A stretch of DNA of 63,505 nt, filler included, from Jimgerdemannia flammicorona (taxonomy: Eukaryota), in the NCBI GenBank assembly GCA_003990765.1. It is 3 parts of 3 records of this genome, joined end to end, with 100 filler letters (N's around TTAATTAATTAA, not from the genome) between each part and the next. Parts side by side here need not be neighbours in the genome. Positions count along the whole stretch, not along the records: positions 1 to 21,103 come from RBNJ01001531.1; 2 more parts are not named here. One strand, written 5' to 3'. How positions within the stretch are numbered: the first letter of the stretch is position 1; each line of letters starts with the position of its first letter. Positions 1 through 63,505 of the stretch are shown here, piece after piece. The position numbers and the translations under genes were made by a program. Under the pieces are notes generated by a model. That model saw only the letters and a list, made by a program, of their open reading frames with translations. It had not been told where the DNA came from and made no database searches.

Positions 1-75
<75 letters not shown>

Positions 76-79
<4 letters not shown>

Positions 80-1183
80 GAGATATCCAGATGTTAATTA
101 TAAATGAAATTTTATCTATAATACTTTATAGTAAAATTTAAAATATAATTAGTAATTATAATTAATTTAATAATACTTCTAATATTACTAATATTTTATC
201 TGAAGCTTTTGACAAAGTCTCTATAATATCATTATAAATAGTATCAGCACTTAGAGTGTATAAATCAGATTTGATAAGATCAAAAAGACTACTTCATAAA
301 GAAATATTTTCAATTACTATAAACTGTTATCATGATATATAATCTAATAAATAAGTTAATTTTAAAACCTTAGAAAAAACATGAAAAGTATAAAAGATAT
401 ATTTTCAAATCTATATTAAAATAAGAAAAATATCATCTACTTACTATAACTGGAATATTAATTTTACTTAATACTATATTTAACTCTGTTTTATTTAAAT
501 ATTGAGTCTTTATATACTTTATTATATTTATTATAAAACTACTATATGTTTTATATTTCTGCCTTTATTTTAAAAATTTTACATTTATATTAAATAAACT
601 ATAAATATATCCAAAGTAATTATAAGTTTTATTATTTTTTAAAAAAAAAAAAAAAAAAAAAAAATTACCTATAATATGTACTTATAAGTAACTTTATTTT
701 CACTACTTTTAGTATAGTATTGCCAAACTTCAGAATGAGAAGTATAGTGTGGAATATTATTTAAAAAAAACTGAATATTGTTTAAAGAAGTCGGACTTGA
801 AGTATCACTAGTACTGAAAAATACTGATAACTGATCTATAATATTAATATTAATATAGTATATATATTTATTTATTTATTTTCATATGTATATGTACTTA
901 TATATATACTTACAGGTATTTTTCTTTTATGTTCTTTTATTTATATATGAGTAAATTATATGTATAATAAGTTTAATTTATTTATAAAATTTAAACTAAA
1001 GATTTGAATTCAGAAATTTGAATCTAGTAATTTGAATTAGAGCAGTCACAATTCAAACTAATTTGAATTGATTACATAATAAATTTGAAATTAATTAAAT
1101 TAGTTATATGATGAATTCAAACTAGTTTGAATTAGAAATAATTACAGTTTAAACTAGTTCAAACTGACTCATTCAAAGTATTA
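76..1183 (-). mobile_element. Degenerate hAT DNA transposon, 5' part (transposase relic plus terminal inverted repeat)
   Basis: Minus strand ~330-76 reads QFIVIENISL*SSLFDLIKSDLYTLSADTIYNDIIETL..[intron-like]..DKISFIINIWISQ. This is a transition-mutated form of the hAT region F.VVE...PSADTIR..KISFTTDIWTS. 1166-1183 (GACTCATTCAAAGTATTA) equals the MITE TIR at 30593-30610 (GACTCGTTCGGAGCACTA) with only G>A/C>T changes. Confidence 0.75.
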
Positions 1184-1212
1184 GGATATTGATAATAATG
1201 ATATATTATAAT

Positions 1213-1690
1213 TTACTCTACAGATACTCTCCAATATATAGTTATAGTGAGATAGATACTAAGAATTTATAAAGACTTATTTGTTTCAGTCTCTTTCTTA
1301 ATAATTTTATTTCTAAGATAACTGAGGCTTTTGTCAAAAAATGAAACTCTATATAATATATACAAGTATAGATATCACAGTATATCCACAATCTCATTGA
1401 TGAGATTTATAGAAAGACTGCTCTATAGCTCATTCAAATCTTTGATATAATTATTATCTCTAACTTTAATAGTAGTTAAATGAGAAGAAGAACTATAAAG
1501 TAGAAGATAAATAATAAGATAGTATATAAGATAATGATCTGAATATATAGATAGTTTAGAGAGAAGCTCATATCAAAGGCAGAAGAGTTTGATAAATAAG
1601 TATATATAGTATCAGAGATATATACTAGTAAAATATATAGTTTATATAGATGAATAGATAATAAATTAGGAGGGAAAAAAATCTTTAATA
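1213..1690 (+). pseudogene. Fanzor2/TnpB-like RNA-guided nuclease relic (RuvC-II region to first zinc-finger half)
   Basis: One frame reads YSPIYSYSEIDTKNL*RLI..IHNLIDEIYRKTAL*LIQIFDIIIISNFNSS*M..KINNKIVYKIMI*IYR*FREKLISKAEEFDK*VYIVSEIYTSKIYSLYR*IDNKLGGKKIFN. This matches the Fanzor2/TnpB pattern IRNLVDELH.K.A.WL...FD.I..P.F...M.WAH..FR..L..KA......V.EAYTSKTCS.CG.I...LGG.K.F.C once transitions are reversed. Confidence 0.8.
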
Positions 1691-3252
1691 TAAGAGAGAT
1701 ATTAGATAGTTACCTAAAGTTATCTGAATAAAGTATGTTTTTTTTTTTTTATAGAGTAGTTATAAATATAGTGTATATATAAATATAGCAGTATAAATAT
1801 AGAAATCTCAATATATTTTACTTCTATAACTTAGTATAGTGATATCTAACTATCTTTATACTGAGATTAGTATCTACTTACTCTAAACTTAGTTAAGAAC
1901 AACTTTACTATCTTGAGTAAATATACATATAATGGGCAGTTTAGATAGATATGACAGAGATACATTTGTTTATTATAGTTAGTATGTATAATTTCTCTTA
2001 TTTTTCTTCCTTCTCTTCTCTTTTTTCTTAAAGCTAACTTATAAATAATATGATCTTTCTTTAAAGCAGATAGTCTGTATTTGATCCTGATCTATTATTT
2101 ATCATATTCTATCTTGATATCTGTTCAGCAATATATCTAATAATATATATTTAGTAATATATCTAATAACAAGACCAACAATATGCTAGCAATATATCTA
2201 ACAATACAATATACTCAGTAAGGATCTCAAGAGCAGCCATAGTAGTGGAGACTGATCATCATTTAGTTATTCTAAAGCTTTGAGAGACTCTCTGTCAATG
2301 TGGTTTACAGTTTTTATTAAGGAGTTTTATATTTCTATCCTTTATATCACCTATATCTACTATCCATACCTGAGCCAGAACTAGAATTTTTATATTGTCC
2401 CCCACATGTGCAGACATTAATAAGAAGAGAACTATCACTAGAGAACCATCCTAACTACTTTGTCTTTTTTTTTTTTTCCATATTTTAGACTGAAATACCT
2501 ATATAGAGAGTATTAATAAAGAGAGTATTGATGGAGAGGGCATCAATGGAGGGGGCGTTGATAGAGGGGAGGGGCAAGCAATGCATTGGACTATGATGAT
2601 TTTATATCTGAGTCCATAATGCATGTGCCTGGAGGATTTCCTTCAGGCTTTGCTGGTAGAGCTGTCCCTTAGGGGGCACCAGTTGTTGACATTGATTTGT
2701 TTGGTGGTGGTGGCTAGCAATGGCCAACACTGTCCATCAATGTCTGACTCAAGCCATCCGAGATATCATGATTTGAGTATGTTGCTGCTCCATTTTCACA
2801 TCTTCGTTCACTGCACCCGTCAACGAATGTCGCTCGTTTTTTATTAAGAGTTTTAGACCAAAAATATTTTTTCTCATATGCCCGAAAACGTAATAAGCTC
2901 CAGAAGGCCTCTTAGTGATATCACCATGAGAATATTCTCGATTGTATGGCACTATTCCGCTTCCTTCTCCTTTGTGTTGATTTGCTTGACCTCCGATTAT
3001 TGATCTTGGTGTGAACATTGAAGTTATGGCACTTTCGATCGTAATTGTCAAAAGTGGCGTGGGTTACTAAAGCAGCCTCGTGGGCAGGTATCGTCACGTG
3101 AAGATATCCAGGCCTTGAAGAGAAAAATACCAGCCACGCCAACTCCAAAGTTAAGGGGGCTTTGGCTGCTGTGAACGGTCGTATTGGGAACCATACCGCT
3201 ATTGCCTAACTTTGGTTTTGTATACCCACATCGTTGGCCTCGCGACGCATAC

Positions 3253-3934
3253 ATGACCATTTACTGGTGTCGTCTGGCACTTCTCGTCACCATTGCCCAA
3301 GGTAACCATTTGTGTCAACATATTTTTTCATTTCGTAACCACCTGTCTCTTCCTTGAGTAATTGGTTATTCTTCACTGAAGCTCCCGCAATTCCGCTCGT
3401 CAAGATTCGTAGGCCCTACTGCGTATTCCAAAACGCTGTCGACGTTGTTGCAAGGTAATCGTCTGCACATTATATTAGACCACAGTCGCGTGGGCTCCAC
3501 GTCAACTTCCATCGCGGTATCAATTCACAGTCTGCCCATTCTCTCACTTCACTAGATCCACGATTTTCGATACTGCTTCCCAGCTCAACACGTGTGCAAG
3601 GTAAACATACGTATTCTTTTAATGTTCGACCTCGTCTGGGCGCTACATTGAATCACTCTGCTCCTCAATTTGATCTTCAACTCACAGCCGTTCTATTCCT
3701 TCCTACCTCAGAGTCCACGACCCATTGAATTTGCTTGTCAAGAACGCAAGCATCTCTACCGACATCAAACGCGCGGAGGAGACTACAGGAAAGTAAATAT
3801 GAACGCCTTTCTTATAATGTATCCGCTGCAGTCTGGACTATGCTTTGGGAATTTTTTGTTTCGCATAATTAAATATCAACTCACAAACCCTCCCTCCATT
3901 AAGGTTCGTTCAAGCCTTACGGCATGCTTGTTAG
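3253..3934 (+). CDS. Putative small 5-exon protein (~100 aa) with hydrophobic N-terminus
   Basis: Exons 3253-3301, 3382-3454, 3556-3600, 3688-3792 and 3904-3934. All donors are GTAA and all acceptors AG. The spliced frame is open (MTIYWCRLALLVTIAQAPAIPLV...FVQALRHAC*). No homology recognised. Confidence 0.45.
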
Positions 3935-5835
3935 ATCTCCTAAACACCGGTTGAGCGCTGGGGAGCTTCCAGTGTCGTGTCCAGCAAGTTTTGAGAGTGG
4001 AAGACGTTCATGAGTGATACATCCGCACCGAGTGTGATAAGTTGGTCCTGGTACGACCGCGACGACCTCGACTGTTAAACACTGATGTTGAATAGTAGAG
4101 TCCCGTGGAGGGGGGGGGGGGGGGTGGGGGGTAGGGGTGCGGAGCTCGTCGCTTCTATACATATAGAACTTGTCTCCAGTGCGCAGGTACATTGTCGTAG
4201 TTTGTCATGATTTCGGGTAAGTGTTTCTTTTGAGGGGTTCTCGTACACAAAGTTTAGGGGTACATTTGTAACTCCTTAGCCAAAGGAGTCGCTGCATTCT
4301 GACTTACGCGAGTGCTCGACACTAGCATAGAAAGTTTGAGTGATTCGCGCACTCAATGCCCAGTGTTGAGAGTAGGAAAACCGGCTACCGGACTCCTGGA
4401 TTTTGGTTCGGGGGAAAAATGATCTGTTGTGACGAGTGGGTTTTGCGTTGTAAGATGGCATGCCTTGCCGCTCTTGTAAGTGTTGTCGGGTTGGTTTGTT
4501 TCCAATATTCCCTTCCTGCGGGCGCTCCTTCAAAGCGAGGGCCTTGCCAACTCACTTTTCCCTCCTCTTTTTTCGATAGGGTTTGTTGTTTGCGCACACC
4601 GGATCCGGTCATCCAATAGTTAGGGTGGTTGCCCGCCCTTTTGTGGGCGACAGGTGCGAGTGCAAATTACACACGGGATTCGTATTGTTATTTCGATGTC
4701 TGTGTTCGGATGGTACGCTTCCCTTGGAACTCGTTGAGCTGAGAGTCGATTCTATTTCCACCCTTCGGGTTGGGCGTGTTCGTGGCGCAGTCGGCGTTAT
4801 GTAGCTCACAAGTTAGTTTAGCGGAGCTGAAGACAGTTGTAGACAAGATTGCTATCGATGATGAGAGAGTTTGGTGGGGCGTATTGGTCTGGAGATGCAT
4901 GGAGTTTCTATAGGTCGTATCGAGACTGTCGTTCGGGCTTTTAGGTAATAGGACGTACTAGATACGTGTATTTCTGCCTGCTCGCACATGTGAAAAATTT
5001 ACTGGATTAATTCAAAAGCCGTGAATTTTATCAAAAATACAACATTCCAAACAACTCCACACCCTGCTTTGTGTCAATGTAAAAATATTCTAATGGGTGG
5101 GGGCACTGGGCTCTTCGCTGCCTACCAATCATACTGCCACCTATGGTTCCACCGCTCATCCCTTTTTACTCTGAAGCAACAATGTCACACCGTATTAGGT
5201 GGCGATATTGGCAAGGAATTGAGAAAGCGGAGATTTCACCCGAAATGTACCGACTTTCGGTCAAGTCGGTCGGCATCAGTGGACGGGGCAAATTCAAGGT
5301 CTCCAGTAGTAAAAATTGACTATAAATAGATCTCAAAGAACTATTTACGTAGAAACCTTGAATTTGCCTGATTATTAGCAAGCCTCTTGTTGCAATTTAC
5401 CCGATTCCTACTATCGGAACATCTGTGTTCCATAATGTTATAGTTGTTTGAATGACTCCTTAGTTTGGTATATATCAAAAATTGGAACACGTGACCTGAT
5501 GAGAGAAGAGAAAAGGGAGGCGTTTGTCGAATGGTCGGACGAAAGATTCTAAAACTCAATGACGTCGGTGTAGCGCCATGGTCATTACTTACGTTTTGAC
5601 GCAAAACCAGTCGCGGAGAATCAAACTTCATAATTTTGCACTGCGCCAGTGAGGACCCGTGCTCTCTATTTATTAACAGGTTTCGTCATGAGGGAGGGAG
5701 GTTATTGTGTTCGTGAAACGCGATCCAGTCAGTTGCATGGCTGAATCCACGTGGTGACCCACAAAGGGTTAAAACCCCCCACTCGCCTGCACTACCCATC
5801 GACCCCCTTTCCTGCCCTCACAAGCACGTCCGAAG

Positions 5836-8800
5836 ATGACACCGCAAGAAGTCATCCAAAACATTCGCGACAGATTTTTGATCGATGGCTCCGCGACGGA
5901 CGCATGGTACCTGCAAGAGACCACAGAGCGCGCACTGCAAAACCTTTCATCGGAGCTCTACACCAAGGACAATCACTTCATTCTCGAGCTACTCCAAAAC
6001 GCGGACGACAACAACTATCTGAGTGAGAATCTGCCGTCGGTGTGCGTTAAGTGGGACGACAGCCGTCACACGATTGAGATACGCAACAACGAGCTCGGGT
6101 TCAATGAGGATAATGTCCGGGCACTGTGCAACATTGGGCATTCTACGAAGGAGCGCATGCGGCGAGAGGGGTACATTGGAGAGAAAGGGATTGGCTTCAA
6201 GAGTGTTTTCAAGGTGGCCGATCGTGTCTTTATTGCCTCGAACGGATACTCTTTCGCGCTTGATTCCAGACGCTCTCTCGGAATGATTGCCCCGGAATGG
6301 ATCCCCCCCGATGAATTCCCGACCGATTGCGAAGACGGCTGGACCGTGCTCTATCTGGAGCTGAAGAGGACGGGCATCAATAAGGACGAGCTGAAGAAGC
6401 AATTCGACGACATACATCCTCGTCTGCTATTGTTCTTAAACAAAGTCCGTAGCCTGGAGCTTGACATTGCGGGACGTCGTCAGCGGTTCAAGAGGAACGA
6501 CGAGATAGTGAATGATATATCGTATATCAATATCTACCAGGATGGTCCTGAACCGCTTTCAGTCAGGCACCATTTTCTCGTTCACGAGCAGATCCTCAAC
6601 AAGCCCGATCACGTAGACGAGACCAAACGTAGCGAAGTCAAACAAACCACAATGATGATCGCCTTCCCACTCGATGACGGCGAGGACGAGAGAGCCTCGA
6701 CGGAGCTACAGAACATTTTCGCTTTCCTGCCGCTGCGCACGCAAGCGTTCAAGTTTATCGTTCAGGCCGATTTTTTGGTCACTGCCAGCCGCGAGAGCGT
6801 GATCGAGGGCAGCTCCTGGAATAAGTTCCTACGGGACGAGATCGCTGATGTTTTCATAGCGGCCGCGAAAATATTGAAGAACTCAGAAAAAGACCCGGCA
6901 CGCCAGACAGCCTTAATCTCGTACCTATCCTTAGCGAAAGACGTTGCGGACCCCTTCTTCCAACCAGTGGCTGACGCGATACTGAACGGCCTTTGCAGCG
7001 AGGACATTATTCTTTCATGCGAAGGGAGATGGTGTACACCCGATAGGATCTTGTACATATCAAAATTTTTCAAATGGAGGCAAAAAGCGCTGATTCCTAA
7101 TGATGACCTCCGACAAATCCGGGATGTAGAATATATTCACGAGCACTATAAATGGGCTGAACACGAATTACTGCTCAAAAAGCTCGGCTGCAAACCATTT
7201 GAAATCGAGGACTTACTTGCGTGCCTTAGGAGCTACGACGGCCCAACTCCTATCGACATATTGTGGCACCAACGAGTTCTGCATTGCTTCGCCAATGGTC
7301 ATCGAAAATCGATAGACACGTCCCCCCCTGTGTCGATACCGCCATCGGACATTACGAATTTGAACGTCTTTGTTGTGGATGATTCAGGCCTGCCGCGGAA
7401 AGAAACCCTCTCGAACGGCTGCACCTTCTTCCCATTTCATGACCGCTCCTTTACCGCGCCGGATTTTTCGATCAAGATCTTGCACCGCGAATCGTTCACA
7501 TCTAATTCACGCGATTTCCTATCCTGGCTTGGAGTCAAAGAGTCGCGAACGTCGGTGCTTGCTCATGAAGTGCTGAAACTCTACCAACAGTATGGGAGAC
7601 GGATCGATTCGCAACGATCTCAGAGAGAGCTGCTGACTCATATAGAGTTTTTCAGGCGACATCTAGGCGACCTGAGTGACGATCAGCGCAAAAGGCTGCG
7701 GAAGGATCTTGTACTTATGAAATGGGAAGGTGATTACCAGAGCCCAGAACAGCTCTACATTAATGCGAAGCCGACGCAGTACGACCTGGAGCAGATCTTC
7801 TTTTCATCACCTCTATCTCAGCTTCACGATCAGTACTTGTTGTCGACAAATGGGGACACTGATGCTCAGCAGAATTGGGTGTCGTTTTTGACGACAAACT
7901 GTGGCGTCAACCGAGCATTACCTCTTGATGACGAAGGTGCGCTTCCCCGTTGGATTATCAAAAAGCTTGATGTTGAAAAGGATGGGCAATTCGGTACCGC
8001 TGTGCTCGTAATGCTAAGTGACGTTTGGGCTGATGTATACGAGCCATTTTACAAGCGTTCTCAACGGAAGTTTTGCAAACAACTGGGCAACATGTGGGTT
8101 CCATGCGAAGGAGGGAGAACTGCGCAACTCAAATTGACGTCCCTGCGAACTCGCGAATTGGAAGGTGTGTTCAGACGAGAACTACTTTACATCGAGCTGC
8201 AAGAAATTTCAGGAGATGCAGAAGATCGCGATGAAAGATGGTCTTTTCTAAAGTTTCTTGGCGTTTCGGTGCGCCCGGAACCCCAAACCGCTCTCAAGGT
8301 GCTTGAGGTCATGAGCGGGCGCAGTGAGAAGGACATTACGGCTGTCGAGCCACTGTACAAATTCCTGGACGTTCACTTCTCCGAAGCACCAGACGCAATC
8401 AGAAAATCTTTTGGCGAGAACCCGCTCACCATAATCAAGGAAGGCTCGGTGAAATGGAAAAGGCTTGATCAAGTGCTGTGGAGCGGCGAAAGGAACATCT
8501 TCCGAAATTGGTCGTTTCTCGAAGACTCGCTTCCAGAATGCAGGAGCCTTTTCAACAAACTCAAAATTAAATCCGCCGGCGTCCATGATTTAGAGAGGAT
8601 GATCGCCGTGCTTGATCCGCAGAGCACTGATTGCAGCCTGCACATGGCGCAGGTGTACCTTTACCTCGCCGATTGGTTCCACAGTCATCATGATCACGAG
8701 AACCGCACTTGGCTCGCCAGCTTCGTTAAGAAAAAGGTATTTTTGGTCAGGCAAGGACCACGAAGGCGGGTCGTCTTTGAGAAATGGGGTTCTCAAATCT

Positions 8801-10767
8801 ACATTGCCGATCATAGGGGACTGGAGAATCTTTTCAAGGACGATTTGCACATTCTACACGTCCCAATCAACACTATTCCTGGGATGGAACCATTCCTACA
8901 ATTTCTAAAGCCACTAGCGCGACGTCTCTCCGGGATCACCTTGCAAGGAGTTGAACACTCACTAGACTTTACGGAAGACAAAGAATGGACCAACAGGGTA
9001 CGCATGTGCATTCCACTTTGTGCTAGAATAGTGCACAGCAGGGATGTAGTCGACATGGACAAATTCGTCGAAAAGAAGGTATTTGCAATGGCGAAAAATA
9101 ACCTCAAGGTTCTTCGAGCCGGTGGGATCCGCAAAATGTACTGCACGAGTAATGTGACCCGAAGCCTTGATGCGGACATGGTGGTGGAGCATAATGCGGC
9201 GCACATCAAGATTTGGATTTCAAGCAAGCTTGACAACTTAAAAACCAGACAACAGCTCATCAACGGTATCTGTGAAATATTTGGCGGCGGGGATCCTATT
9301 TTTATGCTTAAAGACCTTCTCCAGTATGCTCTGGACCCGGCCGGAACATTAGCACATTGTACATCTTTCATGCAAGAGAATGAAATTCCAGAACTACCAT
9401 CCAAATACAAGGACATCTTTGACGATTTCTCGGGTGTGGGTCCGAGCCCAGGTGTCAATCAAGATGCGACCGTACCAACAATAGTGGCAGCCGATTCTCG
9501 ACGAGATCAACGGCCAGAAGCACCAAGATCCCCGCAGACCGTGCCAATCATAGTTACGCCGAGTATGGCGAATCCTATCCGTTTGCCAAGGGCCGCTTCT
9601 CCGGAGCATCCACTTCCTCGCTCTGTACCGCCAACCTTAGATTCTGGCAAGTTCAGCGTCCGTTCCCAACAAGATTATATGCCTGAAGATGATGACCGGG
9701 AATTATTCGATCGACATGAAAGTCCTCCTCAATCAACATACGGCATTACTGCGCCCAGAGTTGTCCGTGGGCAACCGACAGAAGTTGTTTACCCCGCACC
9801 GGTCAATCTTTCACCGACAGTCCGGAAAGACCATCCAGACGCCGACGATCCTATTGCACTAAACATTGGTCCTTCTCGGCATGAGGCACCGCGTCCTACT
9901 CAACATACCCCAATTGCGATCCCCGCTAACCCGCAAATGGACAGAAATATCTCAACCAGTACGCCGTTTATTTCCCCCAATGGTACAATCCTGCAAACGA
10001 GCAGAAATCTCTCAACCGGTGCACCGATTATTACTCCCAATAGTGCAATCCAACGGAACGGCCTTAATCCCCAAGCCTACGACCGGATACCTGTTTTGGA
10101 AGATGGTGCAATCCAACGGAACGGCCTTAATCCCCAAGCCTACGACCGGGGATCTGTTTTGGAAGATGGTTTTTCGCTGGCATCCGATCAACCATTCGAT
10201 TCGGGACAACCGCCCCAGACGCATTTGCGTTCTACCATTGACGACCGCAACGATCAGGATGCCCGCGAGGTCGGTTATCTCGGCGAGCGTTTTGTCTATC
10301 GACAATACCGCGATGTCCTTCGGCTTCCTGGCTTCGGTCTTGCCAATTGGGTCTCGGTATTGCGAGACAACTACATCGCTGAAACATCCGGAGAACGTCC
10401 GGCTGACCTGGATCTCACACAAGCCGACCGAGAGATTGAGTGCGATTTCGTGTACAAAGACGTGGACGGGGTTCTCTCAAGAGAATTTAGGATGAAACCA
10501 ACAACGACGCCGAGAACGTTCTTCCTCGAGGTCAAGAGCACAACCGCCGCAGGTGGCGATCCGTTCCCGATCAGCGTGCGGGAGTGGGACTCGGCCCGAC
10601 GCATTTCCATGGAAAGATCGAATACCCGTGTGTATGTGATTTTAAGGGTGGAGCACGCGAGATCGGAGCCGACAATCGTAAGGGAATTGGATGATCCGTG
10701 GGCGCGTTGGAGACGCGGGGAATTTGTGGTGGAGACGGGGGAGTGGCTTGTGTCAAGGTTTATGTGA
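5836..10767 (+). CDS. Sacsin/NO VEIN-like protein: N-terminal GHKL (HSP90-like) ATPase plus C-terminal DUF3883-type PD-(D/E)XK domain
   Basis: Intronless 1643-aa ORF. GHKL motifs FILELLQNADD, NNELGF, IGHSTK and IGEKGIGFKSVF; IVQADFLVTASRE. C-terminal VGYLGERFVY..CDF..FLEVKST..FPISVREW. Confidence 0.85.
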   Translation: MTPQEVIQNIRDRFLIDGSATDAWYLQETTERALQNLSSELYTKDNHFILELLQNADDNNYLSENLPSVCVKWDDSRHTIEIRNNELGFNEDNVRALCNIGHSTKERMRREGYIGEKGIGFKSVFKVADRVFIASNGYSFALDSRRSLGMIAPEWIPPDEFPTDCEDGWTVLYLELKRTGINKDELKKQFDDIHPRLLLFLNKVRSLELDIAGRRQRFKRNDEIVNDISYINIYQDGPEPLSVRHHFLVHEQILNKPDHVDETKRSEVKQTTMMIAFPLDDGEDERASTELQNIFAFLPLRTQAFKFIVQADFLVTASRESVIEGSSWNKFLRDEIADVFIAAAKILKNSEKDPARQTALISYLSLAKDVADPFFQPVADAILNGLCSEDIILSCEGRWCTPDRILYISKFFKWRQKALIPNDDLRQIRDVEYIHEHYKWAEHELLLKKLGCKPFEIEDLLACLRSYDGPTPIDILWHQRVLHCFANGHRKSIDTSPPVSIPPSDITNLNVFVVDDSGLPRKETLSNGCTFFPFHDRSFTAPDFSIKILHRESFTSNSRDFLSWLGVKESRTSVLAHEVLKLYQQYGRRIDSQRSQRELLTHIEFFRRHLGDLSDDQRKRLRKDLVLMKWEGDYQSPEQLYINAKPTQYDLEQIFFSSPLSQLHDQYLLSTNGDTDAQQNWVSFLTTNCGVNRALPLDDEGALPRWIIKKLDVEKDGQFGTAVLVMLSDVWADVYEPFYKRSQRKFCKQLGNMWVPCEGGRTAQLKLTSLRTRELEGVFRRELLYIELQEISGDAEDRDERWSFLKFLGVSVRPEPQTALKVLEVMSGRSEKDITAVEPLYKFLDVHFSEAPDAIRKSFGENPLTIIKEGSVKWKRLDQVLWSGERNIFRNWSFLEDSLPECRSLFNKLKIKSAGVHDLERMIAVLDPQSTDCSLHMAQVYLYLADWFHSHHDHENRTWLASFVKKKVFLVRQGPRRRVVFEKWGSQIYIADHRGLENLFKDDLHILHVPINTIPGMEPFLQFLKPLARRLSGITLQGVEHSLDFTEDKEWTNRVRMCIPLCARIVHSRDVVDMDKFVEKKVFAMAKNNLKVLRAGGIRKMYCTSNVTRSLDADMVVEHNAAHIKIWISSKLDNLKTRQQLINGICEIFGGGDPIFMLKDLLQYALDPAGTLAHCTSFMQENEIPELPSKYKDIFDDFSGVGPSPGVNQDATVPTIVAADSRRDQRPEAPRSPQTVPIIVTPSMANPIRLPRAASPEHPLPRSVPPTLDSGKFSVRSQQDYMPEDDDRELFDRHESPPQSTYGITAPRVVRGQPTEVVYPAPVNLSPTVRKDHPDADDPIALNIGPSRHEAPRPTQHTPIAIPANPQMDRNISTSTPFISPNGTILQTSRNLSTGAPIITPNSAIQRNGLNPQAYDRIPVLEDGAIQRNGLNPQAYDRGSVLEDGFSLASDQPFDSGQPPQTHLRSTIDDRNDQDAREVGYLGERFVYRQYRDVLRLPGFGLANWVSVLRDNYIAETSGERPADLDLTQADREIECDFVYKDVDGVLSREFRMKPTTTPRTFFLEVKSTTAAGGDPFPISVREWDSARRISMERSNTRVYVILRVEHARSEPTIVRELDDPWARWRRGEFVVETGEWLVSRFM
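9942..10170 (+). repeat. In-frame tandem duplications (60-bp and 63-bp periods) in the low-complexity linker of the sacsin-like gene
   Basis: RNISTSTPFISPNG / RNLSTGAPIITPNS, then AIQRNGLNPQAYDR..VLEDG twice (starts 10043 and 10106). Confidence 0.9.
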
Positions 10768-10929
10768 GTAACAGAATGTTCAGAGATATTACTTTGGACC
10801 CGACAATAAATCCCAATTGTTGGTTTATTTGAGTCAAAACCTCGTTTTTGCCGGTTTGGAGAGAGGGCATATCAACATCGATCGGTTTTTCAAAACAATT
10901 CGCTCACACCAAAAATGCAATGCGCGCAG

Positions 10930-10973
<44 letters not shown>

Positions 10974-11723
10974 TTTTTTTTTTTTTTTTCCGGAGACATG
11001 TATTACCTTCGGGAGCGGCACCGTTTGGACGCTTCCGTGTGCGAGCCTCGGGTACTGATTGCAGAATACCTTGGCCCGATCGGGGACGAAACAAAAACAA
11101 CCTCTCCACTACGCCCGTCCACCACTCGACTCCATCGCCCGTAGCCTCGCTCACCAGCCACCGAATCTGCGTCCCCATTCCCGACAACCCACCCTGCCAA
11201 GCCCGCGCTTCGAAAAAAACGCTCTCGGGAAGGGGGAGGGACGACGTCTCGAACCAGACATGCGACGACGTGCCTATCGTTCGCGTCGTCTATATTTTGG
11301 CTTCGTCGGACAAGGCGCCCCCTATGGATGCGCCATTTTCGCTCAGCCCCGCGTGGCCCCGCGTGCCACCCAACAATCGGGATCTCCGCCCCGAAATGGA
11401 AGCCCGTCCGCGGCTCACGTGTAGCTTAATCTTCTGTCATCGCGAAAACACGACATCCTCCGATAGGCGACCCTGTCGCTCCATCATGCGCAACTACCCC
11501 TCAGTTAACTGCTTTGACGGACTCGAAAACTGTTGGCTGATCCGACCGTGATTGCCACTATCTCGCAATCGATATGGCATTTGAAATTTTATGTATATAT
11601 TTTTAGAAAAAAATGGACATAGTGAACAGCAGATTACATGGGATCCGCAATGCAAAACTACGTTATGGTAGACATATCAAATGCTTCAAAAATGATAAAT
11701 CTTCTACAGTCGAAAAAAAAAAC

Positions 11724-11763
<40 letters not shown>

Positions 11764-11868
11764 GTGTAGATAATATAATATACTGGTTGTGATTTTGCAT
11801 GCTCGATGTTGTACGTCAGACCCTCGCGTACTTTTGAGGCGGTAATATCATCGGTTAAATCTATCACA

Positions 11869-14800
11869 TCACATGCGACTCCTGTTCACCACTAGTTTGT
11901 CGGCACCATACCCATCCTGGTCAGCCCGCCACATATGACTTTCCATAAACTTGATCAAGCGCTCCCACCCCGGACCGCGGTGTTGGGTTGTCTCGGCGTC
12001 GTCGGTGGGGATATACCCAAGTACATCAGGATCCGTGGCAAGGCCCTCCTGCACAGCCTGAACGCACACGGCGGCCGCGACCTGCGCCGAGACCTGACGG
12101 ATGCGTGTGAGCGACGGGTAGAGCAGATTCTGAGCAATTTCTTCCTCAGTCAGGGCTTTTGCCAACGCCACCGCGGAAGCGAAAACCATCTTGTTGGTGA
12201 TGTGCTTTGGCTTAGCAACGATGGATCCAAGACCAAGACCGGGGCTAAATGAAATTGATGGATAAATACATAAATCGAACGAGCGAAGCGCTTTCCTCAA
12301 CTGCGAAGAATGTATGGAACCAACATCGCGGACATATGTGAATGGAATTTTGGTACTCACAAAATATACATGTTGTTACCCTGACCCGGGATACGCTTCT
12401 CGCCAGTTTCAGGAACGGTGTAAACGGGGAAAGCTGTGCCAGACGCAAAGATGCACCGGTTTTTGGTGTGAACCATCGCTTCCTCATATGAGCACTCGGC
12501 TTGCGTCATCGGATTCGAGAGCGGGAAAATGATGGGCTGCTTGTTCAACTCTCCCATCCTGCGCAACACGGTCTCGTCGAAGGTACGCGGAACAGCAGAG
12601 AGACCAATCAAGCTATATGATTAATTGGAGGATAGAGTTAAAAAGATGTGCGACAAAGTTGTCTGTGTATGCACAATCAATGTGAAAACAGTCTTCTTAC
12701 ACAGTCGGCTTCACATATTCGACAACGTCAAAGAGTTCCTTGAACTGTCTGCCGTTATTGTCGGTACGCGCGAAATACACCTTGTGTTGAGCCAATCTGT
12801 CGCCACGATCCTGAGTTATCAAACCCTGTATTACACAGAAGCATATACAGTGAGATGTTACCAATCAACGTTCCACGACATGTGCAATTTCTAATGACCA
12901 CCTTACCTTGCTGTCGACGATCCAGAACAAACGTTTGGCCTCTTCCTCGGGCATTCCAATCTCAAGGACGAAATAGTCCAATAGTTGTTTGGCAACACCT
13001 ATACCCGCCGAGCCAGCACCGAAGAAGACGATACGGTGGTCCTTGGGTTGCACGTTGTCCTTCTCCTTGACGATGCGGAGGGCGTTGATAAAACCGGAGA
13101 GGATGACGGCACCGGTACCTTGGATATCGTCATTGAAGCAGAAGATCTTGTTCTGGTACCGTTCAAGGAGCTCGAAGGCCTATCGATCAACACCGGATAA
13201 GAATAAAGATTAAGAAATATTTGACGGTGGTCGGTGGTGCGTAGTTTTATGAAAGATGTCCGTATCTACTCACGTGCTCGGATGACCAATCTTCAAATTG
13301 GATCAGCAAGTCCGGATAAACCTCATGCAAAGCCCGAAGAACAGCATCGACAGCAGGATAAAACTGGATGAGTAGATGACAATTAAAATAAAAATTAAGG
13401 AGTTGTGTCAGAAGAGAGAGGTTTAGTCATATTTTGCTTTTAAGCGAGAAGAGTAAAGTATAGCTTACGATTTCATCGGAAGGTCTGCATGATGAGGCAA
13501 AAAATATTGAGACATCGAACAAATGGAGGTCTACGTACACGTTTTACCGCTAAATTCGGTGATAAAGTGCAAGAGCATAATCTCACCTCTTATGTTTGAC
13601 GCCAAGATAGAACTCATCGTTCAGGAACGTCTCATTATTAGTTCCAACATCGAACACGATGGGCAGAGTCCGACGGGGATCGATGCCAGCGCCGGCGACG
13701 TAGAGCTGGAGCTTGCCGATAGGGATTCCCATACCGTTGACGCCAAGATCGCCCAGACCGAGAATACGGGAGCCGTCGCTGATGACGGCGATTTGTGGGG
13801 TCATCGAGGGATCCGTCGGGAAGGGGCGGTAGTTCCGGATGACGGAAGTGAGGTTGGGCAGGTCGGAGAGGGTGAGGTAGAGACCGTCGGGGACACCTGT
13901 ATTATGATGGAGGTTAGGATTTTTGATGTTTAACGTTGCGGATTTTTTTTTTTTTTTGGCAACAGGGCAAACTAGAACAAAGATTTTACCAGGAGGTGCC
14001 AGGAAAGGATAGATGTTGGAGTACTCCAAGCATGCTTTGCCAACGGTGGGAGTGTAGATGATGGGAGCCAATTCCTGAGGGCGAGAAATACGAAAAAAGG
14101 AATTAATGTGAGTAATCAGATGTATATTCGGTTATCCACCATGAATGATGGTGAGACGGGCAGCTTGACTGCCCATTTCATACGATTCCCAAATCCGCCC
14201 CATTACACAAAACTGTTTACCTCCAATTCATCGCACACGATCCTATAGAATAGGCGGACATTGGTATTCCGGAGCTGGGCCATGAAGATGTACTTCTCGA
14301 GCGGGGTTTCCTTGGACCTCAGCTGAACCAATGCGCGCCTCTTCTGCATGTCTTGGGTCTCGATGGCGCTCGGGAGAAGGCCTTGAATACCAAGGTTGTG
14401 CCGCGCGTTGAAGGGCATGGCGGTGCCTGCATAATCGTAATTCAGGGCAAGCATTGCGAGTTGAGGCGAGGATGGCAAGCGACAAGAGGACCCCGAAGTG
14501 TCGCTTTCGAACCGAGATATATGGTTCGGGATATCTTTTGCATCATGGCTGGGGGGTGGATGATAGGCAATCTCGGCATATCTTGCCATATCCGAATCAA
14601 GGCAAATCGCCCCAGCGACAGTTTTGTGAAACTGCTGACGTCATCAAGCACTTGGTCAACGTCATGTTCCCAATAAGACTGATGTCCTGATGCCTTCCCC
14701 ACTCCCCAAAAAGGGCGTATGATGTAATAAAAATATAAAAATAAAAAAGGTGCGGAAAGGGAAGAACGATAAAATCTCGCAAAAGCGTCGTTGGTGGAGT

Positions 14801-15175
14801 CGGCCAATTGGCTGTCGAAGAAATGTAGGGTGCTCCAGACTCGTGTGGTTGCAAATTGAGTTGAACGTCCAAAATAAAGATCGCCTCCGTGCATGTTGTA
14901 TCACCAAATCGAAATCCTATTTTGTCGAACATTTTTGCTATATACTAGTAAAGCCTACCTTCGCTATAATACGGTGATCGGACAACCTCCTCCATGTCGG
15001 GATCTCTTGCATGAGAACGCTCATTGATCTGAACGACGCGACCGCCGTTCTCGTGGAGACTCTCACCGTCGCCATTGAGGTAGCCGTTCTGGTGGTGGCC
15101 GTTCTCGCATTCCTTCCTCACCGGACCAGGGACGCTCTGGCGTTGGAGCAGTTTTTTACTAAAGGAGTTGAGCAT
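11869..15175 (-). CDS. Malic enzyme (NAD(P)-dependent malate dehydrogenase, decarboxylating), multi-exon
   Basis: Exons include 14427-14221, 14074-13990, 13896-13587, a 16-nt microexon 13484-13469, 13363-13274, 13179-12907, 12825-12701, 12612-12361 and 12244-11869. Motifs PIIYTPTVG, DGSRILGLGDLG, IQFEDW, FNDDIQGTG, GAGSAGIG, IFPLSNP and GQGNNMYIFPGLGLG. The 5' exons and start codon are uncertain. Confidence 0.92.
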
Positions 15176-17688
15176 TCTCGTGTTTTGTGGGTGGACGAGT
15201 GCGAGATGGCGAAGATGGAGGGAGATGTCGGTGGGAGCGGAGTGGTGTGCGAAGGCGAATGGCTTATAAAGGCAAGCAGCCATCATTGGCTTTAGCATCT
15301 GCCGGCAAATGTTTCCTGTCATGAGGGTGGCTGAGACGACGGTCGGATGCGGGACGCGTGATAATTGGAGCAGCGTACTGCCTGGCCTCATGGGCCATTT
15401 TGTTCCATCTTGACCGCCTCTCATGGACGAGCAGGGAGTTGCATTCAGGCGCACCACGTTTTCAATGTTCAATCACAAAAAGTCCTGTCCATCATGTTCT
15501 CCCGCCTTCAATCTCATCCAGCGATTTCCAATCAATCGGGCGCGTTTGAGACTGCTTATGTCAAAGGTCAAAGGGGCCATCATCACCAAAACGTGAGTCA
15601 GATTGTTTGGGCTCCTGCATTCATCCCCCCCACATACCCCTGCGCCAGATCGAGTATGTCGGATCTTCCTCCGTACTGATATGCAGAGCCGGTTGCACAT
15701 CAGAACGCCTCTTTACAATCCACATTGTTTAAGGCATATGAACTGATTATCTGTAGCAAGTAATGTTGTAACCCCACGGGTCTGTCTCCCTTGGGAAGCA
15801 TGCGAACCCACATGTGTTTTTCTCACGCTACGGAACCGTAACTCTTGGGCTTTGCGGCGAAACTCCCTCTCCCCCCTCCCGTGCTGCACACTGACAAAAT
15901 CAGCCGGCTGATGTATGTTCTAAGTTGTGTATCTTTTTTTTTTTTTTTCCGGTTTGTCATTTGATAATCATCCTACTTACCCTACTTGTAGCATTTGGAT
16001 GTGGCGTGTCGTGTCCTGCAGCTTGTAGAAAGTCACGATAGTCCGACCTTCCACCACAGGTGTGGGTGGGTGTGGGGTGACCGCGTGTCCTCCGCATTGT
16101 CAAGCCTATGATTGAAAATAAAAATAAAAATAAAAATAAAAAATAAAATAAAAAATTAGAAAAATTATACCGGTTTCCTAAAATGAATTGGGAAAATACG
16201 AATTTTTTTGGGGGGGAAGCCAAGTATACTGGAAAAAAAAAAACGGTAACACATCCTCCCGCACCAGCACCCGTAACCTCCCGACCTTCGGAAGACGGCA
16301 GGGAGCCGATCAACTCTGTGGGTGACGCAAAAAAAAAACTTTAAAAAGTCCCACGCCGCGGGTCCCACAACTACACCCAAGAACGGTAAGAAGCAAAGCA
16401 ATGGGAAAGCATGCAGATGAAAGCGGGTCGTCCCTTCACTTATCAACATGTTGGCCAAAAAAAAAAAAAACTTCCCACAGCGCAATTGTGCTTCTTTTTT
16501 TTTTTCGCGACCCGATGCCCTGGTCCTTGTAGTCGTACTCCTTTTGGGTAAATTGGGGGCCGTCCCCAAAAATTCGTGCATAATTTCTATGTTATGCATC
16601 AATGTTGGCTGGGTTTTGGGTAACGAAAATGCCCTTGAGCGTTATCGGCGCAGCCTTATTACTAATGTATACTGCCATAAGTTACGCAATCGTGCAACTT
16701 TTGGCTCCATTTTCCCTCCCTTCAAGTTTCAAGTGAACTGGGACAATCTCACAACGCCCCACACCTAACAATACTATGCAAAAACGCATTCCTGGGTTTA
16801 AACCACTGCAAAAATGGTGTATTTTCTTCACACAGGATAACGACAATATTAGCGTCAAACTATACATTAATAAACTGATATATCAGCAGGTCTTGTGATA
16901 ATTGCTCTGCAGTATATACGTGATCTCGTTAATCCACACTATCTGGTCTTTCCTGCGCATTAACCATTTGCGCCAGATCTGCCCCAAGCCCATCGTGTTA
17001 TTCTAATCACGACATTTGCGGCCTCCAATCTTGATATCAATCATCGGAACAGATTAGTTCGTCAGTGAAAGTGTTGCAACGACCACGCGTACTCGCAAGG
17101 CGTGGTGTCAGCGATTCGCGATTCTCGACGTGCTAGCAGCAAACTCCGTAGCTTCATCGGCAAAAACAAGTTAGACTGTGTAACTTTCGAACCAGTGGCA
17201 GCATGTAGCAATATTTGCGCTGGTGGACAAAGTTCTGTTAGTGTAATTCTTCTGAATAAACTCATTGTCACCACCATACTAAGCAACCCCATCATATCTC
17301 ATCCAGCCACCGCCACCGCCACTCACTCCCCCTTCGCGACGGCGAAATCCATTACCGAGTTGACTTTTCCGGGTGGGTGGGTCATGACGTCCAAGCTGAG
17401 ACGGTCATCAGATCCGGTGAGGATCGAGGGCGAAAAGTAGATGTGGTGGTTCATGAAGGGTGAGTAAATGCACGAGTGGGTATATGGAAAACTGCTGAAG
17501 TGAACGAGAGATAGCTGTGATCATCGTAGCTCAGGTGAAGGAGTGGAGGGAGTGGAGCGCGCGGAAGGCGATGAACGCGCGGAAGGCGAAGAGCGCGTTC
17601 TTGCATGGTCATCTGGAGCGGGAGTCAGGAACGGGGAAAACGGCATTCGCAAGAATAAGCAATACCAAACCATCACGGGGCCAGCTCC

Positions 17689-18058
17689 TTCTCCGCACCC
17701 AGCGCGAAGGACATCCTCGTAAACGACATACCCTTCCGCACGACGCTCGAAATCTTCTTCCGCACCCAGCGTGAAGGAAAACATCCTCTTCCACACCCAG
17801 CGCGAAGAAAAACATCCTCATCCGCACCCAACGCCTCTTCCGCACCCAGCGCCCACTTCCGCACCCAACGCCTCTTCCGCACCCAGCGCCCACTTCCGCA
17901 CCCAACGCCCTCTTCCGCACCCAGCGCCCTCTTCCGCACCCAGCGCGAAGGAAACATCCTCTTCCGCACCCAGTGCGAAGGAAAACATCCTCACAAACCC
18001 CATACCCTTCCGCACGACCTTGAGCCCTTCCGCAGGACGCTCGAGACCTTCTTCCGCA
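17689..18058. repeat. GC-rich minisatellite built on CTTCCGCACCCA(G/A)CGC
   Basis: More than ten imperfect copies of the CTTCCGCAC core, some extended with GAAGGAAAACATCCT. Confidence 0.85.
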
Positions 18059-21000
18059 CTGCCTACACTGTGCATCTCCAGCACACCATGACCTCACGAC
18101 CATCCTACGCCGTTTGTAAAGCTTCACGCCTCTCCCACTGGCACTTGTACTGTGGACTGGAAATTTAGACCTGATGTGCGGGGTGAGAAAGGATTGATTA
18201 GCGAGAGCGTGGGTAGGGTTGGAGGCGCGGGAGTTCGATTGTATTGCGCATTTCGTCCAATGTGTTCGCACATAGCGATGAAGGATATTATGTACCTCGA
18301 CATCGCAGTCTTGTCCAGCTTGACTATCAGTGAGCTATATAAATAAATAAAAAGATGCAAATTTACAATGACATCCACATTAAATTGGCATCCAGGAGGT
18401 TAAGAGGCAATGTCAACCCAACCCGTGGCAACCACTGTTTAGTCCACACCATCTGTATTCTTAAATAAAAATTTATTGTCCAGTCGACATGACGCGCCGC
18501 CGGGCATACAATTGATGAGGTCCCGACAATTTATTGTCCGATCGATGTGCAAGTTTGCTGACGCCGAAATCGTTAGGGGAAACGACGCTACCAGTATAAA
18601 CTGATGCGGGACGGACGGGGTGCAAAGTGCAAGAAGGTCCAAGTCCCTGCGGCCTCGCCCGCGTCGACCGCGGGGAATATTACCTGGATGTAGGTCGCAG
18701 GCTCAACGTGGACATCCAATCTGCAGAGGTTGGCTGATAGGGCGGACGCCAAGGAAATGTTATCTGCGTAGGCGAGGAAAAGTTATCTGGGCGCGACGGG
18801 GTACGGAGGCCCGGAAAGCATTGCATGATTCATGGTGCATCCTGCAGCTGGGGGGTGGCGGTAGGCCGGGGGAATGCAGGTCGTTCCTGGTGGAGGAACC
18901 CTTTTTTTCTTTTTTTTTAAGAAAAATTAGCTGCACAAGGATTAACCGCACATGGATGTTCAGACAAAATACACTATTCATGAGGACAGGGACTTTATAA
19001 CGGTACAAGAACATGGAGGGGTAGACGTGTGAAGCGCTTGGTACCTTTCCAACAAACTCCACTTCAGGCTGGCCATTAATACATACTCCACATAATATGC
19101 GTATGTTCGGTGTTCAAGTTGAGAAAAAGCATTAAGAACGATGAGCCTAATAACCAACGGTGAAATGACGTTGTGGTCAGACAGCGCATCAGGGTGAACG
19201 ATGCGATAAACGTGAGTGCAACCAGATCTCGTTCAGTAGTCCAGATGAAAACACGCGTGTGGCTGTGGAGGAAAAAAAAAAAAAAAAAAAAAAAAAGAGT
19301 GAGAAATCACGTGTCTGTCGGCTAGCCGCTACAGCGGGCCGCGCGGAACTCCTCTAGCAAGAGGGATTGGGCTATTATTCTTTGGTTTGTCGTGAAGTGG
19401 CAATAGAAGGACGGATGATGATGGTATGGCGCTGATTGGGCAAGTTGCACTCGCCGCCGCGAAATTAATATCCACAGAACCTACTCTGAGAAAGCAAAAG
19501 AACGCCCAGCGCAGTTCACGGCTGCGAAAGCGCCATTATCGCTGTGAATTGCGAATAGGCCCCAGTCCAGCAAAGATGGTCATGCAGTGTCAAATAGCCA
19601 CTGTCGGAAATTGAGTCCGAGAATTGGAAGCTGGATACGGTACATGGAAACCAATATTCCCCGATCACTTTCCTCATGGTTATGTCATCAATAGGGCGCA
19701 GCGTGCATAGAACTATCGATACTCAATGTCTGATCGGAAGACGCAGAAAGTTCCCCCATAAAATAAAGAGATTTGTAATTCATGGCGACCATATGTGGAG
19801 AGAGCACACGATAGTAGGGCTATAGGGAACGAAGTGTTCGTGGGTCTGTCGAAGATTCCGTAATTCGGACTTACCTACAGTCAACAACACAGTTAAATGC
19901 CCACAGCAGTTTAGGGGTCAGGCCACAGCTTGAGTGCTTTAAAGGCCCCTTTCATGGTCCCCAAAAATGGCACACACAAACCGCAAGCGTCAGCATATTA
20001 ACCACGCGAACATGCAATGTTTTCACGGTCATGTTGCCGCGGTGCCGCGGATTCCCATCGCACCCAAGTCTTGTGACGGAGATAGACGGGAATGTCCAAC
20101 CTCCATCATTTTTGCGGTTTCGTTTCCCACGCGCGTGTCCTCCGTGTCTTGCTGCGAACCAGGACATTGGTACCAATGACCATTTCACGACACAACCCGA
20201 CCATGCTAGAACCCGCGCGGCCGGCACCGATCGCCTGCACTCGATCCTCGGCGATGATCAGGGCCATTGATCAATGATCTGGATTGTCGAATCGCAGAGT
20301 ACGTAAGGTTTGCGATTGGGACGTCGATCGTCATGTCGACTTTATACTTAAAAACATTGAGTATTATAATTCTCAACCACATGCCGACAGGATTTGGAAA
20401 GGAAACAATTCCACGACAGCTTGGAGATGGGGGGGGGCCAGACCCAGCCGCGTGCGGAGGCTGATTGCCAGGTATGGGTGCGGTTTGGGCCGGAGCACAC
20501 AGCGTGATGTTTGGGGAAGTTAAGGTCAGGTTCGTGGAGGGGCAAGGAAAGGATATGGGTCACGTTGAAGGAGGAACCTTACTTGTCCCTCCGGGCCAGA
20601 TAGACAGTCTCGACAGGTGCCGTTTGCACACGGATCGACACTCATCCTCGGTGGGAAGGCCACCGGATGATAGCGAAGAAGACCTGTTTGCGGGGATGCG
20701 CATGAATGTGTGTATGTATGTACAACGGTGACCGCGCCAACGCGTGCCTCCTTCCAAATCTCAAATCCCTTCCAAAGCTCAGAGCGACGCGTCCAAGCTG
20801 AGCAGGGGCGGATAGGGGGATGGGAAGGGGGGGGGGAGGTTGTACGGAACGGAGTATGTGGAGACAGAAGCGAGGATGAAGGAACGTGAATATGCTGGGA
20901 CATTCTGTTTTTCGATTGGCGATCAGTGTCCAGAAACTTCTACGATCACGTACATAAGCAGGAGAGCCAGATCGCGTGGGCAACCCTTATTAAGCTCAAA

Positions 21001-21103
21001 GCTCGAAGCGTTAATAGCGCAAGTGTAGGATAGAAAAAAATAAATAAAAATAAAGGAAAGAACGGCGAAATCAAAACATGTCTAGGAAAAAGAAAAGAGA
21101 AAA

Positions 21104-21203
21104 NNNNNNNNNNNNNNNNNNNNNNNNNNNNNNNNNNNNNNNNNNNNTTAATTAATTAANNNNNNNNNNNNNNNNNNNNNNNNNNNNNNNNNNNNNNNNN
21201 NNN
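21104..21203. other. Artificial contig linker
   Basis: N44-TTAATTAATTAA-N44; the 12-mer gives stops in all six frames. Confidence 0.95.
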
Positions 21204-24200
21204 CCCCCCCCCTCCCACTCTCTTTTGATGAAAGACCACTTTGTCCAACACCATCACTATCTGCTCCCTACTCAATTTATAGATCTCTTCCACCAGATGG
21301 TTGCAGCACCCACTCTGGGGACCCTAGCCCACCCACCACCCAGCCAGCAAATCCCCCATCAACTACTCCCATCACAATAACTTTTCCTGCAAACCCATCT
21401 GTCACTCCTCCTTGAAAACAAAGAGCCAATGTCCAGCCAGCCCTACCCATACTACTAAAACCCACCCTAAAGTGAGCTAACTATTACCCACACCACCCAC
21501 TAACCGAGACTTCAAATTCTCCCAGCAACCTCTCTCTCCATCTGGCCTCCTCTCCACACCCAGCTGGTCCCCTACAGCTATCCAAAAGTCCCCCAGAACC
21601 TCACACTCTCCCAACCAATGTTCTGGCATCTGTACAAAACCCCCAACTTGCTCTACATTATAACACTCCTCACAGTCCAGTCGGCCACCATCCACCAGAT
21701 GTCCAGCTTGGAAATTCAACATGACATTCTACCTCAGCATCTGCTACCATACTACCCAGAACTTGGGAGGGAGCCACCTCTGCACTACAGCACTCCATGA
21801 CCAAATACCTGCCCAATCCCACTCCTCACCGATTCTCACTATCTGCCAACCACTTGGCCAAAGATCCTGGCCAAGTCCCTGCTGACACTCCACTCCATCC
21901 CCAATATCGAACTCAGCAAGTGAAACGCCCCCCAGAAGCAGTCTGTCCCATTGCCACATAGCCAGTCCCCATAACACCTCTCCCTCATTGCCTTGCCATT
22001 GCAGGCCTATCCAGTGTGCACCATCTGCCACCCCCCACCAGAAGCTCTTATACTGCAGCTGGCGACTTTCATTCTGACCCACCAGTGAGAGCAAATCTCC
22101 TGAGGACCCTCGAGGGGAAAATCTCATCTCCCATACCTTCTGCATCAAAGGCACCCAATCACCTCCCTGCAGTTCAATAGCCCTTTTCAACCACCAGGTA
22201 CATAAGTAGTGTAGCCTCTTAGAGAAGTCCACAAGGTCTAGTTCTCCCCTAACCATCAGTGAAGCAAGAGTATCCCAACTGATCTGAGACCTCCTCCCTG
22301 CCCAAATCTAATCTCTTGCCATTTTCATCAGCCTCTTCACCACCCAAGCTGGGAAGTCTAAATGATAGGCCACATACCACAGCTTGGGAAACCAGTAGAC
22401 ATTCAGAATCGATACCTGCCCTGCCAGAGAGATATGGCAACCCCCCCAACCTCTAAGAGCTTTCCCCCAAATGTTCACCCTCCTCTCCCACCACACTCAT
22501 GGCAAGACAGATCCATATATAGAGAGGAAGATGCCCAGATACTGAACTACTTCCCCTGTAGGGACAATTGTTCCAATGATATCCCCTCCTACAAGCCCAT
22601 TCCCCAGCACCATTGTCTCACACTTATGCCAGTTAAGTTTTGTCCCAGAGTGTACTTCATACCATTCCACCATTGTCTTAAGAGCCTCAACGTCCTTCAC
22701 AGATCCAAGTCCAACCACTATGTCATCTACAAAAGCCCCCATCTTCCACCCTATACCATACAGAGAGATCCCTACTACCTTCCAGCGAATCCTATCTATC
22801 AGAGGTTCTAATGAAAGGGCATAGAGAAGAGAAGACAGTGGATCACCTTGAGGAACTCCTCTTCCCAAAGGAAATGCCAGACCTTGGTGACCATTACACA
22901 TCAGTACAGCTCAACAGATTCAATATAGATACTCAAAATCATGAGGGGACACCAATTCTATCCAGCACCTTGCCCAGCCAGACCCTCCAAATCTGGTCAT
23001 AGGCCTTCTCCTGGTCCAAAAAGACCAGTCTTCCATCCAGTCCACAAGCCCGTATCTCTTCAATGATGCTATGCACCCAGGCAGTCTCATCTCTAATAAG
23101 CTGGCCGCCAACAAAACCCCACTGCTTCTCACCCAACACCTGTTGGGCCACCTTCTGTAGCCTTACGACAATCACCTTAGTCACTATCTTCCTGTCCATA
23201 TCCAGGAGCATGATTGGTCTCCAGTTCTTCCAGTCTTCCCTTCTTCTCTTGTCTTTATATAGTAAGGCCACCAGCCCCAGGTCCTGCTCTCCAACCCACT
23301 CACCCTTCAGAAGGACATAGTCACAGAGGGCTGCCATCTCTCCTAACACTCCAGGGATCTTAGCCATCTTCTTCCAAAAGTCCCACAAGAGCCCATCCTC
23401 ACCCAAAGCTATCCTGAGCTTAGTTGTCACAAGGACTTTCTGGACTTCCTTCTCTTGAACTGGTAGGACCAAGTCACCAAGGCCCTCTACATGCAGTGGC
23501 TCCCACTCCTCCAGCATGTCTCCAATTTTCTCTTCATCAGCACCCCCTTCCTCCTCACTCCACAGTCCCCTCTATCTCTCCTTCAGAATCTCCAAGATCT
23601 GTTGCATACCATGCACCATCTCCCCATCTGCATCAAGGACCCCATCCCACCTATGCCACACCCTTCTAGCTTGGAGGAGCCTCAACAGATACCTACTAGG
23701 CCACTCTCCCTCCTCCATTCCCTGCCATTATAATCTGGCAGCCATTTCTTCAATGTGAATCTCCTCCTCCTCTTGCAATACCTGTTGCAGTTCCACTACC
23801 TCCAATCTTGCCCATTCTAGCCTCCAATCCTCCACCTCTGCCAAAGAAAGCAAATCAGCCCATTCTCTCTGCAATTGCAATAGCCTATTAGAGGCATACT
23901 GAACTCTCTTCCTTCTCTGTCTCCCAGTCTCCCTACCAGCTCCTCCCCAATAAACCCTCGCAGCCTCCTTCAGTCTCATCCATCAGACACCTACAGATGA
24001 ACCCTCATGCATCCAGGTAGTAATCTTCACCTGGATGTCCTCCACCCATGGGTCCCACAGCACCTTCTCGGCCAGCAGAGAGGAGTTAAGGTGCTAATGT
24101 CTGGGTCCATCTCCACTCCCCCCAAACTGCTCCTGCCCTAATAGTCCCCAGTGATCAGACCATGGGCACTACTCCACCTCAAAAGACTGCCAAACATCAA

Positions 24201-26985
24201 TACTCCAGCATTCGGCTGTCAGAATCCAGTCAATCCTCATACCCAGTCCATTCACCCAGTGCATGTAGGCCCTCATGGTGCCCCACTTTGTTCTACCTGC
24301 ATCCCTTAAGGAGCTAAGGTGGTTCTCCACCTCCTCTCATGCATCTAGACCACCACTCCTCCCACCTGCACTTCTCCCTTCATCAGTCCTATCTAACTGT
24401 GGATCCCACACCATATTAAAGTCACCTCTCAGAATATCTACTCCCTCCTCTAAGAGAATGCCCTCCTCTAACAAATTCCTGATCCACTCAATCCTCTCAT
24501 CTCTAACCACAGGGCAGTAGCAGGAGCCAACCCTCACTGGTTCCCACTCAGGTCTATGCCACTCCCCTCAGACTAAACAGTCCCCCCAGCTCCTAATGTC
24601 CCCCAAATCTCCTCTACCCTTCTTCACCATAATTGCCACCTTGCCAATCCAAACAGTAGCTCTACCCCATTCTCTAGTCCACTCTGCCTGATCCTCAACC
24701 TCCTCACATTGGACATCCTGTAGTAAAAATAGATCAGCCTCCAATCCCTTAAGCCAAGTAAAAATATTCTTATGTCACCCAGATCCCCTTAACCCATTCA
24801 CATTTAGAGAGAAAATGTTCGTTGTACTGTTCATAAAGAATAATGTTGATTGTTGGTCTCATCCTCTACAAGTCTACATTTAACTCCTTCTGTGCTAAGT
24901 CCAAGTTATGTTCAGCAGCCAGTCCCTTCTCTATAGCTTTCTGTACCTCCAATCCTCCCAGAAGTTCAGCCAATGCCCCATCCTCTTTCTCCTCAAAGTC
25001 CTCATGGTACTCCAGACAGGCCTCCTGCCAGAGCTGCAAACCATGATGCTCTGCCCAGCAGTAGGCAGCCCGCTCACCAGCAACTACCGCCAGCTCTACC
25101 TCTCTTACCTTGTCGACCTCATATCCCTCCTTCTCTATGAAGATTGCAAGAATCTCCACTTTCAGTGCCTCCACCACCCCATCACTACACAGAATCCATG
25201 CCCAATGCTCCTCAGGCATTACCCACAGGTCCACTTCCCCCAACTCCTCAGCTGCAAGGTTATCCATCACCTTGCTCATCTACAGCAAGTTCTCCACCTC
25301 CTTCCCTCCAGGAGTCTCCAGCCACCCTGCATCCAACATCATGGTATCTGCTCTTACACTAGCAGCCTCATCCCACTCCTCCTCCAGGACATCCACCAGC
25401 TCGTCCTCACCAACTGCCACTACCTGGCCCCCTTTCGCCACATCAGGAACCCCAAAGTGGACTCACTGGGCCCTCTGCATCAGTACCTCCTCTGCTCCCC
25501 CTCTCTTTGCAACTGGGCCCCTCCTGATAAGTGGGGGGGGTGCTATCTAAATCCTGTTCCCAGACTTCGAATGTACTATCTGCATAGGGGTCCTTGCTCA
25601 GCACCTTCCCAGCCTCTTTCTTGTTCACCTCCACCTCTTCTCCTTCATTGCTAGCCCAGACACTGGCTCCAATGCCCCCAGGCTCCTCATCCTCATTTAC
25701 CTTCTTCTTTGCCCCTTCTTTCATACTGGCCAAAAGTGCCCTCTGCCTCATTTGCCCCTGGGCCCACTCCCACTGCCTCTTGTCAGTCGGATGTGCTTCC
25801 CCTCCACAATCTCCAGGTGTATTGACTCAACATAGTGCTTCCAGGCCTTCGCTCACCATTCAACTGTACCACTCAACTCCTCTAGTGCTTCCAACAAGTC
25901 CTCCTCCTCCTCCTCACTCCCCTTCACCCTTGACACCTTATAGACAAATGCCCCCCACATCAATACTGAGGGCCAGTCACTCACCTTCCCTGTGGCCTCT
26001 CTCCCTGCCAGCCTAATCCTGACATCAACATCACCTGTCCTGATTGTGGTCCCCTCCCACACCTGGAAGCTGATATCTACTATGTCACCATACTCTGCCA
26101 TTACCTCCTCCACTCTTCTCCTAGTCTCAGTCTTCATCACCGTAGGCACCCCCTTCACCAGCAACTGTACCACTCTGGGATCCCACCTAAGGCAACACAC
26201 CATAGGGACCACCACTTCCCCGACCACCACTCTAGTCTTTAGTGCCTCATCCAGCAGGCCTGCCTTCTCAAAGCCCACCTCAACCCCCTCCAGCCCCTTC
26301 AGGAATTTCACTGAGGCTGCCTCAGCCACCTGCTGTGAGACAAGCCCCAGGATCATCCTTGCAGTTACCACTAAGCCCCAGAAGCACAAAGTAGCTACAA
26401 ACTCCAAAATTGACTTCTTGAGTAATGGCACCACTGCTAGCCCTGTCATATCATCAGCCAGGTCCCTCATCCACTTTGGGCCCATCTGCCCAGCCTCACC
26501 ATCAGCCATCACATCTGGATTTTTCTCCAGATTCTCAGTCATACCACTATCAGCAGTCCTGCCACTACCCCCAGAAGCCACCCCACCAGCCCAACCACCC
26601 ACCGGCAGAGGACCAGCTCCTCCAGCTCCTCTAGCCCCCCCAACCTTCTGCTTCCCCTTTCCTCCTGCCTGCCCACCCCGAGTCCCCATCAGCCAACCAC
26701 CATCTCTCAGCATATCTGTAAAGCTCCTCCCTGTCTGCCCTCCAGTTCCACCACCAGTGCCACTTCCACTGCCTGAGCTGCCCTGCCCACTCTGACCACC
26801 GAAAGACCCCATCTCCAGTTCATACCCTCTCCCGACATACTGCCAGTTGAAGGCCCCAGGTCTACCTGACCTAGTATGTACATCTGCTTGCTTACTAATT
26901 GACATTGCCTTAATACCTTTCTTCAATAAATGACTTGAAAGTATATTGTAAAGTGTGTATAATGTGAATTGTAGTGGAGAAAGGT
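21204..26985 (-). mobile_element. L1-clade non-LTR retrotransposon, near full length, decayed
   Basis: ORF1 runs from ~26905 to 24866 and ORF2 from 24834. APE motif GDFNMV, WRPIMLLDMDRK, FLDQEKAYD, GVPQGDPLS and AFVDD. Many stops and frameshifts; CpG nearly absent. The 3' end is cut by the contig edge. Confidence 0.93.
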
Positions 26986-27180
26986 GGAATGACTATCTTC
27001 TCTCTCATTCTAATATTATCAAAAAAAATAGTTACCTATATTTAGTACTCCCAATGAATTAAATCAAAGATCCAATTTTAATTCAAATTGAATTAAAGAT
27101 CCAATTTAATTTGAGATTTAATTTGAACTCTATTTTTTAAAATATAATAACTTGATAAAAACATGTTCAAATTTAATGAT

Positions 27181-28226
27181 TTTTTTTTTTTTTTTTTTTA
27201 ATAGACTCAAAGTCCTGTGGATTTTTATTGGAAGAGAACCTAGACAGTATAGGTCAAAACCCTCCCCCATCACCTACTGAGTACTGCCTCTTTATTAACC
27301 TAGGCTAGCTATTATTCAGTAGCTTGACTATATCAGATACAGCAGAACCTATAGTGGCCTGTACCTCATTCTGTGCACCATACTCTCTCTACCACCAGGG
27401 GGAACTCAGCTATATACCAATGACTGAAAGTGTATACCTGAAACCCCAATGTATATATAAGGTTATGTCCAAACTGAATAGAATAGCCTCTGCCACTCTA
27501 AGAAGAATGATAGGTAAAGAAAAAACTCTTATCAAAGTACATCATAGTAGATAGGACCTAGTTCTCTCAGATGAGATGAGTAAAGGACTTATATGTGAGG
27601 CAGGAGGAGACCTCTACTTAAGCCTGCAGGCCTCAATCATATTGCTATATCAGCTTTCAGTTTTAGTTAAGTATAGCCAAGATGTCTGAAATAGATAGCC
27701 TCAGGCCCCCTGATCCCCCTCAATATCTAGGACCTAACTCCACATATTACCAAAAGAAGTCAAGAGTGACACCTACTACCTAACTACTCTGCACCAATCA
27801 AAAGGTCTCACTGAGCAGCACCTGCCCCAGCCCTGATGACTACCCCCAGTCTGATACCCTACTGGTTCACTGTTATCACCCATCCTCTTATCTGTGATAG
27901 CCATCTCCCCTCTCATCTTAATAATACCTGAAAAATAGTTACATATGTCAGAACTACACTCACCAGAAGCTTGCCAAAGCTAGAGGGCCCTACCACAGAT
28001 ACCAAGAACCTGCAGATAATCTATACTGGGTACTTAATACTCAAGATTGGCCAACTCCTATATAACCTATAATGTACTAAGATAACACCTTATTAGCAAC
28101 AGCAAAAGAAAGATAGTACTATACCAAAATAGATATATCCCAGATGTAGTTGAAGACACCAAAACTGTAAAAAAGTGGAGAAGATACTGATTGGACACCA
28201 ATAAAAGGGCAACTCATCACTATTGT

Positions 28227-28262
<36 letters not shown>

Positions 28263-29580
28263 GTACTCAAAGTCTCACAGATTTTTATTAGAAGAGAACC
28301 TAGACTATATAGGCCAAAACCCTCCCCTACCACCCATCAAGTACTGCCTTCTCATTAACCTAGGCTAACTATTGTCCAGTAGCTTGACCATACTAGGTAT
28401 AGCAGGGCCTATTTTGGCCTGCACCTCATTCTGTATACCATGCTTTCTCTACCACCAGGGAGAACTCAGCCATATGCTAATGACTGAAAGCATATGCCCA
28501 AAACCCCAATATATGTATAAGACCATGCTCAAGCTGAATAGAATAGCTCCTGTCACTCTAAAGAGAATAACAGATAAAGAAAAAACTCTCATCAAAGTAT
28601 ATCATAGTGGATAGGGCCTAGTTCTCTCAGATGAGATAAGTAGAGAACTTACACATGAGGTAGGAGGAGACTCTCAATACTCCACTACTCAAGCCTATAG
28701 GCCTTGATCATATTGCTATATCAGCTTCTGGTTCTAGTTGAGTACAGCTAAGATGTCTGAAATGGGTAGCCTCAGGCCTCCCAACCCCCTCAATGACTGG
28801 GGCCCAACTCACTGAATTATCAAAAGAAGCTGAGAGTGACACCTACTACCTAACTGCTCTGCACCAATCAAAAGGCCCCACCAAAGCAGCACCCACTCTA
28901 ACCCTGATGACCACCCCCAGCCTAACACTCTACTGGTTTACCATAATTACCCTTCCTCCTATCTGTGATGACCATCTCCTCTCCCATCCTGACAATACCT
29001 GAAAAACAGTCACTTATGCCAGAACTATGCTCACTGGGAAGCTCACCAAAGCCAGAGGGCCTCACTATAGATACTAAGGACCTGCAGATAACCTATTGGG
29101 CACTCAACACCCCAAGATTAACCAACTCTCTACATAATTCATAGCATACTGAGACAGTATCTTGTTGGTAATAGCAAATAGAAGAAGATGCTGCATCAAA
29201 ATAGATATATTCCAAACACAGCCAAAGGCACTAGAAACCATGAAAAAATAGAGAAGACACTAATCAGACATCAATAAAAGGGCAACTTATTATCATTACC
29301 TCTCTCTCACTACTCTGCAACAGATACAGTAAACCAATCTGAGATAGAGAGGGTATAATTGTGGAAAGTAGACTCAGAAGATTGCCTACCAAACCATTGT
29401 GACCAGTAAGGTAGTAGAAAAAGGGGTATCCCAGATTGTCATCACCATTGTCTCTCTCTCACTGCTCTGCAATAGGTATAGCAAACCAACTTGAGGTAGA
29501 GGAGGTAATAATTGTAGAAAGTGGACTCAGAAGATTGCCTACCAAACCATTATGACTGATAAGGTAGCAGAGAAAGGGGC
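27181..29580 (-). mobile_element. Poly(A) retroposon copy A (SINE-like, interrupted by copy B)
   Basis: Poly-T at ~27180, body to 28230, resumes 29439-29580 ending GCAGAGAAAGGGGC. Flanked by TSD AAATTTAAT(G/A)AT. Confidence 0.8.
28231..29438 (-). mobile_element. Poly(A) retroposon copy B (SINE-like, ~1.2 kb)
   Basis: Poly-T start; collinear with copies A and D; ~17-bp TSD TCATCAC(T/C)ATTGTCTCT on both sides. Confidence 0.82.
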
Positions 29581-30008
29581 AAATTTAATAATCTTTAGCT
29601 TATTGAATTTCTTTATATAAAAGGAATCTAATAAGCTAAAGATTATTAAATTTAGACATGTTTTCATTAAGATATTATATTTTGAAAATAGAGTTCAAAT
29701 TAGATCCTTAATTTGATTCATTTAGGAGTACTACCTATACTAGAACTATAATTACTAAAAAGCTTATCAAAGCTCAGAGAGCTCTACTACAGATACTGAT
29801 AAACTGCAGATAACTTATACTGATATTTGATACTCAAGATCAGCTGACTTCTTATATAGCCTGTAATATATTAAGATGATATCTTATTAATAATAGCAAA
29901 AGAAAGAAGATGCTATATTAAAATAGATATATATACCTCAGATATAGTTAGAGATATATATCAGAAACTATGAATAAGTAGAAAAAGCACTAATCTGATA
30001 CTAATAAA

Positions 30009-30610
30009 TAGTGCTCCTAACGAGTCAATTTAATCCGGATTGGATTCGGATTGATTCGGATTGAATCCCATCCGAATCAACTCGGATGGATTCGAATCAA
30101 CCATTGTTTTGATTTCCAAATTAGATAATTAAATATTTACATCAATAACTCAATTAATAATCATCCAAATTTGATGATCTTGGTGTCATTTGAAAGCCCT
30201 TAATAAGGCCTATCTAATGATACCATGAACATTGAAATCCGATTATGCGTTACTGAGTTATGAAGGAAACCGTCTGAATCGCCAATTTTGGAAATTCTTC
30301 GATTTGCCGATTTTGGAAATTTCATCAAATAGAACGTTTTCCTTAATATCTCGGCAACGCGTAATCCGATTTTAATGTTCTTGATATAATTAGAAAGGCC
30401 TTATTAAGGGATTTCAAATGACACTAAGATCATCAAATTTGGATGATTATTCATCGAGTTATTGATGTAAACATTTAATTGTCCAATTTGGAAATCAAAA
30501 CAATGGTTGATTCGAATCCATCCGGATGGGATTCGAATCCAATCCGAGTTGATCCGGATGGGATTCGAATCCATCCGAATCCCATCCGGATTGACTCGTT
30601 CGGAGCACTA
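30009..30610. mobile_element. Young hAT-type MITE, fold-back structure (602 bp)
   Basis: TIR TAGTGCTCC(T/G)AACGAGTCAAT. Perfect 8-bp TSD CTAATAAA (30001-30008 and 30611-30618). Long imperfect inverted arms, subterminal GGATT/CGAATCC repeats, CpGs retained. Confidence 0.93.
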
Positions 30611-31001
30611 CTAATAAAGAAACAACTCATTACTATTATCTTTCTCTCACTATTCTTTAACAGATATAACAAACTATACTAGAGTAAAAAAAATAAAGTT
30701 AAGAGAAAAGAGACTTAGATAGTTACTCACTAATATCTTATAACTAGGATAATAGTAAAGAATAGAGCTACTGTTGAAATGTTAATTCTTACTTATTTTG
30801 ATTATGGTAGTGAAAAAAAAAAATAGTCATATAATTCAATCTTGAATATGGCTACCAGTCATGTGATGTGGTTTAAAAAGAGTAGTGATTTGACTGTCAC
30901 ACATATATAGTATGTAGACGACCTTTCACCAGTAACATTCGGGTGACACAAGACTCAGACAATACTTTTTACAACGTTTTTGGTGTCCAACAACTAGTAA
31001 C

Positions 31002-32924
31002 ATGGACAGCAATGATCAAACTGGTGGGTGTACTGGCCAGGGGGGTGACAGTGCCTTTGGCTGGCAGCAGGTGGGGAGGAGGGGAGATGGTTTGGGGATG
31101 CCAGAGGCCTTGATGACAGATAGAGGTACTGGCAGTAGTGGAAGGGGTGGTTTGAGGTAGAGAGGAGGAGAGAGGTCAACCTTTGCAGACAAGGTCAGAA
31201 TGGGGCAGATGGCTTCTGGGTTGGATGGTTGGCTGGGCTTGGGGAAGGCATCAACGGTGGCTGCTGGGGGACAGGGAGGTGTGCCCAGGGGAGCCTCTGG
31301 TGGTAGAGTAGGAGCCGGAGTAGGGGCTGGAGATGGTGCTGTGACTGCTGATGGGGCTGTGACTGGGAATCTGGCAAAAAATCCAGATGTGACGGTGGTT
31401 GGCAATTCGGGACTGGGAGCAGGCACGAGGCCCAGAGACCTGGCAGATAGCATGATGGGCATGGTGTCGGCCCCATTACTCAAGAAGTCGAGGTCGGAAT
31501 TTATGGTCACTATGTACTTCTGGGGCTTGGCGGTGACAGCAAGGATGATTCTGGGGCTGGTGGCACAGGAGGCGAAGGGAGCAGCATCAGTGAAGTTTTT
31601 GAAGGGAAAGGAGGGGGTTGAGGTGGGGTTTGAGGAGGAAGACGCCCTGTTGGTAGCCATGGAGAAGGGGGTGACAGTTGGCGGGGTGGTGATCCCTATG
31701 GCTCGTTGCATGTGCTGGAACCCCCGGGTGGTACAGTTGACGGTGTTGGATCTCCCGACTATGGCAAAGGAGAGGACCAGAGAGCTGGTTGTGGAGGCGA
31801 TCAAGGAATTTGGAGAGATTGTGGACGTTGGGTTCAAGGTCTGGGAGGGCACGATGCTGAGGACTAGTGATGTCGATGTCAGGGTGAGGCTGTTTGGGAA
31901 GGAGAATACAGGAAAGTTGAGGGACTGGCCAGTGACTCTGAGGTGGGGACCAGTGGAGTGTAAGGTTGCAAGGGTGAAGGGGACTCAGGAGGAGGAGGAG
32001 GACCTGTTGGAGGCACTGGAGGACCTGGAAGGGGCTGTTGCAAGGAGGAGATTGGCCTGGAAGGAGTTTGAGGCCAGTACGGTGGTAGGGGAGGTAGAGG
32101 GAAAGAGGGTCCGGATGGAGAAGGGGGCTTGGGAGAAGATGCAGGGAAGGAAAATTCAGAAGGAGCTACTGGTGAGGTTGGGTGGGGATAGGGCTGATGG
32201 GAGCTCAGAGGAGGTAGCTGCAGGGCTGCAGGAGAGTGTCTGGGCTGAGGGGGGAGGAATGGCCCAGGGTGGGGCACAGATTGGAGGGGGGGAAGAGACG
32301 GGTGGCGAGTTGGAGGTGGATGCCGAAATGGGGGAGGGTGTGCACCCTCAGTATAGTGTCCCGGGCAGGGCAGAGGGGGAGGAGGAGCTGCTGGATGTGC
32401 CGGATGAAGAGTGGGATGAGTCGGTGAGGAGGAGTGCACTGATGGACCCCGAGGTAGATGGGGGACAAATTGCTCAGGGTGTGGCGGAGGCAGTGGATGA
32501 GGAGAAGTGGATGTGGAAGACCTTGGAAGGGGTTGCGGCTGAAGAGCTGGGGGGTGAGGACTTCCGGGTGATAGAAGAGAGGCATTGGGAGGAGATCCTT
32601 CGAGGGGAGGAAGTGCCAAGGAAGATGAGGAATGAGATCCTGGCTGTCCTCCTGGAGTCAGTTGAATACCAAGTGGATGATCAGCAGGAGGAGGAACTCC
32701 GGAAGATTGCAAGTGATAGGGCACTTTTCTTGTGGAACTCGAGGAAGGGACTGGAGAAGTGGCATACAGTCTGCTTGGACTACTGGTCAGATATGGAAGT
32801 CGTGGATGGGGTGGAATGTCAGGAAATCTTGGAGGCATTGGATGCTCAGGCTATTGTGGAGGACGACTTGGAAGCTGAACGGCGCTTGGATCTGACTGGG
32901 GATGAGATGAGCATGGAATATTAG
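31002..32924 (+). pseudogene. LINE ORF1 (Gly-rich N-terminus, RRM-like core, acidic C-terminus)
   Basis: ATG at 31002, one in-frame TAG at 31158, then a 574-aa open stretch homologous to the ORF1s at 26905 and 44128. Confidence 0.85.
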
Positions 32925-32955
32925 GTTGGGGTCGACAAATCAACATTCCTTCAAT

Positions 32956-35900
32956 ATGAACAGTACAATCAAGATATTCTCATTGAACGTTAATGGGTTG
33001 CGGGGGACTGCTAGGAGGAAATGCATATTTGGATGGCTTAAGGGACTGGACGCGGACCTCTTCTTGTTACAGGATGTTAGATATGAGGAAGATGTGGACC
33101 TACAGGATTGGATGAAGGAATGGGGGGGTGCGGCAGTCTGGAGGGGGAAAGTGTGTATTCTTGTTCAGAAAGGGAGGGGGGACATTGTGGACATTGGACA
33201 TTGGGGGTCTCAGGTGGTGTGGGGTATGTGGAAGAGGCCTGGAAGGGGCTCGTTGACAGTTGGGTCTTGTTATTGCCCAGCTGATAGAGGAGAGAGGGTG
33301 GATTGGATTCGCTATTTGAAAGAGGCTGGTGTATTAGGAGAGATTGGCCTGGATTGTATGGGGGGGGACTTCAATATGGTACAGGATAAGGAGGTGGATA
33401 GAACAGATGGTGGGAGAGGGGTGTGGGGCGAAAGTGGTGGGCTGGGCGAATGGCTGGAAATAGAGAGATTGTGTTCTTTAGTGGACTCAGAAAGACACCT
33501 CTGGGCTGATCGGTGGGTGTGCACCCACTGGGCAGCAGGGCTAGGCTCAAGGATTGACTGGGTGCTAATGGCGGAGTATTGGGGTGCAGATGTCTGGTCG
33601 ATGCTGGAAGTGGTATGGTGTCCATGGTCTGATCACTGGGGACTGCTTGGAGGGGGGAGGTTTGGGGGAAATGAGGATGGGCCTGGACATTGGTGGCTAA
33701 ATTCCTCATTGTTGGAGGATAGGGTGGTGTGAGAGGGTTGGGAGGTGGAGGTGGTTGGGAAGATCTGTAGGTGGCGGAAACAGGGCCTGGGGATTGGAGA
33801 CCATTGGAGAAGACTGAAGTCAACTGCCCAGAGGTATTGGAGGGAAGCGGGGAAAGGGAAGGGTACCCAGCGAAGGCAGAAGGTGCTGTGGGCCTCATGG
33901 CATCTGGCAGCTCTCTTGGGGAGATGGGCAGATGTGCTAGAAGATGGGGACGTGACTGATTGGCATATTGTGAGAATCCGGCAGGAGGTCAATGAGCTTA
34001 CTGGAGTGTTACATAAGGAGGAGGAGGTGAAGCTGCAGGGGATGGTGGCCTGATTGCAGTGGCAGGGGCTGGAGGAAGGAGAGAGGCCTACTAGGTTTTT
34101 GTCGAGGATATTACAAGCCTGACAAATGAGGCAGAGATGGGAAGGGGTTCTGGACATGAACGGTGAGCTGGTGGTGGGGTCGCTGGCAATTCTGGGCATA
34201 TTGAGGGACCGGTGGGGGAACTTGTGGAGTGAGGAGGAGGGAGGACTGGATGCTCTGAACGTTGAGAGGCAGCTGGGGGATGGGCACCCAGACCCTGTGA
34301 TGGGGCTTGGGACATTGGGGGACCCAGTGTGTGGCAAGGAAATTCGCTGAGTTATAGCCTCAACGAGTAAAGGAACTGCTCCAGGAGAAGATGGGCTTCT
34401 CTGGGATTTTTGGCAGAAAATGGTTGGTGTTGATGAGGTGCTAGCGGAGATGACTACTATGTGTGATGAAGTTCTTCGGTCTGGTGCCTGGATTGGGGGA
34501 CAGCATTTAGGGTTAGTCTCCTTGCTCTACAAGAACAAGGGGAGGCGAGAGGACTGAAAGAACTGGCGGCCTATTATGCTTCTCGACATGGACCACAAAT
34601 TGGTGACCAAGATCTTGGTGATAAGGCTGCAAGGCATTGCTCAACAGGTGCTTGGTGTGAAGCAGCATGGGTTTGTTGGTGGTTGGTTGATTTGAGATGG
34701 GACAGCTTGGGTTCATGGAGTAATTGAAGGTGCCCAGGTGGTAGGGGTTGATGGACGTCTGGTGTTTCTGGACCAGGAGAAGGCTTATGATAGAGTGTGG
34801 AGGATTTGGCTGGAGGGGGTGCTGAAATGGATTGGTATCCCCCTGGGGTTCCGAGGTTCTTTGATCAGTCTCTTGGAGGACAGCCAGGCGGCATTGGTTG
34901 TTAATGGTCACAGGGGGGTGACTTTTCCCCTGGGCCGTGGGGTGCCCCAAGGGGACCCCCTGTCGCCCATATTGTATGCCCTTTCTCTGGAGCCTCTACT
35001 GGACAGGATTTGGCACCGAATTGGGGGTTTGGACATTTTAGGGGTGAATTGGAAGGTGGGGGCCTTTGCTGATGACATGGTGGTCGGGCTGGGCTCCCTG
35101 GTGGATGTAGGGGAGTTACAGGGTTCTGTGGAATGGTATGAGAGAGGCTCTGGTGCCAAGCTGAACTGGCACAAGTGCGAGACTCTGGTGCTAGGTAATG
35201 GAATTATTGGTGGCAAGATCATTGGGACAGTGGTACCTGCTGGAGAACCGGTTCGATATCTGGGGATCTACTTTTCAGTGTTCGGCTCTCTTCTTCCCCA
35301 GGCATGGTGGGAGCGTCAACTATTGGAGTGGGGAAATGTTCTGCTGCATTGGGGAGGCCGGCATATGTCCCTAGCTAGAAGGGTGATGGTACTGAATGTA
35401 TATTGGATGCTGAAGCTGTGGTACATGGGTTATCATTTAGACTTCCCAACTTAGGTGATCAAGGGGCTGTTAAAGATGGCGAGGTCATGGATCTGGGGAG
35501 GGAAGCGGAGCCAGATCAGGTGGGAGGTGCTCACTCTGCCCTTAGAATGAGGTGGGCTGGGCTTAGTGGACTTTACTAAGCAGCTCCTATGCCTTCGAGC
35601 TTGGTGGCTGAGGAGGGCGAGTGAGCTTCGAGGTCGGGAGTGGGTGCCACTCATACAGCAGTTGTGGGAGGTTCGGTACTCTCCATGTGGTGGCTCGGGT
35701 GACCTGCTCACAATGGTGGCCATGGCGGGAAGCGGGAGGATGCAGTTTACGGGCTTCTGGTGGGGGGTGGTGGATAGTGCTAAGAAGATTGGACTTTGAT
35801 GGTGTGGTGATGAAGTTGAGGAGGATTGGGGACCGTGGATGTGGCGGTGGGACAGGCTGCTATTGGGTGGTGTCCTGGTGGAGGACTTTCAGCTCGGTGA

Positions 35901-36558
35901 GAGTCTGGAGTGTCTGCGAGGCCTAGGGGGAGACTTGTGGCCTGAAGCCTGGCAGAGGGTTGGCATTGGTGAGGAGTGGGACTGGAATGGACTCTGGCTC
36001 TGGAGCAAAAGGGTGAGGCAGTGGCTGCCCCCCAAGTTCTGGGTGATATGGTGGCGTGTCCTATGGCAGAATGTGATATTGAACTATCAGTCTGGGCACT
36101 TGGTGGATGGTGGAGTATTTGAGTGTGAGGAGTGTTGCAATGTAGGACAGGAGGGAGGCATGGTACAAATGCCTGAACATTGGCTTGGTAAATGTGAGGT
36201 TTTGGAAGAATTCTGGGGTAGTATTGGGAACCGAGTGGGGCTGAGTACTCTGGAGGGAGAGGGAGGGGGGAGATGGGGAGAGCTCTGTCGGCGACTGGTG
36301 GGGGGAGTTGGAGATGAGTGGCTGACCCTTGGGTGGGCTTTGGCTGTGTGGGTCAGGTTGGTGGGACATTGGGTGCATGTGTTTGAGGATGGACAATCAG
36401 TTGGCACTGGGGAAAAAATGGTGCATTGGGAATGGTTGCTTTTGGACATTTTGAATAGCTGGTGGCAGGGCTGGGGGCTGGGTGGAGGGGGTCACAGGGG
36501 GTTGGTGCAGCACATCATCCTGAAGAGTGGGGGAAGAATTTGGGTTATGAGTGATTGA
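32956..36558 (+). pseudogene. LINE ORF2: APE endonuclease, reverse transcriptase and C-terminal Cys/His knuckle
   Basis: All fragments lie in one frame: SLNVNGL, LLQDV, GDFN, RIDW, WSDH; LDQEKAYDRV, GVPQGDPLSP, AFADD, RYLGI; CEEC..EHWLGKC. Broken only by point stops. Confidence 0.93.
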
Positions 36559-36755
36559 GTGGTGATCAGGCAGGGAGAGATTGAAGGGGGAGGCCTGGGC
36601 CCAGGGGGCATTGGTTGAGGGATAGAGTGAAATTATATTATATGTACTATAGAATTAGTAATAAAGGGCAGTCCAAGTGACTATAAACAAAAAAAAAAAA
36701 AAAAAAAAAAAAAATATATATATATAAATAAAAAAAAAATATAAAAAAAAAAAAA

Positions 36756-37944
36756 ATTTTTTTTTTTTTTTTAATAATGAAAATATTCTTTCTATAGATT
36801 TTTATTAAAAGAAAACCTAGACTATATAGACTAAAACCCTCCCCCACCACTTACTGAATATTGTCTCTCTATTAATCTAGGCCACTAAATTGTTCAGCAG
36901 TTCTACTATTCCAGCTATATATGTTGAATATGCTGACTCTTACTATATAGATCAGACTTATCAGCTCACCAAAGCTGGATCATTGTAACTATATATAAGA
37001 GCACACCTATGTATATAATTTAGCAATATTATGACTAAATAAAGAATAGTCTCTTAAATCTCAAAAGAAAGTCTGAGACAAAGAAAAACCCCCAACTAGC
37101 TAATAGAAAGTAGAAAAAATTCAAAGTAAGTAAGTAAAGAACTTATATATAGAATCTCTTTCAAAGGACTGACATATGGACTAAGGTCTGAAAAGACCCC
37201 ACTCCTACTTCTTGAGCCTACAGGCCTCCATTATATTGCCATATTAGCTCCTAGTTTCAGTTAAGTACTGTTAAATAAGAAAGATCCCACTCTCTAAGCC
37301 TGTAGGTCTCAATTGCATTACTGCATCAGCTCCTAGTTTTAGTTAGATATAATCAAGATACTGGTCTCTATACTATCTTACTCCCCATCAGCTAATCAAA
37401 AGACCCTACTGAGATAATATCTACCTCAACTCTAATGACTACCCCTAGCCTAATATCTCACTGGTTTATTATTATTACCCTTCCTCCTATCTGTGATGAC
37501 CATCTCTCTTCCAACTCAAAACCCCCTGAAAGACAGTCACATATACTAGAATTGTGCTTCCAGAAAGCTCACCAAAGCCCAGAGGGCCCTACTACAGATA
37601 CTGTCTAACTTGCAGATAACCTATACTGACACTTAATGCCCAAGATTGGCTGACTTCATACACACCAAGACAATACCTTGTTGATGACAGTAAAAGGAAG
37701 AAGACACTGTACCAAAACAAGTATACCCTAACTACAGCCAGAGATACCAGAAACTATGAAAAAGTGGAGAAGACACCAATCCAACACTGATAAAGGGGCA
37801 ACTCATCACCAGTGTCTCCTCCCACCATACCCTTATAGGCACAGCAAACCAACCCAAGGTAGAGGGGGGGTAAAAGTAGGGGAAAAGGGACTCAGAAGGT
37901 TGCCCACCAACCTTATGACTGGTATGATAGCAGAGAAAGGGGGC
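36756..37944 (-). mobile_element. Poly(A) retroposon copy D, tail-to-tail with the L1
   Basis: Poly-T followed by GATTTTTATT..AACCTAGACT..AAAACCCTCCCC as in copies A and B; same far end GCAGAGAAAGGGGGC. Confidence 0.8.
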
Positions 37945-38557
37945 GGAGGCGCTCACCATTGTTAAGGCAAGCTGCAAAGCCAGTGCCAATCTTGAGGAAA
38001 TGATGTGACGGCACACCAATATAGAACACGAAATATGCTGATCTCTACACGTGCCTATTCTCTGATCAGTTTTTCAGTAACTAGCCCACGTAAAATATAT
38101 TGGCATGGAAAATATATTGGAGCATAAAACAATCTTAACACTGTCGGAGAACAATTTGGTTTGTAATAAATGCACCAATCTGTAAGTATTCATTTTAAAT
38201 AAGCGAGAAGATGTCTGAAAGAAAAGAAAAAAAATCGAAATAAATGAGGTGTATGAATAAAAATAAAAAGAGAGAAATAAACGCACCCAAGACTCTTATC
38301 ACCGGGCTGGCAGTTGACAGCAAGTTCTTATAGAGAACCAGACATTAGTCAGTTTGGAGAAATTCCGTAACAGGAAAAGATGCGGGAATTAATTTATTTT
38401 TAAAAGGCATTATCACGCCGTGCCGCGTTAATATTTTAGCAGCAATAAATTTATTAAAATTACAGCTGATGTATGAGGCTCTTATTATGCCGCGGTCAAA
38501 GACGATATGGAAAACAAAGTAAAAACAAAACAAAAATAAACTAGTATCTACTTTATT

Positions 38558-41399
38558 TTACAACCTCTTGATAACAAGAGGGGGCGAGAGCCACTTGACC
38601 CAGTCAGTTGGCATTTTGGCATCACCGAACACCTTGAGGGCGCTTACGCTGATGTGGTAGACACCGTTGGGGACCGGCACAGGGGAAGTGCCACCACCGG
38701 GAATTACGTAGCCAGTCCAGGGCCAGGTGTAGTTCTGGGAATACTCTTGAAGGTCGTAGATGGTGTTGCGGGGGAGGAAGTTGTAGGTGTTTCCGTAGAT
38801 GGGGTCGAATGGCAAGGAACCGAGGACGGTCTTAGAGGGTAGGTTGATGATGTCGAGCATGACATGCGTAGTGCCGGTCAGGAGGCGGAGAACGACCTTC
38901 GGGTAATCGGGGTCGGCCAGGGTGTAGGTGACATTGGTCTCAGGATTGACGAGGGAGCCATCAGTGTTCTGGATCACAGGGTAGTTCTTGTCGAATATCG
39001 GAAGGTCGTGCATGTTGCCCACCATGCCAATGTACGGCACGTGGATCGGCTTCTGATCGGCGTCACACGGCCTCACAACCAAGTACCCGCCATATATAAG
39101 GTGGTCGGTGTGGTTGGACTTGGGAGGAAAGACGCTCACCTGCACTTTGATGCTCTTGCCCGGCTCGAGCGTCACAAACGTTTCAGAGAACTTAACCTCC
39201 GCGGCTGCCTTGTTGTAGCTTCCAGGCTCGACGGGTGTGAATCTAGATTTGGCCACGTCGTAGCCGGCACCGGCGGCGGAGGGAAGGTGGTCGAAGTGGA
39301 AGATCGTCTGCTTCCTGCCCTTGTTGGTGATTGTGATCGTCTTAGTCCGGACGTGGTGAGCCGTGTCGTTGAAGCTCAACTCAGCGGGGCTAACGTGCGC
39401 GGTGCCTTTAATGGCGTCGAGAACATGGATCAGACCGGCACCTTGGCAGATCGGGTTGTTGGTGAGGTTGGTGCCGTAGATCGGCGCGGGCTTGGCGTAG
39501 TTCTGGAAGATCTCGGTCATAATCTCGGGATCGTGCTTCTGGCCAAGGGCTTCTAGGAGTAGAGCAATCGAGCCGGCAATGTAGGGCGAGGCCATTGACG
39601 TGCCGGAGAGGGTACCGTAGCTACCATTAAGAAGAGTCGAATAAACTCCGCCACCGATACCACCAAGGTTGGGTTTCAGTTGAAGCTCGTTAGTCGGACC
39701 CCAACTTGAGAAGTCGGAAACGGTACCGGCGGAGGGGATGGGCACCTTGACGGTGCTCCTGCCAAAGGTGACCTTGGGACCCTTGCTGAGGGTGTTGAAG
39801 ATTTTCACACCATCAACGTTGGCTATACCAACCACGGGGATTTTGATGGTGGCGTCGATGACCGGGGCGATTGGCGGCTGGCCGTCCTTGGTGTAGATGA
39901 TCACACCGACAGCGCCGGCGTTCTGGGCGTTGGTAGCCTTGATGAGGAAAGTGCAGATACCGCGCTTGATCAGGGCAATCTTGCCCTTGATGTCCTTAGT
40001 GATGGGGTTACAACCATCATCTTCAACGGCGGTGGTGTCGGAGACGGCGATGAGAGAAACGTTGGACAGAATAGGAGGAGCGCCGGCCGTGAGGTAAGCA
40101 ATAACATCGCCAGGTAAAGTCGAAACGTCCAGACAGTTCGCAATAAGAGCGAGGTTGTCGAAAGACGCGGCGGCAATCACGCGGCGACCGGTGGCAGGAG
40201 CAGCGGCGAGCAAGATGCCGGCAGAGCCGTCGTTACCTTCAGCAATGACGACTGTTGGAAGGAAGGATAGATAGAGGAGATATTTAGTTGATTGAAATTA
40301 AAGAACAGGGATGCGTAGGACGACGTCAAATGGAAGGTTTACTTACGGCTCCTGCCAAGGCCGACGAGCCTATCGGCCATGATGGATACCGGGTTCTCCT
40401 CCCAACCACCTATTTCACCAAGAGACAAGTTGATGATGTCCATTCCGGCCTCGTGGGCCATCTCCATGGCCTTGATGATGATGTCGTTAGTAGTAGTGCT
40501 GCTGTTGCAACCAAAGATACGCCATACACCAAGAGTGGCTTGGGGAGCAACACCGATGAAACCCTTCGTGAAGTTTGGGTAAGTGACCGATTGCACAAGA
40601 TTTGTGACATGATAAAAAATGTTTAAGTTATGTACCTTAGACGTGTCATTACCAATAATGATACCAGCGACATGCGTGCCGTGCCCTATGCATTTGTCCA
40701 GCGGATCCTTATCGGGGTAAGCATGGACGCCATCGAAATTGTCGCCAACAAGATCGTAACCATACGCGACCTTGTGGCCAAGGCCGAAAGCGCCACCAAG
40801 AGCGGGGTGGGTGTAATCGATACCAGTGTCAATCACACCGACCTTGACGCCCTTGCCATAGATACGGAGGGTATTGTGAACCTCGTGCACCCCGGTCAGG
40901 TTGTGGGCGAAGTACTATAATGTAGCCGATATGATATTAGATTACTGTTTACACTTAATATACACGACACAAGTCAACCACCGCAATGTACGAATTAGAA
41001 TGAAACATTGCGTACAAAATCGGGGTTGTTGTTGTGGGTCTCGACCTTGATGATCTCGGGACGCTTGTAGTGGACTATGGGCCAGACGTTGACGACATTG
41101 GGGTTGTTGATGATATCGTGCAGAGCAGCCTCGGTCTGGCAAGTAACAGAAATACCACTGAAGACTTCGGAGTCGTACTGCTGGCGAACGGCCATGTTGT
41201 GTCCCATGACGCCCATCGTGGACACGAGGCTTCCGTGCATACTGTTCTTGACCGCGGTGTCGTGCGTGAACTCGACGATGTATCCGCCGCGGAGGAGCTC
41301 GTTGTCGACTGAGCGCTTCGTGTGCGGATGGAATTTACCGGCCTCGACGAGGGTGCTGCAGAGCAGACCCAGGGTAAGGAGTGGTGCCGGAAATTTCAT
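38558..41399 (-). CDS. Secreted subtilisin-like serine protease (S8; signal peptide, I9 propeptide, PA domain, Fn3-like domain)
   Basis: Exons 41399-41016, 40914-40636, 40563-40347 and 40251-38558 splice in frame. Catalytic triad VIDTGID, HGTHVAG, SGTSMASP. PA motif IALIKRGICTF; signal MKFPAPLLTLGLLCSTLVEA. Confidence 0.95.
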
Positions 41400-42213
41400 C
41401 GTGGAGAGGTGGAAGACACAAAAGGTCAATTGCTTTCTACCACAAGAATGAGTGTTGGTTGGCTGAGGGAAAAGTTGTTGGGTCTTGGATGGCCCTTTTA
41501 CATTGTGGTCGTGGCGCCTTGTCCATTCGGGCAGGTCTATATATGTCGAGCGGCCATTCCATTTCTTCCATTTGCGAAGCCCAAGAATAGCTCGATATAA
41601 TTAGAATCTATGGCCGAAATTAAACAGGATCTCTAACATAACCAAGGTGGCGTGGAAGGAGACTGTCGTACTTCCATCGGCCATCTTCGAGTTAACATTC
41701 GAAATTTGTTGACAGACATAATTATATGAAATTGAATATTTTGTCGAACAGGGAGACAAAATTTCGTCCATCAGTCTTTTTATTTATTTATAGCTGAGTC
41801 AGTTATAGAGCAAGAAACTTCCCACACTCGTCACCGCCCATCCCATACTTGACCTTGCCGACCAGATTGATAGTTGAAGTCTATATCATCGTAAACCACA
41901 TCATATATATGACATACTTGGTATACATATGTACTTAAATGTGTGACACAGATACTCTATGTATGGTACCAAGATTTTGTGGTGAACTTGATAAAAATAC
42001 GTCCGTCTTTCTTCAAAATTTGTTGGCCTGTTGGAATTCCAGGATTATGAATTCATTTATATAGCTTAGTTGTCAGTTTATAGTGCACTAACAAGTTTGA
42101 CTATTATGATCTTCATTGCACCTCCTATAGGGGGGAGGGCTGTCGATTTCGCTTTCTGACTTTGAGCACGAGTGAAAACACTAGTCCATGTTTGGTAATC
42201 TATGACCCTCATA

Positions 42214-42304
<91 letters not shown>

Positions 42305-42404
42305 NNNNNNNNNNNNNNNNNNNNNNNNNNNNNNNNNNNNNNNNNNNNTTAATTAATTAANNNNNNNNNNNNNNNNNNNNNNNNNNNNNNNNNNNNNNNN
42401 NNNN
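42305..42404. other. Artificial contig linker
   Basis: Same N44-TTAATTAATTAA-N44 spacer. Confidence 0.95.
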
Positions 42405-44206
42405 ATTCCATCCCCACGCAGGATCCTTGCCCAATGCTCCTCAGGCATCGCTCGCAGGTCCACCTCCCCCAAGGCTTCTGCCGCGAGGTTATCCATCACC
42501 TTGCGTACCCACAACAAGTTCCCCACCTCCTTCCCTCCCGGAGTCCCCGGCCGCCCTGCATCCAACATCGTGGTGTCAGCCCCTACACTAGCAGCCTCAT
42601 CCCACTCTTCCTCAGGGACATCCACCAGCTCATCCTCGCCGACAGCTACCACCTGACCCCCCTGAGCCATATCAGGGACCCCAAATTGCACCTGCTGGGC
42701 CCCCTGCATCCGTGTGTCCTCCATCCTCCCTCGCTTCCCCACTGGGCCCCTCCTGATGAGTGGGGGCGGGGTGGCATCCAACTCCGACTCCCACACTTCA
42801 AGAGTACCATCGGCATACAGGTCCCGGTCCTGCCCCTTCTCAGCCCCCGCCTCCTTCGCCTCCACCTCCTCCTTCCCTTGACCCGCCCAGACACTGGCCT
42901 CAGCGCCCCCAGCCTCTGCAGCCTCACCCGACTTCTGCTTCCCCCCGCCAGTCATACCTGCCAACAGCTCCTTCTGCTTCTTGCGCCCCTGAATCCACTC
43001 CCACTGCCTCTTACTCATACGGATACGTCTCCCACCCACAACCTCCAAATATGTCGACTCCTCATACATTCTCCAGGCCTTCGCCCTTCTCTCCACAGCA
43101 CCACCCAACTCCTCCAGTGCCTCCAACAAGTCCTCCTCCTCCTCTTCGCTCCCCTTCACCCTCGACACCTTGCAGATAATAGCCCCCCACATCAGCACTG
43201 AGGGCCAATCACTCGACTTCCCTGTGGCCTCCTTCCCTGCCAATCGAATCCTGACATCAACGTCACCCATCCTGAAAGTGGTCCCCTCCCACAACTGAAA
43301 GCCGATGTCCACCACGTCCCCATACTCAACCATCACCTCCTCCACCCTCCTCCTCGTCTCCTCCTTAGTCACCGTGGGCACCCCCCTCACCAGAAGCTGC
43401 ACCACTCTGGGGTCCCACCTCAAGCATCTCACCATGGGGACCACCACCTCCCCAACCACCACGCCCGTCTTCATGGCCTCATCCAGTAGGCCTGCCTCCT
43501 CAAAGCCCACCTCAACCCCCTCCATGCCCTTCAAGAACTTTACCGAGGCTGCCCCAGCCACCTGCTTCGAGATAAGCCCCAGGACCATCCTCGCCGTCAC
43601 CGCCAAGCCCCGGAAGCACAAGGTAGCCGCGAACTCCGAGATGGACTTCTTGAGCAATGGGGCCATGGCCAGTCCTGTTACACCATCAGCCAGGTCCCCC
43701 TTCCGCATTGGGAGCCCCTGTCCCCCCTGGCCATCAACCGTCACATCTCTTTTTTTCTCCAGATTCGCCGTCACGCCACCATCAGCAGTCCCACCACTAC
43801 CCCCAGCCAGCCCTCCACTTCCCCCACCTCCCTCCAGCGAAGGTCCAGCTCCCCCAGTGGTACCATCCTTCTGCTTCCCCTTTCCTCCCACCGGTCCACC
43901 ACGAGAGCCCAATGGCCAGCTCCCACCCCTTAGCGTGTCCGCAAAGCTCCTCCCCTGCTTCCCTCCAGCCCCCCCACCAGTGCCACTTCCACTGCCTGAG
44001 CCACCCTGCCCACTCGAGCCACCAAAGGACCCCATCCCCAAACCATAACCTCTCCCGACAGTCTGCCAGTCAAAGGCCTCAGGTCCACCCGACCTAGTAC
44101 GTGCGTCGGCATGCTTGCTAGTTGACATTGCCCTAGTATCTTTTCTCCAATAAATGCTTCGAAAATGTGTTGAAAAGTGTGTGTAATGTGAATTGTAGTG
44201 GAGAGA
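42405..44206 (-). mobile_element. L1-clade element 5' end with open ORF1 (ATG 44128), cut by contig edge
   Basis: Collinear with ~25180-26985, same 5' UTR (CTCCACTACAATTCACATT), no stops, CpGs retained. Confidence 0.92.
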
Positions 44207-44465
44207 GATGTCTGCTATATCAGCATCACATCTCATTATAACCTCTTTCTCTATTATCTACACATTTAATAATAATAATAAAAAATAAAAAAAAACATTT
44301 ATATATATTTTATTTGGTAGTTTATCTTTATTAAGACCTTATATGTAAGATTGATAATATCATGCAAATTTGCCTACATGTGACTATAGGAGATCAAATA
44401 TATTTAATATTAATTATTTAATAACATATTTTCTAGAATCAGCAAAAGTATAGAAAATAGAAATT

Positions 44466-44683
44466 GGAGGTGACTTCCGCGCGGAAGTCAAATTAAGCGG
44501 AGGTGACTTCCGTGCGGAAGTCAAATTTAAGCGGAGGTGACTTCTGCGCGGAAGTCAAATTTAAGCGGAGGTGACTTCCGCGCGGAAGTCAAATTAAGCA
44601 GAGACTTCCGCGCAGAAGCCCAATTAGGCGGAATATGCGCAGGTGACCGGAAATCAATCCAAGTGACTTCCGCGCGGAAGTCA
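44466..44683. repeat. Array of 20-bp palindromes TGACTTCCGCGCGGAAGTCA
   Basis: Copies start at 44471, 44504, 44538, 44572, ~44602 (degenerate) and 44664; 33-34 bp period. Confidence 0.95.
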
Positions 44684-44801
44684 GACTATTTCACTACAAA
44701 CCACAACAAACCACAACAAACCATAAACCACAACCACAAGGTGCTGTAATTTAACAAAATTTGGTATTGGCGAGAGTCTAACACATCTTCCTTCATAATA
44801 G

Positions 44802-46249
44802 ATGAAGTACAACAAACAAAATTGTCATAAGGCAACCCATTACGCGAAGCAACTCCTCTCAATGGATTCAGAAGGGTTGTCTGACCAAGAAGTCGTTGAG
44901 GAATACAAAGCGCTATGCACCAAGAGGGAGATAACACCCTTGGGTTACTTGATAAACGAAGAGGTTGATCAAAATTATTTGTCTCGTGGAAAAGATTTCG
45001 ACGAAGCATTCAGCAAATGGAGTAATGAGCACTCGAGAATTCCCAATCGCAACATCAACAGTTCAGCTGATTCCGTCAAGAGCAAGAAAGAGATGGCGCG
45101 TGTTGAAGTCCTATTTAGCTGGTTTCGACTCAAGTTGCTTTTCGATAAATTTAACCCAGTCTTTAGGAGGAGTGATCGGCGGTTCCATCACAAAACCAAA
45201 GCCCGTTTCGCAGCGATCGCGTTGCAACATGCGGGACTAAAATATTACGAATCGCAGGACGAGATCTCCATTGACAAATTGTTCAATGATGCGTATACGT
45301 TAGACATTGTAGCTTTCCGTGTAAAAGGTAATTGGCACATTGTCGTAACCGTTAACCTCTATTGAAACTCATACTCACATTATTCAAATTTACAGTTTGC
45401 CAATTATCGCCATTTAAAATACCTTACGCCAACTTCAAAAATTCATGGACCCTCTTACAACACATTCGACGAATAATGTAAGTAGAATGATTGTAAGTTT
45501 TTTGTAAGCTTTTTGTTTCCTATTAAGACGTTAATTGTTTCTGCTCAGATATCAACAATTCTCAAATAATTTGAGAATTCCTGGACGGAAGCCTTTCCTA
45601 AACTTTGTCAAGGAGTATTTTCAAAACAAAGGCGATCCAGTTCATAAATACTTTAAAAGACTCTCGGAACAAACTATTACAAATTCCTTGGAGATACTCC
45701 GGGATTTTAATCAAGGTAAAGGTCGACGAGTTGTTCTCGAGGGGGGGGATTCATCCGATGAAAGTGAGCTCGCTTCTGGGCACGACTCTAAAGGGAAGGT
45801 GAGTTGATGATACTTAGTAGAATCAAATGCAAAATTGAAAGGGTTGAAATGGAAAGGTTTTTTTAACATCATGTTATCATTATTCAGGGCAAACTGGCGG
45901 ACGGGGATTCATCCGATGAGGGGGATTCATCCGATGAGGGGGATTCATCCGATGAGCACGCTTCTCGACACGAACCCAACCACGCTAAAGGGAAGGTGAG
46001 TTAATACTTGGATTTCAAGTGCAAACGGGAAGGTTTTTTTGACATCAATCATGTTATCATGATGCAGGGCAAACTGGCGGTGGGGGATTCTTCCGATGAG
46101 GGGGATATATCCGCTGAGCACCACGCTCAAGGGAAGGTGAGTTGATACTTGGATTTCAAATGCAAAATTGGAAGGGTGCGTGGTTAGGGGCAATTGTGTT
46201 GCTTGGCATTTCCTAAGTTTTTGAATATATCTACATATCTATATACACA

Positions 46250-46306
<57 letters not shown>

Positions 46307-48173
46307 AAACCCGGTAGCTTCACATCCGTGCACGTTCAACAGCAATAGTTGATGACGGGACAAATAGCGACAATGCAGCCGAACGACAGCAAGGAAGCCA
46401 GTCTAGTCAAATCACATCAACGGTTCAGTCTCTCACGGCCACGAAGAAGATGCCACCCGTCTTTGAAATAAACGAAAACGCTGGCTCCGGGTAAGTATGC
46501 TCTCTGAAGGGAAAACGGTTTTCTTCCTCTTATTCCATTCCCATAATGGTCAACTGCAAAAGAATAGAATTAATAAGAGAGTTATAGAGATTTTGGATCT
46601 TGAAAAGGATATTAATTTAAATTATGGGTTATACGGCGATAGCGATGATGAAGCCGGCGACCATCCTCACGAGCAGGAGCAGCGGGTTCTCAAGAGGGTT
46701 AGGGCTGACGTGGATCCTCAGGAGCAGGAGCGGCTTCAGAGGGCTGACGAGTATTCGCGGACGGAAGTGGAGGCTCTCCTTCAACGAAACGCTCTCTCGA
46801 GGTTAGTGTTTCGAGCAACAACGTTTTAATTAGGTTGTATTTCGTCTTATTCCTATCTCTCGTCATTCTTTATTCCTAAGCCAACTGCGCGAAAAATCAA
46901 CGTTTTCGTATGTCCTCTTATTCAATTCCCTTATAATTCCTTTCATTCCAAAGGAAACAGCCAAAGAAGCGGAGAGTAGATGAAGAAATTGAAATGAGCA
47001 CTGAAATGAGCACCCGGTATACAAAGCTAAACTCTTTGGATCTTATCTTAGAATTTCACAATCTTTTGAAAAGAACACAACATGTCGGGATTCAATCTAC
47101 CACCGTCGAGATCAGTACTGCTGAGGATCTGTTGCTTGAGTTACGACGGGAAATCGATCTTCGGGGAGGCATGCCGACAGTGAATGGTCAGGCCGAATTA
47201 TTGGCTCTGACAAAGAGTCTCGAAAAGGGCAACCAATTACTCGCAGCTAAAGAGAAAGGCGCCTTACGCCAACGCAAAGAAAATGAGTTCGGATATACTA
47301 ATGTTAAGCCGAAACCGAAACTAAAGGTATTTAAGTAGTTGATTATTAATAGTAAACAATCATATTTATCATATATATATACAAATGTGACTATGTTCTA
47401 ACTCATTTGAAACCCTAATACAGGTCAAAGATATCATCCAAACGACGAAGGGAAAGGTAGATCCGCATGGTGTGGGGAAATCAGATCGTAAAGTGAGTTT
47501 GTTGTAATCTGCTTTATAAAGAAATATTAAAATTATAGAGTGTGATATCCTGTTATCATTTTTAATCTCGCTTCTTCACTCTTTCAAGAGTCAAATTTTG
47601 GTTTCTCCACCTCATGCACTCGGAATTTCTGGAGGGCAACTGACCAGGAGTGGCAGGGCACGCAAATTGCCATTGAATTTCCATCTCGAAAAGGAAATAC
47701 GTATGTTTGTGAGTGTCCTAATCCTATTGCTCGAATTCATATTTTTGAATTAAACATATTGTTATATTCTTTAGTGCGCTCATCAATTGTCAAACGCAAG
47801 ACCAAGGCCAAAATCCAACATGTCCCTGGTATGCAATATGTTAATATTACCTAATAAAAGATAATAACCTGTGACTAATTCTTTATTTGTCCTCGAATTA
47901 TAGAAGTATTAATAACACCACGGCGAAATGTCATGAGCACGGGAGAGGAAGAAGAAGTCGATGTTCATTCTACAAGCACGGGAGAGGAAGAAGACGAGAA
48001 TATTTTGAGTCCTACGATTCAGCGAAAATGCGGATTTTGTCGCATACCTGGCCATACGCAGAGAAATTGCCCCAAAAAGGTCCGTCATATAATTTTCGCA
48101 TTCATTTTTGCACATTATTATTTTGCTAAAAACCTCACCTTCTTCCCTATTCCAGCTTTCCACAATCAAATGA
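44802..48173 (+). CDS. Orphan 14-exon protein (~756 aa) with acidic GDSSDE repeats and C-terminal CCHC zinc knuckle
   Basis: GT-AG introns give a continuous frame linking the ORF-track pieces at 44802, 45535, 46497, 46994 and 47933. CGFCRIPGHTQRNC lies near the end. Confidence 0.75.
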
Positions 48174-48178
48174 CCAGG

Positions 48179-49458
48179 TTAACGTGGCCAGTTCATCAAG
48201 CCGTGTGAACGTACCCATTTATCTCTTTCTACAGTGAAATCTTGTACTTGCATCAACCGCATTACGTGTTCATCGCTCTCGAGATGCATTGGGAGCTTGA
48301 TTTCTCTAAGTTTGTTGCATTTGGTGATAACATTGCTTATGAATGTTGACGATAATAAAGGGCATTTTCGGATATCAAGCTTTAGGAGGCTGGGCCAAAT
48401 GCGCTTGTTTTCAACACCAAAGGTTTCTCCCGAAATTTTGCATTGGCCGAAATACGCAGATTGGAGCGCCGGTAGCTTCAGCGATTCTTCTAGAACGCTA
48501 TCGTCAACGGTGTTAATGTTGCTGTTCGAATTTTTGAGCAATTGCGTAGCAAGAATACGATGGATTCGCTTGAAGCCTGAGAAGCATTAGACTTCATTGA
48601 GGTGATCGATAGGAATGACAGGTTTCGGCATCTGACACCAAGAGTATAAAATAGCGCTTGCAATTTGCGTGATCCGTCGTTGACGTAAATAAAAGATCGC
48701 AATTTAGACCACTTGTTGGCAATTTGGTAAAGAGGCCAAACGTCGACCATTAAAAGACGTATGACTTCCAACTCCGTATAATGATCAAAAGTTCTGAATA
48801 TCTTCATATGAGTTGACGACAAAGTCTTAACTTTGCGGCAGAGAATAGCAAAAATGTCCTCGAACGGGGATGGAGCTCTTATTCGACAACCGTTGAGAGA
48901 AAGTTTGGAAATTGTACCACAATCGCCGGTTACCTGACGAAGTAGATCGAGTGCAAAACGAGTATAGAGCGAGCCGTAGTACAGAAATTCATTGTTCATG
49001 TTTACAATAAGATACTGGAGGTGAGTGGGTTTTAAGGAAAGAATGATTTTGATGCCATTCATGAGTTGTTGGAATTCGCTCATAGTGATATCGCTGTTAT
49101 AGACGAGAGTGAGATCGATATTGACCACTTTTATAAACTTGATGAATTTAAACCCCAGTGGTTTGGAATCGGCGAGGAGTTGGGCGAGTCTTTGAGCATC
49201 GCAACACCGGGCAAGATTCCGAGGGGGAAAAATGGCAACATTGCAGGAAAATATCCTTTTTGCTTCTTGATACCAGGCTCGACAGACCAGCGAGCTGGCG
49301 AAAATGTCAACCGGGAAGGTGGAAATGATGCCATTTGGTGGTACCAAACATTACATTATGTTACCCATAATCTCCGATGGAAGATTAAGTACGTATGCAT
49401 CAGTCTCCTCAGTCGCCTTCGTCATGCTAGTCCCCCGAGTCGCCTCAGTAGTCAACAT
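48179..49458 (-). pseudogene. F-box/LRR-like gene A1
   Basis: LNLPSEIMGNIM*..SSLVCRAWY is an F-box pattern; LRR-like tail (LDIRKCPLLS, CNKLREI). Stop at 49351 where the paralog has CAA; frameshift ~48540. Confidence 0.7.
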
Positions 49459-49653
49459 TGTGAAGAGGAAGCAACAAAAATTGTTTGATTTTATTTTTAT
49501 TTTCAATTGGACTAAGTGGTGGAAAATATAGCGGACGGAGTACCCGTGTCTGATGATACAAACTTTCAATGTCGAGTACATCATCATGATCTCGAAAATT
49601 CTTTGATCAAATTGATTATAAGTACACGTGTGAGGAAAATTAATCTTATTACC

Positions 49654-50283
49654 ATGTCTTTGCACGTTATTGACAACAGAGAATCACCTCTTATTGATAT
49701 TCATATTGCGTTGGGGAGTGATCGCGATGTTATGTCTTTGAGTTACAGTTTTCTGGATGTGGTTTTATCTTGTTTTAGACCAGATGACTGGATTCTAACC
49801 GGTCTTACATGTTTAATCATAACTCTCAATGAGAGCCGGCCAATTCAGTTGGTAATGTTTCGCACGATTCCAAGGGCTGGAACTTACAGACGATCGGATT
49901 TCGAGCGAATGGCACAAAATATTAGTATTGCGTTATCACTCGCGGAATCGGATTGATTTTGGTGGAATTACGCTGAACGCTGAATCGGTATCACCTTGAT
50001 TTGTTCTCGAAATTTCTCAGGATATTTAGGGTTTTTTGAGGAGAGTTAGGAGAATGTATAAACCCAGCGGAAGATTCTTCGCCCCACTATCAGTCCATCC
50101 TTCATGCCGCCATCCATAACTATACATTTTGCAGTGCGGGTATTCGGTGTATTGGTAAATAGAAATTTACCACCAATTCCGATTCCACATTGGTTATCAG
50201 CTGATGTTATCATTGTAACCTTCCGCAAATATATTTTAGAAACATTTTGTAATGTGACATTTGGATTAAAGGAGAATGAATAA
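49654..50283 (+). pseudogene. Orphan B1 (paralog of 55948-56571), interrupted
   Basis: MSLHVIDNRE..FRPDDWILTGL and the tail ..YILETFCNV are shared with B2; stop at 49956. Confidence 0.6.
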
Positions 50284-50290
50284 TCATTCA

Positions 50291-51361
50291 TTATGTTGAG
50301 TTTTGCAATAGACACTCCCACAACGGGACTCGAGAAACGGAATGATGACTCCAAATATACTCAGAACGCGCATCGTTCAAAAAGCCACGCCTCTCAAGTT
50401 GCTCTCTAAGTATTACATCAGAATTGGGGACCTTGGGCATCCACAATACTTTCAAATTAGGGGAATGTGAAAGCATATGTTGAATAAACACCGTTGTGCA
50501 GCGCCCGGAAATAGAATTGTCCAAATACAAATATTTCAATGTCGTCCATTCGTGTTCGGAAAGTTGTGGATCTCCCATATAAATTTCTATAAGATATTGT
50601 AAATCCGCGGAACAGGACAGGAGATGCATCGCCTCCAGTTCCAAATAGGTTTCTAATATTCGCATAGCCGCCCAAAGATCTTGGAACCGATTGGTAATCA
50701 GACGAACATACCGAATTCTTAAGATGAAAGTCCACGTTCCAAGGAAATGTAAATCGTTGAAGCTGCTTACCCCCATCTCAAGCTGCTTTAAGTTTTGACA
50801 GTGGAGCAGGGCGTATTGCATCCTGTCGTCTACCAATGTGTTTACCATGCTGAAGCGCCATAGGCGGCCCGAAAGGCATTCGATCATAGGAGAAATGTGT
50901 CTACATATTCTACCTCGCAAGTTTAGATTTACTCGATTCACTTTTGTACGTAGCAAGGTTAAAAGTTGATTGATGCGATTGAAATCTTGCAAGTTCAGCT
51001 GTGGACTCCTATCTGCGGAATATCGGATTCCGATCTCTTGCAATGAAGGCATTGAAATTGTGAAAAACCCGAAAGGATCTTCCTGGATCGCGTTCAAGTC
51101 CACGGTTATCAATGTTAATCCTGCGCACCAGTCAACGCCCGTAATTGCCAATGCTCTGTGGAATAAATTAACGAATCGCGCGACCGACGATGGAGATTCT
51201 AACATAATAGCATTTCCGATTTTATCGAAATGCCCATGTGCGATTGCTAACCATTCTCGGCAAACTAACGAAAGAGAAACAAGATCGGTAAAATGGTGGC
51301 CGACGAGGTATATGTATCCAAAAACGCAATCCAGAATCTCGGGAGGTAAGCTTGTTTCCAT
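50291..51361 (-). CDS. Intact intronless F-box/LRR-like protein C1
   Basis: METSLPPEILDCVFGYI..LSLVCREW F-box; LRR-like HCQNLKQL, LKYLYLDNS and SPNLKVL. Confidence 0.78.
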   Translation of the reverse strand: METSLPPEILDCVFGYIYLVGHHFTDLVSLSLVCREWLAIAHGHFDKIGNAIMLESPSSVARFVNLFHRALAITGVDWCAGLTLITVDLNAIQEDPFGFFTISMPSLQEIGIRYSADRSPQLNLQDFNRINQLLTLLRTKVNRVNLNLRGRICRHISPMIECLSGRLWRFSMVNTLVDDRMQYALLHCQNLKQLEMGVSSFNDLHFLGTWTFILRIRYVRLITNRFQDLWAAMRILETYLELEAMHLLSCSADLQYLIEIYMGDPQLSEHEWTTLKYLYLDNSISGRCTTVFIQHMLSHSPNLKVLWMPKVPNSDVILREQLERRGFLNDARSEYIWSHHSVSRVPLWECLLQNST

Positions 51362-51443
51362 TTTACGATTGTATATCTCATTATTCTGTATATAAGTGTT
51401 CGAATTGAAAGGCAAGAAAATAACACTACGTAATTAAAGCTAA

Positions 51444-51708
51444 TTATGTCCGGGTCCAGGAAAGAATTGGCGACTGATCAAATCCATTATGTAACATCAT
51501 TTTCTTTGGTATTTGTATCCTCTTGGCATTGGTGGGCCGACCGGAACAGTCACTTCCATATCCTCTGACACAAGGAGATGGACTTGTTTCGGTGAGATGG
51601 TGACGCCAAGATGCATATTTCCTACAGGAGGATAAGCGGAGCGGCAACTGTTAATTGCGCACCCGTTTTTGATTGAACAATTATGTCAATTGTGAGAAGG
51701 TGAGTCAT
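51444..51708 (-). pseudogene. Orphan D1 fragment fused to the 3' end of a C2-type gene
   Basis: MTHLLTIDIIVQSK..TVAAP matches D2; 51444-51498 matches 56692-56741 (GF.QSPILSWTR). Confidence 0.6.
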
Positions 51709-51793
51709 GGTAAAACAAAGGGTATCGGTAAACATGGGGCAAAAATGAAGCCTTTTTATATATATTTTTTAAAATGATTAAAATTTCAATTAA

Positions 51794-52165
51794 TTACAAA
51801 TCCGAATGAGAACGCAAAATTGCAAGCTGGTCCAACGATGACTCCCTACGCTCGCGTATTAACTCCATTTTCATCAGACCGATATAATTGGAGGAAGGGT
51901 AAAACCTCTGCAGCAATTCTTCTAACTGCTACAATTCAACAATGGATGCGTAGATTAAAATAAATGTTAAAAACCATTGTTGCGGAATAGATGCGCAGAT
52001 ATGCACAAATGCAATAAATGTATTTTGCGATATCTCTTCAAATTTCAAAGAATCCTCTGTGTCCTTCTTGTGCACCTCTAAGGCCTCAAAAGTCTCAATG
52101 CGTATCCGTTCTTTTGAAAGGACGTACTCAATATTTCCTTTGAGATATATTCTGATCGAGGACAT
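51794..52165 (-). pseudogene. Skp1/BTB-like small protein E1
   Basis: Paralog of E2; one internal TAG at 51929 where E2 has CGG. Confidence 0.5.
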
Positions 52166-52299
52166 TTTGTTTTGATAAGGTTGTAGGTACAAGGGACGAA
52201 TATATATATATATCATATTCTTTAAATTGGAATTCTCTAGAGCATTCACTTCGCTAAAATATAATTTATTTATAGTACAACCCTCAGTTCTATAAATAA

Positions 52300-52923
52300 C
52301 TTGATGGGAGCTGCAACCCTATACCTAAAAGTCCTCCCTTTATTGTGGCTATCCTACAACTTGTCTTCAAAACCTGAAATGATCGTCGGCTTCCTGGTCT
52401 TCATCCGATTTGTCTTCGCTACCATCAAGGTATTTGCTGGTTTCGAAAAATTGGAGGATTTCGTCATTGCCCCACAAAAAGTGATGGAAATTTGAGTGTT
52501 GTGTCTGACGGTAATTGGCACAGTATTTCGTGAACAACCCAGCAATTATGGCCAGTTCCTTGCGTTCTGCGAATGCTACTATTTGTCAAATACTCTTCCC
52601 CATTTAAGCGGCCTTCCTTTAAATGTAATTGGCCTTCCTTCATCTCATAGTCGTCCGCATTGGGATTGAAAAATGCTTCACAGAGCATGACAATCGTGTC
52701 CCAAATAGCGTAGGTAATGTGTTTCAAATTCAGCTCGCCATTCGCAATCTCGGATGATATTCTCCACGACTGATTTCCCAACGCGGGACTCCTCCAATTC
52801 GGATGTATCGTCGGACAACTGAATGTTAAATTTAACCATTGGTACAGTAGTTTGCTTTGCCATTGGAAATGCGGGTTCCGTAAATCCAGCGATCACCAAT
52901 TGTGTTTTTGTATTTTTGAGCAT
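52300..52923 (-). pseudogene. Skp1-like protein F1 (frameshifted)
   Basis: VKFNIQLSDD..KSVVENIIRDC..ELNLKHITYAIWDTIVMLCE resembles the Skp1 POZ pattern; frameshift ~52745; 3' end approximate. Confidence 0.5.
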
Positions 52924-53625
52924 TAATGGTCTAGAATTATCGAGGCGCTTTGGATAAAAAAATTCAAACGGAATTGATGTGAAAATTTTATTTCAGAATG
53001 ATTTCGAAAGTCAGAATGAATTCGGAAGTCGTGAGAGCAAACCAAAACTTCAAATGGAATTTCGGAAAGATTTCGAAGTTATCTCGAACAGCTAAGCAAA
53101 AGGTAAATGGGATGACGTTCAGAATATTCGATAATTTCGGAAATGGGATGATATTCGAAAATCGGAATAATTTCGTCAGAATTATTTCGAACAGCTAAGC
53201 AAAAGGTAAATAGGATGACGTAGATTTCCTATTTGGGTTTATTACATTGTTGTAGGGGGTACCAGCGGAATGATTAAATTGAAGAGAGGACTACCAAATC
53301 AGATCTTTCCGAGGTTGAACAGCGACTACCAAATCGGATGTTTCCGGAAGTTAGATAACCCCACTGAACAGACAAACGGTGTTACATGGGTATAATTTTA
53401 TCATCGTTTGAGGGATTTTTCTCAGCTGTTGGAACAACTAGTACAGTGGGCCGCATCCTAGGCACAATTGTCATTGCCCGGATACGACGCGGAAGCGGTT
53501 TTATCTGGGGCTTTTCTGGGTTTGGTTTTTCTTCCATGAGGGAATTAATTATATCTATAACGAACGACTATGGGTGCTTTATAGCTTACAAAATTTCGAG
53601 AATGTTCTGGAATTGCCTACTCGTC

Positions 53626-53912
53626 CACAAGATGAATTGTGCTTGAGTTAGCTGATTTGGGCTTAGGTTTTCTCAATTTGCGAAGTTCAATTTCTAGGCT
53701 TTTTGAAACGTTTTCTTCGACCCATTTTGAGTTAGCAATCTTATAACGAAATCCAAACAATTGCCTTCCCATTTCCTCGCCTTTCTCTTGAGAAGATGTT
53801 GGCAGCAAAACAAAAGGCAGCACCCAAAAACAAGGCCTACGCCAACGCAAATGGAAATAAATGCAGCGACTGGAATCTTAGCATTTACAGAGGAACCAGT
53901 AGGAGTAGCCAT
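53626..53912 (-). pseudogene. Single-pass membrane protein G1
   Basis: AAFISICVGVGLVFGCCLLFCC then KRKARK; paralog of G2 with a frameshift. Confidence 0.6.
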
Positions 53913-54646
53913 ATCGGAAATTTTGGTACCATTGTGAGAGTGATTTTATATTTTATAGACGATCTCCTGGACTCGGGATTGGCGTTCAGGGGTGTGTTTT
54001 ATTTTGGGCCTAATCTGTAAACGTCAATTTCTTGTTCGCAGCCCTTAAGCGATTCAGAGAAGCAATCAAATTTGGAAATTAAAAAATATCTTCCCAGGAG
54101 GACTTTATTGCCCTTGAACAGCTCAGTGCAATTCATAATATTAGAGCTTCATACGTTCCTTCGCATATTTATCTCAATAATTCTAGAATTTACTAGAAAA
54201 GAATTGTGATATCATCTCCTTAAATGACGCACACTTACAAATGTCATTGTCATCAACGCAATTCCCCACTCCTGAACGGGATTCCACCCCCTGAAGGCTA
54301 ATCTCGTGAAGAATCGAAGTAGTGCAAATATTGGGCAAGAGAATTCGAGAAGGTCCAACACAAGCATTATTGATTCCACAACCAACTGTCTCATCAACCC
54401 ACCCCTGAAACGTAAAATCCTGTGAAAGGTTGAAATCTTTCAAAATATAAAAATTGAAGTGAAAATCTTGGAAAAGATTAGATTTCTAACAAATTTATTG
54501 GTTATAATGTTTCAGCCGCGATTTTATCCTTGATGAGTTTTTTAGAATTCTTTGCGTTTAGAAGCTTGGAAGCCCAATTTGATGTGTGATCCATGATTTG
54601 ATGTGTGCTCCATGATTCATAATCGGGATCCTTACATCCTAAACTC

Positions 54647-54712
54647 CTCTGACTGAATCCTCTGACTGAATTCTCTGACTGAATTCTCTGATTGAATTCT
54701 CTGACTGAATTC
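54647..54712. repeat. 13-bp tandem repeat CTCTGACTGAATT x5
   Basis: Directly visible. Confidence 0.9.
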
Positions 54713-54996
54713 TTAGAGGGTTGGAGAACGGGTGAAAAAATCATCAGCTGACCCTGTCAGGCTTCGGAACAAACCCAAGGGGTCGTGTTTCGCCTTCAAG
54801 GCCAGAAGCTGGGACCATGTGGCGGGTTCATAGCATTTCTCCCAATAAACCTTGTCGCCAGGAAGACGTTCCTGCAGCTCATTGGTGTAATATCCCAAAA
54901 TCCACGGTTTAATAGCTTTGATCGTGTCCACCACCCAGTCTACGTTGAGCTTATCGAAAGCCTCATCGCCAGAACGATTCCAGACGGAGTAAATGG
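54713..54996 (-). pseudogene. Last-exon fragment of an FAD-linked oxidoreductase (berberine-bridge-like C-terminal domain)
   Basis: GYYTNE..YWEKCY..TWSQLLALKAKHDPLGLF matches BBE Y.N..Y....RL..K.KYDP...F; preceded by a TTTATAG acceptor. Confidence 0.7.
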
Positions 54997-55034
54997 CTAT
55001 AAATATATATATGTAAATATCGTAATTTCGACCA

Positions 55035-55739
55035 CTTATTCGCAATATGGTACAGGGGCCAAACGTCGACCATGTGGAGACGTATGTCTTCCAATTCAGT
55101 GTATTGTTCAAATGTTCTGAATGTCTTCATAGAGATAAAGATAAAGTCTTTACGTTACGGGAGAGTAGTGCGAGAACATCCTCAAAATGGGATGGAGCTC
55201 TTATTCGACATCCTTTGAGAGAAAGTTTCGAAATCGAACCAAAATCGCCTTGTATCTGATGAAGTAGATTGAGTGCAAATCGAGTATAGGACGAGTCATA
55301 GTATAAAAATTCATTCGTCGCGTTTACAACAAGGTGGCGGAGATGAGTCGGTTTTAAGGAAAGAACGATTTTGATGCCATCCATGAGTTGTTTGAATTCG
55401 CTCAGAGTACTATCGCTGTCGTAGACGAGAGTGAGATCAATATAGACCACCTTTATGCATTCGATGAAATTTAATCCAAGTGATTTGGAATCCGCGATCA
55501 GTTGGCCGAGCCTTTGAGCATCACGACCCCGTGCAAGACTCCGAGGGGGGAAGACGGTGACGTTGCAGGAGAATAACCTTATGGCTTTCGATGCCATGCT
55601 TGACAGACCAGCGAGCTGGCGAAGATGTCAAGCAGAAAGGTGGAGATGATGCATTCGGTACCAAAAATTGCATTATATTACCTACAATCTCCGAGGGAAG
55701 GCATAACTGTACTGGTGCGTATTCCTCAGTAGCCAACAT
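55035..55739 (-). pseudogene. F-box/LRR-like gene A2, frameshifted and 3'-truncated
   Basis: Collinear with 49458-48710 (LPSEIVGNIMQ, AQRLGQLIADSK, LKPTHL, GCRIRAPS). Confidence 0.72.
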
Positions 55740-55947
55740 TGTGTAGAGGAAGCAACCAAAATTAATTTGAATTGGATTTGTCAATCGGAACTTTCCAGAC
55801 AAAGATAATGAGGTCGTGAACGTTTTCCCGAAATAGCGGATTACGTACCTGAGTCTAGATTATGAAACAAACGAAACAACGTTTCAAAGTCCGGTAAAAG
55901 ATCCAATTATAAGTACACAATGTGTTGGAAAATTGTCAATCATCACC

Positions 55948-56571
55948 ATGTCTTTGCGCGTTATTGACAACAGAGAAACACTTCGAAGTTATCTTATTGA
56001 CATTCATTTTTTGTTGGGGAGTGATCGCCATGTTATGTCGTTGAGTTTCAGTTTTCTGGACGTGGTTTTATCCTGTTTTAGACCAGATGACTGGATATTA
56101 ACCGGACTTTCAATCTTAATTATTACAATGAATCGGCCAATTCAGTTGGTATTGTTTCGCACGTTTCCGAGAGCTGTAACTTACAGACGACCCGATTTCC
56201 AGCGAATGATACAAAACAAAAGTTCTCAGAAGGAATTACACCCGACCAGATTTAAAGTATCTCAGAAGGAATTACACCCGACAATCCGGAACACACCTGC
56301 ACGTATCACTCGAATTATTCCTGAACATTCCAGTATATTTATAAACACAGAGGAAATATCATTCACCAAAATAAGTCCACCAAAATCGTCCATGTCTTCG
56401 CCATCTTTAAATATACATTTTGCGGTGCGGCTGCTAGGTGTGCTGGTTGATAGAATTTTACCACCGATTCCACTTCCTTCTGGGGTATCAGCGGATATCA
56501 TTGTTACCTTCCGTATATATATTTTAGAAACATTTTGTAACGTCCGCATTGTTGAGGAGAATGATGATTGA
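55948..56571 (+). CDS. Orphan protein B2
   Basis: Open 207-aa ORF conserved with B1; internal SQKELHPT duplication. Confidence 0.6.
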   Translation: MSLRVIDNRETLRSYLIDIHFLLGSDRHVMSLSFSFLDVVLSCFRPDDWILTGLSILIITMNRPIQLVLFRTFPRAVTYRRPDFQRMIQNKSSQKELHPTRFKVSQKELHPTIRNTPARITRIIPEHSSIFINTEEISFTKISPPKSSMSSPSLNIHFAVRLLGVLVDRILPPIPLPSGVSADIIVTFRIYILETFCNVRIVEENDD

Positions 56572-56691
56572 TGAATAATTAAACATTTAGTGTTTATCAG
56601 AGCGTCCATCTTTCACATCTTTCACACATCTTGGGATCCTTCTTAAGGGGAAAAATGCTTCTTGTGTTCAGGATCTGGACTAAAACTATAT

Positions 56692-57910
56692 TTAGCGGGT
56701 CCATGAAAGAATTGGCGATTGAACAAATCCATTACGTAACATCGTTGCCTCAACAATTTGGTTGGTATTGAAATGTTCAGGTAAGGCGACGAGGGTAAGA
56801 CTGACGCATTTCGGAATCACCTGCTCCAAAAAATCCGGAAAGAGCCCAGGAGACCATGACAGATCAAGCTCTCGAAGATCCGGCCACCCGTCGTATACTT
56901 CTTCGATTGAAATGTCGCCTGTGATGGCGCTGTATTCAAAAATAATCACCTCAAGCTTTCGGTTGCAATGCAACATGGTCTTAATAACTCTATCGTCAAT
57001 GGTATTGTTAGAAAGTTCCAACGTCTCCAAACAATTTGAATAAGAGGACAACACGTAACGAATTGTGTCCAAATTAATAGACTTCGAATGAACTATAAGT
57101 CCGTGACGTCAACACATTCTATAGGCAATGTGCGCAGTGTTTCGTTTAAACCGGTGTTGTCGTGAACATTGTTGATATAGGAGAAGGAACGCAATTCGGG
57201 CCAACAATGTAGAACGGATTTTAAACCTGGAATGGCCATGTCTATCAAATTTATAGATTTTAACTTCGTGCATGTACGCAGGCTGTTCCGAGCAGTATCG
57301 CCAAAAATTTGAGTCGAGAAGCAAGCGTGTCCAAAATCGTTTTGAAATCTGGTGTGTTGGGACTTTTAAGAATGAGGGATGCTATCTTGAGAAATGAATT
57401 CTTAGTTGCGACTTGTTGAATTAAACGGGGAAATTGTCTCCCTAATTCCGTTGTGTGGGGCTCTTCCACCCAACGGATTTCAAGCTTTCTGAGGTACCGT
57501 GGGTCCAAATCGAAAACTGTCACGATTGAGTCTTTCATCGTTTTGAACAACCTTTCTGAGTTGGGGCCATCGCACTTCGTAAAATCAATGCGGATAATGT
57601 GAATGGCATTGTGAAAGTTTGCTCCGGCGCGTTTGGACTCTTTTAAGAGACTTGTTAACCGCGCAATATCGACATCGCAAACTGGAGGGAAAACAACGAG
57701 TTTGTAAAGGATTTGGCTGCGTGCGAGTATCAAACTAGCTTCAGACCAAATCTTTGGGACTAGCGCAGCGGCCAAAAAGTCAATGGGAATGATTTCTTTG
57801 CTTAGGATGTTGAGAATCTCACATATCAACTCAATGAGGAGAGATTTCGTGCGTTGGGGAATGGGGGTTAGGTCCTCATGGGGGGTGGTGGCTCTGGTTC
57901 CGTTTGCCAT
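56692..57910 (-). pseudogene. F-box/LRR-like gene C2, frameshifted
   Basis: SLLIELICEILNIL..AAALVPKIW degenerate F-box; LRRs LETLELSNNTI, WPDLRELDLSW and KCVSLTLV. Confidence 0.68.
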
Positions 57911-58012
57911 TTCTCTATATTACATCAGGAATTCGATTTATATATATATATACTGTACAATCCTTCTAGAAAATTTGATAGAGAACCTGTAGTTCTTTCC
58001 AGAAGAAAGCGA

Positions 58013-58246
58013 TCATAATGATTCCATATCTTGAATGCAAGCAATGCAAGCTGGACAATGAGTCTCTGAACACATTTCCTGAAAGAAATCAAAAGAAAAG
58101 CTTCCATTTACTCCCAGCGCCCCAGTGCTTTTGAAGTGATTCTCAAATGATTCATAAGTTGGCCCTCCACGTCCGACTCCAACATCGTCAGGTTCTACAT
58201 TTACTCCAAATTCGGATGGCGCCCGTGCTTTCAATGTGTTAGACAT
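58013..58246 (-). CDS. Small orphan ORF with Cys-rich tail
   Basis: 77 aa with upstream TATA-like run, co-oriented with its neighbours; HCPACIAC. Confidence 0.35.
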   Translation of the reverse strand: MSNTLKARAPSEFGVNVEPDDVGVGRGGPTYESFENHFKSTGALGVNGSFSFDFFQEMCSETHCPACIACIQDMESL

Positions 58247-58530
58247 ATTAATAGAGAGCTGGTAAAAGATGAAGCATAGAAATGATTACAAATATAAATG
58301 GAATGAATATATATAATTATATAAAAGTTCTCGAAAATGAGGTCCGAAGAACATTTTAGAAACCTTGAAAACTTATCGAAATGACGGATGTGGCGTTGGA
58401 CATATTAATTACAGAGAACATTTTGGAAAACCCCTGAAAAACTTATCAATGACGGATGTGGATACGACGCATAGAAATTACGAATATTTTGGAACATCTG
58501 AAAACTACTATCGACACCGTAGCCTCTATA

Positions 58531-59497
58531 CTATGGTCCCGACTGCAAAGGTAGTGTTACGGAGTGCGGTGTTAGCATCATGAGCATTGATTGTAAAAAA
58601 TCGACGTTCTCTCCTAATTCTTTTTGTAAATCTAACGGATTCGGTACGGGGCTTCCTTCTATTCCTGAAACCATAGGCGAATCAATGTGGTCAAGAATTC
58701 CTGACTCATCACTGATGCTGAGGGAATTTATCAAATCTCCAAATTGTTCCTCGGAACTTTTGTCCATATTCGGTGAATTAATTGTATCCAAAAACCTTAG
58801 AATCGCATCGATGACTTGCTCATGATATTGAGATTTCTCCTCCATTTTTATAATCATTCTACGTTGAGATGCAATATCTTCGGCGAATTCTTGGATATTT
58901 GAAGATATATTTGCCTGTTGGTTACGAATATCCAAGAGCTGGTTCGAAATAGTGCTTACGTCACTAGCGCCGTTCGGAAGGGGTACCTTTTTTTTTTTTT
59001 TTTTTTTTTTTTGATGAATTGAAGTTGATTCTGGCCATTGCGCCGGAAAAATTCTCTTGAATATTTGCTGAAAGCGGGTAATCCTTCTTTGGAGGCATCA
59101 TTTGGAATCTTGATAAAACCATATATATTTAATTGGCGGATAAATGATGACAAATTGGAATGCTTGAAATGACTCGAAAGTATCTTTGTGAATTTTTCAT
59201 GATTAACTGTAATGTGCAATATGCAGTAGTCAGTGGCTATGGGCACACAGATATTAATCACGACAACCCATCCGAACACATTGCCTACCGTGGAAAGAGT
59301 TTCCATCAGATTCCCATCTGATTGTATTGGGATCTCCATTGTTGTGGAAACCAATTTAATTGAGAAGTGGATGGGACAGGGGAGACAGAATCTGCCTGTC
59401 GTTGATGCTTGACTGGAATGGGTCGGGGATTGCGGAGGCCGATGGGGTGGAATCGTGGCTCGGGAACGCGGGCCACAGTTTTAAATGACGCCTTCAT
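58531..59497 (-). pseudogene. Heat-shock-factor (HSF) family gene with one intron
   Basis: After removing intron 59288-59207: HFSIKL..DPNTIRWESDGNSFHVNHEKFTKILSSHFKHSNLSSFIRQLNIYGFIKI..FFRR. Coiled coil ending EQVIDAILRFL. Frameshifts near 59335 and at the poly-T. Confidence 0.85.
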
Positions 59498-59680
59498 TCT
59501 GAAGTTATATTCCCAATTTTTATAGAAAATGGGATTTAACACAATATATTGGACTTTAAAACAATTCTATTGTGCGAATCGGGATTTCAATCCTTCTCAG
59601 AAGTTTTGTGAGTGCAAATCTGCATGCGGAGTTGACTTCTCAGAAGTTTTGCCGGCTAGAGTGCAAATCAGTGCAAAATC

Positions 59681-60022
59681 TTAGTCATCGCTGCGCACAA
59701 AGGTCTTACTGTGCACAAAGGTCTTACCTTTGGTACTCAGAGATTCGTCTTTGGTTCTCGATTCCTCCTGGCATTGGCATTGGCATTTTTCATCACCACA
59801 TGTAACTACTGAGGGTGGCGAGGGTTGCCGACGTGGAACAGTCACTTCAACCTCTTCCGACATCAGGAGTTGGACGCCTTTCGGTGTGACGGTGACGCCA
59901 AGGTGCATATTTCCTCCTGCGAAGCCATCAGGGAGGATGATAATCGGAGCGGCAACCGTTATTTGGCCACCCTTTTTCGATTGTACAGTTATGTCGATTG
60001 TAAGAAGTTGAGGTTGAGGCAT
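59681..60022 (-). CDS. Orphan protein D2
   Basis: 113-aa ORF with upstream TATA run; paralog at 51708. Confidence 0.55.
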   Translation of the reverse strand: MPQPQLLTIDITVQSKKGGQITVAAPIIILPDGFAGGNMHLGVTVTPKGVQLLMSEEVEVTVPRRQPSPPSVVTCGDEKCQCQCQEESRTKDESLSTKGKTFVHSKTFVRSDD

Positions 60023-60121
60023 GGTAAAGCAATGGTACCGGTTCAGGTGGGGAACCCCCCACCCCCTTTATAAATATATTATATTAATTGTTCTAGAAGA
60101 TTTGGATATTCCATTACAAAT

Positions 60122-60478
60122 TTATTTCTCGCGCAAAATCGCAAACCCGTCCAACGACGACTCCCGACGCTCGCGTGTAGACTCTTTTTTTATCTGCCCG
60201 ATATAATCGGAGGAAGGGTAAAACCTCAGCAGCAATTCTTCTAACTGCCGTAATTCGTCATGGGACGCGTAGATCAAAATAAAATTTAACAGCCATTTTT
60301 GCGGATTAGATGCGCAGATATTTACGAATGCGCTGAACGTATTTTGTGATACATCACCGAAGGTCAAAGGACCCTCTGTATCCTTCTTTTGCACCTCCAA
60401 GGCCTCAAACGTCTCGTTGCGGATCAGTTCTTTTAGAAGGACATACTCAATATTTTCTTTAAGATATATTTTGATCAT
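60122..60478 (-). CDS. Skp1/BTB-like small protein E2
   Basis: MIKIYLKENIEYVLLKELIRNETFEAL..PLTFGDVSQNTFSAFVNIC fits the BTB/elongin-C b1-b2-a1-a2-b3-a3 spacing by eye. Confidence 0.5.
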   Translation of the reverse strand: MIKIYLKENIEYVLLKELIRNETFEALEVQKKDTEGPLTFGDVSQNTFSAFVNICASNPQKWLLNFILIYASHDELRQLEELLLRFYPSSDYIGQIKKESTRERRESSLDGFAILREK

Positions 60479-60619
60479 TTTGACGAGAATGTTGGTGCAA
60501 GAGGACGAATATATATTTTCAGGCTTTAATATGGAATTCTCTAGAGCATTCGCTTCGTTAACTATAATTTGGTTTTGGTTTGGCACAACCCTAGCGGCTC
60601 ATTATTACAGGACGCGACC

Positions 60620-61179
60620 ATAACTAATAAAGTGATTCGAAATTGAACTCGTCTTCGAGTTGGGTTTCGAGAAGTTCCTGGTATTGGCGGTTTTTGAAAA
60701 ATTCGAGGATTTTATCATCACCCCACAAATAATCGTAATAACTCTCCAAACCAGGACCTTCTATTCCCTGCTGCGCCAGTTTTTGTAATAATCACAGTAG
60801 GTTGTGAACAAACCCGCAATTTTCACCAGTTCCTCGCGTTTAGCGAATTACAATACTTGTGAAAAATGGGTTTCCCCATTGAAGCGGCCTTCCTTCAATA
60901 GGTGGCCTTCGTAGTCGTCCGGATTGGGATTGAAAAAACTTTCGCATATTATGACAAAAGTGTCCCATGTGACATAGTCAATGTGTTTCAAATTCAGATA
61001 ACCGCCCTCCACTTCACAATCTTGGATCATACGCTCCACGACTGGTTTCCCAACGCGGGATTCCTCCACTTCGGATGTTTTGTTTTTCAAATGAAGGTTA
61101 TATTTGATCATGGGGGTAATTTGCCTTGCCATTGGAAATGCGGTTTCCGGAAATCTAGCAATTTTGTATTTTTGAGCAT
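60620..61179 (-). pseudogene. Skp1-like protein F2
   Basis: KPVVERMIQDC..YLNLKHIDYVTWDTFVIICE; collinear with F1; 3' end approximate. Confidence 0.5.
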
Positions 61180-61434
61180 TTTAGTCTAGAATTATCGATT
61201 GCTATTGATGCCAGACGTTGACTTTAAGAATAATTTCCAAAGTCAGAATGATTTAGAAGGTCGCCGTACCGATGCTGCCATTCGATATATATACATATAT
61301 ATTAGGAATGATTTCCTATTTTGGGTGCGCATAGGAACCGGAATAAGGAACCTGAATGATTTCGAACGTATATTTCGGGATGGGGTATAGAATGGTGGAA
61401 TAGTGGAATGGAATATACGAAAGACTCTAATCGA

Positions 61435-61698
61435 CTACCCATCCACTAGATGAAATGTGCTCGAGTTAGCTGATTTGGTAGAGGGCTTTCTCAATGTTCT
61501 GTCGACCCATTTTGAGTTGGCAATCTTATAACGAAATCCACACAATTTGCCTTCCCATTTCCTCGCCTTTCTCTTGAGAAGATGTTGGCAGAAAAACAAA
61601 AGGCAGCACACGAAAACAAGTCCAACGCCAACGCAAATAGAAATAAATGCGGCGACAGGAATCTTCGCAATTACAGGGGAACCAGTAGCAGTAGCCAT
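61435..61698 (-). CDS. Single-pass membrane protein G2
   Basis: 87 aa with one hydrophobic segment, juxtamembrane Cys residues and a basic cluster. Confidence 0.62.
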   Translation of the reverse strand: MATATGSPVIAKIPVAAFISICVGVGLVFVCCLLFFCQHLLKRKARKWEGKLCGFRYKIANSKWVDRTLRKPSTKSANSSTFHLVDG

Positions 61699-61864
61699 AT
61701 CGGAATGTGATTCGTAATATCGATTTTGCTGAGGGATTATATAGACAAAGACAAGGCAGGGAAGTCAACAATTCAGTTCAGGGGTATTGACCTGATCCGA
61801 AGATTTTTCTTCGCCTGTTGGCAACTTCGCAGACCACGCAGATCGAGTGTTTGTACGCGATTGT

Positions 61865-61921
<57 letters not shown>

Positions 61922-62058
61922 TTATATATATATACTTAGATACATTTTCTAGAATATTCCGTTAATGTAATGACAAATATGCATTGCTAACTTTACGGTG
62001 CAGGTGTTCGGATTTCGGTTTGAGGTGATTTTTGCCATTCGTAATAATTACATTTATG

Positions 62059-63063
62059 TTAACAATTAATTTGTCGATCCATTGTGGTATCAAACGTTGG
62101 TGGTTTCACGTTAGGATCCCTAATGAGACCCTTTTCAGTAAGACATTCATGAAGCCTACTAAAATACTCTAAGTTGAATTTTTTCAGCTTGTTAAAAGAA
62201 AGGCTACGGACATTCCATAAATTCACGTTCGCACCCAAAATTTGGTAGATATAGGAAACCTTCGACGCAAAACCTCTTGTGTTTGTAAGGAGAACTTTTG
62301 CCTTTTTCAGAGTAATTGTATTCATAGATGGCGAGGGCATCAATAAAATGTTGTCCTGGATCGCAAGATGCAATGCTCGTAGCGAAATGTTGTTGGAACT
62401 CCTCAACTCAGAGTAGTGATACCAGAAATGGTAGTACGCAGTTGCAATGTTGGGATAATCACCCTTTGGGAGAATGCAAACTATATTTTGCAAAGCTTTC
62501 ACTGTAGCCTTCATATGGTGTCCAAACGGATCGCCATTGGTAGGATGGAACTTCTCCGGAATTTTCAATTGATAGCCTCCAACGCCATTTAACATTGTTT
62601 CAATGGCATTCAGTACTTCCGTAAACAATGACTTTTGCTTACCACCGTAAGCTGACGACCTGTCAATGGTACAAGATTGTTCAATCTCATCACACGACAT
62701 TTCCATTGGACTGAGGCTTCTTTCCTGGCTTTCATCACCAGCGAGGCTCCCAGGACTGTAACTTCGTTCCTCGCTACCAACGGCAAGCCTTCCCCCCTCT
62801 CCCAGAAAATCTTTCCACCTCCACGATACGTCGTCGACAGGTGCCTTCATGAACCTCGGGTATCCGCGAGTAGTCCGGACTACATTGAAGAAAGGACCAT
62901 CGTCAAAGGCAACTTGGAAATTGCAGCCGCGCATTTCCAACCTCACTCGCTCGCGGCCTATCTCCTCCAGCAGCCTTATCACTGATGTAATGTTTCGTGT
63001 AATAGCAACAGAAAAATCGACATCTGGGGATCCTGTGGATTGCATTTCAGTAGTGGATTGCAT
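62059..63063 (-). CDS. Intronless hypothetical protein (334 aa)
   Basis: Long open ORF with a Ser/Glu-rich middle; no family recognised with confidence. Confidence 0.65.
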   Translation of the reverse strand: MQSTTEMQSTGSPDVDFSVAITRNITSVIRLLEEIGRERVRLEMRGCNFQVAFDDGPFFNVVRTTRGYPRFMKAPVDDVSWRWKDFLGEGGRLAVGSEERSYSPGSLAGDESQERSLSPMEMSCDEIEQSCTIDRSSAYGGKQKSLFTEVLNAIETMLNGVGGYQLKIPEKFHPTNGDPFGHHMKATVKALQNIVCILPKGDYPNIATAYYHFWYHYSELRSSNNISLRALHLAIQDNILLMPSPSMNTITLKKAKVLLTNTRGFASKVSYIYQILGANVNLWNVRSLSFNKLKKFNLEYFSRLHECLTEKGLIRDPNVKPPTFDTTMDRQINC

Positions 63064-63390
63064 TATTAAAATTAATCCGCAATATGGTCATCATATAATT
63101 AATGACAGACATGGATTTATAATTCATATGCAGAAGCTGACAAACAAGATTCAGGAGTTGGAATACACGCCAATCGGAAGAATATGCTATGCTAACATCA
63201 CGAATACGACAAGCATAGAAAATAGCTGACAAATTGTGTTTTAAATCTAAACCTAATTCGCCTTTCAAGTTTTGATTTGCAACACAGCCTGACGATAATA
63301 ATAAAATACACCTCTCTATTTGAGGGATCTTCTATCAATTGACGCGTGCTCAATCCGATAAATAAGGTAGTGGATCGCGGAGAAGCGAGG

Positions 63391-63427
63391 TCAAGCGGAA
63401 TCAAGCGGAATCAAGCGGAATCAAGCG
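63391..63427. repeat. 10-bp tandem repeat TCAAGCGGAA x3.7
   Basis: Directly visible. Confidence 0.9.
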
Positions 63428-63505
63428 TAGTCCGTAGTCGTGGAATCAAACGATCAACAAATCAACAAGGTAAGGATTATTTCAACAAGATTATTCTTTT
63501 TTTTT

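Follow-up and report, generated by a model that had tools for sequence, protein, structure and literature searches.

The window, by which we mean the whole stretch of DNA analysed here, comprises 63,505 nucleotides (nt), filler included, from Jimgerdemannia flammicorona (GenBank assembly GCA_003990765.1); positions 1 to 21,103 come from contig RBNJ01001531.1. Its genes are of the eukaryotic type. An intron-less open reading frame of 1643 amino acids (aa) on the plus strand (5836-10767) matches a sacsin-type ATPase and, weakly, the C terminus of NO VEIN. Three related copies of a non-LTR retrotransposon with strong GC skew and with endonuclease and reverse-transcriptase matches lie at ~21700-26900 (minus), 31200-36600 (plus) and 42350-44240 (minus), and a cluster of F-box-like genes, one of them with a Pfam F-box match, is found at 48490-57910 (minus). 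The left edge of the window carries the following features.

77-1183 (no strand assigned): relic of a high-copy, hAT-like DNA transposon that reaches back to the contig start; a terminal inverted repeat closes it at 1183
1184-1222 (+): intron tail (final 39 nt); the GT-AG intron, 85 nt in all, is complete in the sister copy C20466
1223-1731 (+): decayed Fanzor2 exon with 11 internal stops, covering the bridge helix/RuvC-II region, the start of the zinc finger and the C-terminal helix
1390-1404 (+): NLIDE, a motif in the frame read from 1204
1555-1584 (+): FREKLISKAE, in the frame from 1204
1612-1632 (+): SEIYTSK, in the frame from 1204
1615-1617 (+): codon of the shifted RuvC-II catalytic Glu in SEIYTSK, retained (motif as defined in 10.1101/2023.08.09.552727)
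1636-1647 (+): first zinc knuckle, CxxC decayed to YSLY
1666-1686 (+): LGGKKIF, in the frame from 1204
1689-1701 (+): here 60 nt were deleted in frame, and with them the second knuckle and RuvC-III (DRDxN)
1732-2595 (+): long 3' stretch found in the window's subfamily only, with a possible splice donor (1733-1737) at its start
2596-2760 (+): right end and candidate omegaRNA scaffold, with stem-loops and a 3' CCATCC able to pair with an upstream GG(A/G)TGG
2758-2760 (+): CCG at the right junction, the putative recombination core
2761-2780 (+): host flank, the would-be guide if the right end were transcribed (guide position as in the TnpB/Fanzor literature); homology among copies ends at 2760

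An earlier note on this DNA had claimed a stop-ridden frame of the Fanzor2/IS607-TnpB type at 1213-1690, and this frame is real. Read from 1204 on the plus strand, it carries FDII, FREKLISKAE, SEIYTSK and LGGKKIF as listed; the motif given there as NLVDE reads NLIDE and becomes NLVDE by back-correction of one residue. Stops interrupt it 11 times between 1213 and 1690, and a twelfth one follows at 1729-1731. With a profile built from 122 homologues, two of which come from the same genome, the raw translation scored 112.6 bits, whereas the best of 1000 shuffles reached only 7.5 bits and three other listed frames scored below 0 with the same profile. In a blastp comparison, it was 44.7% identical over 159 aa to the stop-free metagenome protein P0004. 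With Pfam only, the raw translation stayed under threshold (PF07282, 19.1 bits versus a cut-off of 26.3). Judged from these matches, 1223-1731 is the decayed C-terminal half of a Fanzor2, a pseudogene that encodes no nuclease.

The extent of the relic had to be revised on both sides, since the coding sequence begins at 1223, after the intron tail, and the element reaches 2760 and is thus larger than claimed. In the window's subfamily, the 85-nt intron splits a Trp codon directly after RuvC-I; L240, an unmutated, internally deleted metagenome element in which both end regions are present, has no intron at the position of 1184-1222, and distant subfamilies align to the window copy from 1223-1225 onward only. 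Rightward of 1731, homology to sister copies extends for 1 kb and then stops sharply at 2760 (...CCATCCG). The intervening stretch, 1732-2595, probably consists of one or more introns plus low-complexity sequence. Whether the stop at 1729-1731 is the true gene end is uncertain, since a splice donor comes next and relatives carry an intron here. RuvC-I and RuvC-III are missing, as had been noticed: RuvC-III was lost with the 60-nt in-frame deletion, and RuvC-I lies outside the contig. The catalytic triad is therefore incomplete, with the RuvC-II Glu alone remaining; PEF was dropped as the RuvC-II residue because the Glu is shifted in Fanzors (10.1101/2023.08.09.552727). Similarly, from the C-terminal motif D-X(125,275)-[TS][TS]-XX-C4 finger-X(5,50)-RD (PMC3627910), the window copy has kept TS; the finger is decayed, RD is deleted and the first D is off the contig. 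The left half of the window copy was not found, and its tnpA is deduced from sister copies. C8892, considered as the missing half, ends at a repeat end in the same intron but does not join to the window's start.

The stops had been explained by C>T/G>A changes. This holds for 7 of the 11, which arise from the L240 codon by such changes alone, whereas 4 need another change relative to L240; at these four positions, some copies from the same genome read CAA, CAG or TGG. The window copy and L240 are identical at 275 of 467 aligned bases, and the 192 differences comprise 130 C>T or G>A changes, 9 in the reverse direction and 53 transversions. The number of CpGs in the aligned region falls from 34 in L240 to 0 in the window copy. 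Compared with the five closest relatives from the same genome and one partial copy, transitions made up 363 of 423 differences. C>T change in the window copy was 0.72 in the CpG context, 0.69 in CpA, 0.50 in CpC and 0.45 in CpT. Since all four contexts were hit, though CpG and CpA most, classical CpA-only RIP is not supported as the cause, and the base changes support a deamination-type decay of both strands. The observed/expected ratio of CpG drops from ~1.0 outside to 0.35-0.45 inside, exactly at both ends of element copies. This depletion has the pattern of a repeat-targeted mutation process, with CpA as affected as CpG in the window copy; further inward from the element boundaries, AT content and TpA increase.

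The proposal that this genome hosts or hosted a Fanzor family is borne out by about 100 matches in the assembly. The relic as the query gave 101 genome matches (129 of 129 candidates scored), the PF07282 profile gave 70 above its cut-off and a 416-aa homologue gave at least 104 (best 100 of 167 candidates scored); these are matches and not copy numbers. Relics of a serine-recombinase gene, tnpA, lie upstream of Fanzor in C16058, C83, C2260, C5737 and others, and in C16058 a MerR-type helix-turn-helix (HTH) and a Resolvase domain were recognized. The nearest sister, C20466, contains both the 5' and the 3' parts of tnpA and aligns over 1135 nt, from tnpA into Fanzor, with the metagenome locus L241, which has introns in tnpA and Fanzor, one stop and one frameshift. 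None of the 8 Resolvase matches was free of stops. In L241 (86-620) and L124 (C16058; ~1530-1920), tnpA runs into the start of Fanzor, the two overlapping in two frames over ~100 codons with one shared intron, and P0115, on a 2.7-Mb contig, suggests the same overlap. A second, divergent IS607 tnpA family is present in the same genome (L104-L108 and L110).

The ends of the element are well defined. At 24 separate places, some of them in distant subfamilies, the right end is sharp, and right ends at 29 loci read CCATCCG, followed by unrelated sequence. The T at -4 of the right junction (29/29) lies within the search pattern, and thus the left-flank counts alone are unbiased; there, outside the search pattern, we found A at -4 in 25/29, C at -3 in 25/29, C at -2 in 25/29 and G at -1 in 23/29, with L074, a probable chance match among 19 type-A left ends, included in the counts. 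Left ends are of two types and carry short direct repeats, with five perfect 10-nt direct repeats in C7854. The true left ends are located 160-310 nt before the tnpA start; a left end 118 nt before it was discarded, since this is a repeat inside a truncated copy. Left and right ends are not inverted copies of each other, and CCG is found at both junctions. One complete element with both ends was found, C83, which carries an insertion. In addition, three gene-less copies of 483-660 nt (C591, C7057 and C9320) have both ends and resemble ghost loci. A tnpA with HTH and serine recombinase, the lack of terminal inverted repeats, the shared short core and the direct repeats assign the family, by its sequence features, to the IS607-type elements, with (A)CCG as the predicted target motif.

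Intact copies had been suspected elsewhere. They were not found in this assembly, but in metagenomes the DNA of other organisms holds stop-free relatives that have the same right end (P0124). Among the at least 104 matches to the 416-aa homologue (best 100 of 167 candidates scored), there was no full-length stop-free copy, and none of the 57 distinct loci examined by alignment to P0006 was intact. The only one of these 57 with more than 300 stop-free residues is C32534, which covers 381 of 416 residues, retains DPG, the shifted Glu, the C4 finger and DRDxN and is, with 72.6 bits for PF07282, the best-kept copy of this genome. C32534 also has an intron; its defects are a one-base frameshift after RuvC-I and a second frameshift plus deletions in the 5' part.

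Could the family nevertheless be alive in this organism, with intact copies collapsed or missing in a short-contig assembly? The assembly has 35,354 contigs, in which young identical copies could be collapsed, and the searches of the genome itself scored the best candidates only. Moreover, C32534 has its long stop-free stretch with the motifs named above, its 3' half retains its CpGs, and a contig from run X1 has the base that is missing at the one-base frameshift. Against this, the X1 contig shares the 5' defects of C32534, and it has twice the depth of its neighbours, while both of its differences match the paralogue C15806; it may be a merged contig. A second sample, run X2, has the same one-base frameshift and further indels, and the stops in all Resolvase matches also speak against a living family. 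We regard a living family in this organism as improbable. In run X2, on L044, a C32534-type copy is unspliced, with a depth of 181 versus 3 for another contig.

The right end is a candidate structured RNA. The last 161 nt fold with -62.9 kcal/mol (z -3.9), and 0 of 200 shuffles were as low; the last 160 nt of the unmutated L240 gave a z of -3.4. In 13 ends, the 3' CCATC forms pairs with G(G/A)TGG further upstream, and the terminal hairpin has a GCAA or GTAA loop. In one specified structure, 92% of the cells pair, compared to 39-53% when it is slid. Support from covariation is weak: two-sided change was seen in 4 of 28 pairs, a value reached by 27 of 500 shuffles, and the covariation term of RNAalifold was about zero. 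A search of window positions 1-4000 against Rfam gave no match at E values up to 1. The right end fits an omegaRNA with a 3' pseudoknot as in TnpB and Fanzor2, although this is no proof.

The distance from RuvC-III to the right end varies from ~130 to 1020 nt depending on the subfamily. In L240, a candidate intron of 64 nt (1123-1186; GTAAG-CTAAC-TAG) lies between the end of the Fanzor gene and the scaffold, and other subfamilies have donors or acceptors at matching places. The proteins P0004, P0125 and P0124 continue in translation into the same right end as in the window's family; since they read through the candidate intron, their C-terminal tails probably reflect faulty annotation. In the window's subfamily, the 5' part of the scaffold resembles the last 60 nt of the gene, a likeness that beats 200 shuffles in 12 of 14 ends but does not exceed them in the C83, C5510 and C7332 types.

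It could be argued that selection preserves the right end as an independent "ghost" source of guide RNA, or as an RNA used by the host, despite the dead gene. Ghost loci have been described for Fanzors (PMC10432273), short gene-less copies with both ends do occur here, and GC, ~0.31 in the interior, reaches 0.51 over the final 100 nt of the right ends (28-34 ends). Yet the same 100 nt are as depleted of CpG (0.35) as the interior, a similar, weaker gradient is present at left ends, and an edge effect of the mutation process accounts for the rise in GC. Several ends have deletions within stems, and an intact protein partner was not found in the assembly. Selection on the right end is therefore quite unlikely.

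The earlier note had also seen a hAT terminal inverted repeat about 30 bp to the left. There is indeed a terminal inverted repeat whose last base, 1183, lies 30 nt to the left of 1213, but it is foreign to the Fanzor element. TAG- or CAG-starting inverted repeats are hallmarks of hAT elements. The label hAT is backed by 8-bp duplications at two other insertions (one of three automatically paired ends, plus C21107, recognized by eye with three transitions), but not by a transposase, since no Pfam transposase was found in 15 translated frames. The repeat at 77-1183 gave at least 67 genome matches (best 40 of 457 candidates scored), and a terminus as at 1183 occurs in 31 different contexts among the loci examined. 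It is a separate transposon that abuts the Fanzor relic inside the intron and cuts it off on the left.

If, instead, the Fanzor had been captured and carried by the hAT transposon, the inverted repeat at 1183 would be the element's own end. Its vicinity, 30 nt from the claimed start, and the hAT-Fanzor neighbourhoods that are reported to be frequent (PMC10530073) would be in line with this. However, the end of the repeat faces away from its own body and into the intron of the Fanzor gene, and the sister copies C20466, C7753, C9774 and C1648 carry on as Fanzor at this very spot. In addition, the terminus recurs in many contexts and breaks other Fanzor copies at other positions, and the Fanzor family is equipped with non-inverted ends and a tnpA of its own. 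The sister alignments already refute capture by hAT, to which we assign hardly any probability. Practically negligible is the idea that the motifs arose by chance in AT-rich DNA or stem from contaminating bacteria: the region has a GC content of only 22% and the raw translation misses the Pfam cut-off, but the profile score far above all shuffles, the ~100 related matches in the genome, the GT-AG introns and the continuation of the same contig into eukaryotic-type genes contradict it.

The relationship of the family was deduced from its better-preserved members. C32534 and 119 of 120 homologues have DPG at RuvC-I, and the window copy has the Glu shifted beside the zinc finger (SEIYTSK); by these motifs, the family belongs to the Fanzors rather than to ordinary TnpB. 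The C-terminal motif of PMC3627910 is complete in C32534, P0004 and P0124. Among 24 matches of C32534 to solved structures at E values up to 1, none was named Fanzor1; the best was the mimivirus Fanzor2 9b0l (E 4.5e-20; next, 1.2e-8). P0124, known here from the protein alone, is stop-free over 492 residues, has the full triad and aligns with 9b0l from RuvC-I to RuvC-III (E 1.3e-21). By similarity, the family is thus closer to Fanzor2/IS607 TnpB than to Fanzor1, and the proposed Fanzor2/IS607 type is upheld by this match and by the tnpA relics upstream. The C terminus of C32534 as the query gave 1266 protein matches, of which the nearest named were from a chytrid and glomeromycetes: Fanzor2-like proteins of Borealophlyctis nickersoniae (chytrid), Diversispora epigaea and Cetraspora pellucida (glomeromycetes) are 54-58% identical to C32534 and are annotated only as hypothetical or transposase. 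The chytrid proteins and the window copy fall into the same 11-row branch (96/93) of a tree that holds close homologues only, with no rows for Fanzor1 or ordinary TnpB, and in which the window copy sits on a long branch of unusual composition. A chytrid protein, P0010, is annotated as FHA and HMG-box domains fused to a Fanzor2; the fusion may come from a faulty gene model at an insertion.

Taken together, 1184-2760 very probably represents a dead copy, reduced to its right half, of an IS607-type transposon with Fanzor2 that had adapted to eukaryotes. The living element would have measured ~2.5-3 kb. Behind a left end with short direct repeats would have come tnpA (HTH plus serine recombinase) and, overlapping it, the Fanzor2 gene with its spliceosomal introns; a structured right end would have closed the element. 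TnpA would have moved it by recombination at a CCG/CG core, with a preference for ACCG sites, and neither inverted repeats nor a longer duplication would have been involved. The ends and genes are seen in the copies; the chemistry is inferred from IS607, where recombination by TnpA uses a short shared core and leaves no duplication (PMC6188088). By analogy to work on TnpB and Fanzor, the right end with ~20 nt of flank would have given rise to the omegaRNA, and Fanzor2 would have cut empty donor sites that have (A)CCG plus the guide, so that the element was retained, while its own junction, TCCG, would have been spared. The nuclease motif is reported to match the insertion motif, with a one-base difference at the element's own junction preventing self-cutting (10.1101/2023.08.09.552727); application of this rule therefore predicts (A)CCG as the target and TCCG as the spared junction. 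The window copy then fell silent under heavy C>T change of both strands, most of all at CpG and CpA, lost 60 nt including RuvC-III and was cut by a second transposon.

Beyond the single copy, one may speculate, and we hold this for rather doubtful, that there is a fungal IS607-Fanzor2 clade, intact elsewhere (P0124), whose nuclease reads ACCG and spares its own TCCG, whose guide scaffold has been freed from the coding sequence and in which splicing may help to make message and guide from one transcript. On this reading, the scaffold overlaps the gene end in the shortest subfamily, and elsewhere it is set apart by a spliceosomal intron or by a duplicated tail of the gene.

The window copy itself is dead, ordinary and of no consequence. 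The family supplies P0124, a compact Fanzor2 that is naturally free of stops, together with a defined scaffold at the right end and (A)CCG as the predicted motif. To speak of candidate new eukaryotic RNA-guided nucleases, as was done before, overstates the novelty, since fungal Fanzor2 has already been described (PMC10432273), and the family would bring one more orthologue into a tool class that already holds a CCG cutter. Fanzor2 in IS607-type elements with a serine recombinase and without inverted repeats was described in 2013 (PMC3627910); the broad occurrence of Fanzor2 in fungi, the CCG motif of NlovFz2 and ghost loci are found in PMC10432273, and intron gain in Fanzors in PMC10530073. 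Fungal Fanzor2, introns in Fanzors and a CCG motif are thus already published. The family as such may already be tabulated, because Fanzor censuses list thousands of loci in supplements. An intron between gene end and scaffold and an ACCG motif do not appear in the passages of the Fanzor literature consulted, supplements apart; the intron, if true, would be a small new point on the nuclear adaptation of a bacterial-type RNA-guided element.

Among known systems, ApmFz2 of Acanthamoeba polyphaga mimivirus (L79, PDB 9B0L), encoded in an IS607-type element, has DPG, the shifted Glu, the C4 finger and a tnpA in front, as well as a short GC-rich target motif and a conserved 3' non-coding end. It differs in its motif, which is GGG (PMC11832414) and not the (A)CCG predicted here, and the family described here has introns; moreover, the window copy is dead. 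NlovFz2 of Naegleria lovaniensis has a measured 5'-CCG motif (PMC10432273), which equals the core of the insertion motif found here, and it is likewise multi-copy with gene-less "ghost" loci (PMC10432273); the extra A strongly preferred at -4 sets the present family apart. Bacterial IS607 elements (Helicobacter pylori IS607, ISXfa1) have a GG core and no introns, and the active-site spacing of the ISXfa1 TnpB is ordinary. They share with the family of J. flammicorona a serine-recombinase tnpA with an N-terminal HTH, short direct repeats in the ends, the lack of inverted repeats and the same short core at both junctions (PMC6188088), and a junction that is one base off the preferred target (10.1101/2023.08.09.552727).
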